Shown here one piece after another: positions 1 through 64,000 of a stretch of 64,000 bases of DNA. Below the pieces are notes generated by a model. It searched no databases and was not told the DNA's origin. It saw only the letters and a program-made list of their open reading frames with translations. The stretch is taken from contig QPMI01000150.1 of the NCBI GenBank assembly GCA_004431415.1, forward strand, positions 62,001 to 126,000. The letters run 5' to 3'. The translations under genes were made by a program, and so were the position numbers. Source of the stretch: Cyanophora paradoxa CCMP329 (lineage: Eukaryota > Plantae > Glaucophyta). The stretch's first letter is position 1; every line of letters begins with the position of its first letter.

Positions 1-550
1 AGAGAAATTGTACTTCACCAGGTCTGGTTGAATCTCAAAGCGTTGATTGCGAAATACGCAAGCCGTGGTGATACAAAGCACTATATATAATCGTAATGAA
101 GCCGCACCATTGTGCTTAATCTGGCTAGGAAGCCCGTGGCCGAAAGAGAGAAAGATTGCCTTGTTGTAGTAAACCTGAAATCGAGATCAGCTGCATGCGC
201 GGGTCGAAACCACGAGATTTGAACTGGAATTAATAAATATTCTAGATCGATGATATCAATCCGCACGTGGCACATTCCCGTTCGATTCAGTCCAGTATTG
301 ATAAGCGTCGTTCGAGTCCCACTAACAATGTCTGCCGCGACCGGTAATTATACATCAGTTGCAACTTTAACAGGCCTAGCTACAGGCTCAAACGACAATG
401 TCAAAAAACATCAATATCTTAACCCACCAAATTCGCTCAATTCATCAAGGGTGGAACCGGCGGTGGTGATTCCTCCGTACGTCCAGATTTTAGTTGGTAC
501 TTTCAAGTCATAAAGGACAGAAGAAGCGAGCTGCGTTTGAACGCTGTCAT
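1..550 (-). pseudogene. Degenerate kelch-repeat protein fragment
   Basis: Manual minus-strand translation with one plausible GT-AG intron gives SVLYDLKVPTKIWTYGGITTAGSTLDELSEF/DIVSGT and VYYNKAIFLSFGHG, which resemble kelch blades (GG motif). Stops, frameshifts and low GC indicate decay. Confidence 0.35.
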
Positions 551-2402
551 CAGTGCGAGGTCGCATTCAGACTGTATATATGGTCCAACCACAGACCCCT
601 CCGACCAAGCTTGACGTCGTGGTCTGAGAGAAAGTATATGTTGACCAGGCGGGGGGCGCTGCGTAAAATTTCATATATAAGCGCGGAGCCGCGCTGCAAT
701 TGTATGTTATTTATTGCAATTGCGCACTGGTAGTGAGAGAGAGCTTGAAGAAATTATCTTGCGAAGTATTGCATATTTGGTTAGAGGTTAGACCAGCATT
801 CACACACCATCCTCCCTGCGCTCGTAACCACACATGTACATGTATACGTATACGGCTTTTTCATCGCAACGATGAAACCGGCAAACTAAAGCACCAGTAC
901 GTACAGGGCCTCCGAGCCGGGATTATCGTACACCGTCCCCTAAAATCGTGTCTTTTGTCAGTGCGCCAACTACAGTTATATATGTATTCGAGTTCAAGTA
1001 CAAAGCTATATATGCATATATATGCGCTATATAGCTACTTGCCTGCGTTCGTCGAATACTGGGAGGGGTTCCACTGACGGTGGGGTTGAGGACTACGTCG
1101 ATCACATCGATATCAACTTGCGCAGCGACCTTCGAGATGTCGATCGCGAGTAGGCAGATGGCAACGAGCTCGAGGACGCAAACGAATCTGCATCCCAGAG
1201 ATCTATATGCAGAGCCGTACATGTACGTATACGTATACATGTACGCGTGGGACGCCGGAAGCGGCCGTGAACCGCGGTCGATGGATCTGAATTCGAAGCT
1301 AAAAGCCCGCAAACAACGAGTGCCCATTGATCTCATTGGCTACAGTGTGCCCGCTGCACGACAATATTCATGGTCAACTATGCTATATAGCTAGCAGCGC
1401 ATGCCGCATGCGCAGCGGTCGTGGGAGCAGGCGCGCGTGCCGCAGCCGGCGGTGCAGCGCTCGACCTCTAGCTCGCGATCGATATCAGGGAGCTCGAGCT
1501 CGAGCTTTATGTGATTATGATCAGGCTGACCGTCGGACATTCGCGCCGATCCTGCTGCCGCTATGCATGGCCACCAGCTCGCGATCACTGAGTCAGGAAA
1601 CCAGACACCGCGGACGCGGCCGGCATGGCAGACAGAGGTACTTATCGTAACTTAACTTACTAGTTATAGTAAGAGGTACGTTCCAACGTACCAGTTATGC
1701 GACCATTGATGCCGCATCATCAGGCCCGCATCATCGGGCCGCATGCCGGCGCCGCAGTGCATGACTGTGCATCCGCCATTACTATACTCTAGTATATGAT
1801 ACGGTATGAGGGCCTCAATCATCAGCCTGGCAGATGATGAGGCCCATGCCCCATGGGCCATGGCCATTACTACCAGGTAAGTTACTATGATATCGATACG
1901 GCATTGATACCGCAGTGCATCATAAATTTATACGTAATTGTATGCAGAGCTGGGTCACTCACCGTCACTGAGTCAAGACATCGACTCATTGAGAAACGAC
2001 GTCAACTTGGCAAGAGGTTCCGAAGTTCCTAGATTAGACTTGACTGGCGTCCTACTACGGTCCTAGGACCGTCCTAGGACCCGAACAAAGAGCTTCCACC
2101 GGCGACTCGCGATCGGCGAGACGACAACGTTAATTACTAGTATAACCTTGGTCAAGCGGGGGACTCAAGCCCGGCCTTCAGCTTGAGGCAAAATTAATTG
2201 CAACAATGCAATTGCAATTACGCACATAATATATCAATGCAATTGCAATTGGTACCGCGGTATTTAACATCATTGTGTTTTTCGTGAGCGCGCGGTATTT
2301 ATGTGTTCTGCGGTCCGGATACGCGTCCGGGTCGACGTCCAACGGCGGTCTACCTGCGCCGGCCCCCTACAGCTAAGCTAAGCTAGGCTTAGCTAGCTAC
2401 TA

Positions 2403-2666
2403 CCGTGTAACACTTAATTAATGCACCAGTAATTAATGCGTTTTTGGACCCCGACCCCTATTATTGCTATTAATGCGGCACCGAATTATAATTAATGCGT
2501 TTTGCAGCTTTTTGGCTGCGTCAGGGGGGTACGTATGTGTACAAACCGCAGTTTTCTTAGCGTATCAATATTAATGCGGTCCCAAATTAATGCGTTTTGT
2601 CACCAAAAAACGCATTAATTTGGGACCGCATTACTTAAGTGCGCGCATTACTTAAGTGTTACACGG
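2403..2666. mobile_element. MITE, Tc1/mariner-pogo type (family 1, copy 1)
   Basis: TIRs CCGTGTAACACTTAA...TTAAGTGTTACACGG, TA on both sides (2401-2402, 2667-2668), no ORF. A second copy lies at 15839-16085. Confidence 0.9.
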
Positions 2667-3061
2667 TAGTATAGAGGGCTTCAACATTCGGAATTGTTTA
2701 ATTTTCATGAACAGCCGGCTCCGGCGCAGGCGCCCTGCCACTGGCTGCGCGGGTTCCGGGATGATCCCGGATATCCGATGAATCCGTCATTTTGGAACCG
2801 CAGACTTTTTTTGGTTCTTTTTTGAAACATTTCGCGTGTACGTAATTTCGCCGAGTGGAGTCCGGAATGACGTCGACGGCGGAATCCTAGGCCTTGATCA
2901 TGAATCCCAAGATTCCCAACAAGCGAGCTCGCGATCGATCGCAATTCGCGACTCGCGAGGTGCGCAATGCGCATGCATGCGCAGCTGCCAGCTGTCCCGG
3001 AGTCCGACGGTCGCAGGCTCATACTAGTACTACTACCGTAGTACAGTGACTAGCTATAGTA

Positions 3062-3290
3062 CTGCATGTAGGAATGCTTAAATTGACGTTTAGTTAAATT
3101 GCCGAATTCGACCAAAACCGGAATTGCCGTGGCGATAAATCGCCGAAACTCTGAATTTCTTCTATGGCGCCATACAAAAGCGGCCGTTCAGCCCTACCCC
3201 CTGAGAATTGCCGCGCCTCTAAATTGCCGAAATCGGCGTCTCGGCAATATACGGCAATTTAAAACATCGGCTAAAATAGCAATCCTACAG
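3062..3290. mobile_element. Degenerate MITE with TA target duplication
   Basis: The left end CTG[CATG]TAGGAATGCT matches the reverse complement of the right end AGCAATCCTACAG. TA flanks both ends and there are internal AATTGCCG repeats. Confidence 0.65.
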
Positions 3291-4154
3291 TACTCAGCAT
3301 TGTTAGCAACCACTACTAGTAGTAGTAGGCTAGCGCTAGTAGCCGCGCGGCCCGCGCCTCGCGATCGCGGACTCAGCAGGCTCGCGCGCAGCTTGATTAC
3401 TGTGAGCCGGGAAATATTTAGTATACTGGATCTTTCAAAGTTTCAAAGTTTATAGTACCAAAGTTGAGGCCCGTATGCAGCCCGCTCCGCGCGGCCAACT
3501 CTTAATTATATAATTATTTTCAGCCTACTAAATCGACGTCGGTGGCTCTTAATTATATAATTATTTTCAGCCTACTAAACCGAATCCTTGTGATTCCCGA
3601 TACCGTGACTTGTATCCTCGTTGTGTACTACGAGTGGACACGCCCACCGTAGATCTTTAAAAAAAAAAGACTGCATGAACTCCGGGATTACTAATTATTT
3701 TGGGATCTTAAATATTACCCGAATTACAGTAAGCTCAGCAGAGTCGCGCTGCAGCTGTGAGTCGCAGCTTAGCCAAGTAGAGTCGCACTGTGAGAGCTTA
3801 GAGCTTATCGAGGGCGCTCTAGATCATCGGATCTACTGTGAGATCTAGAGGCAGCAGTCCCTGTTCATGAGGGAGGGAGTTCTAGAAGACTCGGTGATCA
3901 TGACGTCGACTGCGCATGACGAAGGAAGAGCCGTGTCGGCCTTGGGGGAGATGGACTCCGGGAGAGGTACCGGTGGCCATGCCATGATGGGTTTCCCGGC
4001 TGGTTGCATTTGTGAACGATCACTGACTACCGATATCGACCCTGCGCGTGAAGAAGTAGAGGAGAGTGAGGCGCCCCGGCGGTCTTCGCACGCCCGAAGG
4101 CCCCGGTGGTCATGATCAGCGGCGCAGGCGCCGAACGATAACTAGCACGCCGAG

Positions 4155-4922
4155 CTAGCATATGCATGCCACGCGGGGTGGCTCGGGGGGCAGCCTCAGG
4201 GGCGCCCAGTCGCGCAGAGGTAGCCGAGCGTCTTCCCGCGTCGCCGCCGAGATCCGTAGCTGCCGCAGGGGGTACGCGATCCCCTCCACCCGCACCAGCA
4301 CCCTCGCCCCGCGCCGCGGCTTCGCCCCCGCGCCCTTCTCCGCCGGCTGCAGGGCGGGGGAACCCTCAGCACGATGGGAGTACAGAGAAGGGGAGAGGGA
4401 TGGGGGGGGGGGGGGGGGGGTGGGGGGGGGGGGGTGGGGTGGGGCGGGGGGGCGGGCGCGGACCTTGCGGACGGGGGGCGCCTCCGGGGCGGCTACAGCG
4501 TACGCGGCCTCCTCAAGGCGCCTCCAGTACCCCGCCGATACGGCCGCGGCCCCCTCAAGCCCCGCGCGCTCTGAACCCCTCCCGAACTCCTCCAGCCGGT
4601 CCCTGCGGAGGAAAGGTGAAAAATGGGCCCCAGCAGGATTCGAACCGGCAATCCGCTCACCGGTACTCGGCGAGGCGGCCGATGCGCTGCGCAAGGACCC
4701 GCTCCGCCTTCGCGCGCTCGCGGGTTCGGTTCTGGACAGCGTACTTCAGGTCTGCGGGGAGCGGGGTCGGCCGGGCAGCACATGTACAGGGCGAGGGGAA
4801 GCAGCGGCGGGGCGCACTGGGGTGGTCGGGCTGGGAGGCCCCCGTCTCGAGGTTGAGGTAGTAGGTCCGCCCCGAGACCGGCTCCAGCTGCGGCACCTGC
4901 CAGCCCGCCGGCGCCTCAGAAG

Positions 4923-4958
<36 letters not shown>

Positions 4959-7900
4959 TTCCCCTCCCGGGGGGGGGGACGGCGCGGAGCTCGCGGGCGG
5001 ACCCAGGTGGAGGGGAAGGGCCGCCCCAGGCACCACTTCGTCATCTTCTTGTCCCAGTAGCGGAAGTGCGCCTCGAACATCCGCCCCTGCCCCCGCCGCG
5101 CGAGAGGGCGCGCGCTCAGCCGGGGCGGGAAGGGGAAGGGTGCACGGGATCCGTCGAGCCGCCGCACCTCCTCGGCGGCGGCGGCCTGCACGCGGGCGGC
5201 CTCGCGGGCCACGGCCAGCTGCGCCCCCGCCAGCCAGTCCGCCCCCTCCGCCACCTCCTGCCGCGAGCGGGGCGTCAGGGGGCACCGCCGGCCGCCGCCT
5301 TGGGAAGGGGTGCACCGACCTCGAGCTCGCCGCGGATGGCGAGCCAGCGTCCCTTGGCGGCGCGCCGCGCCCGCACCGCCGCCAGCGCCCGCCACCGGGC
5401 CGCGCGCCTGCCCGCCGTGAGGGCGGCCCGGCGCGTGCGGGGGGCGGGGGCGGGCGCCGGCGCACCGGCGGGCGAGGTGGCCGCGGACGAGGGCCTGGGC
5501 GCGGATGAGGGCGGCGAGGCGCCGCCTGTAGCGCTTGCGCGCCTGCCAGCCCCGCACGACCCTGCGGCCGGCAGTCAGTCGGGCGGGGCCCGGGGCGGCG
5601 GGGCCGAAGAGAGGCAGCACGGGAGGGGCCGGGGCGCGCCTCTGGACGGTGCGGGCGGCGAGCCAGCGGAGGTACACCGTCTCGCTCGCCGTCAGCTCTG
5701 CAGGGCTCACCGTCTGACCGGGGGCCGCCGAGGGAGGGGAAGGGGCGGGGGGGCGGACCCTGCGAGCCGCGGGAGGCGTTGAACGCGGCGTCGTCCTCGG
5801 CGGCCGCGAGGAGCGCGGCGTGCGCCTCCGCCGCGGGGGCCACCAGCGCCGCCCGCCACGCCGCCACCCACCGCCCGTCCACCTCCCGCAGCATCGCCCA
5901 CCGCTTCCGCCACCTCGCCCCCGCCGCCCGCCGCAGCCGGAGCCGCCGCCACCACCGCTGCACCCGCCGCGCCGCGTGCCCCCGCCCCAGCTCCTCCGCC
6001 CGCTCCGCCAGCTCTTGCGGGTCCGGCGCGGCCCGGCCCGGCGGCTCCCGCGGCGGCGCGCCCGGCGACCAGCCGGTGAGCGGCTGCGGCTCGAAGGCGG
6101 TGGGGGGCGCCGGCTCGAATCGCGGCGGCTCCGCCTCGGTCCCCGCGGGGGCCCTGCCGGCGGAGGAGGAGCCGGTGCGGCGGGGCGAGGAGGAGGAGGC
6201 TGGGCGGGGCGGGGAGCGGGCGGGGCGGGGCGGAGACGCTGCTCCGCGGGCCGACTGGGGCCGCGGCGGGGAAGCGGTGCGCGGGGAGGGCCGGGAGCGG
6301 GTGGGGGAAGGTTGTCGGCCGCCGGAGCGGGGCCGATGTGGAGAGGGCTTGCGCCCCGAGTGTGGGCGGGGAGGGGCGGGGCGGGGCCCCGGCGCCGAAG
6401 CCTGCGCCTGGGGCGAGGGGGGTACGACATCCTCCCCCGCGTCCATCTCCGCGAGGATCTGGTCGGCCGCTGCGGGGCGGGGTACGGGATTCAGCGGGGG
6501 TACAGAGCGCCTCGGACCGGGAGCGGACTGCGGATGACTGTGTCGAAGGGGTCCTCAGAGTGGGGTGGCGGGGCGGGGGCCGGGGCGGGGGCCGGCGCCA
6601 GGGCGGAGGAGGAGGCGGAGGAGGCGGAGGGGGGCCGGACCTCGGCCCGGGGGGCGAAGTCCGAGACGACGTAATGGGCCACGGGCTGCCTCGTGCCCGA
6701 CTTGGGGCGAGCGGACGGCGCCCCGGCCCCCCCCGGCGTGCCTCCGCGCTTGCCCGAGGGCGGCCGCGGCGCCGCTGCCGGCGCTGGGGCCGCCGGCTGG
6801 GCGGCGGAGGAGGGGCGGGGGCGGGTGCGCGGCGCGGGGCGGCGGGGGCGGAGGAGGGGAGGGAGGGGCGGGGCGGAGACGAGGGAGCCTCCGGAGGAGA
6901 CGCGGGGCAGGCGGAGCTCCACGCTCCGCGCCCCCGCCGCCCCGCCCCGCCGGCGCCGCGCCCTGGCCGTGCGCAGGCTCGCGGTCGACGGAGACGAGCG
7001 CGCCGCTCGCGAGGATCCGCTGCAGCGTCTCGAACGAGCGCAGCGCCTCTGCCCGCCCCGCTCGGCCCCGTCGGCCTGGGGCGCGCGAGGGCGGGGGGCG
7101 GGAGTGTGGGGTACTGGGGCGTGCGCGGACCGGCCCCGGGGCGCTCGCCGCCGGCCTCCGCCACCGCGGCGCGCAGCGAGGAGGCTGCGTCGCGCAGCCG
7201 CTGGCGCGACTGCCGCACGTACTCTGCGGGGGTGCGTCGTCGCCGAGGGGCGGCGCCGGCGCGAGCGCGGGCCTGGGGGGCGTACCCCGGAAGGCGATCC
7301 ACGGCTGGGGCTGCCGTGCCGCCTGCGCCAGGACGCCCCCGCGCAGCGTGCGGAGGACCTGGGGCGGAGGCGTGGGCGCGGGCGCGGGCGGGCGAGGCGG
7401 GGCCGGGCAGGGCGGGCGGGCGGGCACGGCGTCGAGGTGGGACTGCCACTCGGCGGCGGCGCCGCCCTCCGTGGGGCGCGCGATCCCCGCCGAGCGCGGC
7501 GGGCTCGCCCGCAGGTCCCGCAGCAGATCCCCCAGGTCGTCCCCCGAGATTTGATCCAGGAGGCCGTCCTCCCGCTCTGCCCGCCCGCCCCGCATCAGCC
7601 GGGCGCGGCGCGGCGCGGCGCGGCGGGGCGGGCGGCGCGTACGCATGCGCCACTCCTCGCGGAACCCGCACTCCAGGAGCAGGCGGGGGACCTGCCCCTG
7701 GGACAGCGACGCTTCTTCCCCGGACTGGATCTGGCGGGCATGTCAGCGCGGGGGCGAGCAAGCGGACGCGAGCTCGAGCACCGCACCCGCTGCAGGAGCT
7801 TGACGTCCTCGGCGCGGCCGATGCTGACAAGGATGAGCTCGTCGAGGCGCTGCCGTGTCTGCAGCCGGCCGAACGACTGCGCCGGGAAGGGCGCCGGGGC

Positions 7901-8062
7901 GCTCGGCGGAGGCGTTTGAGCTGCTCGCCCGCCGGCACGCCTGCCGGGAGAGCTCTGGCGCATCGGCGGTGACTGCGGGGGCCGGGCCGGCTGCCTTGAA
8001 GCCCTTGCGGGCGATGGGACCGGAGCGCGTTTCTCCGCCTTTGGAACGCCGAAGATGATCAT
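4155..8062 (-). CDS. Multi-exon protein with IQ calmodulin-binding motifs and a WW domain
   Basis: Exons encode AARRVQRWWRRLRLRR and VRGWQARKRYRRRLAALIRAQALVRGHLARR (IQ-like), and EPVSGRTYYLNLETGASQPDHP (WW-like). ATG at 8062, stop at 4155; intermediate exon boundaries are approximate. Confidence 0.7.
4624..4700 (-). ncRNA. tRNA-like 77-nt cloverleaf overlapping an exon/intron junction (pseudo-tRNA or tRNA mimic)
   Basis: Perfect B-box GGTTCGAATCC (plus 4636-4646), GGGTCCT/GGGGCCC acceptor-like stem, TCGCC/GGTGA stem with a 7-nt loop, and TTTTT directly downstream. The anticodon loop is non-canonical. Confidence 0.35.
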
Positions 8063-9078
8063 TTCTGAGTCTTTGCTGGCGCTAGAGGCTCATAATCGCT
8101 GGCAGTGGATCCGCGCTTGCCGCTCTAACTATGCCGGTGCTGGTGGTGCGCACTAACGCAGTTGAGCAAGCTACCTTGCGCCTGCACACCTGTAAAGAAC
8201 GCAAGCCGGCAAGTCAGGCTTGCATGGTACCCCCACAGCCTGACGGTACCCCCACAGCCGCTGCGTAAAACTCGCCGCAGTCGCGAATCGCGATCGAAAA
8301 AATTCGGTAACGAAATGTACCGACTCGGCGATCGCGAAAAGACGGATTTCGGTGCTTGGAGCCCAAGTTGGAGGAAAAGTGCCGGTCTATACCGTAGACA
8401 GACTATACGGGGCCGCGGGGCCGGCTGCTGAATGCTGCCCGGCGGCCAGGCTCTAGATCTGGCAGGCTGCTGTGACAGTGCTGTCACCTGCTGAATTGGA
8501 AGCGCTGCTCAGACTAGTACTTCAGCGACGTCGACAGAGCTACAGTATAGCTAGAGCCTAGAGCACCTCAGCACCAGCTGGGCGTGCGCATGCAGCTGCA
8601 GATACAGTATCTCGTCTCGCCTTGCACGCACGGCAGCTGAGCTTTGTCTCGCCGGGAGGCCTATAGGCTTTCAGGCTTTCAGGAAGCCTGGCCTGAAACA
8701 AGTCGGCGCGCGCGCGCCTGAACCAGCGCGCGCATGCGCATCGATTTCTAGACCGGTTCAGCCGCGCCGCGGTTCGATCAGCACTGACAACCTGAGGAAT
8801 ATCACTCTCGCGGGCGCCCCGGCGCGCGCGGACGCGCGTACTACGGCAACGGTTGGCGGCGCCATCGGCTTGGCCGGCCGCGGAATCATCGGGCATGCAT
8901 GTGGATATGGCCACAGACGCAGACATGCCGGCCGCCCAGCGATGGCCTCGAGCGATCGCCACGGAGACAGGTACCGCGGACGGTGCGATGCATATGGTCA
9001 CTCTCACACGCGGATCACTCAAACGCTTACGTTGCAACGTTCTGCGCGCACGCAGCTGCAGGTGGGCCTAGTGGGCAA

Positions 9079-12000
9079 ATGGAAGAAAGCGAGGAGCAGT
9101 CCGCAGCCGGTGCCGCCGCCGGTCTGGCGCCGGTGCCGCTGCCGGTCGTGGTGCAGCTGGACCAGCTCGTCAGCGCGCTGGGCGCCCTTCACGTCGAAGA
9201 GGAGGCGGAGGTCGAGCTCGCCGCCAGCTCCGCCGGCTCCTCGCCCTCGGCCCCCGCCCCCGATCCCCTCTCGCCCACGTGCACCCCGCTGCCGCCCGCG
9301 CCGGCGCCAGCGGCAGCGCCGCCCTTCGCAGTCGTGATACAGCTACCGGCATCGCAATGCGTGCGTCGCGCGCGTGCCCGCAGCGGCGCCCGCGCGCGCG
9401 GGCCTGAGGGGTGCGGCGCGCAGGCGCCGCCCTTCTGGGCGGGGGAGGAGGATCTCGCGGCGCTCGCCGCGGAGGCGGAGGCCTCGGCCGCGGCGGGGCT
9501 CCTCGGCTCGGAGGAGGGGCGGGCAGGGGCGGCGCGGGCCTCGCCGACCCCCGCATCCTCGCCACGCCGCTCTTCGGCAGCTTCTCGGGGCGGCGGCGGC
9601 TGCACGCGCTCTTCGCGGCGCTGCGGGCGTCGACGCCGGACGCGACGGGGACGCGGCTCGTGCGGGCGGTCGTGCGGGCGCTGGCGGAGGCGCTGCTGGA
9701 GCCGCTGCCGGCGGCCGGCGAGGGGGCGGCGCCCTTCCGGGAGGCGGACGTGGGGCGGCTGCTCGAGCTCGCCGCCAACCTGGTGGAGACGTGCACGACG
9801 TGGACGAACCGCGCCGACCCGCACCACTTCCTCCTCGAGCCGCGCCTCGCCGACCGCCTCGCCCTCTGCGCCGCCGACCTCGCCCTGCCCTTCGCCGCCA
9901 GCCGCGGCCCGCTGCACGCCCGCGCCCTCCTCCTCCGCGCCAACATCCACCGCGCCGTGCGCGCCGCCTCCCCCCGACTGCACATGCGCCGCAGCCGGCC
10001 CTCCCGTCCGCGCCAGCGCTGACGCCGGCCGCAGTACGACCGGGCGGGTCCCGCCGTTGAGCTCTACTATGAGGCGCGCCGTGCTGCCGGCGCCGCGGGC
10101 GCGCGCGGCGCGCTCCGGGGCTGACGCGGCGCAGGCGTGGTCGGACCTGCGGCGGAAGGGCCTCGTACCCAGCGACGAGGAGGCCGCGCTGATCCCCCGC
10201 CTCGCAAACCTGCTCTGTGCGCCCCGCCCGCTCGACCGCCCCCGGATCCGGAGGCACTGACCCCGCTCCAGTCGAGACCTGCCAGCCGCGCACGGGCCTC
10301 TTCGGTCCGCGCTCTCCGCCGCCGCGGCCAGCCGCCTCGCCTGATCACGACGGGGCGGCAGTGGCGAGTTCGGCCTACTTGCCCCCCGGGGCGGCCGGCG
10401 AGGAGCGCACCGTGGCGGAGTTCCATCTCGCGCAGCTCGCCAGTGCGAACGAGGCCAAGCGATGCGCCTTCCCCGCGCGGGGCCTCTCACGCGACGCGCC
10501 GCGGCCGCAGTGACGGCGCAGCGTTGGCAGAAGGACCAAGCGGGGGCCGAGCGCCACGGCCGCCGCTGCCTCGAAATCGCCGAGGGCCTCGAGCCGCGCT
10601 CCTGCAGGCGCGGCCGTCGCCCCGCTCCGTGCAGAGCGTCCGCGCACTGACCCGCGGCGCGCAGTGTGCTGAAGCTGCGCGTGCTGGTGGAGCTCATGAC
10701 GATAGCGAACTATCGCCGTGCCTGCCCCGTCCCGCCCCGCCCCGCCCCGCCCCGATTGAGCCCGCCCGTGGCCGCCGCGCAGTCCAGCCCATCTCGCTCA
10801 TGTCGTACGGCAACCAGGCGCTGAAGATCGCCTCTTCGCTCCACGTGCGCCCCGCGGCCGCTCCAGCGCCGCCCCCCGCGCCGCGGCGGGGCGCCCGGAA
10901 GACTGGGCTGGGCGGGGCAGGACCCGAGCCTCGCGGACCTGGATCTGCTCGCCTACTACCGCTACACAAAGCTCTTCGTGCGCCCGCCCCGCCGCGGCGA
11001 GCAGCCGGCGGCCCCGCCCCACCGCGAGTTCAAGCGCCGGCCTCGTTCGCAGGCCCCCGTCGAGCCCCTTATCAAAACCATGAAGCTCTGCGTCGCCGTC
11101 GCCAAGGTTCCCCTCCTCGCCGCCCCCTTTCTTCCCACTTTCCCCTTCCCCTTCCTACACCCCACTCCCTTCCCTCCGCCCGCGGCTGAGGGCCGGGGTC
11201 TCACAAGGGCTGGCATTGGTGCCGCGCCGCGCAGCGGGCGGAGAGCGCGGGGGCGAGCCCGATCCTGGCGCACGGCCTCTTCCAGCTCGGCGAGCTGCAC
11301 CTCGCGGCCGGCGACGCCCGCGCCGCCGCCCGCTGCTTCGCCGCCGCCCTCTCCGCCCTCGAGCCCTTCTCCGCCCTGTACCCCCCCGAGCACCCGCGCC
11401 GCGCCCGCCTCGAGTGGGCCCTCGCCGAGCTGCGCGCCGACCGCCTCCCGCCGCCCGCCTTCCCCCCGCCCGAGCCCGTCCAAGCCTTCGCCGCGCCGGC
11501 AGCCAGCCCCGGGTCGCCCGGCTCCCCCAGCCAGCCGCCCTCGCCGTCGAGCTCCAGCCGGACCTTCGCCGGCACTTTCCTCGCGCGCCGCGCCGACCCG
11601 ACGTGCAGCCCGATACCATCTGACCCCTCCAGCGCCCCCTCACCCTTGCGCTCCCCACGGGAGCACAGAGCGCCATCCAACCCCTCCTTCGCCGCCTCGC
11701 CCTCGCCCTCGCGTTCCCAGCTGCAGCAGGAGCCTGCGAAGCGCCGCTCGGGCCGGCCGCGGCGGCAGCGGTCCCCCTCGAGTGACGACCCGAACCTGCG
11801 CGGCAGCATGCGCAAACCCCCGCCGCCCATCCTGCCTCGGCCAGACCCCAGCGAGCTCGCCCCCGTCCCGTGCATCCCGGTCTTCCTGTCTCCGTTCACC
11901 GTCCCTGCGGCTGTGCCGGTGACGGCCGGCGTGCACGCCGGCGGCGTCGCTGCCGGCGACCGCGAGCTCCCGGCCGACATGTACATCCTCCCGATCGCCC

Positions 12001-12155
12001 CCGGCACGCATCTCGAGCTCGATGCAAATGGGGCGCCCGCCGGCAGCGATCTCGATCTTGAGCTCCAGCTGCAGCCTGGGCCTCCCGGCCCTCCCCCCCT
12101 CGCCGCTAGCCGCCCCATATCCATCGTCGCTTTCACCTCCCTTCCTGGGCTTTAA
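9079..12155 (+). CDS. TPR-like helical-repeat protein, tandem paralog 1 (multi-exon; 5' end may extend upstream)
   Basis: Exons give AEFHLAQLASANEAKR, AERHGRRCLEIAE, MSYGNQALKIASSLH and ILAHGLFQLGELHLAAGDARAAARCFAAALSALE (TPR-like). Near-identical to 17150-19872. Confidence 0.6.
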
Positions 12156-12668
12156 TTTTCTGAGAGAGGAGCTCGAGCTCGATATTTATTGTGTGTGTAT
12201 ATATTCGATCCTTCGATTCGGCGACATTCGCACAGCGAGCGTCGCGCCGTCGACGCGTCGCCTAGCGACCGTCGGACTTCGTAGCGAGTCGACCAGGACT
12301 CGACCTCAATGATTTTGGTCGCGATCGCTTACTAGGGGCCCGGCCGCGATTCTCGCGCCGGGGCCCGGGGTGCAAGGGGGGAACCGGGATCTAATGAAAG
12401 AGTCGTAGTGGCACGCACATGCACGGGGCAGATCTAGATCGACCCCGGCCCGGCGCGCGCGGCAGGTTGAAGTGTAAAGATCAACACAGATTAAGATTGA
12501 AAAAAATAGAAAAGGCCCATTAAGCAGACGCTGCGATCAAACCGAATAAAGAAAAGGCTCAATGAAAGGCCAGATTCAGCGCACTGTATAAGAAAGATTG
12601 TTCTGGAGCGAAAAAACGCTGCGCATCAACTGTGTTCGCACGGCCTACCGCTAACCCTGAACAGCTGG

Positions 12669-13040
12669 CTAAAAGATGATGGTGCTGTCTGCAGAGGGCT
12701 CGCCGTAAACATAGGCGATCCAGGCCTTCTGGAGGGGGTCGGGGCGGAAGTCGACCATGGGGGTGAGCGGCAGCCAGCGGCGCCGGTCCTGAAGAGAGCC
12801 GTCCTGCGAGAGCATGGTGAGGCGGCCCGCCGCCTCGAGCGCCCGCAGAGCCACGCGGCTGGCGCGCTGCTCGCTCCCGCCGCGCATCTGGTAGACAAGG
12901 TCTTGAATTTCGATATCCGCGAGGCCGGCGTCACGGAGGCGCTTGAGGACTCCCATGTACATGTGGAGGTCCTCGATCGCAGGCCTGCGGTGGCAAGGGC
13001 GGTCCACTTGAATGAATCTTTGCGCACCCGAGAAAGCGAA
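12669..13040 (-). CDS. Hypothetical protein, possibly the terminal exon of an unknown gene
   Basis: Open frame of over 110 codons with GC3-rich codons and ordinary amino-acid composition (IEDLHMYMGVLKRLRDAGLADIEIQDLVYQM...). No recognisable domain. Confidence 0.3.
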   Translation of the reverse strand, partial: FAFSGAQRFIQVDRPCHRRPAIEDLHMYMGVLKRLRDAGLADIEIQDLVYQMRGGSEQRASRVALRALEAAGRLTMLSQDGSLQDRRRWLPLTPMVDFRPDPLQKAWIAYVYGEPSADSTIIF

Positions 13041-15269
13041 CTACGAAGCGATCCTGCCGCTGAGGCGCTTTCTTTTGCTTAAGCTCAGTTCCGAAGCTCA
13101 GTTAACGCCCGAATTAATTGCTCACTGATCTCGCTTGCTGTTCACTCGCTGCAGCTGCACACTCGCCGCTCTTTGTTATTCACAACTCGAGTGCTCGGTT
13201 TGCCGCCCGGCGCCGAGCTCGAGGGGCAGCCACCGGTGCGCCAACGAGGTCGGCGCAGCGGTACCCGGTGCAGGGGCGGGCAGGGCCGCAGCCACCGGCA
13301 CAGCTAGGAAGCGGCGCAAGCGGATTTGCGGTGCAAGCTCAAGCACGAATGCCGGGCAGCGTGCTCGACTGCGGGCAGCGGCGCGTGCTCGGTACGCATG
13401 CGCAGTGCTGCGGTGCAAGCTTGCAATTGATGCAGTGAAAAGTAGTCCAGGCGGCACGGGTACCGGGCGGCGTACGCGGCGCACTGCAGCTGCGCGCGAG
13501 GAAGCGGAAATCTAGAGGAGACAGGTAGAGAGAAGTGGTTCCATGCAGAATCGCGCAACGAAGATCGATCGCGAGCTCGAGAGCAAGGCGTACGCGACGC
13601 ACTGCGAGGAAGCCGAATTCGAAATCTAGAGGAGACAGCTAGGGAGAACTGGTTCCATGCAGAACCGCGCAAGGAATTCGAAGACCGGAATTCGAATGAG
13701 AGAGAAGTTCGTTTCCAGGCGAGGAAAACTGGTCTTCGCCCTCGGCATGGACGGCCGCAGCGACAAACACGTGGAGCAACCCAATTTCGGCCCATTTTTT
13801 TCCCGCGTTGCAAACTGGACCTAGAAGAAATTTTGGCTGAAGCGAGGGAACGGGAAGCAAGGGGGGAAGACCTTCGGTCTTCTTTCCCCCCTTGCAATAA
13901 TTAAAGCTTACTAATTATAAGTTATGCATGCATGCGCATTGCGGGCCAACATTACTATGTCATGATCATACCTAGAGTTCACCCTCCCGCAGGCTTCGGC
14001 CTTGTTGGAGGAGCGGCGCGCTCGTTCAACGGTTTGGCTGCTGCTGACGCTGATGATCAGGCTGCCTCGGATGTTGACGATCGCGAACACGATTCGGAGT
14101 CTGGTGCCGGTTCTCGTCGCTCTGGTTCGAGCTCTGACTCTGACTCGTCCGATCCGGCGCTCCTTCTTTCGAACTTCGGCGAATTCGCGATCGGGCGGTG
14201 CTGGCGACCCCGTCTCTTCGCGTGACATCGATTCTGTTCTTAGCTCCGGAATCCAGCGGAGTTCGCCGTTCGTGGGAATGTCCCGTTGGGGATCCCTGGT
14301 GGCCCATGGTCGCCCGCCTCCTGCGCCGTCTCCTCCTGTCCTGGCCCCCATATATAGTCACCCTTGGGCCCGTCCCCATTCCTGCTCTCGCTGCCCCTCT
14401 CGACGCTCCTTTCACCCCATTCCCTGCGGTCCCGATTCCTGTGCTTCGGATCGGATCCTTGGCCCGGCCCGCTGGCCCCGCCTCTACCTCCTCCCTCCTT
14501 GCAACTCGCTGTCACGGGGCCTCTTCACTTGCCGGTTCCCCGGCAAGTCCCTGGTCATCTTGCAGCTCCGTACCCCTTCTTTAGCTTACCTCTTCCCCTC
14601 GCTCCTCCACTTCCGCCCCCGCGCGGCCCATGGCCACTCAGTGTGACTTTCTGACGTACTCCTGGTTTAGCCCCCTCTTCAGCCCATCCTTCTTGCTCCC
14701 GCTTCTGCCACTGTGACGTCACCGGGCGGCACTATCTTTTTGCATGCACCCCCCCGCCGCTACGTCCCCGGTCTCTTTGCGTCTGCATCCACTTACCCGG
14801 ATTCGAGTGCAAGCCTCCTCGCCTCCAGAGCTCGCGATCGCCATCACTCCGGCCTCCCTCGCCTCTGCTCTCGATTCTCCATACCCTTCGAACAGCTGCA
14901 CTCTATCTCCTTTTCACCGCAGATTCTCCATACCCTTCTTCGTGTCTGTCCTCCTCTATATATCACTAGATCTAGATCTGCTCGGTCGACGTCTGGTTCG
15001 CTTCTCGTCTCTTTTCGATCTGCCTCTGTGCCTTTCCTCTTTTATTGTCGATTTTGGCTTTTTAAATTTGTCTTGTCATTCTTCGTGCTCTTGTCTTAGT
15101 TCCTTTATTTTTTTTGTCCCTGTGCCCCCGAGACGTCGACTGTGGGCCTGTGCCGGCTGTGCGGCCCTGTGGGCCACATGGCACAGGCCGCCGAGGCCGG
15201 TAATCACCAAAAAAAACATCACTATGATTAATTAACTTTTTTGTTGAGAGACTACGCCGTCACTACGGT

Positions 15270-16285
15270 GCATGGGGCAAGTTCCCCGGGCAACATTGCC
15301 GAAATGAATTCAAAAATTTTCAAGACCGAACATGCATGCGCATGCGCAATTGGGGTACATCAATTGCAAGCAAGTTTAGCACAGGCCAAGCTGGCCAACC
15401 TGCTGCCAGGCGCCGGCTGCTGGGCCTACGTTACGCTACGTACCGTAGAACAAATAAACACCGCGCCCACTTAATTACCGCGGCACCAAATTACCGCACC
15501 GAGAATATCGAATTTGTTAAAATTTAAACGCGGTAATTTGGTACCGCGCGCGGTAATTTGCTGTTGAGAAGTCGCCCCATACAGTACCCCCCATAATTAC
15601 CGCCCCATACAACCCTGAAATTTGTAAAAACGCGGTAATTTGGTGCCGCGGTATTTTGCTCTGTGGCGGCCCACTACTAGGGGGCCACTAGCTGGCGGGC
15701 CGGGTTTTAAAACGCCGTAATTTTCAAAAGTTTTATGCCGCGGTAATTTAGTGCCCGATCGCGACGGTATTATACCGTAGACTGGGTCCGTACTACCGGG
15801 GTACTCCGTAGTACGTCGGTTACGGTCGGTATACTATACCGTGTAACACTTAATTAATGCGCCGGTAATTAATGCGTTTTTGGACCCCAACCCCTAGTAT
15901 GGATAGTAATACGGTACCAAATTAATGCGTTTCGAAGCATTTTGGCTGCTGTAGGGGGTACATAACGCACTTTTCTTAGCGTTTCGATATTAATGCGGTC
16001 CCAAATTAATGCGTTTTGCCAGCAGAAAACGCATTAATTTGGGACCGCATTACTTAAGTGCGCGCATTACTTAAGTGTTACACGGTACGTACCTCAGGGG
16101 CCAGGGCCCCCGGCCCAGGCCCCAGGGGCCAGGCCAACCTGCGGTCCGCTGCGGAGGCTAGACGTAATATTACGTATACGAGCTGGCCAACTGGCCAACC
16201 TCAATAGCAAGTTATTAGCAAGTTAAAAATAATAGCAACTTTGCCAAAAGTACGTTGGCAAGTTGGCCGGGCAACTTGCAATTCA
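15270..16285. mobile_element. Nested MITE cluster
   Basis: Degenerate outer inverted ends (GCAAGTTCCCCGGGCAAC near 15277; GTTGGCCGGGCAACTTGC near 16262) enclose a decayed CCGTAGAACAAATAAACACCGCG element (about 15443-15770, related end near 2250-2313) and the intact MITE at 15839-16085. Confidence 0.5.
15839..16085. mobile_element. MITE, Tc1/mariner-pogo type (family 1, copy 2)
   Basis: Same TIRs and TA flanks as 2403-2666, and a homologous interior. Confidence 0.9.
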
Positions 16286-17087
16286 AGATTGCAAACTTGA
16301 AAGGGGGATCGATCATCGGATAATGTTGATTCGATATGCCATATTATGGCCCATATACATATGCATGATACTAGTAGATCAATTGCAATCCATCACGCGC
16401 ACGTGCTGCGCATGCGCTGCTGATGCGCATGCGTGCAGTGCCGTCACTGCACGACCGTCGGTCCGGGCCCCGGGCCCCCGGCGCCCCGCCGGGCCGGCGG
16501 CGCCCGGCGCCGGCCCCCGCGGGCCCCCGCCGGCCCCCGGGCCCGGCCGCAGGCCCGCAGCGGGGGCGGCGCCGGCGGGGCGCCGGCGGCGCCGGCCGGG
16601 CGGCGCCAGCTCAGTCACCTCAGTGCACTGCATGCGCATGCGGCAGCGAGCGGAAGGCTGCGCCGGACCCGGAAACTTTGGCCCGGAAGCGCTATCGGAG
16701 TACTAGCTGTACTACTGCTGCGCTAGCCGCTGAGCGCTGGTCGCCACCGTCATCGGAAGGCACTGGAAGCAGATCATCGGATCGATCAGCTCCAAGAGCG
16801 CTTCTGGGGTGCGGCTCGGGCGTCTTACGGTGGCAGACGACGTGGCGACTCTTGGTCTGCCAGAGGCCCACAGCGCGAGCTCGCCGCGAGTGCGGTGGCG
16901 CCGGCACTCGCCGGCGAGCTCAAAACGATCGAAGGGTCGGCCTGGCGACATCAGCGTGGCCGCAGCTGCAGGGAGCCATGACCATGACCATATGCGGGGC
17001 CGGCCTGACAGGTGCAGGGCCCGCGCTCGGCGCGCGCACAACAACGAGAGTTGGATCGCTCAACTCCGCGATCGGCGCTTTTTGCAG

Positions 17088-20051
17088 GTGAAGGGCAGGG
17101 CGGACTCTCTCCTTGTGCAGAGAAGGCTGGTCTAGATCTAGATCACCCACCGGTGCCGCTGCCGGTGGTGGTGCAGCTGGACCAGCTCGTCAGCGCGCTG
17201 GGCGCCCTTCACGTCGAAGAGGAGGCGGAGGTCGAGCTCGCCGCCAGCTCCGCCGGCTCCTCGCCCTCGGCCCCCGCCCCCGATCCCCTCTCGCCCACGT
17301 GCACCCCGCTGCCGCCCGCGCCGGCGCCACCGGCAGCGCCGCCCTTCGCAGTCGTGATACAGCTACCGGCATCGCAATGCGTGCGTCGCGCGCGTGCCCC
17401 CCAGCGGGGCCCCCGCGCGCGGGCCTGAGGGGTGCGGCGCGCAGGCGCCGCCCTTCTGGGCGGGGGAGGATGATCTCGCGGCGCTCGCCGCGGAGGCGGA
17501 GGCCTCGGCCGCGGCGGGGCTCCTCGGCTCGGAGGAGGGGCGGGCAGGGGCGGCGCGGGGCCTCGCCGACCCCCGCATCCTCGCCACGCCGCTCTTCGGC
17601 AGCTTCTCGGGGCGGCGGCGCCTGCACGCGCTCTTCGCGGCGCTGCGGGCGTCGACGCCGGACGCGACGGGGACGCGGCTCGTGCGGGCGGTCGTGCGGG
17701 CGCTGGCGGAGGCGCTGCTGGAGCCGCTGCCGGCGGCCGGCGAGGGGGCGGGGCCTTCCGGGAGGCGGACGTGGGGCGGCTGCTCGAGCTCGCCGCCAAC
17801 CTGGTGGAGACGTGCACGACGTGGACGAACCGCGCCGACCCGCACCACTTCCTCCTCGAGCCGCGCCTCGCCGACCGCCTCGCCCTCTGCGCCGCCGACC
17901 TCGCCCTGCCCTTCGCCGCCAGCCGCGGCCGCTGCACGCCCGCGCCCTCCTCCTCCGCGCCAACATCCACCGCGCCGTGCGCGCCGCCTCCCCCCGACTG
18001 CACATGCGCCGCAGCCGGCCCTCCCGTCCGCGCCAGCGCTGACGCCGGCCGCAGTACGACCGGGCGGGTCCCGCCGTCGAGCTCTACTATGAGGCGCGCC
18101 GTGCCGCCGGCGCCGCGGGCGCGCGCGGCGCGCTCCGGGGCTGACGCGGCGCAGGCGTGGTCGGACCTGCGGCGGAAGGGCCTCGTACCCAGCGACGAGG
18201 AGGCCGCGCTGATCCCCCGCCTCGCCAACCTGCTCTGTGCGCCCCGCCCGCTCGACCGCCCCCGGATCCGGAGGCACTGACCCCGCTCCAGTCGAGACCT
18301 GCCAGCCGCGCACCGGCCTCTTCGGTCCGCGCTCTCCGCCGCCGCGGCCAGCCGCCTCGCCTGATCACGACGGGGCGGCAGTGGCGAGTTCGGCCTACTT
18401 GCCCCCCGGGGCGGCCGGCGAGGAGCGCATCGTGGCGGAGTTCCATCTCGCGCAGCTCGCCAGTGCGAACGACGCGAAGCGATGCGCCTTCCCCGCGCGG
18501 GGCCTCTCACGCGACGCGCCGCAGTGACCGCGCAGCACTGGAGTAAGGAGTATGCTGCGGCCGAGCGCCACGGCCGCCGGTGCCTCGAGATTGCCGAGGG
18601 CCTCGAGCCGCGCTCCTGTAGGCGCGGCCGTCGCCCCGCTCCGTGCAGAGCGTCCGCACACTGACCCGCAGCGCGCAGTGTGCTGAAGCTGCGCGTGCTG
18701 GTGGAGCTTATGACGATTGCTAACTTCCGCCGTGCCTGCCCCGTCTCGTCCCGCCCCGCCCCGCCCTGATTGAGCCCGCCCGTGGCCGCCGCGCAGTCCA
18801 GCCCATCTCGCTCATGTCGTACGGCAACCAGGCGCTGAAGATCGCCTCTTCGCTCCACGTGCGCCCCGCGGCCGCTCCAGCGCCGCCCCCCGCGCCGCGG
18901 CGGGGCGCCCGCGGAAACTGGGCTGGGCGGGGCAGGACCCGAGCCTCGGGGACCTGGATCTGCTCGCCTACTACCGCTACACAAAGCTCTTCGTGCGCCC
19001 GCCCCGCCGCGGCGAGCAGCCGGCGGCCCGGCGCCGCCGCGCAGCGCCTCAAGTTCAAGCCCCGGCCGCGGCGTCGTTTGCAGGCCCCCATCAAGTCTCT
19101 CATCTGCGTCTCGAGGCTTTGTGTTGCCATTGCCAAGGTACCCCTCCTCTCTCCCCTCCGCCACCGCTCCTCTCTTTCTCGCCAGAAGGGGTCGTTTATG
19201 GTACGGGCGCCGCGCAGCGGGGGGAGAGCGCGGGGGCGAGCCCGATCCTGGCGCACGGCCTCTTCCAGCTCGGCGAGCTGCACCTCGCGGCCGGCGACGC
19301 CCGCGCCGCCGCCCGCTGCTTCGCCGCCGCCCTCTCCGCCCTCGAGCCCTTCTCCGCCCTCTACCCCCCCGAGCACCCGCGCCGCGCCCGCCTCGAGTGG
19401 GCCCTCGCCGAGCTGCGCGCCGACCGCCTCCCGCCGCCCGCCTTCCCCCCGCCCGAGCCCGTCCAAGCCTTCGCCGCGCCGGCAGCCAGCCCCGGGTCGC
19501 CCGCCTCCCCCAATTGCAACCAGCCGCCCTCGCCGTCGAGCTCCAGCCGGACCTTCGCCGGCACTTTCCTCGCGCGCCGCGCCGACCCGACGTGCAGCCC
19601 GATACCATCTGACGCCTCCAGCGCCCCCTCACCCTTGCGCTCCCCACGGGAGCACAGAGCGCCATCCAACCCCTCCTTCGCCGCCTCGCCCTCTCCCTCG
19701 CGTTCCCAGCTGCAGCAGGAGCCTGCGAAGCGCCGCTCGACCGCGGGCCGGCCGCGGCGGCAGCGGTCCCCCTCGAGTGACGACCCGAACCTGCGCGGCA
19801 GCATGCGCAAACCCCCGCCGCCCATCCTGCCTCGGCCAGACCCGAGCGAGCTCGCCCCCGTCCCGTGCATCACCGTCTTCGGATTCCTGGCCCCGTCCAA
19901 CATCATCCCCGCGGCCAGCGGTGCCGGTGCCGGCGCCGTCAATATTCAAGATTTTCCTATCGCCAGCGCTGTCGACGAGCGCGGGCCTGCCGGCGCCCCC
20001 CTCGCTGCCATCGATATCCGGCCGCGGCCCCTCAGTTACCCCTCTGACTAG
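17088..20051 (+). CDS. TPR-like helical-repeat protein, tandem paralog 2 (start not resolved)
   Basis: Homologous to about 9128-11875 over about 2.7 kb, with different N- and C-terminal segments. Stop at 20051. Confidence 0.6.
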
Positions 20052-20322
20052 AAGGTCTAGAATTCGAGCTAGTACTTTTTCATCTCCGAGGCTCCAATAT
20101 ATTTCAAATTTGACACACAGAGCCCCGGCCCAGATCTAGACGCGGCGAGCCGCGCGCCATGGCCGCGCGCGCTATTTTCAAAGTTTCAGAGAGCCAGCGC
20201 TAGCCGCGGCCGCGGCCGCGGCTAGTACGTATACTAGCTATACTGCAGTACGTAGCGACAATTGCAAGCTTAATCCGTCGTTGAAGCCGAGCCCACCCGG
20301 GTACAGCAATTCGGACTTTGCA

Positions 20323-21732
20323 ATGTCGGCGGGCGGCAAGTACTTGCGGTTAGGAGACGAGGAGGAGGACGGGGATGAGAGTTCGAAGACCGCACCGCAG
20401 CGGCCTTCGCCTCCGCCTCAACCAGAACTGGACTTTCAGGGCGAGCGCGCCCCCGAACGCACGAGCGGCCCATTCTGATGCGCTATGGATCATCGCAGAC
20501 TTCGGCACCGTCAACGGCGCGGCGCCGACGGGTTCAATGGCTGCTGCTCCGTCGTCGCGCGGCGGGATGCCCGTCATGCCCACAACTGGTCACTCCGCTT
20601 CACTCCGCTTCGCTTCACGGGCTCACGCGGCGCGCGACAGGCCTGTCATACGAGCCGCTCGGGCCGCAGCAGCCCCAGCAGCCGCAGCAGGCGGGCGTCG
20701 GCAGCTTCCTGTCCATTTCGTACTACCGGCCGTTCTTCGACATTGACACGCGTGAAATGTGCGCCTCCCGCTCTCCCTGGACCGTACTCCGCCGATGACG
20801 GGCGCAGACTGACGCGGCTCACGCTGGCGCTGATGCCGATGAAGGGCGGGATCTACGAGGGCGGGCTGGCAGCACCGGACCTCTACGGCCCCTTCTGGAC
20901 CTGTGCGCACCGCGCCCGCCGTGCCGCCGGCGCGCAGCGCCGGCGGCCGAGGCCCCGGGGCGCAGGCACGACGCTCATCTTCCTCATCGGCGTCTGCGGG
21001 AACCTCGTGAGCCGCCTCTCCTTCACCGCGACCGACGACAAGCCCAACTGGGAGTACGACCTCACCAAGGCGCGCCCCCGCCCCCTGCTTGGCCCCCAGT
21101 TCCCGGCTAACCCGCAAGCGCAGATGAGCGTCGGCATGAGCGTCGTCTATGGGTACGTCGGGTTCGTTTCAGCGGCTCTCGTGCGCCATTTGCTCCGTCC
21201 CCCCAACCCCCCTCCAACCCCCCATCCTCCGCGTCCCGTGATCGCTGTACCCCGGCCAGTGGGCCTACCTGCGATTCCAAGAGACGGGCGCGCGGTTCGT
21301 GGAGACCCTCTCCGTGTACGGCTACAGCCTCGCCGTCTTCGTGCCCATCTTCGTCCGTACCCCGTCCCGTCCGCACGGCGCATATGATCCCCGGGACCTG
21401 ACTGTACCCCCCGTCCAAGATTCTGGGCGTCATCCCGTTCGCGTGGCTCCACTGGATCCTCATCCTCGCCGGCTTCTGCATGTCCTCCTACTTCCTCTTC
21501 GTCAACGTGCGCCGTACCCCCCTGCCCACCCCCTATCCCCCTTCCCTTATTATACCCCAGATGCGGCTGTACCTCCCCGCGGCGCCGGGGGCCCGGTACA
21601 TGGTCCTCGGGGCCTGCGGCGCCTGCCACTTCGGCCTCGCCCTGGCCTTCAAGCTGTGCGCCCCGCCCCTCTCGGCCCCCTCGGCCCCCTCTCAGAGTCT
21701 GATGCCCTCCCAGGTACCTTTTCGAGGTCTGA
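20323..21732 (+). CDS. Yip1-domain Golgi membrane protein (YIPF1/YIPF2-like), 10 exons
   Basis: The spliced product contains YYRPFFDIDT, PDLYGPFW, TTLIF, VVYGY and VYGYSL...P. Nine introns restore the frame, two of them GC-AG (20441-20498, 21070-21123). Confidence 0.9.
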
Positions 21733-22082
21733 GCGCACGCGAGGGCTGCCAATATGCGCCGTCCTCTCCCCTTGCCCTGGCACACCTCCTCCCTTGCAGC
21801 ACTTTTTGTCGATTTTTACCAACCAGTCGAGTTTTCTCCTGCAGCTGTCTGTGCAGTACTAGTTAGGCACGCACGCAGCCGCTCAAGTTCGAGGGAATCC
21901 GAAGGAGGGGAGGGAGAAGAGGGGAGAGCTAGCGCCTTGCGGTCCGAGATCTAGAGCTAGGAGGCATGCAGGGCACTGAATATAATTATAAGAGATTCTA
22001 GCTATAGAGGAGAAGAGCTATATAGATAGGCCAGGAGAGCTCGGAGACGTCGACGGGGCGTACATGTACATTAGAGAAAGAG

Positions 22083-23297
22083 ATGAGCGCCTACGACGAG
22101 CCCGATTCGGCGGGCAGCTGCAGGCGGGCAGCTTCGCCAGCTTTGCAGTGCTGGATTTGCCTCGGGGGCGCTTCGGCGAGCGACGCGGAAGAGGAGACCA
22201 GGGGCGGGCGAGGCGGGAAATGCGAGCTCGTTCACCCCTGCGCGTGCTCCGGCGCCGTGCACCTCGAGTGCCTTCAGAGATGGCGATCCCGATGCCGCGG
22301 TGAGCCCCGCGCTTCCGCGCGCGCGCGCGCCGGCGTGCGGAAATTAAACGCGAATTTCGGATTCGATGATTTTTCGAAGGTAAGCCCGGCTTCATGTATT
22401 GTGATCTTTGCTTGTCACCCTACGTCGTCCCGGCGCCTCTTCTCAGGGTGCGCCGCGCCGCGCCCCGCGCGCTGATCTCGCGAATCCGCAGCTAGATCCA
22501 TATTTCCTCCGACTCTGCCATCGATCTCGAGCTCACGTTCGCGGCGCAGGCGAAGCAAAGATGCAAAGGTGACGCGTCCGACTGCGACTCGGACGATGAC
22601 TTCGAGGGCCTTAACGCCGCGCCGCCTCTTGCCATCCTCCTCGTCCTGGTATGTCGTTTAATAAATGAATATTCGTTTGAATTCGAATTTGCAGGCCGGA
22701 CTATATGCCCTCTGTGCTTCGGTGGTGCTCGGTTCGGGCTTTCGCTCTCGCCCTGCTGCCCGGAATCTGAACGCGAGCGTCGGCCTTTCGCATGTCCAGG
22801 TTATCTCGGGCGCATTCTTCTTTATTGGACCACCGGCGCGCTGGTTTTCGTCTCGAGCTCTTCTTTTCATTTCGCTGCGAAATAAAATTTCTAACACTGG
22901 GGCGAAGGTCTAGAATACCACCTCATCGCTCCGATCGACGGGGTCCACATGCTCGTCCGCTCTCTAATTATAAATTGTCCAATTTTTGCCCCGGACCGTG
23001 ACCTACTGCTCATGCCGTCGTGCACTGGCCATGGGGCAGATGGGCGGGCTCCTCTTCGTGCTCCTGGTGGTGAGCATGGCGGCGTGCCGCGCGCTCTTCA
23101 CGAGGGGCGGCGGGGCGTCGACGCTGCGCGCCCTCCGCGGGCTCCTCTTCGAAGTCGCGGTGCGCGTTTGCACGCGTGCAGATCTAGATCCCATCCTCGA
23201 GCGTCTTCGCTTTAGTGCTGACGAGTGCGTGCACCCGCGGCCGCCCCCGATCGCGACGTCGATCTATCAAAAGGTAGTTCGAAGCCGGCCCTTATAA
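22083..23297 (+). CDS. MARCH-type RING-CH (RINGv) E3 ubiquitin ligase with transmembrane segments
   Basis: CWIC...HPCACSGAVHLECLQRW (C4HC3), followed by hydrophobic exons (GLYALCASVVLG, MGGLLFVLLVVSMAAC). Confidence 0.8.
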
Positions 23298-23836
23298 TTA
23301 CACTTACGTAGTGCGGAATTTACAGCCCATTTAGGAGGGCTTGGGCATGCGCAGGAGCCGGCGGCGGCCGCGGGACCCGCGTCGTCAACGGCGACAGGCG
23401 TCTGGGCCCAGACGAGGCGGCGCGAGTTCGAGGCGGGCAGGGGCCTGGCGCCGCCCCTCGGGCTCCTCAGCAGCCTCGATGCCTGCTTCCTCCTCCCGTG
23501 ACCCTGCCGCGGGGCCCTGCCCATGGCCAGACGCGCCGCGCACCCCGCCAGCGGCTCGATGCGGAGGCACCCTGTACTGTACAGATAGCTCATGATCAGG
23601 TCGCGGCCGGCGTCTAGTTATATTTATAGGGCTTAGCTGATGAATCTGACTGCAGTAACTGCTTGTTTAATTATGAGTGAGAAATCGACATAAGTGGAAT
23701 CGATTTTCAAAATTGAAAGTGCCTGGCAGTGCTTGAAAATTCCTACTTCCTGCTCTATTGATATCTGATCTAGGCTTGGACGAGCTGCGCTAAGCGATGG
23801 AGATGTGAAGCGGAGCTAAATTGAAGGAAACCTCGT

Positions 23837-25731
23837 TCAGAAAACCTTTCTGGCCATGGGGTACCCGCGGATCCAGATTCGCGATCGGAGGGCGAAGGGG
23901 GGCGAGCAGAGCGGCAGGGCGACGCGAGAGAGGCGCCGGCGCCCCGCGAGGGCGAGGGCGAGGGCGAGGGCGAGGGCGAGGGCGAGGAGGGGCGGCGCGG
24001 CGCCGGCAGGGCCCCCGGTCAGCCCCCTCCACGCGCCGTACGCCCACGCCAGGAGCGCCGCGTCGGGGCCGTGCCAGCCTGCGCGGCCCCTTCTCGAGGC
24101 GCGAGGCCTAGGGGGCGAAGGCGAGGGCGGGGCGGGGCGGGGGCGCATGCGCACTGCTGCCGGCGATGTGGGAGACGAAGGCGCGGTCTTCGTCTCCCCC
24201 GTAGAGCGCGGGGGGCAGCACCAGCACCGCCCCGCGCTGCCGCCGCTCGCGCTCGCGCTCGCGCCGGCGCTGGAGTCGCCGGCCGGGGCAGGGGCGGGGC
24301 GGGGCGGGGGCGCGAGGAGGCCGGCGGCGTCCCAGCGGGCGGCGGCGGGCACCCCGACGCTCTCCACGTACTTGGCGAACTGCCTCGGAGGGAGATCAAA
24401 TCAGATGATCTTGAAAGCAGCTCAAGCCAAGGCCGTCGGGCGGACCTCGCGGGAGAGGTAGAGGCTCCCCGTGGAGAGCATGACGGTGAGGAAGGGGAGG
24501 GGGCGGCGGCGGGCGGCGGCGGGGAGGCCGGCGGCGAGGCGGCGCAGCAGGGGGTGCCCCGGCGCCGCCGCCATGAAGTCGTTCGAGAGGCCGTACGGCA
24601 CCGTCGCCGGCAGCACCGCCTGCCCGAGCCCCAAATCAGAGGCCCCCGCGCTCAGCTCAGCTCACGCTCAAGGTGGGTGGGGGGGGTTGAGAGAGGGGAA
24701 GGGGGGAGTTGCGCACGGGGGCGGCGCGGAGGGCCTCCGGGGGCCGCTGGCAGGCGACGTCGAGGTCGGCGTACACGCCCCCGAGCCGCGCCAGCAGAAG
24801 GTACCTGCCCGGCCCCCAGGCGCGCGCCCGCTCGGATTCGAAGAGCTCGCGAGGGGCGCGGGCCGGGCCCCCCGCGGGCCCGAGGGGGCGCCGGCCAGGT
24901 GCGAGGCGCACCTCAGCGCGTCCGCTCGCTGTTCGTGGGGGTTACGGGGCCGAGATCAGCAGGTGCACCGGAGGGGGGTGGGGAAGAGAAGGGTAGAAGG
25001 GGGGGGGGGGGGGGGGGGGGCACCTGGATCGCGTAGGGGTAGGCGTCGTAGGTCGGGAGGATCTCGGGGTACTCCCGCGCGACGAACTCCCTCCCCGACT
25101 CGTCCGTCCAGAGCCTGTACTCGTACCTGCAACAAGGGGCTTGCGATCGGGTCCGAACCCCCGGCGCATCGGGGGGTACGTGTTTCTCAACACAAGCGTA
25201 CCCCGCCTTCGTCAGCGCCTTCCAGGTGTCGACGGCGGGGCGCCACTCCTCGGGTACGTTCTCGTCCCGCCACTGCTCGTCGGAAGCCGAGGGGGTACAT
25301 GTCACGCGGGGCAGGCCTAGGGTCCGGGCCGGGGGGGCCGAGCCCACGGCCCGGGGGGCACGGACGATCTGGTGGATGAGGGGGGGCACGGCCTCCAGGG
25401 GGGGGTGCTGCTTCCTCAGGTCGAAGTCGCGGGCGAGGAGGCGGAGGAGGGCGGGGTCGGCCTCGGGGCGCCAGCTGGCCGCCAGCACCTCGGCGACCTC
25501 CAGGCAGGGGGAGAGCCACGCGGCCGCCAGCGCCAGCCCCGCGAGGGCCGCCGCGAGCGCCCCGATCGCGAGGCGCAGCCTGCGCGCCGCCGGGCGCGCA
25601 CGGAGCCGGAGGCGCAGGGCCAGCTGCGGACTCCGCCCGCCATGGGCGAAGGGCAGCGCGCCGGCGCCGCGGCCGCGGCCGCGGCCGCCGCCGTGGGAGA
25701 CCAACTCCAAGCACGGGCTGAGTACAGACAT
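23837..25731 (-). CDS. Glycosyltransferase family 32 (SUR1/CSH1-like MIPC mannosyltransferase)
   Basis: PPLIHQ, YEYRLWTD, YDAYPYAIQ, RYLLL..LGGVYADLD (DXD), SNDFMAAAPGHP, STGS and WHGPD, plus N- and C-terminal hydrophobic segments. Confidence 0.88.
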
Positions 25732-28341
25732 CTAGCGCGTTAACGTTCCGAATCCTGGACGGGACCTGTGCAGTCGCGGCGCGAAAGGACGCGTGAGTGA
25801 GCGCCGAAGGCCTAGGACGCGTACGCGCGCGTGAGTGAAGGAAGGAGCTCTGCCTCTAGATCTAGATCTGCATACATGCGCAGTGCATGCATATGGCCCG
25901 TGCGCGCGCGTGGAGGCGCGCGTAGCCCCGGGAAGGCCAAGGATCTAAATCTAGATCTAGCGGAGGCGAATCGCACCGAGCTGCGAATCGCTCCACTCGT
26001 ACGGCGCGGACGTTTTGGGCTCTCCGGATATCGATCCGCCCGCGGCCGTACGCGTTTGGCCGCGCGGCCTGCGAGTTCGAAGCAGCTGCTCTGCTTCAGG
26101 CGAATCTACAGAAGAGGCTGCAGTCCTCGCACGTGTGCTGCATCAGCCTGCATGACGGCCGCGTAGCCGCGGCCTCGGATGTCACGGCGCGCGCCGGTGC
26201 CGGCGCGCGCGCGCGAGATATCGATTCTAGAACGCTCCGGATCCTTCTCACTCTTGCTCGCCGGCGCCGCCCTCCCCGCCGCGGCCGGGCCGAGCGTCAA
26301 CGCCGCGCAGGGCGGCGAATGCACAGGAGAGCTCGTACGCGTGCTACTTCGACGACGCCCGGGGCACGTGCCTCGGCGACCTCTACTCGACTGCTGGAGG
26401 TGCGCTGCCCCCGTTTCCGACTGCGTGCGATGCGCGTTTGCTGATCCAGGTGGATTCCGAGGCAATGCAGACGCTGGGCAGGAGAAACTGCTCAGTCAGG
26501 TCGTTGTGGGGGTACGGTACACTGGGGGGGGGGGCGGGGAGGGGTAGGCTAGACTGCGGAGCTCGCATGCGAACGACGTGCACGTGATCATATGCATGAT
26601 GGAGAAGCCGGCCGTACGTGTTGAGCCGCCGCTGAGCCTCGCGCGCAGCGTCGACCTCGGTCCGGTGCATGCATGCACGCGTGCAGCTCGGTGCGCATGC
26701 GACGCGCGCGCGCGCGCATTTTTGAATTCGCGATCGCTCTTTATCTATATCGATATCATGATCACTGCGGCGTATGCGCCGCGCGCCGCGGCCGCGCGCT
26801 GTACATGTCACGTGCACTCCATGCGCCATGGCTCGCTATGCCATGATGTATAACAATATATAAATAGAAGCTGCAGCGCTATACAGCTAGCGCAAAAGCT
26901 TCAATAAAGTCACCATAGTTGGCTTAGGATGGGAGAAAGGGCCTCTACTCTAAGCATACTGTCGGATGCAAGCAAATACTTGACGCGAGCCGCTGAGCTC
27001 AGATCTATAGCTAGATGGAAAGCGACATAGATATTGATGGAAAGGATCAAGACGTCCATTCTTAAGCTTGGCCTAGTTACCCAATAAGTGAGGCTAATTC
27101 TGAACTCCAAAAAGATTGCTCGGGACAAGGGAATGGCAGCTGTACAACGTGAAACTGAGAGGGTGACTGGCTGGAGGGTGAGAGGGTGAATATGAATGGT
27201 GGAGAGGCCAACGAAGAGAGGTACTACGGTATGGCGGCGTGCACACGATTTGCGGCACGAAAATAACGGAGCCTGGAAGGGCGTCTTGGGCTCGAAATCG
27301 AATGAAAACACGACGTGGTTGTCTCACTGAATGTCTGATGAGCCTCACTTGCACATGTGTTGCAGTAGGCATATACCTTCCCAAGTCCCTGTAGCCCTGT
27401 ACCCATATAGTCAGTCCACCTGTACCCCTAATACACCACCTTGCCAGCTATCTAGCCTGGCAATACCCTCGCCGGAGACTCTACGCGCACTCCGTGCTGG
27501 CCAGCTGTCAACAGCAGCTGCGCCGGCCGAGTCCGTAGGAGCTCGGCGCGTCTACGCGGTGATGCAACCGTGCGCGGCTCATCCAACCAGCTAGAGACTT
27601 CGAGGGGACCACAAGCATCAGCTCGCGACTCCGGAAGCGGCCCCGCCCGCGGCCGTTTCGGTGGACGAAGGGCAACTTGGCTCTCGGGCCCATCATCAGC
27701 CCGGCAAAAATTGTTTTTCGAGGCCAGCGAGCGAGCAATCAGCTCTCTAGCTATAGGGGACACTGCCCGGGCAGTGGGAGCCCGCGGGTCGCGCACCGCA
27801 TCGCGGCCGCGATCTTCGTAAGCTCCAGGCAGCTACGTTCGGAAGAGGCTTGCGGGGGCGTTTCGGCCACCCCGTAGGTCCGCCTTTCGTCGTAGTAAAG
27901 AGACGTCGTCAGGGGTCGTTTCGGCTGCCCCGCGCGCACGCTCTCGAGCCTTCCGGCGGCCCAGCTTCCAGCCGGCGGTCGCCAGCCCAGCTCGACACCA
28001 GGCGTGCGCGCGCGTGTGGGACGACGCCCACGGGCCGTACGCAGTGCTCGGAGGACTGGGGCGAGTGCGGAGCTCGACGGGCGGAGTGACGGCGGCGACT
28101 CTCGGAGGCGCGCTCACGACCTCGGCCAAGACCGCCACGACGCCCGCCTCAGCGCCGCGCATTCCACGGCCTTTCGAAGGGGGAGACTCTGCCAAAATTT
28201 TCGGCTCAGCTCGTCGCCAGCTCGCCAGCGATCAGCCAGCAGCCGCCCCGTACCAGCCCGCGGACAGCTGGCAGCGCCGCGAGCCCCGGCCTCATCCCCT
28301 CTCATCCCTTCTTTTTTTCCTTCATCTACTACCTCTCTACG

Positions 28342-30116
28342 ATGTCGCGACACGGGCGGCCACCCCCGGTGACGACGGCGGGCATGTCTTCCATCGCGGC
28401 CATCACCCATCGACAGGCAGCTGAGCAGCAGACCTACAACCAGCGGCTCCAGTACACGGAGGCACCCGTGCAGATGTCGGTCGGCAAGGGAACTATCGTC
28501 TGGTCGTGCGCACGCCTCTGACGACGTCAAATGTCAAGCGGACGGTCAAGGAGTTCACGCGCGCCGCCCACACCAAGCCTTTCTTCCCCGGCGTCCCCTC
28601 GACTGCGGAGGAGCGGCGCCAGGCCAACTACACCCTCATGGAGTTCTCTCAGCTGCTCGCGGAGAGAGATCGGGCGGACTTCGCGCAACACCTGTACCGG
28701 CAGGAGCAGCATGATGCGGCGACGGCGCCACTCGTGGAGGCCGTCAACGTGCAGGACCTGGTGCTGGCAGGCATCCCACAGGCGGACATGCTACGGCGGA
28801 CGCAGGAGCAGAACCGACTCGACGAACTGCGGCGGACGCTGGCGGCGGCGCAGCAGCGAGCACCCCAGCCTCCGCTACGTCACGTCGGAGACCTCACTCG
28901 TTGGCTCCACGCTCGCATCGACCCCGTCGACAAGGCCCGCATCACCAAGTACACGCGCGAGATGCACATGGGCCTGCGCCCCGACCAACACTTCGAGCTG
29001 ACGGTGGAGGCCATCGAGCTCAGTGGCAAGACCCCGACCCCGGCAGTCGTCATGGCGTCGCTGGAGGAGCAGATCCTCCTCCGCCAGCAGCAGCATGCCG
29101 ACGCCTGGGAGATGTTCGGCGCCGAGGCCCACCACCGGCGGAAGAACTTCGCGACGCTGGTCGACAAGGCCATGCCGCAGCTTCGGGATCTCTGCCGGCA
29201 GCTCGAAGCCGACATACCGGGCAATTGCAACCTCGAGCTTCAAACCTCCTCTTTCCTCGCAAGCGCCCCGATGATCTTCCAGCAGCCCCGAATCCTCAGC
29301 AACAGCTGGGACGTCAACCTGGGGGAGGAGGACACGAAGTCATCCGCAGCTCACGCGATCCGGATGGCAGCAGCGGCGTCGGCGGAATTCGAAGGGGGAG
29401 CGTTGTCCAACTCCGAGGAGACGTCGGCACTCTTCGGGGCGGGCGGCGGCCGCAGCGACTCGTTCGATGCGACACCGACCAAGCGGCCCCGCCAGGAGCT
29501 GGCAGCTGCAGCAGCGCTCGGCGCAGCAGATATTAGCACCCAGCCTACAGCCGCCCCGACGCCCAACTTCATCGCGCAAATTGTGCAGGCCACAGTCACA
29601 TGCCTCCACAACAGGCTCGTGCAGGACGCAGCAGCGTACGCCACCTCCATGCAGCCGCAGGGTGCCCCCGTCAACACCTCCGGGCCAACGAACGCCGCCG
29701 GCACCGTTGACCTGTACTCCGACACCGAGAGCGACATCTACCAGCCCAACAGTGCCACCGCCCAGCAGAGCTCAAGCTCGAGTCTCCCGCTGGCCCTCTA
29801 TCCCCCGCCCCCTCAGTCTCTTCCGTACCCGCTGCCAGTCAGCCCCCCTCAGCCCCCGTTCACGCTGCCGTCGCCGTACACCTCGATGCCGGCCGGCCTC
29901 CCCCAGCCCCCAGCGCCATCGGCTGCAGCTGCAGCATGGCCGGCCCCGCCCCTCTGCTGGCGCTGTCAGGCCCTCTTCCAGCTGCAGTGGCCTTACATGC
30001 ATCGCGAGGATGACTACACTCAGTGTGCGGCGGCCTGCGCCTTGGCGGGCCTCCCGTTGCCTCTTGGAGCGCCGGCGCTCCCGCCCAACTGGCGGGCGCG
30101 GCTCGGCCTCTTCTGA
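28342..30116 (+). CDS. Gag-like ORF1 with C-terminal Zn-knuckle-like motif (one frameshift near 28490)
   Basis: Intronless, about 590 codons in an otherwise intron-dense genome, ending CWRC-x11-H-x7-C. The ATG 28342/28384 frame joins the 28506-30116 frame if one G is added at 28488-28490. Confidence 0.6.
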
Positions 30117-30659
30117 GCATGTCCTTCGGCCCAGTGGCCTCAGGGGCGCCGGCCGGGAGGCGGCGCCCATGCCCCCCGGGGGCTCCCTTTCCCTACCCAT
30201 CCCCAATTTCTCTCCCCTCACCTGCCTCCTACCCCCTACCCTTCCTCACTCTCCCTACCCGTACCCTGGCGCGGGGCTCACCTGAGCGCCCCAATCCGAC
30301 TGCCCTGATCACGTACCCCCCTCCGCTTGACTGCCTGCTACCCCTTTTTTTTCCTCGCCTTCCCTACCCCGGCTCCCACCCCCTTCCCTGCGTACCCCTC
30401 TGGATCCCCCCCCCCCCCCCCTGCTGCCGGCGGCCGCGGCCCACCCCCGTACCCCAACGACGGGCTCATCTGAGCACCCTGATCCCCTTCCCCGCGTACC
30501 CCCCTCTGGATCCTCTCCCGGGGGCCGCCCCTCGCCACTCCTCTACCCACCCCCCCACCTCCCCCGCCGGCGCCCCCTCGGTGGCGGCGGCGGCGGACTG
30601 CCACGGCCGACTGTGGCGCTGCGCATGCGGCTGGGAGAGGGAGAGGACACGTCAACAAG

Positions 30660-31460
30660 ATCCCAATCGCTGGGAAGCATATTTACTGGCTCCCCACGTT
30701 GCTCCATTCTCGGCTGACCGGTTTTTTCGGCGAGATGTCGACGTCTATGATCACCTCCGGGAGGGAGCGCGAGACGACGCTGGCGGCACGACGCCCGGGC
30801 GGTGGCCCCCGATCGCAAGCCCGACGATCCTCTGGGGGCCGGCGGCAGACGTGCCCAAGCTGCGCGAGGCTGGCTCCGCCCCCGAGGCATGCGACAGCAC
30901 TCCGTCGAGATGATTTCGAATGAGGTGAGCCACGGCAGGCCCACCTGGCTCGTGCGCTTAAGAACGGCCACCGTGGCCATGCAAGCCATAGCGGCACCAA
31001 AAGCCATCGCGGCACGCAAGCCATGGCGGCAAAGTCACAGCGACTTGAGAGCCATAGCGGCTGAAAGCCATCGCGGCTTAAATTTTCCTGGCGAGGCCAC
31101 CCGCCCCAGACGACCTTTCCGGCGAGGCATAGCGCCCCGGTGGATCCCAGGGTTGTTTTCGCAACGCAACGCTCGCGGGGGCAGTTTTCGCGCGCGACGC
31201 CTTGCCGTGCCGTCCCGCCACGCTAGCGCTGCGCCGCCACGCTGCGCCGCCGCGCTGCGCCGTCCTGCTGCACCGCCCCGCCCGCTGGCCCGCTCCGCTC
31301 TGCGCTGGTTCTACCCTCATTTTCCAAGAACCCTTCCCCCCTTCGAGTTTCTTAAAAACGCTAATTATGATCCCCTAGGGCCCAGCCCGCCTCTCTTTCA
31401 CATGCCGTCCCGTGACAGCTTTTCTCAGCTGCTGTTCCACGGTTTGCCTCGTCACGTGCG
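30660..31460 (+). pseudogene. Remnants of DIRS/Ngaro-type RT N-terminus and tyrosine recombinase
   Basis: WEAYL...DHLREGA...PPIASP...VEMISNEVSHGR resembles the pre-RT region of YR retroelements. PLFHMPSRDSFSQLLFHGL resembles the YR PLF segment before HxxR. Catalytic cores are absent; the motif match is by eye only. Confidence 0.45.
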
Positions 31461-32300
31461 GCATGTGAGAGGGGTGCTGGCTGGCCTCGGGGCCTGGCCG
31501 GTCGCCCTCCATCTGGGCTTGCTGCCCCCCCCCACCTCATCTTCTCCACGGCCCCAGCTCCCCCGGCGGCGATGCCGGCCCTCCCGCGGACCTCCTCCCC
31601 CTCGGCGGCGGCTCAGGCGGCTCGGCGACATGCACACCGCTGACGATCGACGTTCCATTATATATATTGTCTCGCTTGCGACGGCACGGCGGGGTTTTTG
31701 CCCGGTTTTTCCCCTGACCGTTACCGACCCTCGAGGGCATTCATCTGGCCCCGGGCGGCTTCTCCTTGCTCGCCCTCGATGGCAGTCCGTACGCTTCTTC
31801 TCGGACCTTTTTTTTCTCGGCCTCCTGCTTTACTTTCGATCTATAGCTAGCGCTAGCCTAGTAGCAGTGCGCGAGGACGCGCTCTCGTGAAATAGTAACA
31901 TGTTGCAGCTCGCAGCTAAGATATATATGGGCACGCGTCCTTTGTATTCTCCAGCTCCTATACTTATAGTCAGACCCCTTATCGCAGGCCCTCCCGATCC
32001 ATAGCATCTCGGAGGCTCTGAGGCTCGTACTCCCACATTTATATATGTACTCCCGCATCCATGTTGTACTCCCGCATACACGCTGGACCCATATATAGCT
32101 ATATATATAGCTATATAGGATTGATATCTTACACGTTCAAACGGTTGGATCTTGCTTGTAGTAGTCTAGTTGGTATCATATCTTTCGAGTTTCGTTTTCG
32201 AGGCCGCCCGGTCGGTGAGCGCGTAGGCTAAATAGGCGCTCTGGCTTGAGGTTGGGACCTCAGTTCTTCTTCATCGTACACCGCTCTTAGCTTAGCACAC

Positions 32301-33011
32301 CACGAGCCTCTCGTCTCGTGAAATAGTAACATCCCCTCGGCCAGCCACGAGCCTCTCGTCTCGTGAAATAGTAACATCCCCTCGGCCAGCCACGAGCCTC
32401 TCGTCTCGTGAAATAGTAACATCCCCTCGGCCAGCCACGAGCCTCTCGTCTCGTGAAATAGTAACATCCCCTCGGCCAGCCACGAGCCTCTCGTCTCGTG
32501 AAATAGTAACATCCCCTCGGCCAGCCACGAGCCTCTCGTCTCGTGAAATAGTAACATCCCCTCGGCCAGCCACGAGCCTCTCGTCTCGTGAAATAGTAAC
32601 ATCCCCTCGGCCAGCCACGAGCCTCTCGTCTCGTGAAATAGTAACATCCCCTCGGCCAGCCACGAGCCTCTCGTCTCGTGAAATAGTAACATCCCCTCGG
32701 CCAGCCACGAGCCTCTCGTCTCGTGAAATAGTAACATCCCCTCGGCCAGCCACGAGCCTCTCGTCTCGTGAAATAGTAACATCCCCTCGGCCAGCCACGA
32801 GCCTCTCGTCTCGTGAAATAGTAACATCCCTCGGCCAGCCACGAGCCTCTCGTCTCGTGAAATAGTAACATCCCCTCGGCCAGCCACGAGCCTCTCGTCT
32901 CGTGAAATAGTAACATCCCCTCGGCCAGCCACGAGCCTCTCGTCTCGTGAAATAGTAACATCCCCTCGGCCAGCCACGAGCCTCTCGTCTCGTGAAATAG
33001 TAACATCCCCT
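32301..33011 (+). repeat. Tandem array of 16 copies of a 45-bp unit
   Basis: Unit CACGAGCCTCTCGTCTCGTGAAATAGTAACATCCCCTCGGCCAGC. The copy at 32796 lacks one C and the last copy is partial. Confidence 0.98.
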
Positions 33012-36000
33012 GTACGCCGTTAAACGTTCGACTTCTCTCAGAGTTTCTCAGTATCTTTCGAAATTCCTCAGCTTTTTGATTCCTTTAATTTCGTATATTT
33101 ACAAGCAGGGGGGCAAGCCCCCCCGCACCCCCCCATTAACTGATGATCGATATCATGACCGTCGGACATAGCTATAGCGATCGCACGCGAATTCGAAAGA
33201 AACTTACACGCAGTAATGAATTTTTTCGCGATCTGGAATTCGAAGCATGTATACGTAGATCTAGATCTGCAGCTGCAGCTGAACTTCAATCCAATCGAGA
33301 AACGCGCAGCGTTGACGTCAGCGCCATACGCGTCGCGTCGGCCGCGCCGACCTCGATCTAGACTCTCAGATCTTGAGCTTCGGAAGCGGAGCTTCGGAAG
33401 ATCTAGCTATAGATCGGAACTGTTACAATTAGCTATTATATATTTCGAATCTTGCGCAGTTTGCCAGATCTAGAACGCCGGACGTTTTCAGGACAAAAGA
33501 ATTCGAATAATCTTCCTCGGCTTCGTCTTCAAATATACGGTCGCGGCCGCCGGGCACTTCATGATCCGAAGCGGGTGCTCATAAGCAGCGGCTTCGACAA
33601 AATCAGGATCACTGCTTTCGCGTGCGTTGACTTCGAATTCGAATTCACCTGCTGATATCGATGCGCCGCAGTGCTCCGTCTGCACAAGCTTAAGCATGCG
33701 CAGCAGCGCTAGCTACATGCGCAGCAGCACTAGTATGTACGCGGTTGCTAAGCGCAACTGCAGCAACGACAGCTGCTGCTGCTGCTCATGAATCATGATC
33801 AGCGGGCCTGCAGCTAGACTGCAGTGTGTTTCGGTTACTTTCCGTTACTTTTCGCTATCCGCCACTTAAGCTGTCCGTTACTTTCCGGAAACGTCCGTTA
33901 TAATTATCCGCCACTTTCCGTTACTTCCGTTATCTGCCACTTTCCATGCACGCCACTGGCCAGCTTAAACTGCTGGGAAAAACTCGACTCACGCGACAGT
34001 CGCGCGGCTCGCGCCACGCCGTGACGTCGACGGCGCCGCGTGGCGGGCACTGGCGGCGGCCACGGCCAGCGCGCGCCGCAGCGCGCCGCTGCGCGCGCGG
34101 CGCTACCGGCCGAGGTACCCGCGGTGACACATGTACACTGTGACACGTCAACCTGAGTGAAGGAAAATCCGGTACGTCCGATCGGATCGAACCGGTAGTA
34201 GTAGTCTGGTACTGGCGAAGGCCGAGGGGTACCGGACCGTCGATCGGATCGATTCGATTTTAATTTGTTTAATAGAAGTTGCCCGACAGCTCACTGAAAG
34301 AGTCCTAGTCAAAGTCGACGTCGCGGCCCGGGCTCGCGATTGCGACGTATACCGTACGTCGCGATCGGCTCAATTTGCGAGCACGTGCACGTAGTACCAC
34401 GTAGTAGCACGTACTACGGTACCGTAGTACTACGATCGCGTCCCGGCCCCCGGGTCCGCACGCATTTGGCGCGCACTACGACTGCGAATCCATGTGGCAT
34501 GCATTAAATTTCTTTAAAACCCAAACTGGAACCGGTTTTCGATCGATCGATTTCGATCCGCGCGCGGCTGGGCAAAATTAAAATTGCGGTTTTTAATCAG
34601 GCGAAGCCTCTTTCAGGCGAAGCCTCTTTCAGGCGAAGCCTCTTTCAGGCGAAGCCTCTTTCTCAAACCCAAAAACCGCCGATATAAATTCCTTTTTTAA
34701 CCTTTTTTTCCACTCAAGATCCCCCCTGCTAAATAATTTCCGCGTCGCACTCCCTCGAGGACGAATTATTAATTCTGCCTCGACACGGACGCGATTGCCG
34801 CTAATGACTCAGCTACCCTAACCCCCACAGACCTCTCTAGATCCATTTTTAGCGTCGTGGCTCCCCTAAGACGACCGCTCGCCCGTGGGCGTCGCGCGAA
34901 AATCGAATTTCCCTCTGGATCAATTCCGGTACTTAACCTCCGACAAATGCAGTCCGAGTCAGAAGGTGGGACCCGGTCCCGCCCGGTCCCGCGACGAAAT
35001 CGCGCCAGGGACGCCCCAGAACGATACAGAATGCCGCGCGAGGGCGAGCGCATCGCCGCAAGCTCGATTTCAAGCGCCGTCGACGCTCCAGTGCGAAGAG
35101 TCGGCCGAAAATTTGATCCAGCGCTAGCCGGTCCCGCCCGGTCCCGCGACGCGCGCAATCGATGCGTACTGGCGCGCATGGACATAGCAGGGCCTGCGCA
35201 CCCCCGAAATCCGCTTTTCGGAGCCGGAACAGCGCAGGAAGGTACCCGACGGCCAAAATTCGATCCTGCACGCGCCCTGACATCTTTCCGCGCGCCCACG
35301 CCGCGGCGCATGCGCGGAACGATAGCATAAGCATTTAAGATGTAGGCAAAGTCTTCCGCACGCTTTGCGTATGCGACGGGCCGCGAGGACCCAGCCGACC
35401 CCGAAAATTCGATCCTGCATGGACCTGCACATCTTTCCGCGCGCCCTCGCCTCGAGCTCCGCAGCCCCGCACATCGATGCTATAGCTATATGCATTCAAG
35501 ATTCTGTTTAAGCGATTCGCAAGCTCTGTGCATGCGCCTGGCCGCGAGAACCTTGCCCCTCCCGGGCCTCCCTCTCAACAATATTATATATAATTCATCT
35601 CCTCTAATCTCAACCTGCTCCGGCCTCCCTTTATTTCCTCAGTACATTAATATTCCTCTAGTTATATTCCTCTAGCCGGCCAGCGGTAGCTGGACTGGCC
35701 GTCAGCCGGCCAGCTTCCAACCAGAAAGCTGTTCGCGATCGGCCAGGCCGCTGGCCAGTGCCCTATAGGCCTACTGTGACAGCCGCGAGGGCGTCCGCGA
35801 GGCTTCGCCGTACTTAGTGCTCCGCAGGAGCACGGATCTTGTCTCAAAACCAAAAACGAACGGGTCCAAATTCCTTTTTTAACCTTTTTTTCCACTCGAG
35901 ATCCCCCCTGCTAAATAATTTCCGTATCGACACTCCTCAAGCCAGAATTATTAATTCTCCCTCGACACGGACGCGATTGCCGCAAATAACACAGCTACTC

Positions 36001-39000
36001 CAACCCCCACAGACCTCTCTAGATCCATTTTTAGCGTCCTGACTCCCCTAAGACGACCGCTCTCCCGTGGGCGTCGCGCGAATATCGAATTTCCCTCTGG
36101 ATCAATTCCAGTACTTAACCTCCGACAAACGCAGTCCGACTCAGAAGGTGGGATCCGGTCCCGCCCGGTCCCGCGACGAAACCGCGCCACGGACGCCCCA
36201 GAACGATACAGAATGACGCGCGAGGGCGAGCGCATCGCCGCAAACTCGATTTCGGGCGCCGTCGACGCTCCAGTGCGAAGAGTCGGCCGAAAATTTGATC
36301 CGGCCGGTTCCGCCCGGTCTCGCGACGCGCGCAATCGATGCGTACTGGCGCGCATAGACATAGCAGGGCCTGCGCACCCCCAAAATCCGCTTTTCGGAGC
36401 CGCAACAGCGCAGGAAGGTACCCGATGACAAAAATTCGATCCTGCACGGGCCCGGACATCTTTCCGCGCGCCCACGCTGCGGCGCATGCGCGGAACGATA
36501 GCATAAGCATTTAAGATGTAGAAGACGACTTCCGCACGGTCTCTAAATGCGCCGGGCCGCGGGGACCCAGCCAACCCCGAAAATTCGATCCTGTCCGGAC
36601 CTGAACATCTTTCCGCGCGCCCTCGCATTCTCGCGCATGCGCGTAGCTACTATCGCGCAGATTGAAACTTCTTGTTCAATCAACTCGAATAAATATTACG
36701 TGTGTACTCGCTAGGCTGGACTCGCTCCTCAACTGTCTCGCTCCCTTGCGCCACCTGAACTGGCCCAGTGCGCTCAACCTACTCTAGAGCTGTGCGAGCG
36801 GGGCACCGTGGCACCGGCGTGGGGGGTCCGGAGCCGGGCCAGCTCTCGAACGCCGTCCGAGGCTCTGGCGTACGAGCCAGCCCGGTGGCCCAGCTATATA
36901 TACGGTAGCCGGCCAGGCCGCTGGCCAGTGCCCTATAGGCCTACTGTGACAGCCGCGAGGGCGTCCGCGAGGCTTCGCCGTACTTAGTGCTCCGCAGGAG
37001 CACGGATCTTGTCTCAAACCCAAAAACCGACGATCCTAATTCCTTTTTTAACCTTTTTTTCCACTCAAGATCCCCCCTGCTAAATAATTTCCGTGTCGCA
37101 CTCCCTCGAGGCAGAATTATTAATTCTGCCTCGACACGGACGCGATTGCCGCTAATGACTCAGCTACCCTAACCCCCGCAGACCTCTCTAGATCCATTTT
37201 TAGCGTCGTGACTCCCCTAAGACGACCGCTCGCCCGTGGGCGTCGCGCGAAAATCGAATTTCCCTCTGGATCAATTCCGGTACTTGACCTCCGACAAATG
37301 CAGTCCGAGTCAGAAGGTGGGACCCGGTCCCGCCCGGTCCCGCGACGAAATCGCGCCAGGGACGCCCCAGAACGATACAGAATGCCGCGCGAGGGCGAGC
37401 GCATCGCCGCAAGCTCGATTTCAAGCGCCGTCGACGCTCCAGTGCGAAGAGTCGGCCGAAAATTTGATCCGGCCGGTTCCGCCCGGTCCCGCGACGCGCG
37501 CAATCGATGCGTACTAGCGCGCATAGACATAGCAGCGCCTCCGCACCCCCGAAATCCGCTTTTCGGAGCCGGAATAGCGCAAGAAGGTACCGGACATCAA
37601 AAATTCGATCCTTCACAGGCCTGGACATCTTTCCGCGCGCCAACGCCGCGGCGTATGCGCGGAGCAATAGTATAAGCATTTGAGATGTAGAAGAAGCCTT
37701 CCGCACGCTTTGCGTATGCGCCGGGCCGCGAGGACCCAGCCCACCCCGAAAATTCGATCCTGGACGGACATGTACATGTGCATCTTTCCGCGCGCCCTCG
37801 CACCCTCACGCGAGCGCATCGCTACAATTTTCAGTTGACTTCTTTTTAAAGCTTTTCGCAAGCTCTGCAGGCGCGACAGGGCTCGAGAACCCAGCCGACG
37901 CAAAAATTCGATCCTGAACGGGCCTGCACAGCTTTCCGCGCGCCCGCGCCGCGGCGCATGCACGGAACAATAGTATAAGCATTTGAGATGTAGAAGAAGA
38001 CTTCCGCACGCTTTGCGTATGCGCCGGGCCGCGAGGACCCAGCCCACCCCGAAAATTCGATCCTGGACGGACATGTGCATCTTTCCGCGCGCCCTCGCAT
38101 CCCCACGCATGCCCATCGCTACAGTATTCATTTGAGATCTAAACGAAGCCTTCCGCGACCTCTGTGGCCGCGACAAAGCACGAAAACCCAACCGACGCCA
38201 AATTTGCGATCCTGGACAGACCTGCACATATTTCTGCGCGCCCTCGCCTCCGCAGCCCTGCACATCGGTGCTATATGCGTTCGAGATTCTGTTTAAGCGA
38301 TTCGCAAGCTCTGTGCATGCGCCTGGCCGCGAGAACCTCGCCCCTCCCGGGCCTCCTTCCCAACAATATTATATAATTAATCTCCTCTCAATCTGCTCCA
38401 CCCTTTATTTCCTCAGTACATTAATATTCCTCTAGCCGGCCAGCGCTAGCTGGACTGGCCGTCAGCCAGCCAGCTTCCGAGTCCAGCCAGAAAGCTGTTC
38501 GCGATCGGCCAGGCCGCTGGCCAGTGCCCTATAGGCCTACTGTGCCAGCCGCGAGGGCGTCCGCGAGGCTTCGCCGTACTTAGTGCTCCGCAGGAGCACG
38601 GATCTTGTCAGGCGAAGCCTCTTTCGGGCGAAGCCTCTTCCGTAATCCGAAAACGAACGTGCCCTTTTCCTTTTTTTCCACCGCTCTCCGATTGGTCCGA
38701 GTGTCCAGAGTCGCAACCTCCGCAATGAAGGCGAACGGTCCCGGACATTACATAGCTGCCCGCGGACGTGACACTTATTTTTGGACTCGAAGCTCCCCTA
38801 AGACGACCGCTCTCCCGTGGGCGTCGAACGAAAAATCGAATTTCCCTCCAGGATCAATTCCGGTATTTATACCCCGGGGTTCGATCGCGAAATCCCAAAA
38901 AGTGGGACCCGGTCCCGCGACGAAAGCAAGCCAGGGACGCGCCAGAGCGGTCAGAATGACAGCCAAGAGCGCGCGCATCGCGCCAAGCTCGATTTCGGCC

Positions 39001-40576
39001 GCCGTGGACGCTCCAGTGCAAGGAGTCGGCCGCAATTTTGATGCTGCCGGTTCCGGCCGGTCCCGCGACGCGCGCATTCGATGCGTACTGGCGCACATAG
39101 ACATAGCAGGGCCTGCGCACTCCCGAAATCCGCTTTTCGGAGCCGGAACAGTGCAGGAAGGTGCCCGACGGCAAAAATTCGATCCTGCACAGCCCCGGGC
39201 AACTTTCCGCGCGCCCACGCCGCGGCGCATGCGCGGATCAATAGTATATGCATTTGAGATGTAGAAGAAGCCTTCCGCACGGTCTCTAAATGCGCCGGGC
39301 CGCGAGGACCCAGCCGACCCCGAAAACTCGATCCTGGACGGACCTGCACATCTTTCCGCGCGCCCTCGCGTCCTCACCCGTGCCCATCGCTACAGTATTC
39401 ATCTGAGATCTAAACGAAGCCTTCCGCAAGCTCTGTGGCCGCGACAGAGCACGAGAACCCCGCCGACGCCAAATTTTCGATCCTGGATAGGCCTACACAT
39501 ATTTCCGCACGCCCTCGCCTCCGCAGCCCTGGACATCAATCCAGTATGCATCCGAGACTCTGTTTAAGCGATTCATAAGCCCTGTGCATGCGCCCGGCCG
39601 CGAGAACCTCGCCCCTCCCCTCAACAATCTCCTCTCAATTTCCTCAGGGCCTCGAGCTCAACTACAGCTACCTGATTGGCAGCACCACTCCTCCCCTCAT
39701 TATATTCTGCCTCAGCTGCACCAATTCCCCCGATTACAGAATTATATTTTCTCAGGAAATCTCCTCTCAGGACAACTCCCCCCATAATTATATTCCGTCG
39801 CAGCAGCCCTCCCCTCCCCTCTCCCTCCCCTGCCACGCCGCCAGCTGATTGGCAGCACCGCTCCTCCCCTCATTATATTATTCTCAAGCCCAATAATATT
39901 CCCTCTCACCAGCCCTCCCCTCCCCTCTCCCTGCTCCACCGACCCAGACACAGCCGCGACGGGCCGCGATGATAAAGGGGGACGCGAGGAGGGCTGCTGA
40001 GGCTTCGCCCGATGTTTGGGACCCGCAGGGGCCCAGGGCTTGTCTCAAACCCAAAAACCGACGATCCTAATTCCTTTTTTAACCTTTTTTTCCACTCAAG
40101 ATCCCCCCTGCTAAATAATTTCCGTGTCGCACTCCCTCGAGGCAGAATTATTAATTCTGCCTCGACACGGACGCGATTGCCGCAAATAACACACCTACTC
40201 TAACCCCCACAGACCTCTCTAGATCCATTTTTAGCGTCCTGGCTCCCCTAAGACGACCGCTCGCCCGTGGGCGTCGCGCGAATTTCGAATTTCTCTCTGG
40301 ATCAATTCCGGTACTTAACCTCCGACAAATGCAGTCCGAGTCAGAAGGTGGGACCCGGTCCCGCCCGGTCCCGCGACGACATCGCGCCAGGGACGCCCCA
40401 GAACGATACAGAATGCCGCGCGAGGGCGAGCGCATCGCCGCAAGCTCGATTTCAAGCGCCGTCGACGCTCCAGTGCGAAGAGTCGGCCGAAAATTTGATC
40501 CGGCCGGTTCCGCCCGGTCCCGCGACGCGCGCAATCGATGCGTACTAGCGCGCATAGACATAGCAGCGCCTCCGCA

Positions 40577-42547
40577 GGCACCCTCCTCGCGCTCGAGCTC
40601 GAACTTACATGCCAGTGCACAGGCCTGAAGCATCCATTATGCAAATTTCTAATTATAAACAAGGGAACCAGGACAGCCGGCCCATATATGTATACTCCAT
40701 GCGCGCAAGCGCATCGCTAGGCCCTTGCAATTGAGCTCATGATCATATGCATATGCATATGTAGAAGCTGTACCCAACGCGCAAGGCTGCCTCGCCGCCG
40801 TTGAGGTCGATCTCGGCAACCCGAACCGCAAGCTCAAAATACGCCTTATGTAAACTGTGCAATTGAGCGATGTCTCTCAACGCGCACCCGGGCCGGGACG
40901 TAGGTCCGCATCTGTCAGGACCTCTCGGTCGCCAGCCGTCAGGCGGTGTACGCCGGCCTCACCCCGGAGCAGCAAGCCGCGGGCCTCTCTTACCGCATCT
41001 TCTGCGGCATCCAGGGCGTCTACACGGACGACGCGCTCACCGCCATGTGCCAGGTCCGCCCCGGGCCAACCTGGACCCCAATACGGGCCCATAAAAGGAA
41101 TCTAAAAGATCACGCCACCCCGTGCGCGGGCACCTGACTAAACCTCTGCCCCCGCAGGCGGTCTGGCTTGAGCCTGAGCTCTTCGACGGCAAGATCAAGG
41201 TCGTGAACCTCACGGCCCTGCAGCCCCACAAGTACAAGCGCGACGGCGACAACATCGCTGTCATCGGAAAGGAGGTGCAGCCCGCGCTCGACGCGGACGA
41301 CTCCGAAGACGAGGACCAGGAGGTCCGTACCCCCCACCCCCGAGGGCCCCTGTACCCCCCCTGACAGCAGAACCGCTCGACAGTCGCTCTACCCCGACTC
41401 GTTGGCCCTGGCGGCCTCCGAGACCAGCGCGAAGGTCGTCACGGAGCACCGTATCCACTACCCCAACGGGGTGGGCGGCCGCGCCTCGTACCGCCCCGGC
41501 CACTCCACCACGGCCCGCCGGCTCAACCGCCTCAGCGCCCTCAACGAGGGCAAGACCAGCGAGGAGGCAGCCAAGATAGCGGCGGAGATCGCCGCCAAGT
41601 CCCGCAAGCGCGTGAACGAGCGCTTCGGGCCCGACGCACGCAAGAAGAGCAAGGGCGGCGCCGCCGCCCCAGCCGCCCCCGCGCCCCACCCCGCCGCCGC
41701 CGGCGCCGCTGCCGCGGCAGCCGCCGCCGCCCCGCGCCGATCGCCGCCCCGCGTCCGCCCCGGGCCCGGCCCCGCCCCGGCCCCGCCCGGCCAACATCAC
41801 GCTCGCCAACTACCAGGCCACCCAGAAGCTCCTCACCGAGCTCACGGCGGCCATCGGCGGCCCCGCCGCCGTAGAGGCCTACCTCGCCGGCCGCCGCGCC
41901 GCGGCAGCGGACAACGTAGCGGCGTAGACTCTCTAGGACCCCCCTAGAGCTGGGGCCTCCGGCCACCCCCCTTTCTTTCTCTCAGTTAATCCTTTTCTAT
42001 TTCCCTGAGCGGCCTCAAGGCCTTGCTCCCTTCCCGGGCGAGACACACAGCTGTCATGTACGCTATGTGAAGCAAATGCCAGGCGCGCGCCCAAGACCCC
42101 CGATCAGGCCACCCCTGCCCCTCGCCCCCCACCTTAGCCCCGGCCCTGCTGGGCCACCACCTAGCCCGTGCTCACCCCTCCCTTACGTACCGAGCCCCAT
42201 CCCGGCCCCCCCCGGGACACCCGCCCCGCGCCTCTCACGCCCAACGCTAGGGGGACGTGCAACCGCCCTAGGCCTGTACTACCCCCCCACCTCACCCCAC
42301 CCCCCCACCCCCCCTACCGACTACGTATCGCCAACGCAAGCCCAAGAAGGACACCCCGCCCAAGCTCTCCCCCAAGGCCACACTGAACGCTTAGAGTTAG
42401 CGTCGAAGCGCCTATCCCTGTGTACCGGCCACAGGTCATGAGCTGACCCAGAGTTCGGCCTATACCGAACCGGTAGTGCATACGATGAAGTCAGTGGTCT
42501 GAGAATACAATCACCGCCCAAGAATTGGGCTATCCTGAAAAAAAAAA
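40577..42547 (+). mobile_element. Non-autonomous retroposed element with poly(A) tail and 15-bp TSD
   Basis: AGCAGCGCCTCCGCA is duplicated at 40562-40576 and 42548-42562, with an A-run at 42538-42548. The empty homologous site is present near 37530. Confidence 0.92.
40904..41927 (+). CDS. Intron-containing unknown protein inside the retroposed element (5' end unresolved; probable frameshift in the C-rich tract)
   Basis: Exons 40904-41053, 41158-41322 and 41384 onward join in phase 0 through GT-AG introns with CTGAC branch motifs; codons are GC3-rich. Confidence 0.65.
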
Positions 42548-45500
42548 AGCAGCGCCTCCGCACCCCCGAAATCCGCTTTTCGGAGCCGGAATAGCGCAAG
42601 AAGGTACCGGACATCAAAAATTCGATCCTTCACAGGCCTGGACATCTTTCCGCGCGCCAACGCCGCGGCGTATGCGCGGAGCAATAGTATAAGCATTTGA
42701 GATGTAGAAGAAGCCTTCCGCACGCTTTGCGTATGCGCCGGGCCGCGAGGACCCAGCCCACCCCGAAAATTCGATCCTGGACGGACATGTACATGTGCAT
42801 CTTTCCGCGCGCCCTCGCACCCTCACGCGAGCGCATCGCTACAATTTTCAGTTGACTTCTTTTTAAAGCTTTTCGCAAGCTCTGCAGGCGCGACAGGGCT
42901 CGAGAACCCAGCCGACGCAAAAATTCGATCCTGAACGGGCCTGCACAGCTTTCCGCGCGCCCGCGCCGCGGCGCATGCACGGAACAATAGTATAAGCATT
43001 TGAGATGTAGAAGAAGACTTCCGCACGCTTTGCGTATGCGCCGGGCCGCGAGGACCCAGCCCACCCCGAAAATTCGATCCTGGACGGACATGTGCATCTT
43101 TCCGCGCGCCCTCGCATCCCCACGCATGCCCATCGCTACAGTATTCATTTGAGATCTAAACGAAGCCTTCCGCGACCTCTGTGGCCGCGACAAAGCACGA
43201 AAACCCAACCGACGCCAAATTTGCGATCCTGCACAGACCTGCACATATTTCTGCGCGCCCTCGCCTCCGCAGCCCTGCACATCGGTGCTATATGCGTTCG
43301 AGATTCTGTTTAAGCGATTCGCAAGCTCTGTGCATGCGCCTGGCCGCGAGAACCTCGCCCCTCCCGGGCCTCCTTCCCAACAATATTATATAATTAATCT
43401 CCTCTCAATCTGCTCCACCCTTTATTTCCTCAGTACATTAATATTCCTCTAGCCGGCCAGCGCTAGCTGGACTGGCCGTCAGCCAGCCAGCTTCCGAGTC
43501 CAGCCAGAAAGCTGTTCGCGATCGGCCAGGCCGCTGGCCAGTGCCCTATAGGCCTACTGTGCCAGCCGCGAGGGCGTCCGCGAGGCTTCGCCGTACTTAG
43601 TGCTCCGCAGGAGCACGGATCTTGTCGGGCGAAGCCTCTTCGGGCGAAGCCTCTTCCGTAATCCGAAAACGAACGTGCCCTTTTCCTTTTTTTCCACCGC
43701 TCTCCGATTGGTCCGAGTGTCCAGAGTCGCAACCTCCGCAATGAAGGCGAACGGTCCCGGACATTACATAGCTGCCCGCGGACGTGACACTTATTTTTGG
43801 ACTCGAAGCTCCCCTAAGACGACCGCTCTCCCGTGGGCGTCGAACGAAAATCGAATTTCCCTCCAGGATCAATTCCGGTATTTATACCCCGGGGTTCGAT
43901 CGCGAAATCCCAAAAAGTGGGACCCGGTCCCGCGACGAAAGCAAGCCAGGGACGCGCCAGAGCGGTCAGAATGACAGCCAAGAGCGCGCGCATCGCGCCA
44001 AGCTCGATTTCGGCCGCCGTGGACGCTCCAGTGCAAGGAGTCGGCCGCAATTTTGATGCTGCCGGTTCCGGCCGGTCCCGCGACGCGCGCATTCGATGCG
44101 TACTGGCGCACATAGACATAGCAGGGCCTGCGCACTCCCGAAATCCGCTTTTCGGAGCCGGAACAGTGCAGGAAGGTGCCCGACGGCAAAAATTCGATCC
44201 TGCACAGCCCCGGGCAACTTTCCGCGCGCCCACGCCGCGGCGCATGCGCGGATCAATAGTATATGCATTTGAGATGTAGAAGAAGCCTTCCGCACGGTCT
44301 CTAAATGCGCCGGGCCGCGAGGACCCAGCCGACCCCGAAAATTCGATCCTGGACGGACCTGCACATCTTTCCGCGCGCCCTCGCGTCCTCACCCGTGCCC
44401 ATCGCTACAGTATTCATCTGAGATCTAAACGAAGCCTTCCGCAAGCTCTGTGGCCGCGACAGAGCACGAGAACCCCGCCGACGCCAAATTTTCGATCCTG
44501 GATAGGCCTACACATATTTCCGCGCGCCCTCGCCTCCGCAGCCCTGGACATCAATCCAGTATGCATCCGAGACTCTGTTTAAGCGATTCATAAGCCCTGT
44601 GCATGCGCCCGGCCGCGAGAACCTCGCCCCTCCCCTCAACAATCTCCTCTCAATTTCCTCAGGGCCTCGAGCTCAACTACAGCTACCTGATTGGCAGCAC
44701 CACTCCTCCCCTCATTATATTCTGCCTCAGCTGCACCAATTCCCCCGATTACAGAATTATATTTTCTCAGGAAATCTCCTCTCAGGACAACTCCCCCATA
44801 ATTATATTCCGTCGCAGCAGCCCTCCCCTCCCCTCTCCCTCCCCTGCCACGCCGCCAGCTGATTGGCAGCACCGCTCCTCCCCTCATTATATTATTCTCA
44901 AGCCCAATAATATTCCCTCTCACCAGCCCTCCCCTCCCCTCTCCCTGCTCCACCGACCCAGACACAGCCGCGACGGGCCGCGATGATAAAGGGGGACGCG
45001 AGGAGGGCTGCTGAGGCTTCGCCCGATGTTTGGGACCCGCAGGGGCCCAGGGCTTGTCCGTAACCCTAAAACGAACGACGTTTATTCCTTTTTTTCCACT
45101 GCTTCGCGATTGGTCCGAGCGTCGAGGATCGCAACCTCCGCATCGAACCGCGATTGGTCACAGATGTAACACAGTTGCCCACAGACGTGACACTTATTTT
45201 TAGACTCGAAGCTCCCCTAAGACGATCACTCTCCCGTCGGCGTCGCGCGAAATCGAATTTCCCTCACGGATCAATTCCGGTATTTATACCCCGGGGCTCG
45301 ATCGCGAAACTCCAAAAAGTGGGACCCAGTCCCGCGACGAAAGCGCGCCAGGGACGCGCCAGAGCGGTCACAATGACAGCCAAGAGCGCGCGCATCGCGG
45401 CAAGCTCGATTTCGGCCGCCGGGCCGCCCTCGACGCTCCAGTCCAGAGAGTCGGCCGAAATTTTGATCCTGCCGGTTCCGGCCGGTTCCGCGACGCGCGC

Positions 45501-48500
45501 ATGCGATGCGTACTGGCGCGCATAGACATAGCAGGGCCTGCTCACTCTAGATATCCGCTTTTCGGAGCCGGAACAGCGCAGAAAGGTGCCCGACAGCAAA
45601 AATTCGATCCTGCACAGCCCCGGGCATCTTTCCGCGCGCCCACGCCGCGGCGCATGCGCGCATCAATAGTATAAGCATTTGAGATGTAGAAGAAGACTTC
45701 CGCACGGTCTCTAAATGCGCCGGGCCGCGAGGACCCAGCCGACCCCGAAAATACGATCCTGTACGGACCTGCACATCTTTCCCCGCACCCTCGCGTCCTC
45801 ACCCATGCCCAACGCTATAGAGTATTCATTTGAGATCTAAACGAAGCCTTCCGCAAGCTCTGTGGGCGCGAAAGAGCACGAGAACCCAGCCGACGCCAAA
45901 TTTTCGATCCTGGACAGGCCTCCACATATTTCCGCGCGCCCTCGCCTCCGCAGCCCTGGACATCGATCCTGTACGCATCCGACATTCTGTTTAAGCGATT
46001 CATAAGCTCTGCCCATGCGCCTGCCCGCGAGAACCTCCCGCTTCCCCTTAACAATCTCCCCTCAATTTCATCAGGGCCTCGAGCTCAACTACAGCTAGCT
46101 CATTGGCGGCACCACTAGTACTCCTCCCCTCATTATATTCTAGCTGCATAATTATACTCTCCATAGACAGCTCCTCTCAGGACAACTCCGCCCATAATTA
46201 TATTCCCTCTCAGTAGCCCTCCCCTCCCGTCTCCCTGCCCCACCGACCCAAAGACAGCTGCGACAGGCCGCGATGAACAAGGGGGGCGCGAGGTGGGCGG
46301 CAGAGGCTTCGCCCGATGTTTGGGACCCGCAGGGGCCCAGGGCTTGTGCTCCGCAGGAGCACGGATCTTGTCTCAAACCCAAAAACCAACGAGCCAAATT
46401 CCTTTTTTAACCTTTTTTTCCACTCGAGATCCCCCCTGCTAAATAATTTCCGTGTCGCGACTCCTCGAGCACGAATTATTAATTCTGCTTCGACACGGAC
46501 GCGATTGCCGCAAATAACACACCTACTCTAACCCCCACAGACCTCTCTAGATCCATTTTTAGCGTCCTGGCTCCCCTAAGACGACCGCTCTCCCGTGCAC
46601 GTCGCGCGAATTTCGAATTTCTCTCTGGATCAATTCCGGTACTTAACCTCCGACAAATGCGGTCCGAGTCAGAAGGTGGGACCCGGTCCCGCCCGGTCCC
46701 GCGACGAAATCGCGCCAGGGACGCCCCAGAACGATACAGAATGACGGGCGAGGGCGAGCGCATCGCCGCAAGCTCGATTTCGGGCGCCCTCGACGCTGCA
46801 GTCCGAACAGTACGCCGAAATTTGATCCTCCCGGTTCCGGCCGGTCCCGCGACGCGCCGCGGCGCGCAATCGATGCGTACTGGCGCGTATAGACATAGCA
46901 CGGCCTGCGCACCCCCGAAATCCGCTTTTCGGAGCCGGAACAGCGCAGGAAGGTACCCGACGGCAAAAATTCGATCCCACACGGGCCCGGACATCTTTCC
47001 GCGCGCCCACGCCGCGGCGCACGCGCGGAACGATAGCATAAGCATTTAAGATGTAGAAGAAGACTTCCGCACGGTCTCTAAATGCACCAGGCCGCGAGGA
47101 CCCAGCCGACCCCGAAAATTCGATCCTGGACGGACCTGAACATCTTTCCGCGCGCCCTCGCATTCTCGCGCATGCGCATCGCTACAATATTCATTTGAGA
47201 TTTTATCAAAGCCTTCCACAAGCTTCGAAGACGCGAAAGAGCACGAGAACCCAGCGGACGGCAAAAATTCGATCCTGCACGGACCCGGACATCTTTCCGC
47301 GCGCCCACGCCGCGGCGCATGCGCGGAACAATAGCATAAGCATTTGAGATGTAGAAGACGCATTCCGCACGCTTTACAGATGCGCCGGACCGCGGGGACC
47401 CAGCCGACCCCGAAAATTCGATCCTTCACGGACCTGCACATCTTTCCGCGCGCCCTCGCATCCTCACGCGAGCGCATCGCTACAATATTCAGTTGAGATC
47501 TTTTTAAAGCTTTTCGCAAGCTCTGCGGGCGCGACAGGGCACGAGAACCCAGCCGACGCAAAAATTCGATCCTGAACGGGCCTGCACATCTTTCCGCGCG
47601 CCCACGCCGCGGCGCATGCTCAGAGCTATACAATATGCATTTGAGATATAGAAAAAGCCTTTCGCACGCTCTCTAAATGCGCCGGGCCGCGAGGACCCAG
47701 CCGACCCCGAAAATTCGATCCTGGACAGATCTGCGCATCTTTCCGCGCGCCCTCGCATCGTCACGCAAGCGCATCGCTACAATATGCATTTGAGATCGGT
47801 TTAAAGCTTTCCGCGAGCTCTGCGGGCGCGACAGCGCACGATAACCCAGCCGACGCCAAAAAGTCGATCCTGGCCACGCCTGCACATCTTTCCGCGCGCG
47901 CTCGCCTCCGCAGCCCCGTTGCTATATGCATTCGAGATTCTGTTTAAGCGATTCGCAAGCTCTGTGCATGCGCCTGGCCGCGAGACTCTGAGAACCTCGC
48001 CCCTCCCGGGCCTCCTTCCCAACAATATTATAACAATAAACTCCTCTCAATCTAGATCTGCTCCACCCTTTATTTCCTCAGTACATTAATATTCGATCCT
48101 CTAGCCGGCCAGCGCTAGCTGGACTGGCCGTCATGATCATGATCACCCAGCCAGCTTCCAGCCAGAAAGCTGTTCGCGATCGGCCAGGCCGCTGGCCAGT
48201 CGCTGAGTGCCCTATAGGCCTACCAGGTACTGTGACAGCCACGAGGGCGTCCGCGAGGCTTCGCCGTACTTAGTGCTCCGCAGGAGCACGGATCTTGTTA
48301 AATTAACGTGCTGACATTTTGAGTTTAGTTTCACTTGGGGTAATGTGTCTGGCGTTATCGCAGCAGATTTTCGAGAATAAACGCGGTACCTAATTGTAAA
48401 TCTGAAGTCAAAATTTAATTTGTGATTGTGATGTAATTTACGTTATGCCACACTGTGTTCTCATATGCGTTGACACAACCCTAAGGTAAGTTTTCTGACC

Positions 48501-48609
48501 TCAATCAAACTACCGAGGATTTTTGGCTCGGCCGTCCCGTGAAGACTGAGTTTTTTTACGGGTGTCCGCATGCGTCATAAGTAATAAGTTATAACTTAGT
48601 ATCCTAGTT

Positions 48610-48754
48610 CAGTGCGCGAGGACGCGCACTCGTGAAATAGTAACATGTTGCAGTAGGCATATACCTTCCCAAGTCCCTGTAGCCCTGTACCCATATAGTC
48701 AGTCCACCTGTACCCCTAATACACCACCTTGCCAGCTATCTAGCCTGGCAATAC
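48610..48754 (+). repeat. B|A junction copy (circle-junction-like) of the YR element repeats
   Basis: 36-bp B (one mismatch to 31865-31900; perfect hairpin AGTGCGCG-AGGA-CGCGCACT) is fused directly to 109-bp A, identical to 27358-27466. Confidence 0.95.
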
Positions 48755-49006
48755 ATGCTCTACGCGTTTGTAGACTGTGCGCCTACAGCTACGTATACTC
48801 CGTGGAAAAAATACAACGCAGCCTCTGCTGCTGTCTGCATAAAATAAATCGAACAATAAAATCTTAGGACACTCAGCGAGCGACTGCCGCAGTGCGGGGC
48901 AGCAGCTCAGAAAATATCACTAGGTGCACGGAAAGCTTCACAAAACGCAGACTGCAGCTGCGGGCTCGAAGCGCAAGAAGAAGCAGACCAAAGGGGGCGC
49001 CCCGGC

Positions 49007-52000
49007 CTAGGCGGGCGGCGGGGGGGCTCCCTGGAGGGCGGCGCGGATCGCCTCCTGCAGCTTGTCGCGCGTGATCGGCTTGCTCCTGCGGAGGAGGAAG
49101 TCAGGGGCCAGCAACCTCGAGGAGGACGAGTTGCTCTCGAGGAGGGGGAGGGGGGGGAGAAGGAAGGGGAGGGGTAGTGGGGCGCACAGGAACCCGACCA
49201 TGCCGACGCGCATGCAGCGGCCGCGCGTCTCCTGCATCGCCGCCGCCGTCCTGCGCCCCGTCCCGCCCCGTCCCGCCTCGGCGCTCGGGGGAGGAAGAGG
49301 GGGCGCGGGGGCGGGGGGCGGACAGGGCGATGAAGGGCGGGGGCGGGTGGGCGCCGGGGGCGCGTGCCTCCTCGAGGATGCGCCGCGTGGCCTCGATGCC
49401 GTCGAGCCGCGGCATCTGGATGTCCATCAGGCACACTGCCCGCCCCCGCCCCCGCCGGGGCCCCCGTCAGCGGCGAGGAGGCCGGGCGCGCGGAGCGGGG
49501 GGGGGGGTGGGGGGGGCGGCGGCGGGGGCGGGCCGTCGAAGCGGGCGCGGCGGCAGGCGGCGACGGCCTCGAGGCCGTCCGAGGCGACCTCCACGTCGTA
49601 CCCAGCCGCTCCAGGATCCGCCGCTGCAGCACCTGCGGGGGGCGGGGCGGGGTCGGTCAGCCGGGGGCGGGGGCCGCGTCGGTGGTGCGCGCGCGCCTGG
49701 TTCACGCTGTTGTCGTCGCAGAGGAGGACGCGCAGCGGGGCCGCCCGCCCCGCCTCCGCCCCGGCCTCCGTGCTCACGGAGTCGCGCCGGGGCAGCCCCT
49801 CGGGGCTCGCCGGCAGCGAGGAGGCGCGGGCCTGCGGCGAGAGAGGCGTCTCCTCCAGAGGCGGAGGCGGCGGCGGCGCCTGCTCGGCGCCGACGACGGC
49901 GCGGGGGAGGAGGACGGTGAAGGTCGAGCCGGCGCCGAGCTGCGCGGCAGGGGTCAGCGGGGCGCGCCGCGGGAGGGTCGGCGTGGGGCCGGGGGGGCGG
50001 CCTGGGAGGCGACGGCGACCGAGCCGCCCCAGAGGCGGGCCAGGTGCCGCACGATGGGGAGCCCGAGCCCCGTGCCCCGAACTGCGAGCGAGCGCCGGCG
50101 TCGGGCGGGGCGGGCGGGGGCGAAAGTGCAGGGGCGGGGGCGGGGGGCGGGCCTCGCGCGTGGTGGAGGCGTCGGCCTGGCTGAAGCGGTCCCAGATGCG
50201 CTCCAGCCGGTCCGCCGCGATGCCTGCGCCCCCGCCCCGCCCCGCCCTCGGCGTCGCGCTGGCAGCGGAGCGGAGGGGGCCGGGGTGGCGGGGCGGGCGG
50301 CACCGATGCCCTGGTCGAGCACCTCGAAGCGGACGGCGGGGCCCTCGGGGGCCACCCGCAGCCGCACCGCCCCGCCCCGCGTGAACTGCCCCCGCGCAGG
50401 GCCGCGGGGTGAGGCGGGCCGGGGCGGCGGGCGCCGCCGGCGGGGCGGACCTTCACGGCGTTGGAGAGGAGGTTGACCTGGGGCGGGGGGCGGGGCGGGG
50501 CTCGGCGCGGCGCGGGCGGCAGGGGCAGGAGGGGGCGGGGGGCCGGGGCCGCACGAGGATCTGCCGGAGGCGCACTTCGTCTCCCTCGAGGGCCTCGGGG
50601 CCGCCGCGTCCACCTCCGACGAGAGCCGCGTCCCGCTGCTCCCCGCCGCGCCCCGCCCGGCCCGCCGTCAGCGAGGCGAGGCGAGGCGCGCGGGGGAGCT
50701 CGGGGGCGCGCGTGTCGTGGGCGCGGCAGGCGACGACGCGGAGGGCGTCCTCCACGACGCGGCGCAGGGGGAAGGCCCGCCGCTCCAGCTCCAGCTGCGC
50801 GCCCGCCCCGGCGTCTCGGCCCGCGCCCTCGCGCCTCGGCTTGCGGGCTCGCGGGCTCGGGGGCGGGCGCGCCTTGCCCTGCTCGACCTTGGAGAGGTCG
50901 AGGATGTCCGAGATGAGCGTCAGCAGGTGCGAGCCGCACGTCAGGATCGTCGACACGTCCTTCTCCTGCACGCGCCCCTCAGCGCCGGCCCCGGCGCGGG
51001 GCGGGGCGCTGCGCGGGGCGCGGGGCGCGGGGCGGGGAAGGGACCTGCTGCGGGGTGCAGGAGGCGCGGAGCTCCTCGGCGCACATGATGACGCTCGAGA
51101 GCGGCGTCCGCAGCTCGTGGCTCATCGTGCACAGGAACTCCGACCTGCGCGCCGCGCCGCCCCGTCGATGCCGGGGCGGGGGCCCGCCCCGCGGAGGAGT
51201 CGCAGGGCGGACTTGCAGCGGGAGGCGCAGTCGGCGGCGCGCTTCGCCTCGAGCAGCTGCCGCTGGTTCGCCTCTAGCGCCGCCTCCACCGCCTGGCCCC
51301 GCGTCGGCGGCCGGGGCGGGGCGGGGCGGGGCGGCGGGGGCGGACCTTGCGCTCGGCGATCTCGGCGGTGAGGCGCCCGATGGTGGCGGCGAGGGCGCGG
51401 TTCGCCTCCTCGAGCCGCGCGTACGACGCCAGCAGCTCCCGCTGGTTCCTCTCCCACCGCTGCCCGCCACGCTCGGCCCGGGTGCGCGGGGCGGGGCGGG
51501 GCGGCGGGGCGGGCCTCGAGGTTGGAGAGGATGAGCTCCAGCTTGGAGCTCTGCAGCCGCTGCGCCGACTCCTCCGGCGGCACGAAGTACCTGGGGGAGG
51601 GGAGGGGCAAGAGGGCCCGTCACGGCCCGCCCGCTGGGCCGGGGCGGGGCGGGGCGGGGGGGCGCGCATGTTGCGGTGCTCGTGGTGCTCGTCGTCGCTC
51701 CCCCGGCACCAGACCGTCGGGCTGCCGGCAGGTCAGCCCTCCGGGGCGGGGGCGGGGGCGGGGGGCGGGGGCGGGGGGGCACTGGACGAAGAGTATGTCG
51801 AGGAGCTCCTGCGCGGGGTGCTCGTCCATGTCGAAGATGCACATCGCCGTGTACGCCGCACCCTCGCCCCCGGCCCCCTGCTGCCGCCCCGCCCCCGCAC
51901 CATCGACCTCCACCTCGCGCAGGGGCTGGGCGGGGCGGGGCGCACGGCCATCCAGTCGGTGATGCGGGCCTCGTACGTGCGGACGTCCTCGTATATGTCG

Positions 52001-52814
52001 CCGGCGACGGCCCTGTCCACGGCGCAGATCCACCCCATGTCCCCCGCCACACGCAGCCCCGTGTAGCCCTCTGCGCCCCCGCGCCGGCGGCCGTCGGCCC
52101 CCGCGCCGCGCCGCTCCGGGGCGGGGCGGGGCGGGGCGGACCGGCGAGGGAGGCGGCGAGGCCGTCCTGCATGCGGTGGAGGACGGCCTCGCCGCTGAAA
52201 AGCCGCCGCCCCGCCTCGTCCGGCGGCTCCAGGTACCCCTCCACGGGCTCCACTGCGCCGCGCGCGCGCGCTCCTCAGCGAGGGGGGGCGGAGGGCGAGC
52301 GCGCCGGGCGCGGGCGCACTGAAACTGAGGCGGCCGGACGCGAGGGCGCTGGACACGGAGGCGTCGCCCATCTCCTCGCAGAGGCGCAGCAGGACGAAGT
52401 CCCGCCGGCGCGCGGGGATGAGCCCGCGGATCTTCTCGCCGCGGCGGAGGCCGTGCGCGAAGTACCCTGCGACCCGAGACGCATACTCGTCGCCCCCGCG
52501 CACGACTGCCCCAGCGGGATCAGCTGGATCGCAGCCCGAGAGGACCGGAGGCAGAGCGCACAGAAACACTGGTGCGACCCAGGGATGCCCCGAGGATCGG
52601 CAGAAGGTGCCTGCGAGCAGTCACACGGGCAAATTCTCGGTATGTCGGCTTCCTCGCCCCCCCGTCTCCGTTTTCGAGTGGCAGGGCTCCTGCAGCTGCG
52701 CGACGCGATGGCTCTCATCCCCTCGTTCGAGTCGTTATTGCATCGAGATCCATCGTACCGTGGGGAGCAAGAATCGATCTGATCTGATGCGCTCATCGCG
52801 CTGGCGGTGACCAT
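49007..52814 (-). CDS. Hybrid histidine kinase: MEDS - coiled coil - HisKA - HATPase - receiver (multi-exon)
   Basis: MEDS: HQCF, GLRRGEK, LRVAGDMGW, YEARI, AMCIFD. H-box EFLCTMSHELRTPL; N-box NLLSNAVK; G1 VLDQGIG; F-box FSQADASTTR; G2 GTGLGL. Receiver: VLLCDDNSVNQ, LMDIQMPRLDG, KP. Confidence 0.92.
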
Positions 52815-53697
52815 GCCCAAAGCTGCAACCGCGACCACGGTGCTGGCACGAAAACTGCCCGATAAGTTTTGACTGAACGCTGACCGCAGCTCTGACGGGT
52901 CGCAGGCTCGCAGCTGTGGCGGAGCGTCGGGGACTGCGGGCGCGCACGGCGCACGCTAGCGCTGGTGACGAGCTGGATCGAGCTGCCTGGAAGAAGCCTG
53001 GAGCGCCTCGTGTCGATACGGGAGAGATCGGTCTGCGCCCTGTGCCCGTATGCGCAGATCTTGTTATGCGCCTCGAAGGCCCCAAAAGCGATGGAAGTGG
53101 AGTCCCTAGATCTTGTAACCCTCTTCAACTTCTCCTCCCCTTCATTCTGCTTTGTGTACCCTCCCGAACGACCATGAATTCCGGAAATGAAACTGACTCC
53201 GACTGTTGGAAGTTCGACTTGATCCCCCCCCCTCCGAACCGCGGACTCGGCCGCGGACCCCGGTCGCGCGCGCGATGACGCCGCGATCGCCGCTCGGCTG
53301 CCGCGCCTCCGCATGCGCATGCGCAGGGTTACCCAGGGTAGGACCGTATGCAGGCTGATGATGCAGCGTGCGCTTCTCGCCTGCCTTCCCCGGCCGGGCG
53401 CAGCACCCGCAGCGATAGCTAGGAGCTGCTAAGTAGCTATAGCCTAGTAGCTAGGTCTAGAAGATCTAGACAGAGGCGCGCTCTTGCGCGACCTCCGAGG
53501 CTCTCGGAGAAGCTTGCAAGAAGAGAGCCTCGCGCACGCGCGATGAGCACCCGTGCCTTGCGAGCCCCCAGCCGCACTCTCTGACAGCAGGAGGCCGTGC
53601 CGCGCAACCGCCAGGCGCTGCGAACTCGGCCGCTGGCCCCGCGGCCCGGCGCGCGCTGCGCCGCTCACAGAGTCACGGAGTCTCCGAGGCTCGCCCG

Positions 53698-56600
53698 ATG
53701 GCGTCGCATCCGAGACCAAGCCACCACGGGCCCATTGCGGCCGGGAGCTACGGGGGCGGTACTGGCTCCGGTGCGCCTGCCGCAGTGCCAGGGGGCCCTG
53801 ACGAGCGCCCGCTCCCACCCGACCGGCTCGGGCGCGCGCGCGCGCAGTGGCGTCGGGGCCGCGGGACGTGGAGCTCGACGGCGATGGCGACGCGAGCAGC
53901 AGGCGCGAGGCGATGTTCGGCCTGGTGCCCGGCGCCTCCCCGCCCCGCCCCGCCCGGCCGCCCAGCTCGCTCACTCGATCGGCCCCGCGCCGGCCCGCAG
54001 GGGGAGGTCGCACGCATCCTGCAGGCGCTCGACCCGGGACAGCCCCGGCCGCCACGCGCGCTCCCGCTGACGCGCCCCGCGCCCGCAGGAAACCATCTAC
54101 GGCATCGTCGCCGTGATGTCGCGCGGCAAGCAGGTTCGCCGGCGCCGCTGAGGCTCGCGGCGGGGCCCGAGGGGCGCTGAGGCGGGGCCGGGGCCGCCGG
54201 GGCGAGCAGAAGCGCCTCTCGTACGCCCTCGCGGAGGCGCTGCTCGTGTCGACCCTCTTCCTCCTCTTCCCCCTCCAGCTCTTCTCCTGGCCCGGGGCCG
54301 GGCCCGCCGTGCGCCCCAGCCGAGCCCCTCGCCGGCGCGCCCCAGCGGCCGCTGCGGCTGAGCCCCGCGCCCTCAGCTCGAGCAAGTCCGCGACGGGCTC
54401 CGCCTCGCCTTCCCCTTCCGCTCCTCCGCCCTCAGCTACAACCAGGTGCCCCCGCGACGAAGTCCCCGCAACGGTACCCCTCTCCGCATCCAAGGGCCCA
54501 CCGGGTACCCCCGCAGTTCCTCGGCGCGTTCTGGACGGCCGTGTCCCTGATCGCGGTATCCCTCTCCACCGCCGTCTACACGGGGTACGCCTTCGCGACG
54601 CAGGATTTCAAGGTCCGGTAGCGCCCCCGTACCCCCGCGCCGCAGCATGCACGCACCCTCGATCTCTGAAACGCCCGTACCCCGGCCTTCAGGTCATGTG
54701 GCCCCTCCGCTTCCTCCGCTTCGTCATCTCCTACTTCGTCGTCATCCTTTACATGTACCCCCCTCCCCGCGCTCTCCCCCTCCTTTCGACCCCCGCCTCG
54801 CCTGACGCGCACGCCCTCCTCCCCGCCCGGCAGGCCCCTCATCTCGCTGCTGACGAAGGTCTTCAACTGCCCGCTGCCCTCGGGCGCCGCCGGCTCGGCG
54901 CCGGCCTTCCACATCGACTTCCCCGAGATGGAGTGCTGGACCCGCACCCACCTCGCCCTCTTGTGCGCCCCGTACCCCCCTGGGCCTCCAGCCCCCCGCC
55001 CCGAGCCGGCGCCCGCGCAGCATCGTGGCCTGCGTCATGGCCGGCTCCTTCATCGTCTTCGCCACGATCACGCAGGTCCCCGCCCCGCTCCCTCCTCCCC
55101 TGTGCCGCGACGTACCCCCTCCCAGTGACTCACCGTACCCCCCCTCCCCCCGCGCCCCAGCTGCTCTTCTTCGAGCCGAACTTCCGCGCGGTGGGCCCCG
55201 ACGGCGAGCGCGACCTCTTCTCGCGGTGCCGTACCCCCCTGCCGCCGCCCGCGGATCGTCGTGGCCCGAGCCCCGTACCCCCCAGGCCCCACTCCAGGGT
55301 GGATACCGTGTTCTTCCTCCTGAACTCGCTCCTCTCGGTCCTCTCCAACGTCGACGCCGTACCCCGGTGCGCCCCCATCCTTCGATCTCCCTTCTCTTCG
55401 CGTAACCCCGTGCCCCCCCAGGGACGTTCTGGCCGTGATGTACATCGCGTCGGGGACGGTCATGTCGTACCTCCTTCTCAATTTCTTCCCCTACCACCGC
55501 CTCTCCGCCAACATGTACCAGACGTGCGCCGGCGCCCGCCCCGGCCCCTCCTCCGTTCCTCACGGCGGTACCCCCCAGGGCCGTGACGTTCGCGTACACG
55601 TACGCGTCGATCCTGTGCCTCGCGGAGCGCGCCGGGTGCGCGCGACCCCGGGGCGGCCCGGCCCCACAAGCCCCACGCCGGCGCCGCTGAGACGGGGGCA
55701 GGCGGCGGGGCGACTTCGGGCTGACGGTAGCGATGGCGGCGGGCCTGGTGCCGGCGTTCCTGGCGGGGGCGGCGGCCTCCTGGCTCCGCTTCCGCCTCGT
55801 CCTCTGCACCGGCCGCATCGCCGACGTCGCCACCATCCGGTCCGCCCGCCCGCGCGCCCCCCGGGGCGCCCTCGAGCGCCTCCGAGCCGGGCCGGGGCGC
55901 CGGCAGGCGGGCGGTGCACATCGAGATCGCGGTTCGTGTTTTTGGTCGGGGCCGAGGCCCTCGCCGCCCGCCCGCGTTCGAGGGCGGGGCCGCGTGCAGG
56001 CGCGGTTCGTGTTCGAGGCGGGCCCCGGGGACGCGGAGGCCGTCGAGGCCGCAGACGCCGTCTTCCGCGCCGGCGTGCGCCCCCGCCCCCGCCCCGGGCC
56101 CGGCCCCTGGGGGCGGGGGAGAGGGAACGTCGCGCGCAGATCGAGAAGTTCCCGCACTCGGCGGCGCTCCTCATCGCCCACTCCTTCTTCTGCTTCTCCT
56201 ACACAAACTCCCCCGACCTCGGTGCGTGCCGCGCACGCGGGGGGAGGCGGGCCCGCCCGGGCGCCGCCTGAGGCGGCCCCGCACCCGCGCGCAGCCTTCG
56301 AGCGCATCCGCCAGGCCGCAAAGCTCCGGCCCGGATTCGACCTGCGGTCCGCCCGCGCTCCGCGAGCCTACGCCCCCGCCGCCCGCGGGCCGCCGCGCTG
56401 ACCGGCCCCGCCCCCCCGCATCGCAGATTCGTCATATACCGGTACCCCTCGGCCAATATCTAGGGGTCCGCCCCGGCGCCCGCGTGACGCCCGCGGGCCG
56501 CAGGCGGGAACTCGAGCGGCAGCACAGCGCCCACGCCATCGACATGGTGCCGTACCCCCGCCCACCCCTCACAGCACGTACCCGGAGCCAAACCCGCCCC

Positions 56601-59600
56601 GCCCGCAGGGAGACGCCCGGTACAACATCACGGACCACATCGAGTGCGCTGTACCCGAGGGGGCCCTCCCCTCCGCCCCGCGCCTCGCCCTCCGGCGAGC
56701 CCGCCCCGCGCCAGGTACAAGACGAACATGACGGGGGCGCGCAAGTCCCACCGCACCGCCCTCCGCGCCGTCAAGCGGTGCCGGCGCCCCGCCCCGCGTG
56801 CCGCGCCCCGCCCCGGCGCCCACGCCCACGCCCGCCCCCCTCTGCAGGTTCTGGACGCTGCTCTCGGCGGAGGCGCTGGACAGCGAGGCCCTCGAGGCCT
56901 GCCTCGCCCGGTCCGCCCCGCCCCCCGCGCCCCGCCCCCCTCGGTTTTCTCGCTGGAGCGCCCCCGGCAGGCTGGACAAGGCGGAGCACAAGGCCGACGG
57001 GCACTACCGCGCGCTGCTCGCCCGCTACCCGCGCGCCCCCCGCGTCCTCCGCTCCTACGGCCGCTTCCAGGCCGAGGCCCGCCCCGCCCCGCAGCTCCGC
57101 CCCGCCCCGCGCGCCGGCGGCCGCCGACGCGTCGCCCCTCCTCCCCCGCGCAGGTGCTCAACGACGAGGCGGCCGCGCAGCAGCTCTTCGACGCCGCCGA
57201 CGACTGCGAGGCGCGTGCCCCCCCTCCAGCCTTGTCTTCTCCTCGTTCGCCTTCTTAATGAGAACGAGCAGACGGTACCCGGGGCGGCGCACGAGGTCGG
57301 CTCGGTCTCCGGCCGCGGCGCCGGCTCCGTCGCTGGCTTCGACGCCCTCGCCGGCTCCGCGCCCGCCCCGGCCCTCTCCCCGACCGGCGCCGGGGCCGGG
57401 GCCGGCCCGGCGCCGCCGACGCCGCGGGGGCCGCTGCTGGCGTCGCTGGTCGATGCGGCGGCCTCGCTGCTGACGCGGCGGCGCTGGGTGCGCGTGCGGC
57501 CCGACCACGAGCACGCCCACGCCTCCTCTCCCGAGACCTCGTCCCACGGCGCCGGCCCCGGGGGGCCCCTCGTGACCCTCCCCCGCTCCGTCTCCGCCCG
57601 CCCCTCTGTCCGGTCCGCACTTGCCGCCTTTGCATCGCGCGCGGGGGGCGCAGCGCTTACGCGCACGGGGCGGGCAGGTCGGGCGGGGGCGGCGCGCGGG
57701 CGCCCTCGGCGGGCCCCCGGCCCTCGTACAACCGGCGGGCGAGCTTCGCGCTGACCGGCCACCTGGCGGCGGTGCGGCTGCCGCCCGTGGGGGCCACCGC
57801 CAAGGCCGCCGCCCCGCCCCCGCCCTCTCGCCCTCCTCCAACGGCTCGTCGGCCCGCCGCTCGGCCGCCCACCTCGAGATCCGCGTGCCCGTCGTCGTCG
57901 CGGCGGCCGCCGGGCACGCCTCGCTGCCCGAGACGCCCACGGCGGCCGGCCCCGCCTCCCCAGGCTCCCTCGCCTCGCCCTTCGCCCGCCTTCGGCCTCC
58001 GAGGCGGGCGGCGGGCGCCCGCTCGCCTCCCCGCCCCCATACCCCGCGCGAACCCGACCCGGCCCCGGCGTCGCCCGGCCTGGCCGGCATGGCAGCCACC
58101 CTGGGCGGCCCCTTACCCCCCGCGCCGGCCCCGCCGGGGTACGAGGCGCCGGAGGTGCGGGTGCTGAGCAGCCCGGAGTCGGAGGGTGCCTCGGACGGGG
58201 GCACGGGGGACGAGCGGCCGCGCGCCCCGCACGTGCACGTGCTGCCCGGCCCGGCGGCCCCCGGCTCCTCCAAGCCCACCTCCCCCTCGGCCAAGGACGG
58301 CGCCGAGGCGGAGGGCTTCGACGGCGCCGACGGGGAGGGGGCCGGCGAGGCGGGTTCCCGCGACGAGGCGCGCGAGCGGCGGCGCATGGCCCGCAGGTGC
58401 CCCGCCCGCCCTTGCGCCCCCGAGCTCCGCCGGCCGCCGCTGAGCGCCCGGCCGCGCCCCCTGCAGGTGGCACAAGGTGAAGGCGCGGGTGAAGGGCGCG
58501 GGAGACGCGCACGCCGCCTCCATCCGCCGCATGAAGCTCGTGCGCGCCCCGCCCCGCCCGCTCCCGTCGCCCGCCACCGAGCGGCCGGCCGGGCCCCGGG
58601 GCAGACGGTGCGGGCGGTGCTGGCGGTGGTCTCGGCCGTCGCGGCCGCCAACTTCGCGGTCGTCACCTTCCTCATCTCCACCTTGTCCGCCCCCGCCCCG
58701 CCCCGCCCCGCCCGCCTGCCCCGCCCCGACTGGGGCCGGCAGCGAGCGGGCGATCTGGCACGTGGCGGAGAGTGGCGCGCGGCGGCGCCTCTCGGCCGCC
58801 GTCGCCCTCTACTCCCAGGCGAGCGCCCCCGCCCCCCGCCCCCCGCTTCCTCCTCTGCTGAGGCGGCGCGGGGCGCAGTGGCTGACGCTGGCGGGGCGCC
58901 CCGAGTGGGACCCCGCCGGCGACCTCGAGGGCCGGTCCGCCCCGCGCCCCCCCCGCCCCGCAGGGAGGAGCTGACTGCGAGAGCGCGGCAGGGCGCGGCG
59001 GGGCCTGGTGGAGGCGGCGGGGGAGCTCGAGGCGACCCACCTCAAGCTCTACGAGGACGGGGCGCGCGCGGATGCCCGCTCCATCCCGCCCGAGCCGGCC
59101 CGGGTCTGACGGGGGCGGCGTGCGGCGGGCGGGCAGGCGCGGACGGCGATGGACGCGGAGCCGTCGGTGGCGGTGCGGGCGCTGGCGGACAGCGACGGGG
59201 CGCTCCTCACGGGCACCCTCTCCCTCTGGGACGCCGGCCTCCAGGCCCGCCCCAAGCGCCCCCCTCGCCCCCGCGCCCACTCCTTCTTTAGCCTGAGCGG
59301 CCCGCAGCTCGTGAGCAACGCGCGCCGCGTCGCCCGCTCGCCCCTCGCCGAGCTCTTCTCGAACGGCGTACCCCGCCGCGAGCTCTACTTCGTCCGCGAG
59401 AACGGTACCCATGCGGCCCGCCCGCCCGGCCCCGCGCCCGCCCCCGTTGAGCGAGCTCGCACCCCCCGCAGCCGCCCTCCAGTTCTATGACTCGTTCCTC
59501 GACGCCACGAACATCCTGGTACCCCCTCGTCCCATTCCCTCCCCGGAACCGGCCCGAACGCGTACCCCAGGACCGGACGGCGTACACGGAGTTCGTGAAC

Positions 59601-60478
59601 ATTCGCGTGTGCCTCATCGTCGCGTTCGTCATCGTCACGGTCCTCCTCATGGCGCGCCCTCCCCGCCCCTGTACCCCGTCGCCCCCGCCGCTTCTCTCAA
59701 GAGGGGGGTACAGGTGCTGGCGCTGGTGGTGTTCCGCCCGACGGTCGTCCGCGTGCAGCGCGAGAAGGCCGAGGCCCTGCGTCCGCCCGAACCCTTTACC
59801 CCCCCGCACCGCCCGCCCTCCCGTCTCACCGACGGGCCCCGGGAGGCAGGACTGTTCCGGGACATCCCGCGGGCCGTGGTGCTGGAGCTCTCGCGGGCCG
59901 GGGAGGGGTACGGCGAGGGGAGCGAGGACTCGGAGTCCTCGGGGTACGACTCCTTCGAGGACCTCGACCCGGACGCCCACGGGCGGCAGACCCGCCGCCG
60001 CTCCTCCGGCTTCTCCGGCAACCGGTGCCGCCCCTCTCAGCGCCGCCCGTGCCTCTTGCGGGGCCTCACCGGCGAGCGCAGGCGCTCGAGCGTGGCGAGC
60101 GCGACGGGGCGCCGCCGCCGGCAGAGCCGCGCCGGCGTCGACGAGGCTGCCGCCGTCCGCCGCCCCGAGCCCGCCGCCGCGCCCCAGGCGCGCGCCCTCC
60201 CTCCCTTCTCCTTTACGTCTGCCCGGCTCACGGCCGCGGCAGCCGCCCCGGCGAAATTCGATTTTGCGGGCCATCGGCGGTCCCGCCACCGCGCCCCTCC
60301 GCGCCTTCTCCGCCCGCTTCGCGCGGTGCCCCCGCCCCGAGCCAGCGCCCCGCTCCGTCTACCCAACCTCATTCCCTCACCCGCGCAGGTGGACGCTGAT
60401 CCGGGCGCGTCTGGCGCACGCGGCGCGCTCCCTGCGTCAGCGCTTCCACGCCCCGGACCGCGTGACCGTTCTGGCGCG

Positions 60479-60520
<42 letters not shown>

Positions 60521-62181
60521 GCCCTCCTCCACTCGCCCCTGACTATCCGAGGGGCAGTACGCGGGGGCCTTCGGGGTCCTCTGGGTCCTCTTCCTCGTCT
60601 GGTTCGCCCTCGGCCTCCAGAACTGCGGCGCCTACGGTCCGCCCGCCCGCCCGCCCCGCCACCCCGCCCCGGCCGACGCGCCCCCGCAGAGGCGTTCGGG
60701 ACGGAGCGGAACTTCGCGGGGCAGCTGCGGAGCCTCGCCCTCCGCGTCGAGTACCACGCCGTCCAGGTCCCCGCCCCGCCCCGCCCCTTCCTCTCCTCCC
60801 GCGCCCTCGACTCGGCCTCAGATGGCGGTGGACGCGGCCGACTTCGCGCGGCAGCGCTCCCTCCTCGAGGCCGCCGCCGCCACCGTCCGCCCCGCCCCCG
60901 CCCCGCCCCCGCCCCCGCCGCCGCCGCCGCTGACGGGGGCGGGGGCGGGGGCAGCTGGCGGCGCGGGAGCGGTCGCTGCTCTTCGGCAACGTCTCCGAGC
61001 ACCTCTTCGGTCCGCCCCGCGCGCCCTGCTTCCTCGCTCGAGCCCGAGCCCGAGCCCTGAGCCCTTCGCGCCCCGCAGGCTCGCTGAACCGGTACCGCCC
61101 GACCGACCAGCTCCTCTTCTCCTCCACGTGCTTCGCCACCGCCGGTCCGTGCCGGCCCCGCCCCGCCCCGGCCCTCCGCCCCCGGGCCTCACTCGGGGGG
61201 GCAGAGGCGTGCGCTCTGGGGGCGCCGGTGTACCGGGAGGGCCTGCACGCGCTCCTCGGCCGCTACGTCGAGGAGGCCCTCCTCGCGGCCCGCCTCCCCC
61301 AGGTCGCCCCGGCCCCGCCCGCCCCGCACCTCCACGTCCTCCCAGCCCTGCACGGCCCGACCCCGCTGCTCTCCCTGGCGACTGGCCCTAGACACCCCCT
61401 CTCCCGCCTGCTCTGCCCCGCCCCGCTCTGCTCTCACCGCCGGCCGCGCTCCCGACCGGCAGGCCAAGGCGACGCCGGCGGACCCGCACATCCGGGTGCG
61501 CCCCTGTCTCTCTCGCATACCCCCGGGTCCCCCCTGAGCGGGGTGGGGCCGGGGGCAGTTCCTCTCGGGGGCGAACACGGCGGGGCTGCAGCCGGGCCTC
61601 GCCCGCCTCGCCGACCTCTACTTCGAGGTCCGGGGCCCGGGCGGGGGGCGGGGCGGCGTCGCCGTCGCCGCGCTGACGCGGGGCGGGGCGGGGCGCAGGA
61701 GGGCCAGGCGCGCCTCGAGTCGTTCAAGAGCATCCAGGCCGCCTGCTTCGCCTCCCTCCTCGCCCTCATCCTCCTCGAGTCCGGCCCCGCCCCGCCCCCG
61801 GCCCCGCCTGCGCCGCGGGGCGGCGAGCGCGGGGGCATGCGCAGGTACCTCTTCGTCTTCCGGCGCATCATCGCGAACCTGAGCGACGAGAGCCGCCGCA
61901 CCGCCTTCATGTCCGCCCGCCCCCCCCCCGCCCCGCCCCGCGCGAGCCGGCCGGGCGGCGCCGCTGACCCCGCGCCCCTTCGCCCCCACCCCTCTCAGGT
62001 TCCTCATGCTGCCCCCCGAGGTGCGCCGGCTCGGCCCGCCCCGCCCTCCCTTCCCCCCGAGACCGCGCGGGCTGAGGCGGGGGCCGGGGCCCCGGGCGCG
62101 CAGGTGATCGAGGCGACGGAGAGCATCAAGACGCACCTCGCGCGCCTCATGGCCGCCATCGCCCGCGCCGACGGCCCCTGA
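53698..62181 (+). CDS. Large multi-pass membrane protein of the TmcB/TmcC (tiny macrocysts)-like family with TPR region; many short exons
   Basis: ETIYGIVAVMSR, WPLRFLR, several TM exons, YRALLARYPRAPRVLRSYGRF, REKAEALR/LFRDIPRAVV, and C-terminal FRRIIANLSDESRRT..FLMLPPE.VIE. ATG at 53698, stop at 62181. Confidence 0.72.
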
Positions 62182-63225
62182 CCGCCCCGGCGCCCTCCAC
62201 GCCCCCCGGGCTCAGCGGCTGCCTCGCCGGGCGCTGCTGCATTATGGGACGAGTGCCCAAGGGGTATATATCCAGTAGTTTACGATTGTTGTGATTAGTC
62301 CCGCAATCGGCGAGTTTCAAACTTCACGTTACTCTAGAGATTTCAACTGCAGTTTCCGCTTCGCTTAGACTTGCATTTGTTTCGTATCTTGGCTTCGTGT
62401 GCCCCGCTCCAACGTCCTTGTTGTCTGCTTTGCTCCGAGGCTCCAGTCTCTTGTATTATTCGCAGTACCATTGTCGGTGTGAACGAGGTGCCCGCGGCCG
62501 CTACTTGTCGGCTTGACTTGGTAAGCCGCAGTGCTCAGCGGCTCCAGTTTGATATTCGTGGTATCTTTATTTGCTTCAGCAGCTGGCCGCCCTAGTATGC
62601 ATCTTTGGCCCAGCTCTCTAGTTAAATTATTGAATATCTGGCCATGGCCAAGGACTTCCAAGTTTTTGGCCTCCGAGCTCGAGCGCTAGCTCGTGTTTTC
62701 TATTGTTTAATTTCGCAATGAGCCTGGCCGAGCCTGGCAGTGGCAGCCTATATAGCTTGGCCTGGTGTATCATAGTATGGTTGCTAGCGATTAGCCGGGC
62801 ACGTGCATGTGTGTTCTGACGTCTCGCCCTCTCAGAGTGTCTGGGCAGCCTGGAAGAGGCTCGCTCGCAGTCTTATATATATATATATAAAATTAGCTTT
62901 CAGTAGCTATAATCATGTGATCATGTGTGATCGTGTGATCATGATAAATGCATATATAGGCTCGTCATGATCATAACCACGTCAACGCCCGCGCCCGGCC
63001 CCTTTTTAAACTTGCATGCACCTCTCCGAGTCGAGCTCCGACTCGATTTCAGTGAGCCGAGCTGCCTCACGACGCCTCCCTCCTAGAGCTCCGACCCTAG
63101 CCACGAGTCCGACGGTCCGCCGAGATCCCGGAGTTCAAGAAGCTTTGAGATCGTCGAATCGGGATTCCGCTCTTCATTCTTTTGATAGAAAACATAAAAC
63201 GGGGCATGCAAAGCTAAAACCGGAT

Positions 63226-64000
63226 CTAGGGTACATTGGAAAGGTAAAGCAATCTGTGCACAGCCGCGCCCCTGCCCCTACCGGGCGACGAGGAGGGCGT
63301 ACCCGTACTGGGGGTCGAAGGCGGCCTCGCGGGCGGCGGAGAGGGGCGCGCTCGCCGCGGAGAGCGCCTCCACCTCGGGCCAGGCGAGCCGCCGGCAGCG
63401 CACCTCCAGCCGCCGCAGCGCGGGGGCGTACACGTCGAGCCGCGGGGGGTACACCTCGTCCCCGTGCACCCCGAAGAAGGGGTAGAGGAGGCGGAGCTCG
63501 CGAAGGCCGGGGCAGCGGAGGAGGACGGTGAGGCGGACCCCCGAGGAGCGGATCTCCGACTCGACCGAGAGCTGAGGGGGTACACGCGCGTCAGCACGCG
63601 GGGCCCGGCGACGCGACGAAGCGCTGCGGGGAAAGTGGGAAGGGGAAAGCGGGACGGCCGGGCGCAAGCTCAGGACCCCATTCTGATCACTCTGATAGTC
63701 AGACGGCACTTCCTTTTTATTGAGGTATGGTTCATCAGGACAGGCGCGGCCGGCGCGGAACGAGAAGCAAGAAACAAAGAAAGGAAAGAAGGAACGGGGC
63801 GGGGGCAGGCGCACGGAGCGGAGGCGGTCGCAGTTCTCGACGGAGAGGCAGCGGAGGCTGGCGCCCTCGAGGGCCACCTCCTCCAGCCGCCCGCAGTCCT
63901 GCAGCCGCGGGTCGCACAGCGAGCCGCACCTGCGCGCCGCGGAGGCGTCGGCGCCGGCGACGGGGCGCGCGGACTTTGCGGGGGAAGGGGGCGGGGCGCA
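63226..64000 (-). CDS. 3' part of a leucine-rich-repeat (F-box/LRR-like) protein; runs off the window
   Basis: LRCLSVENCDRLRSV, RCPGLRELRL and APALRRLEVRCRRL repeats, with GT-AG introns. Confidence 0.65.

Follow-up and report, generated by a model that had tools for sequence, protein, structure and literature searches.

The window analysed here is a single 64-kb stretch of the Cyanophora paradoxa genome. Translations point to an intron-rich minus-strand gene with what we take to be histidine-kinase H-box, N-box and receiver-like motifs (~49100-52600), to a presumed Yip1-family membrane protein (20479-21384, plus strand) and to a presumed DXD-type glycosyltransferase (24916-25731, minus strand). 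Another intron-rich gene is duplicated (9130-11926 and 17150-19934, 92.8% identity), and a ~260-bp AT-rich MITE-like element with ~17-bp terminal inverted repeats occurs in two copies that are 85% identical (2401-2668 and 15837-16087). A 109-bp segment is found twice at 100% identity (27358-27466 and 48646-48754), and a minisatellite at 32300-33011 (45-bp period, copies near-100% identical) has a unit similar to the DNA immediately preceding the 109-bp copy at 48646.

Positions 34650-48300 form a tandem array of complex build: its units measure 1.2-1.6 kb and contain sub-repeats of ~149 bp, and it also shows a palindrome of 29 bp and a higher-order duplication of ~3 kb. The array could be a major satellite or a tandem non-autonomous element. 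Summed depth over this array was very high in DNA runs, and its cover was near nil in the runs that we call RNA-like. The insertion under study sits inside the array, and its footprint comprises the following features:

40562..40576, plus strand: left copy of the target-site duplication (TSD), 15 bp
40577..42547, plus strand: insert, 1,971 bp, edged by the TSD copies and the A-tail
42538..42548, plus strand: A-tail, 11 A, the final A being common to tail and TSD
42548..42562, plus strand: right copy of the TSD, 15 bp
37531..37545, plus strand: empty target site in a sister repeat unit, the 15-mer single and unsplit

The initial annotation had described a 1.97-kb insert with an A-tail, a perfect 15-bp TSD and an empty site near 37530, and this description was borne out, with 1,971 bp, 11 A and an empty site at 37531. 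The left and right TSD copies (AGCAGCGCCTCCGCA) match exactly over 15 bp, and the 15-mer occurs three times in the 64-kb window (37531, 40562 and 42548). The 2,070 bp lying 3' of 37531 and 3' of 42548 are 99.7% identical. Among the homologous array sites listed, only two of seven have this variant of the 15-mer, and empty-site forms of the array are present in the DNA runs too. The plus strand of the window contains four A-runs of at least 7 nt, and the insert's run alone is followed by a sequence that is repeated upstream. Another A-run (10 A) lies at 3659-3668, with no upstream duplication within 8 kb.

No LTRs, long direct repeats or pseudo-LTRs were found at the insert ends, nor any terminal inverted repeats (TIRs) of the DNA transposon that the initial annotation had weighed against a retro-insertion. 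An A-tail and a long TSD without terminal repeats constitute the footprint of target-primed reverse transcription (TPRT). The insert displays this non-LTR pattern in its 3' poly(A), its long TSD with an empty site and its absent LTRs and TIRs. Both ends were seen for one insertion (n = 1), and statements on the A-tail and TSD cover that copy alone; low-complexity matches aside, the 64-kb window contains no further copy of the insert.

Layout and decay of the insert copy

The insert contains an open reading frame (ORF) with three introns, the longest relative of which is the 569-aa C. paradoxa gene model P0004. From 5' to 3', the parts of this copy are:

40577..40772, plus strand: 5' leader, 196 nt, 49% GC, common to more copies than the ORF
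40773..40838, plus strand: exon 1 remnant, matching P0004 residues ~245-267, no in-frame ATG upstream
40839..40903, plus strand: intron 1, 65 nt, phase 0; gene models P0002 and P0004 join across it
40904..41053, plus strand: exon 2, 150 nt
41054..41157, plus strand: intron 2, 104 nt, phase 0, GT..AG, CTGAC motif
41158..41322, plus strand: exon 3, 165 nt
41323..41383, plus strand: intron 3, 61 nt, phase 0, GT..AG, CTGAC motif
41384..41927, plus strand: exon 4 to stop, with a single frameshift near 41720-41790 in a GC-rich Ala/Pro stretch
41928..42537, plus strand: 3' region, its last ~140 nt common to many more copies and to diverged sister families

The leader probably serves the family as its 5' UTR/promoter module, and it meets the middle of the ORF between 40772 and 40773. 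DNA contigs end at 40772, others start at 40773, and one RNA contig exits the leader at 40772 into exon-4-like sequence; several internally deleted forms therefore have this leader in common. Two RNA contigs part from the window exactly at 40577 and run 21 nt further, placing the start of the insert copy at or near the 5' end of the family. The ORF lacks the first ~244 residues of P0004 and has no in-frame ATG; an ATG inside intron 1, used as the start of gene model P0001, was rejected as a true start. The exon 4 frameshift is a mutation or an assembly error. Given the 5' deletion, the missing start codon, a dead intron 1 donor and the frameshift, this copy cannot make protein and is a passenger.

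Summed over contigs, and hence not a measure of copy number, depth in the four DNA runs reached 6,335, 1,587, 2,697 and 7,490 at 42410-42479 versus ~60-800 over the exons, a roughly tenfold excess in all four, and it was raised over the leader too (40590-40659). This is the pattern expected if many truncated or deleted copies share a 3' end. Contigs have loose ends at 42398 and 42487, and the terminal ~140 nt are likely the end recognized by a reverse transcriptase (RT). The predicted RNA fold of the 3' end did not differ significantly from shuffled sequences (z = -1.64, 13 of 200 shuffles as good). Searching the insert against Rfam gave no match at gathering thresholds, including no hammerhead, and one chance-level match (E = 1.9). 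Just 5' of the conserved end lies a short lysine-rich open stretch (42316-42393), which could be all that is left of the C-terminus of an ORF2 lost by deletion. The insert had been annotated as devoid of an RT, and none was found in it; the RT part of a related gene model at another locus, P0003, has no match anywhere in the window.

Introns and splicing in sister copies

GT-AG introns had initially been annotated on the A-tail strand at 41054-41157 and 41323-41383, with a probable third ending at 40903. The former two are spliced exactly there in contigs of sister copies from RNA-like runs: one X19 contig skips intron 2 (exactly 104 nt, GT..AG), and contigs from X16, X17 and X19 skip intron 3 (exactly 61 nt, GT..AG). 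The third is 40839-40903, with a GT donor in sister copies (40839 is G in all four DNA runs) that is dead (AT) in the insert; its splicing was not observed in the four RNA-like runs. With the three introns removed, the ORF is free of stops until the one frameshift in exon 4. Introns 2 and 3 both have CTGAC 23-24 nt upstream of the acceptor. The motif GT(C/G)CG(C/T)...CTGA(C/T)...(C/T)AG occurs 25 times in the window, two of the occurrences being introns 2 and 3, as a motif count only. In the available text of PMC6704402, C. paradoxa introns are described as short and dense (mean 86 bp, 9.2 per gene).

The RNA status of the four runs is a guess from satellite cover, no run being recorded as RNA and the contigs being strandless. 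Depth over the flanking satellite was zero in three of these runs and 11-25 in the other, compared to 30,000-93,000 (summed) in the DNA runs, and with cover this close to absent the four behave as RNA. The spliced contigs represent a sister subfamily ~90-97% identical to the insert, not the insert copy. Contigs of X16 and X17 retain intron 2 with intron 3 spliced out, and the listed exon differences are shared between them and the intron-2-splicing contig of X19, from which we infer that splicing is incomplete in vivo. At 41134-41138, the X16/X17 sister subfamily, in which intron 2 is retained, has two changes in the branch-point motif of that intron.

DNA contigs cross unspliced intron 2 in all four DNA runs and, among the pieces listed, unspliced intron 3 in two of the four, in each case with 0 differences. 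No clean GT..AG skip was present among the 15 of 20 DNA-run joints that were seen. Contigs of DNA runs X8 and X14 stop at 41325 and resume at 41383, the edges of intron 3; given these breaks and the 15 of 20 joints covered, intron 3 may be variant or absent in some genomic copies, that is, intron-less copies may exist.

Differences between the insert copy and the RNA contigs were read from a partial list (40 of 180). Across exons 2 and 3, 14 of 16 were synonymous third-position changes, and intron 2 had 17 differences in 104 nt. Within the limits of that list, the mostly synonymous exon changes suggest that the spliced frame is under purifying selection in the family. Recent gain of the introner type was rejected, because the introns are common to sister copies and intron 2 lies at the same junction in distant members. 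With three introns still present, the insert also differs from a processed pseudogene.

Protein family and its reverse transcriptase link

As the initial annotation had anticipated, further copies exist: the insert belongs to a multi-copy family of 12 gene models on 11 contigs (~30-100% identity), of which P0001, the twelfth, matches the insert exons at 100% and bears a model name of the same form as the rest. P0004 lies on contig tig00000137, P0007 on tig00000383, P0008 and P0009 both on tig00000203 and P0003 on tig00020572. Searching with exon 4 returned five gene models (66-100% identity), and HMMER, run with the P0004 core against 1.84 billion representatives, returned nine proteins, the lowest at 30% identity; one further cluster member brings the total to 12. 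No relative outside C. paradoxa was found among these representatives, all 11 models looked up being from this species, and metagenome scans for the family found nothing. Several of the models are fragmentary, which fits mobile copies in decay.

Distant members bear on the age of the introns. Similarity to P0009 stops at ...RMSE/V and resumes in the adjacent P0008 at Q/SVWLK, exactly at the exon 2/3 junction, and P0007, P0010 and P0011 have an insertion at the same junction that ends in Q. Read from protein sequence only, these breaks and insertions are probably unspliced intron 2, with V encoded by the GT donor and Q by the CAG acceptor. At the intron 3 position, P0007, P0010 and P0011 show no break and their proteins are shorter there; the argument for an old intron is therefore confined to intron 2.

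The initial annotation regarded the encoded protein as unrecognized. A diverged LINE ORF1, a gag-like RNA-binding protein, is a likelier identity for it than unrelated cargo, and its fold is weakly RRM-like (Z < 4). This identity is likely but weakly shown, because there is no match to a Pfam ORF1 family, no CCHC knuckle, a model with a mean pLDDT of 53 and a best Z of 3.9. Among 11 family proteins, Pfam matched RVT_1 in P0003 only and no ORF1 family (neither DUF4283 nor Transposase_22), and the CCHC zinc knuckle was absent in P0004 and P0002. The disordered basic N-terminus, alpha/beta core and low-complexity tail of the family protein presumably correspond to the layout of ORF1 proteins.

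A first AlphaFold model was discarded (pLDDT 36). The model retained covers P0004 residues 126-462 and was built from 8 sequences (mean pLDDT 53, with 63-83 over residues 151-230); its best-predicted region, model residues ~164-277, aligns with RRM and other ferredoxin-like chains. In a wide structural search, 18 of 50 rows covered model residues ~148-308, and 11 of these were titled RRM or RNA-binding and two Cse3. The best Z for the RRM-like part was 3.9, below the meaningful level and possibly reflecting a common arrangement; the alignment to TIA-1 RRM1 (Z 3.8, rmsd 4.7, 97 aligned) was made on the same model of mean pLDDT 53. These alignments are weakly compatible with the RRM typical of LINE ORF1 described in available parts of PMC5203782. 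L1 ORF1p was absent among the structural matches listed, and the two may still be kin.

Foldseek of the model against PDB and BFVD gave no match at E<=0.001, and when P0004 or a family profile was searched against PDB sequences, all matches were of low complexity or non-significant. ESM Atlas clusters that were unnamed or labelled as fungal DUF7730/2EXR (0.89-0.92) were dismissed as noise for sharing few features, and model residues 55-148, whose matches are nucleotidyltransferase-like (Z<=4.3), were set aside as a low-confidence part of the model.

The sole RT linked to the family is in P0003, in which an L1-like RT piece precedes exon 4 and is joined to it, both being on one strand. Its match to Pfam RVT_1 (E = 5e-6) falls under the curated cut-off, and the best PDB match of residues 70-209 is human L1 ORF2p (E = 8e-11 to 2e-10), ahead of R2 proteins (2e-8 and weaker). 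An RT before exon 4 is the reverse of the normal LINE order and would call for copies in tandem or nested arrangement, or else for a permuted element with its genes in another order.

Origin of the insertion and its implications

The insertion footprint, the introns, the splicing of introns 2 and 3 in sister copies, the partly spliced RNA, the selection on the spliced frame and the multi-copy status were observed. The reading we favor, and judge probable, is that the insert is a broken copy of a multi-copy retroposon family: a HAL1-like derivative of an L1/Tx1-type LINE that underwent internal deletion, travels as a passenger and entered the site by TPRT of unspliced RNA, with ORF1 made from spliced mRNA and RT acting in trans. 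That the insert itself came from intron-bearing RNA is very likely.

Under the favored reading, intact copies would produce an ORF1-type protein, an RRM-type RNA chaperone, from spliced mRNA, and an autonomous L1/Tx1-type element would give RT and endonuclease in trans. The RT would take hold of sense transcripts with introns still in by their conserved 3' end and poly(A), probably in the nucleus, and TPRT of this unspliced polyadenylated RNA would let introns survive every round, all copies presumably moving in this way. The insert copy, with a deletion between the 5' leader and mid-ORF1 plus loss of ORF2, would move as a passenger only. In human L1, splicing gives dead-end copies (PMC5860796, available text), which may be a reason for selection to favor the unspliced template. 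The division of labor proposed in the initial annotation, with unspliced RNA moving and spliced RNA encoding protein, thus stood in part: the TPRT hallmarks and the splicing of sister copies support it, but the insert copy, with its 5' deletion, absent ATG, dead donor and frameshift, cannot be a source of protein.

HAL1 elements are mammalian, have an intact ORF1 and are not known to contain introns. The insert resembles them, as they are presented in the available text of PMC5753468, in being non-autonomous, with one ORF, no RT, an A-tail and a TSD, and is likely an ORF1-only L1-type derivative. Unlike them, its family has three spliceosomal introns, a glaucophyte host and a weakly shown ORF1, and its own ORF is truncated, not intact. 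We call the insert HAL1-like, and filing it as HAL1 would need the parent element to be found. Such an internal-deletion derivative is more likely than a new class of element.

The insert also has much in common with L1/Tx1 LINEs that carry a type I ORF1 (RRM with or without CCHC; PMC5203782, in part), namely an A-tail, a long TSD, 3'-end enrichment, the L1-like RT piece in P0003 and possibly the weak RRM-like fold. It differs from them in lacking an ORF2 (APE endonuclease plus RT), and its family in lacking a CCHC knuckle and any DUF4283 or Transposase_22 match, although type I ORF1 variants without the knuckle are described in the same partial source. The word 'intron' does not occur in the main text of that LINE ORF1 survey, and LINE coding introns are not described in the available text of PMC9940879, PMC12477816, PMC7175516, PMC5718144, PMC4641428, PMC5890265 and PMC12344493. 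In the open literature, with Repbase Reports, theses, book chapters, subscription papers and supplements outside the search, we found no description of a LINE with ORF1 coding introns or of this Cyanophora family. LINEs make up ~2.5% of the C. paradoxa genome, with no family-level description in the available text of PMC6704402.

The gene order in P0003 could be taken at face value. The autonomous element would then have the RT first and the intron-bearing ORF last, beside the A-tail, the insert would be a shortened copy with its natural 3' half and the ORF might be an accessory gene instead of ORF1. No known ORF1 profile matches the family proteins, and the ORF stop lies just ~610 nt before the A-tail with no RT remnant detected between, both of which fit this order. 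We nonetheless consider it unlikely, because other copies have the separate leader joined to various points of the ORF, as internal deletion from the 5' UTR explains better than simple 5' truncation, and because P0003 is an automatic gene model, able to bridge neighboring elements.

The ORF could instead come from a family of host genes, perhaps derived from an ORF1 that was domesticated and later gained introns. The insert would then be an occasional retrocopy or chimera, made by a LINE RT from pre-mRNA whose splicing was incomplete, and not part of a self-propagating family that keeps introns. Such a gene is just as consistent with spliced RNA and purifying selection, intron-retaining transcripts exist and the bounded insertion is a single case. 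A host gene is less easily reconciled with the many near-identical genomic variants that differ in internal joints but have a common 5' leader and 3' end, with the fragmentary gene models or with the lack of relatives beyond C. paradoxa among 1.84 billion representatives, and this explanation, too, is improbable.

Spliceosomal introns are kept after retrotransposition in Penelope-like elements (PLEs), including the green-algal Chlamys (PMC8557442 and PMC3846280, in the parts available). According to the same partial sources, these elements are documented intron retainers, able to carry intron-bearing genes in trans. A PLE RT could have mobilized the insert; alternatively, the insertion could have been a spliced cDNA whose introns were put back through gene conversion by a master copy that had them. 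Both routes are very unlikely. The insert, unlike PLEs, has no pseudo-LTRs or other terminal repeats, no hammerhead (which many Chlamys and Naiad elements also lack, according to available text of PMC8557442), no GIY-YIG domain and no PLE RT, and it ends in a poly(A) on the sense strand. No ORF of at least 250 aa in the insert matches a PLE RT or GIY-YIG, P0001 is without a Pfam match, and the sole family-linked RT resembles L1 ORF2p. PLE introns have been characterized mostly in the 5' UTR (within an ORF in one Adineta copy), as far as the available descriptions go, whereas those of the insert are in the coding region. Gene conversion would have had to restore three introns, one of them with a donor change absent from DNA contigs.

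Movement at the DNA level (a DNA transposon, a Helitron or repair capture), with the A-run and 15-bp repeat coincidental, would keep introns without any special mechanism but is highly improbable in view of the absent TIRs, the exact 15-bp duplication right after the A-run, of which the sister unit has the sequence only once, and the enriched 3' end.

The Tetrahymena REP LINE, a non-LTR element that lies beside LRR exon/intron units, has been suggested to co-retrotranspose introns that were not spliced out (PMC6564038, available text). As described there, the idea is an undemonstrated one and concerns host repeats in the flanks, whereas in Cyanophora the introns interrupt a gene of the element itself and lie between TSD and A-tail.

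Intron keeping by retroelements has so far been credited mainly to Penelope elements. If the reading of the insert as a LINE passenger is true, LINE-type machinery would be able to use unspliced RNA as a routine template in a protist rich in introns, and intron loss would be weakened as a retrocopy test in such genomes. The family would offer a natural system for the choice of an RT between spliced and unspliced templates, a question that is open for Penelope too, and around twelve of the 'genes' of C. paradoxa probably represent parts of this retroposon. A broader proposal, which we put forward tentatively, is that the family represents an old Cyanophora LINE lineage with structural-gene introns at fixed positions since the split to ~30% identity, one that makes ORF1 from spliced mRNA and always reverse-transcribes unspliced polyadenylated RNA. 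Such a lineage would have a retrovirus-like split between message and genome, breaking the cis-preference rule of LINEs, and intron-bearing genes would be retroposable intact in Cyanophora.
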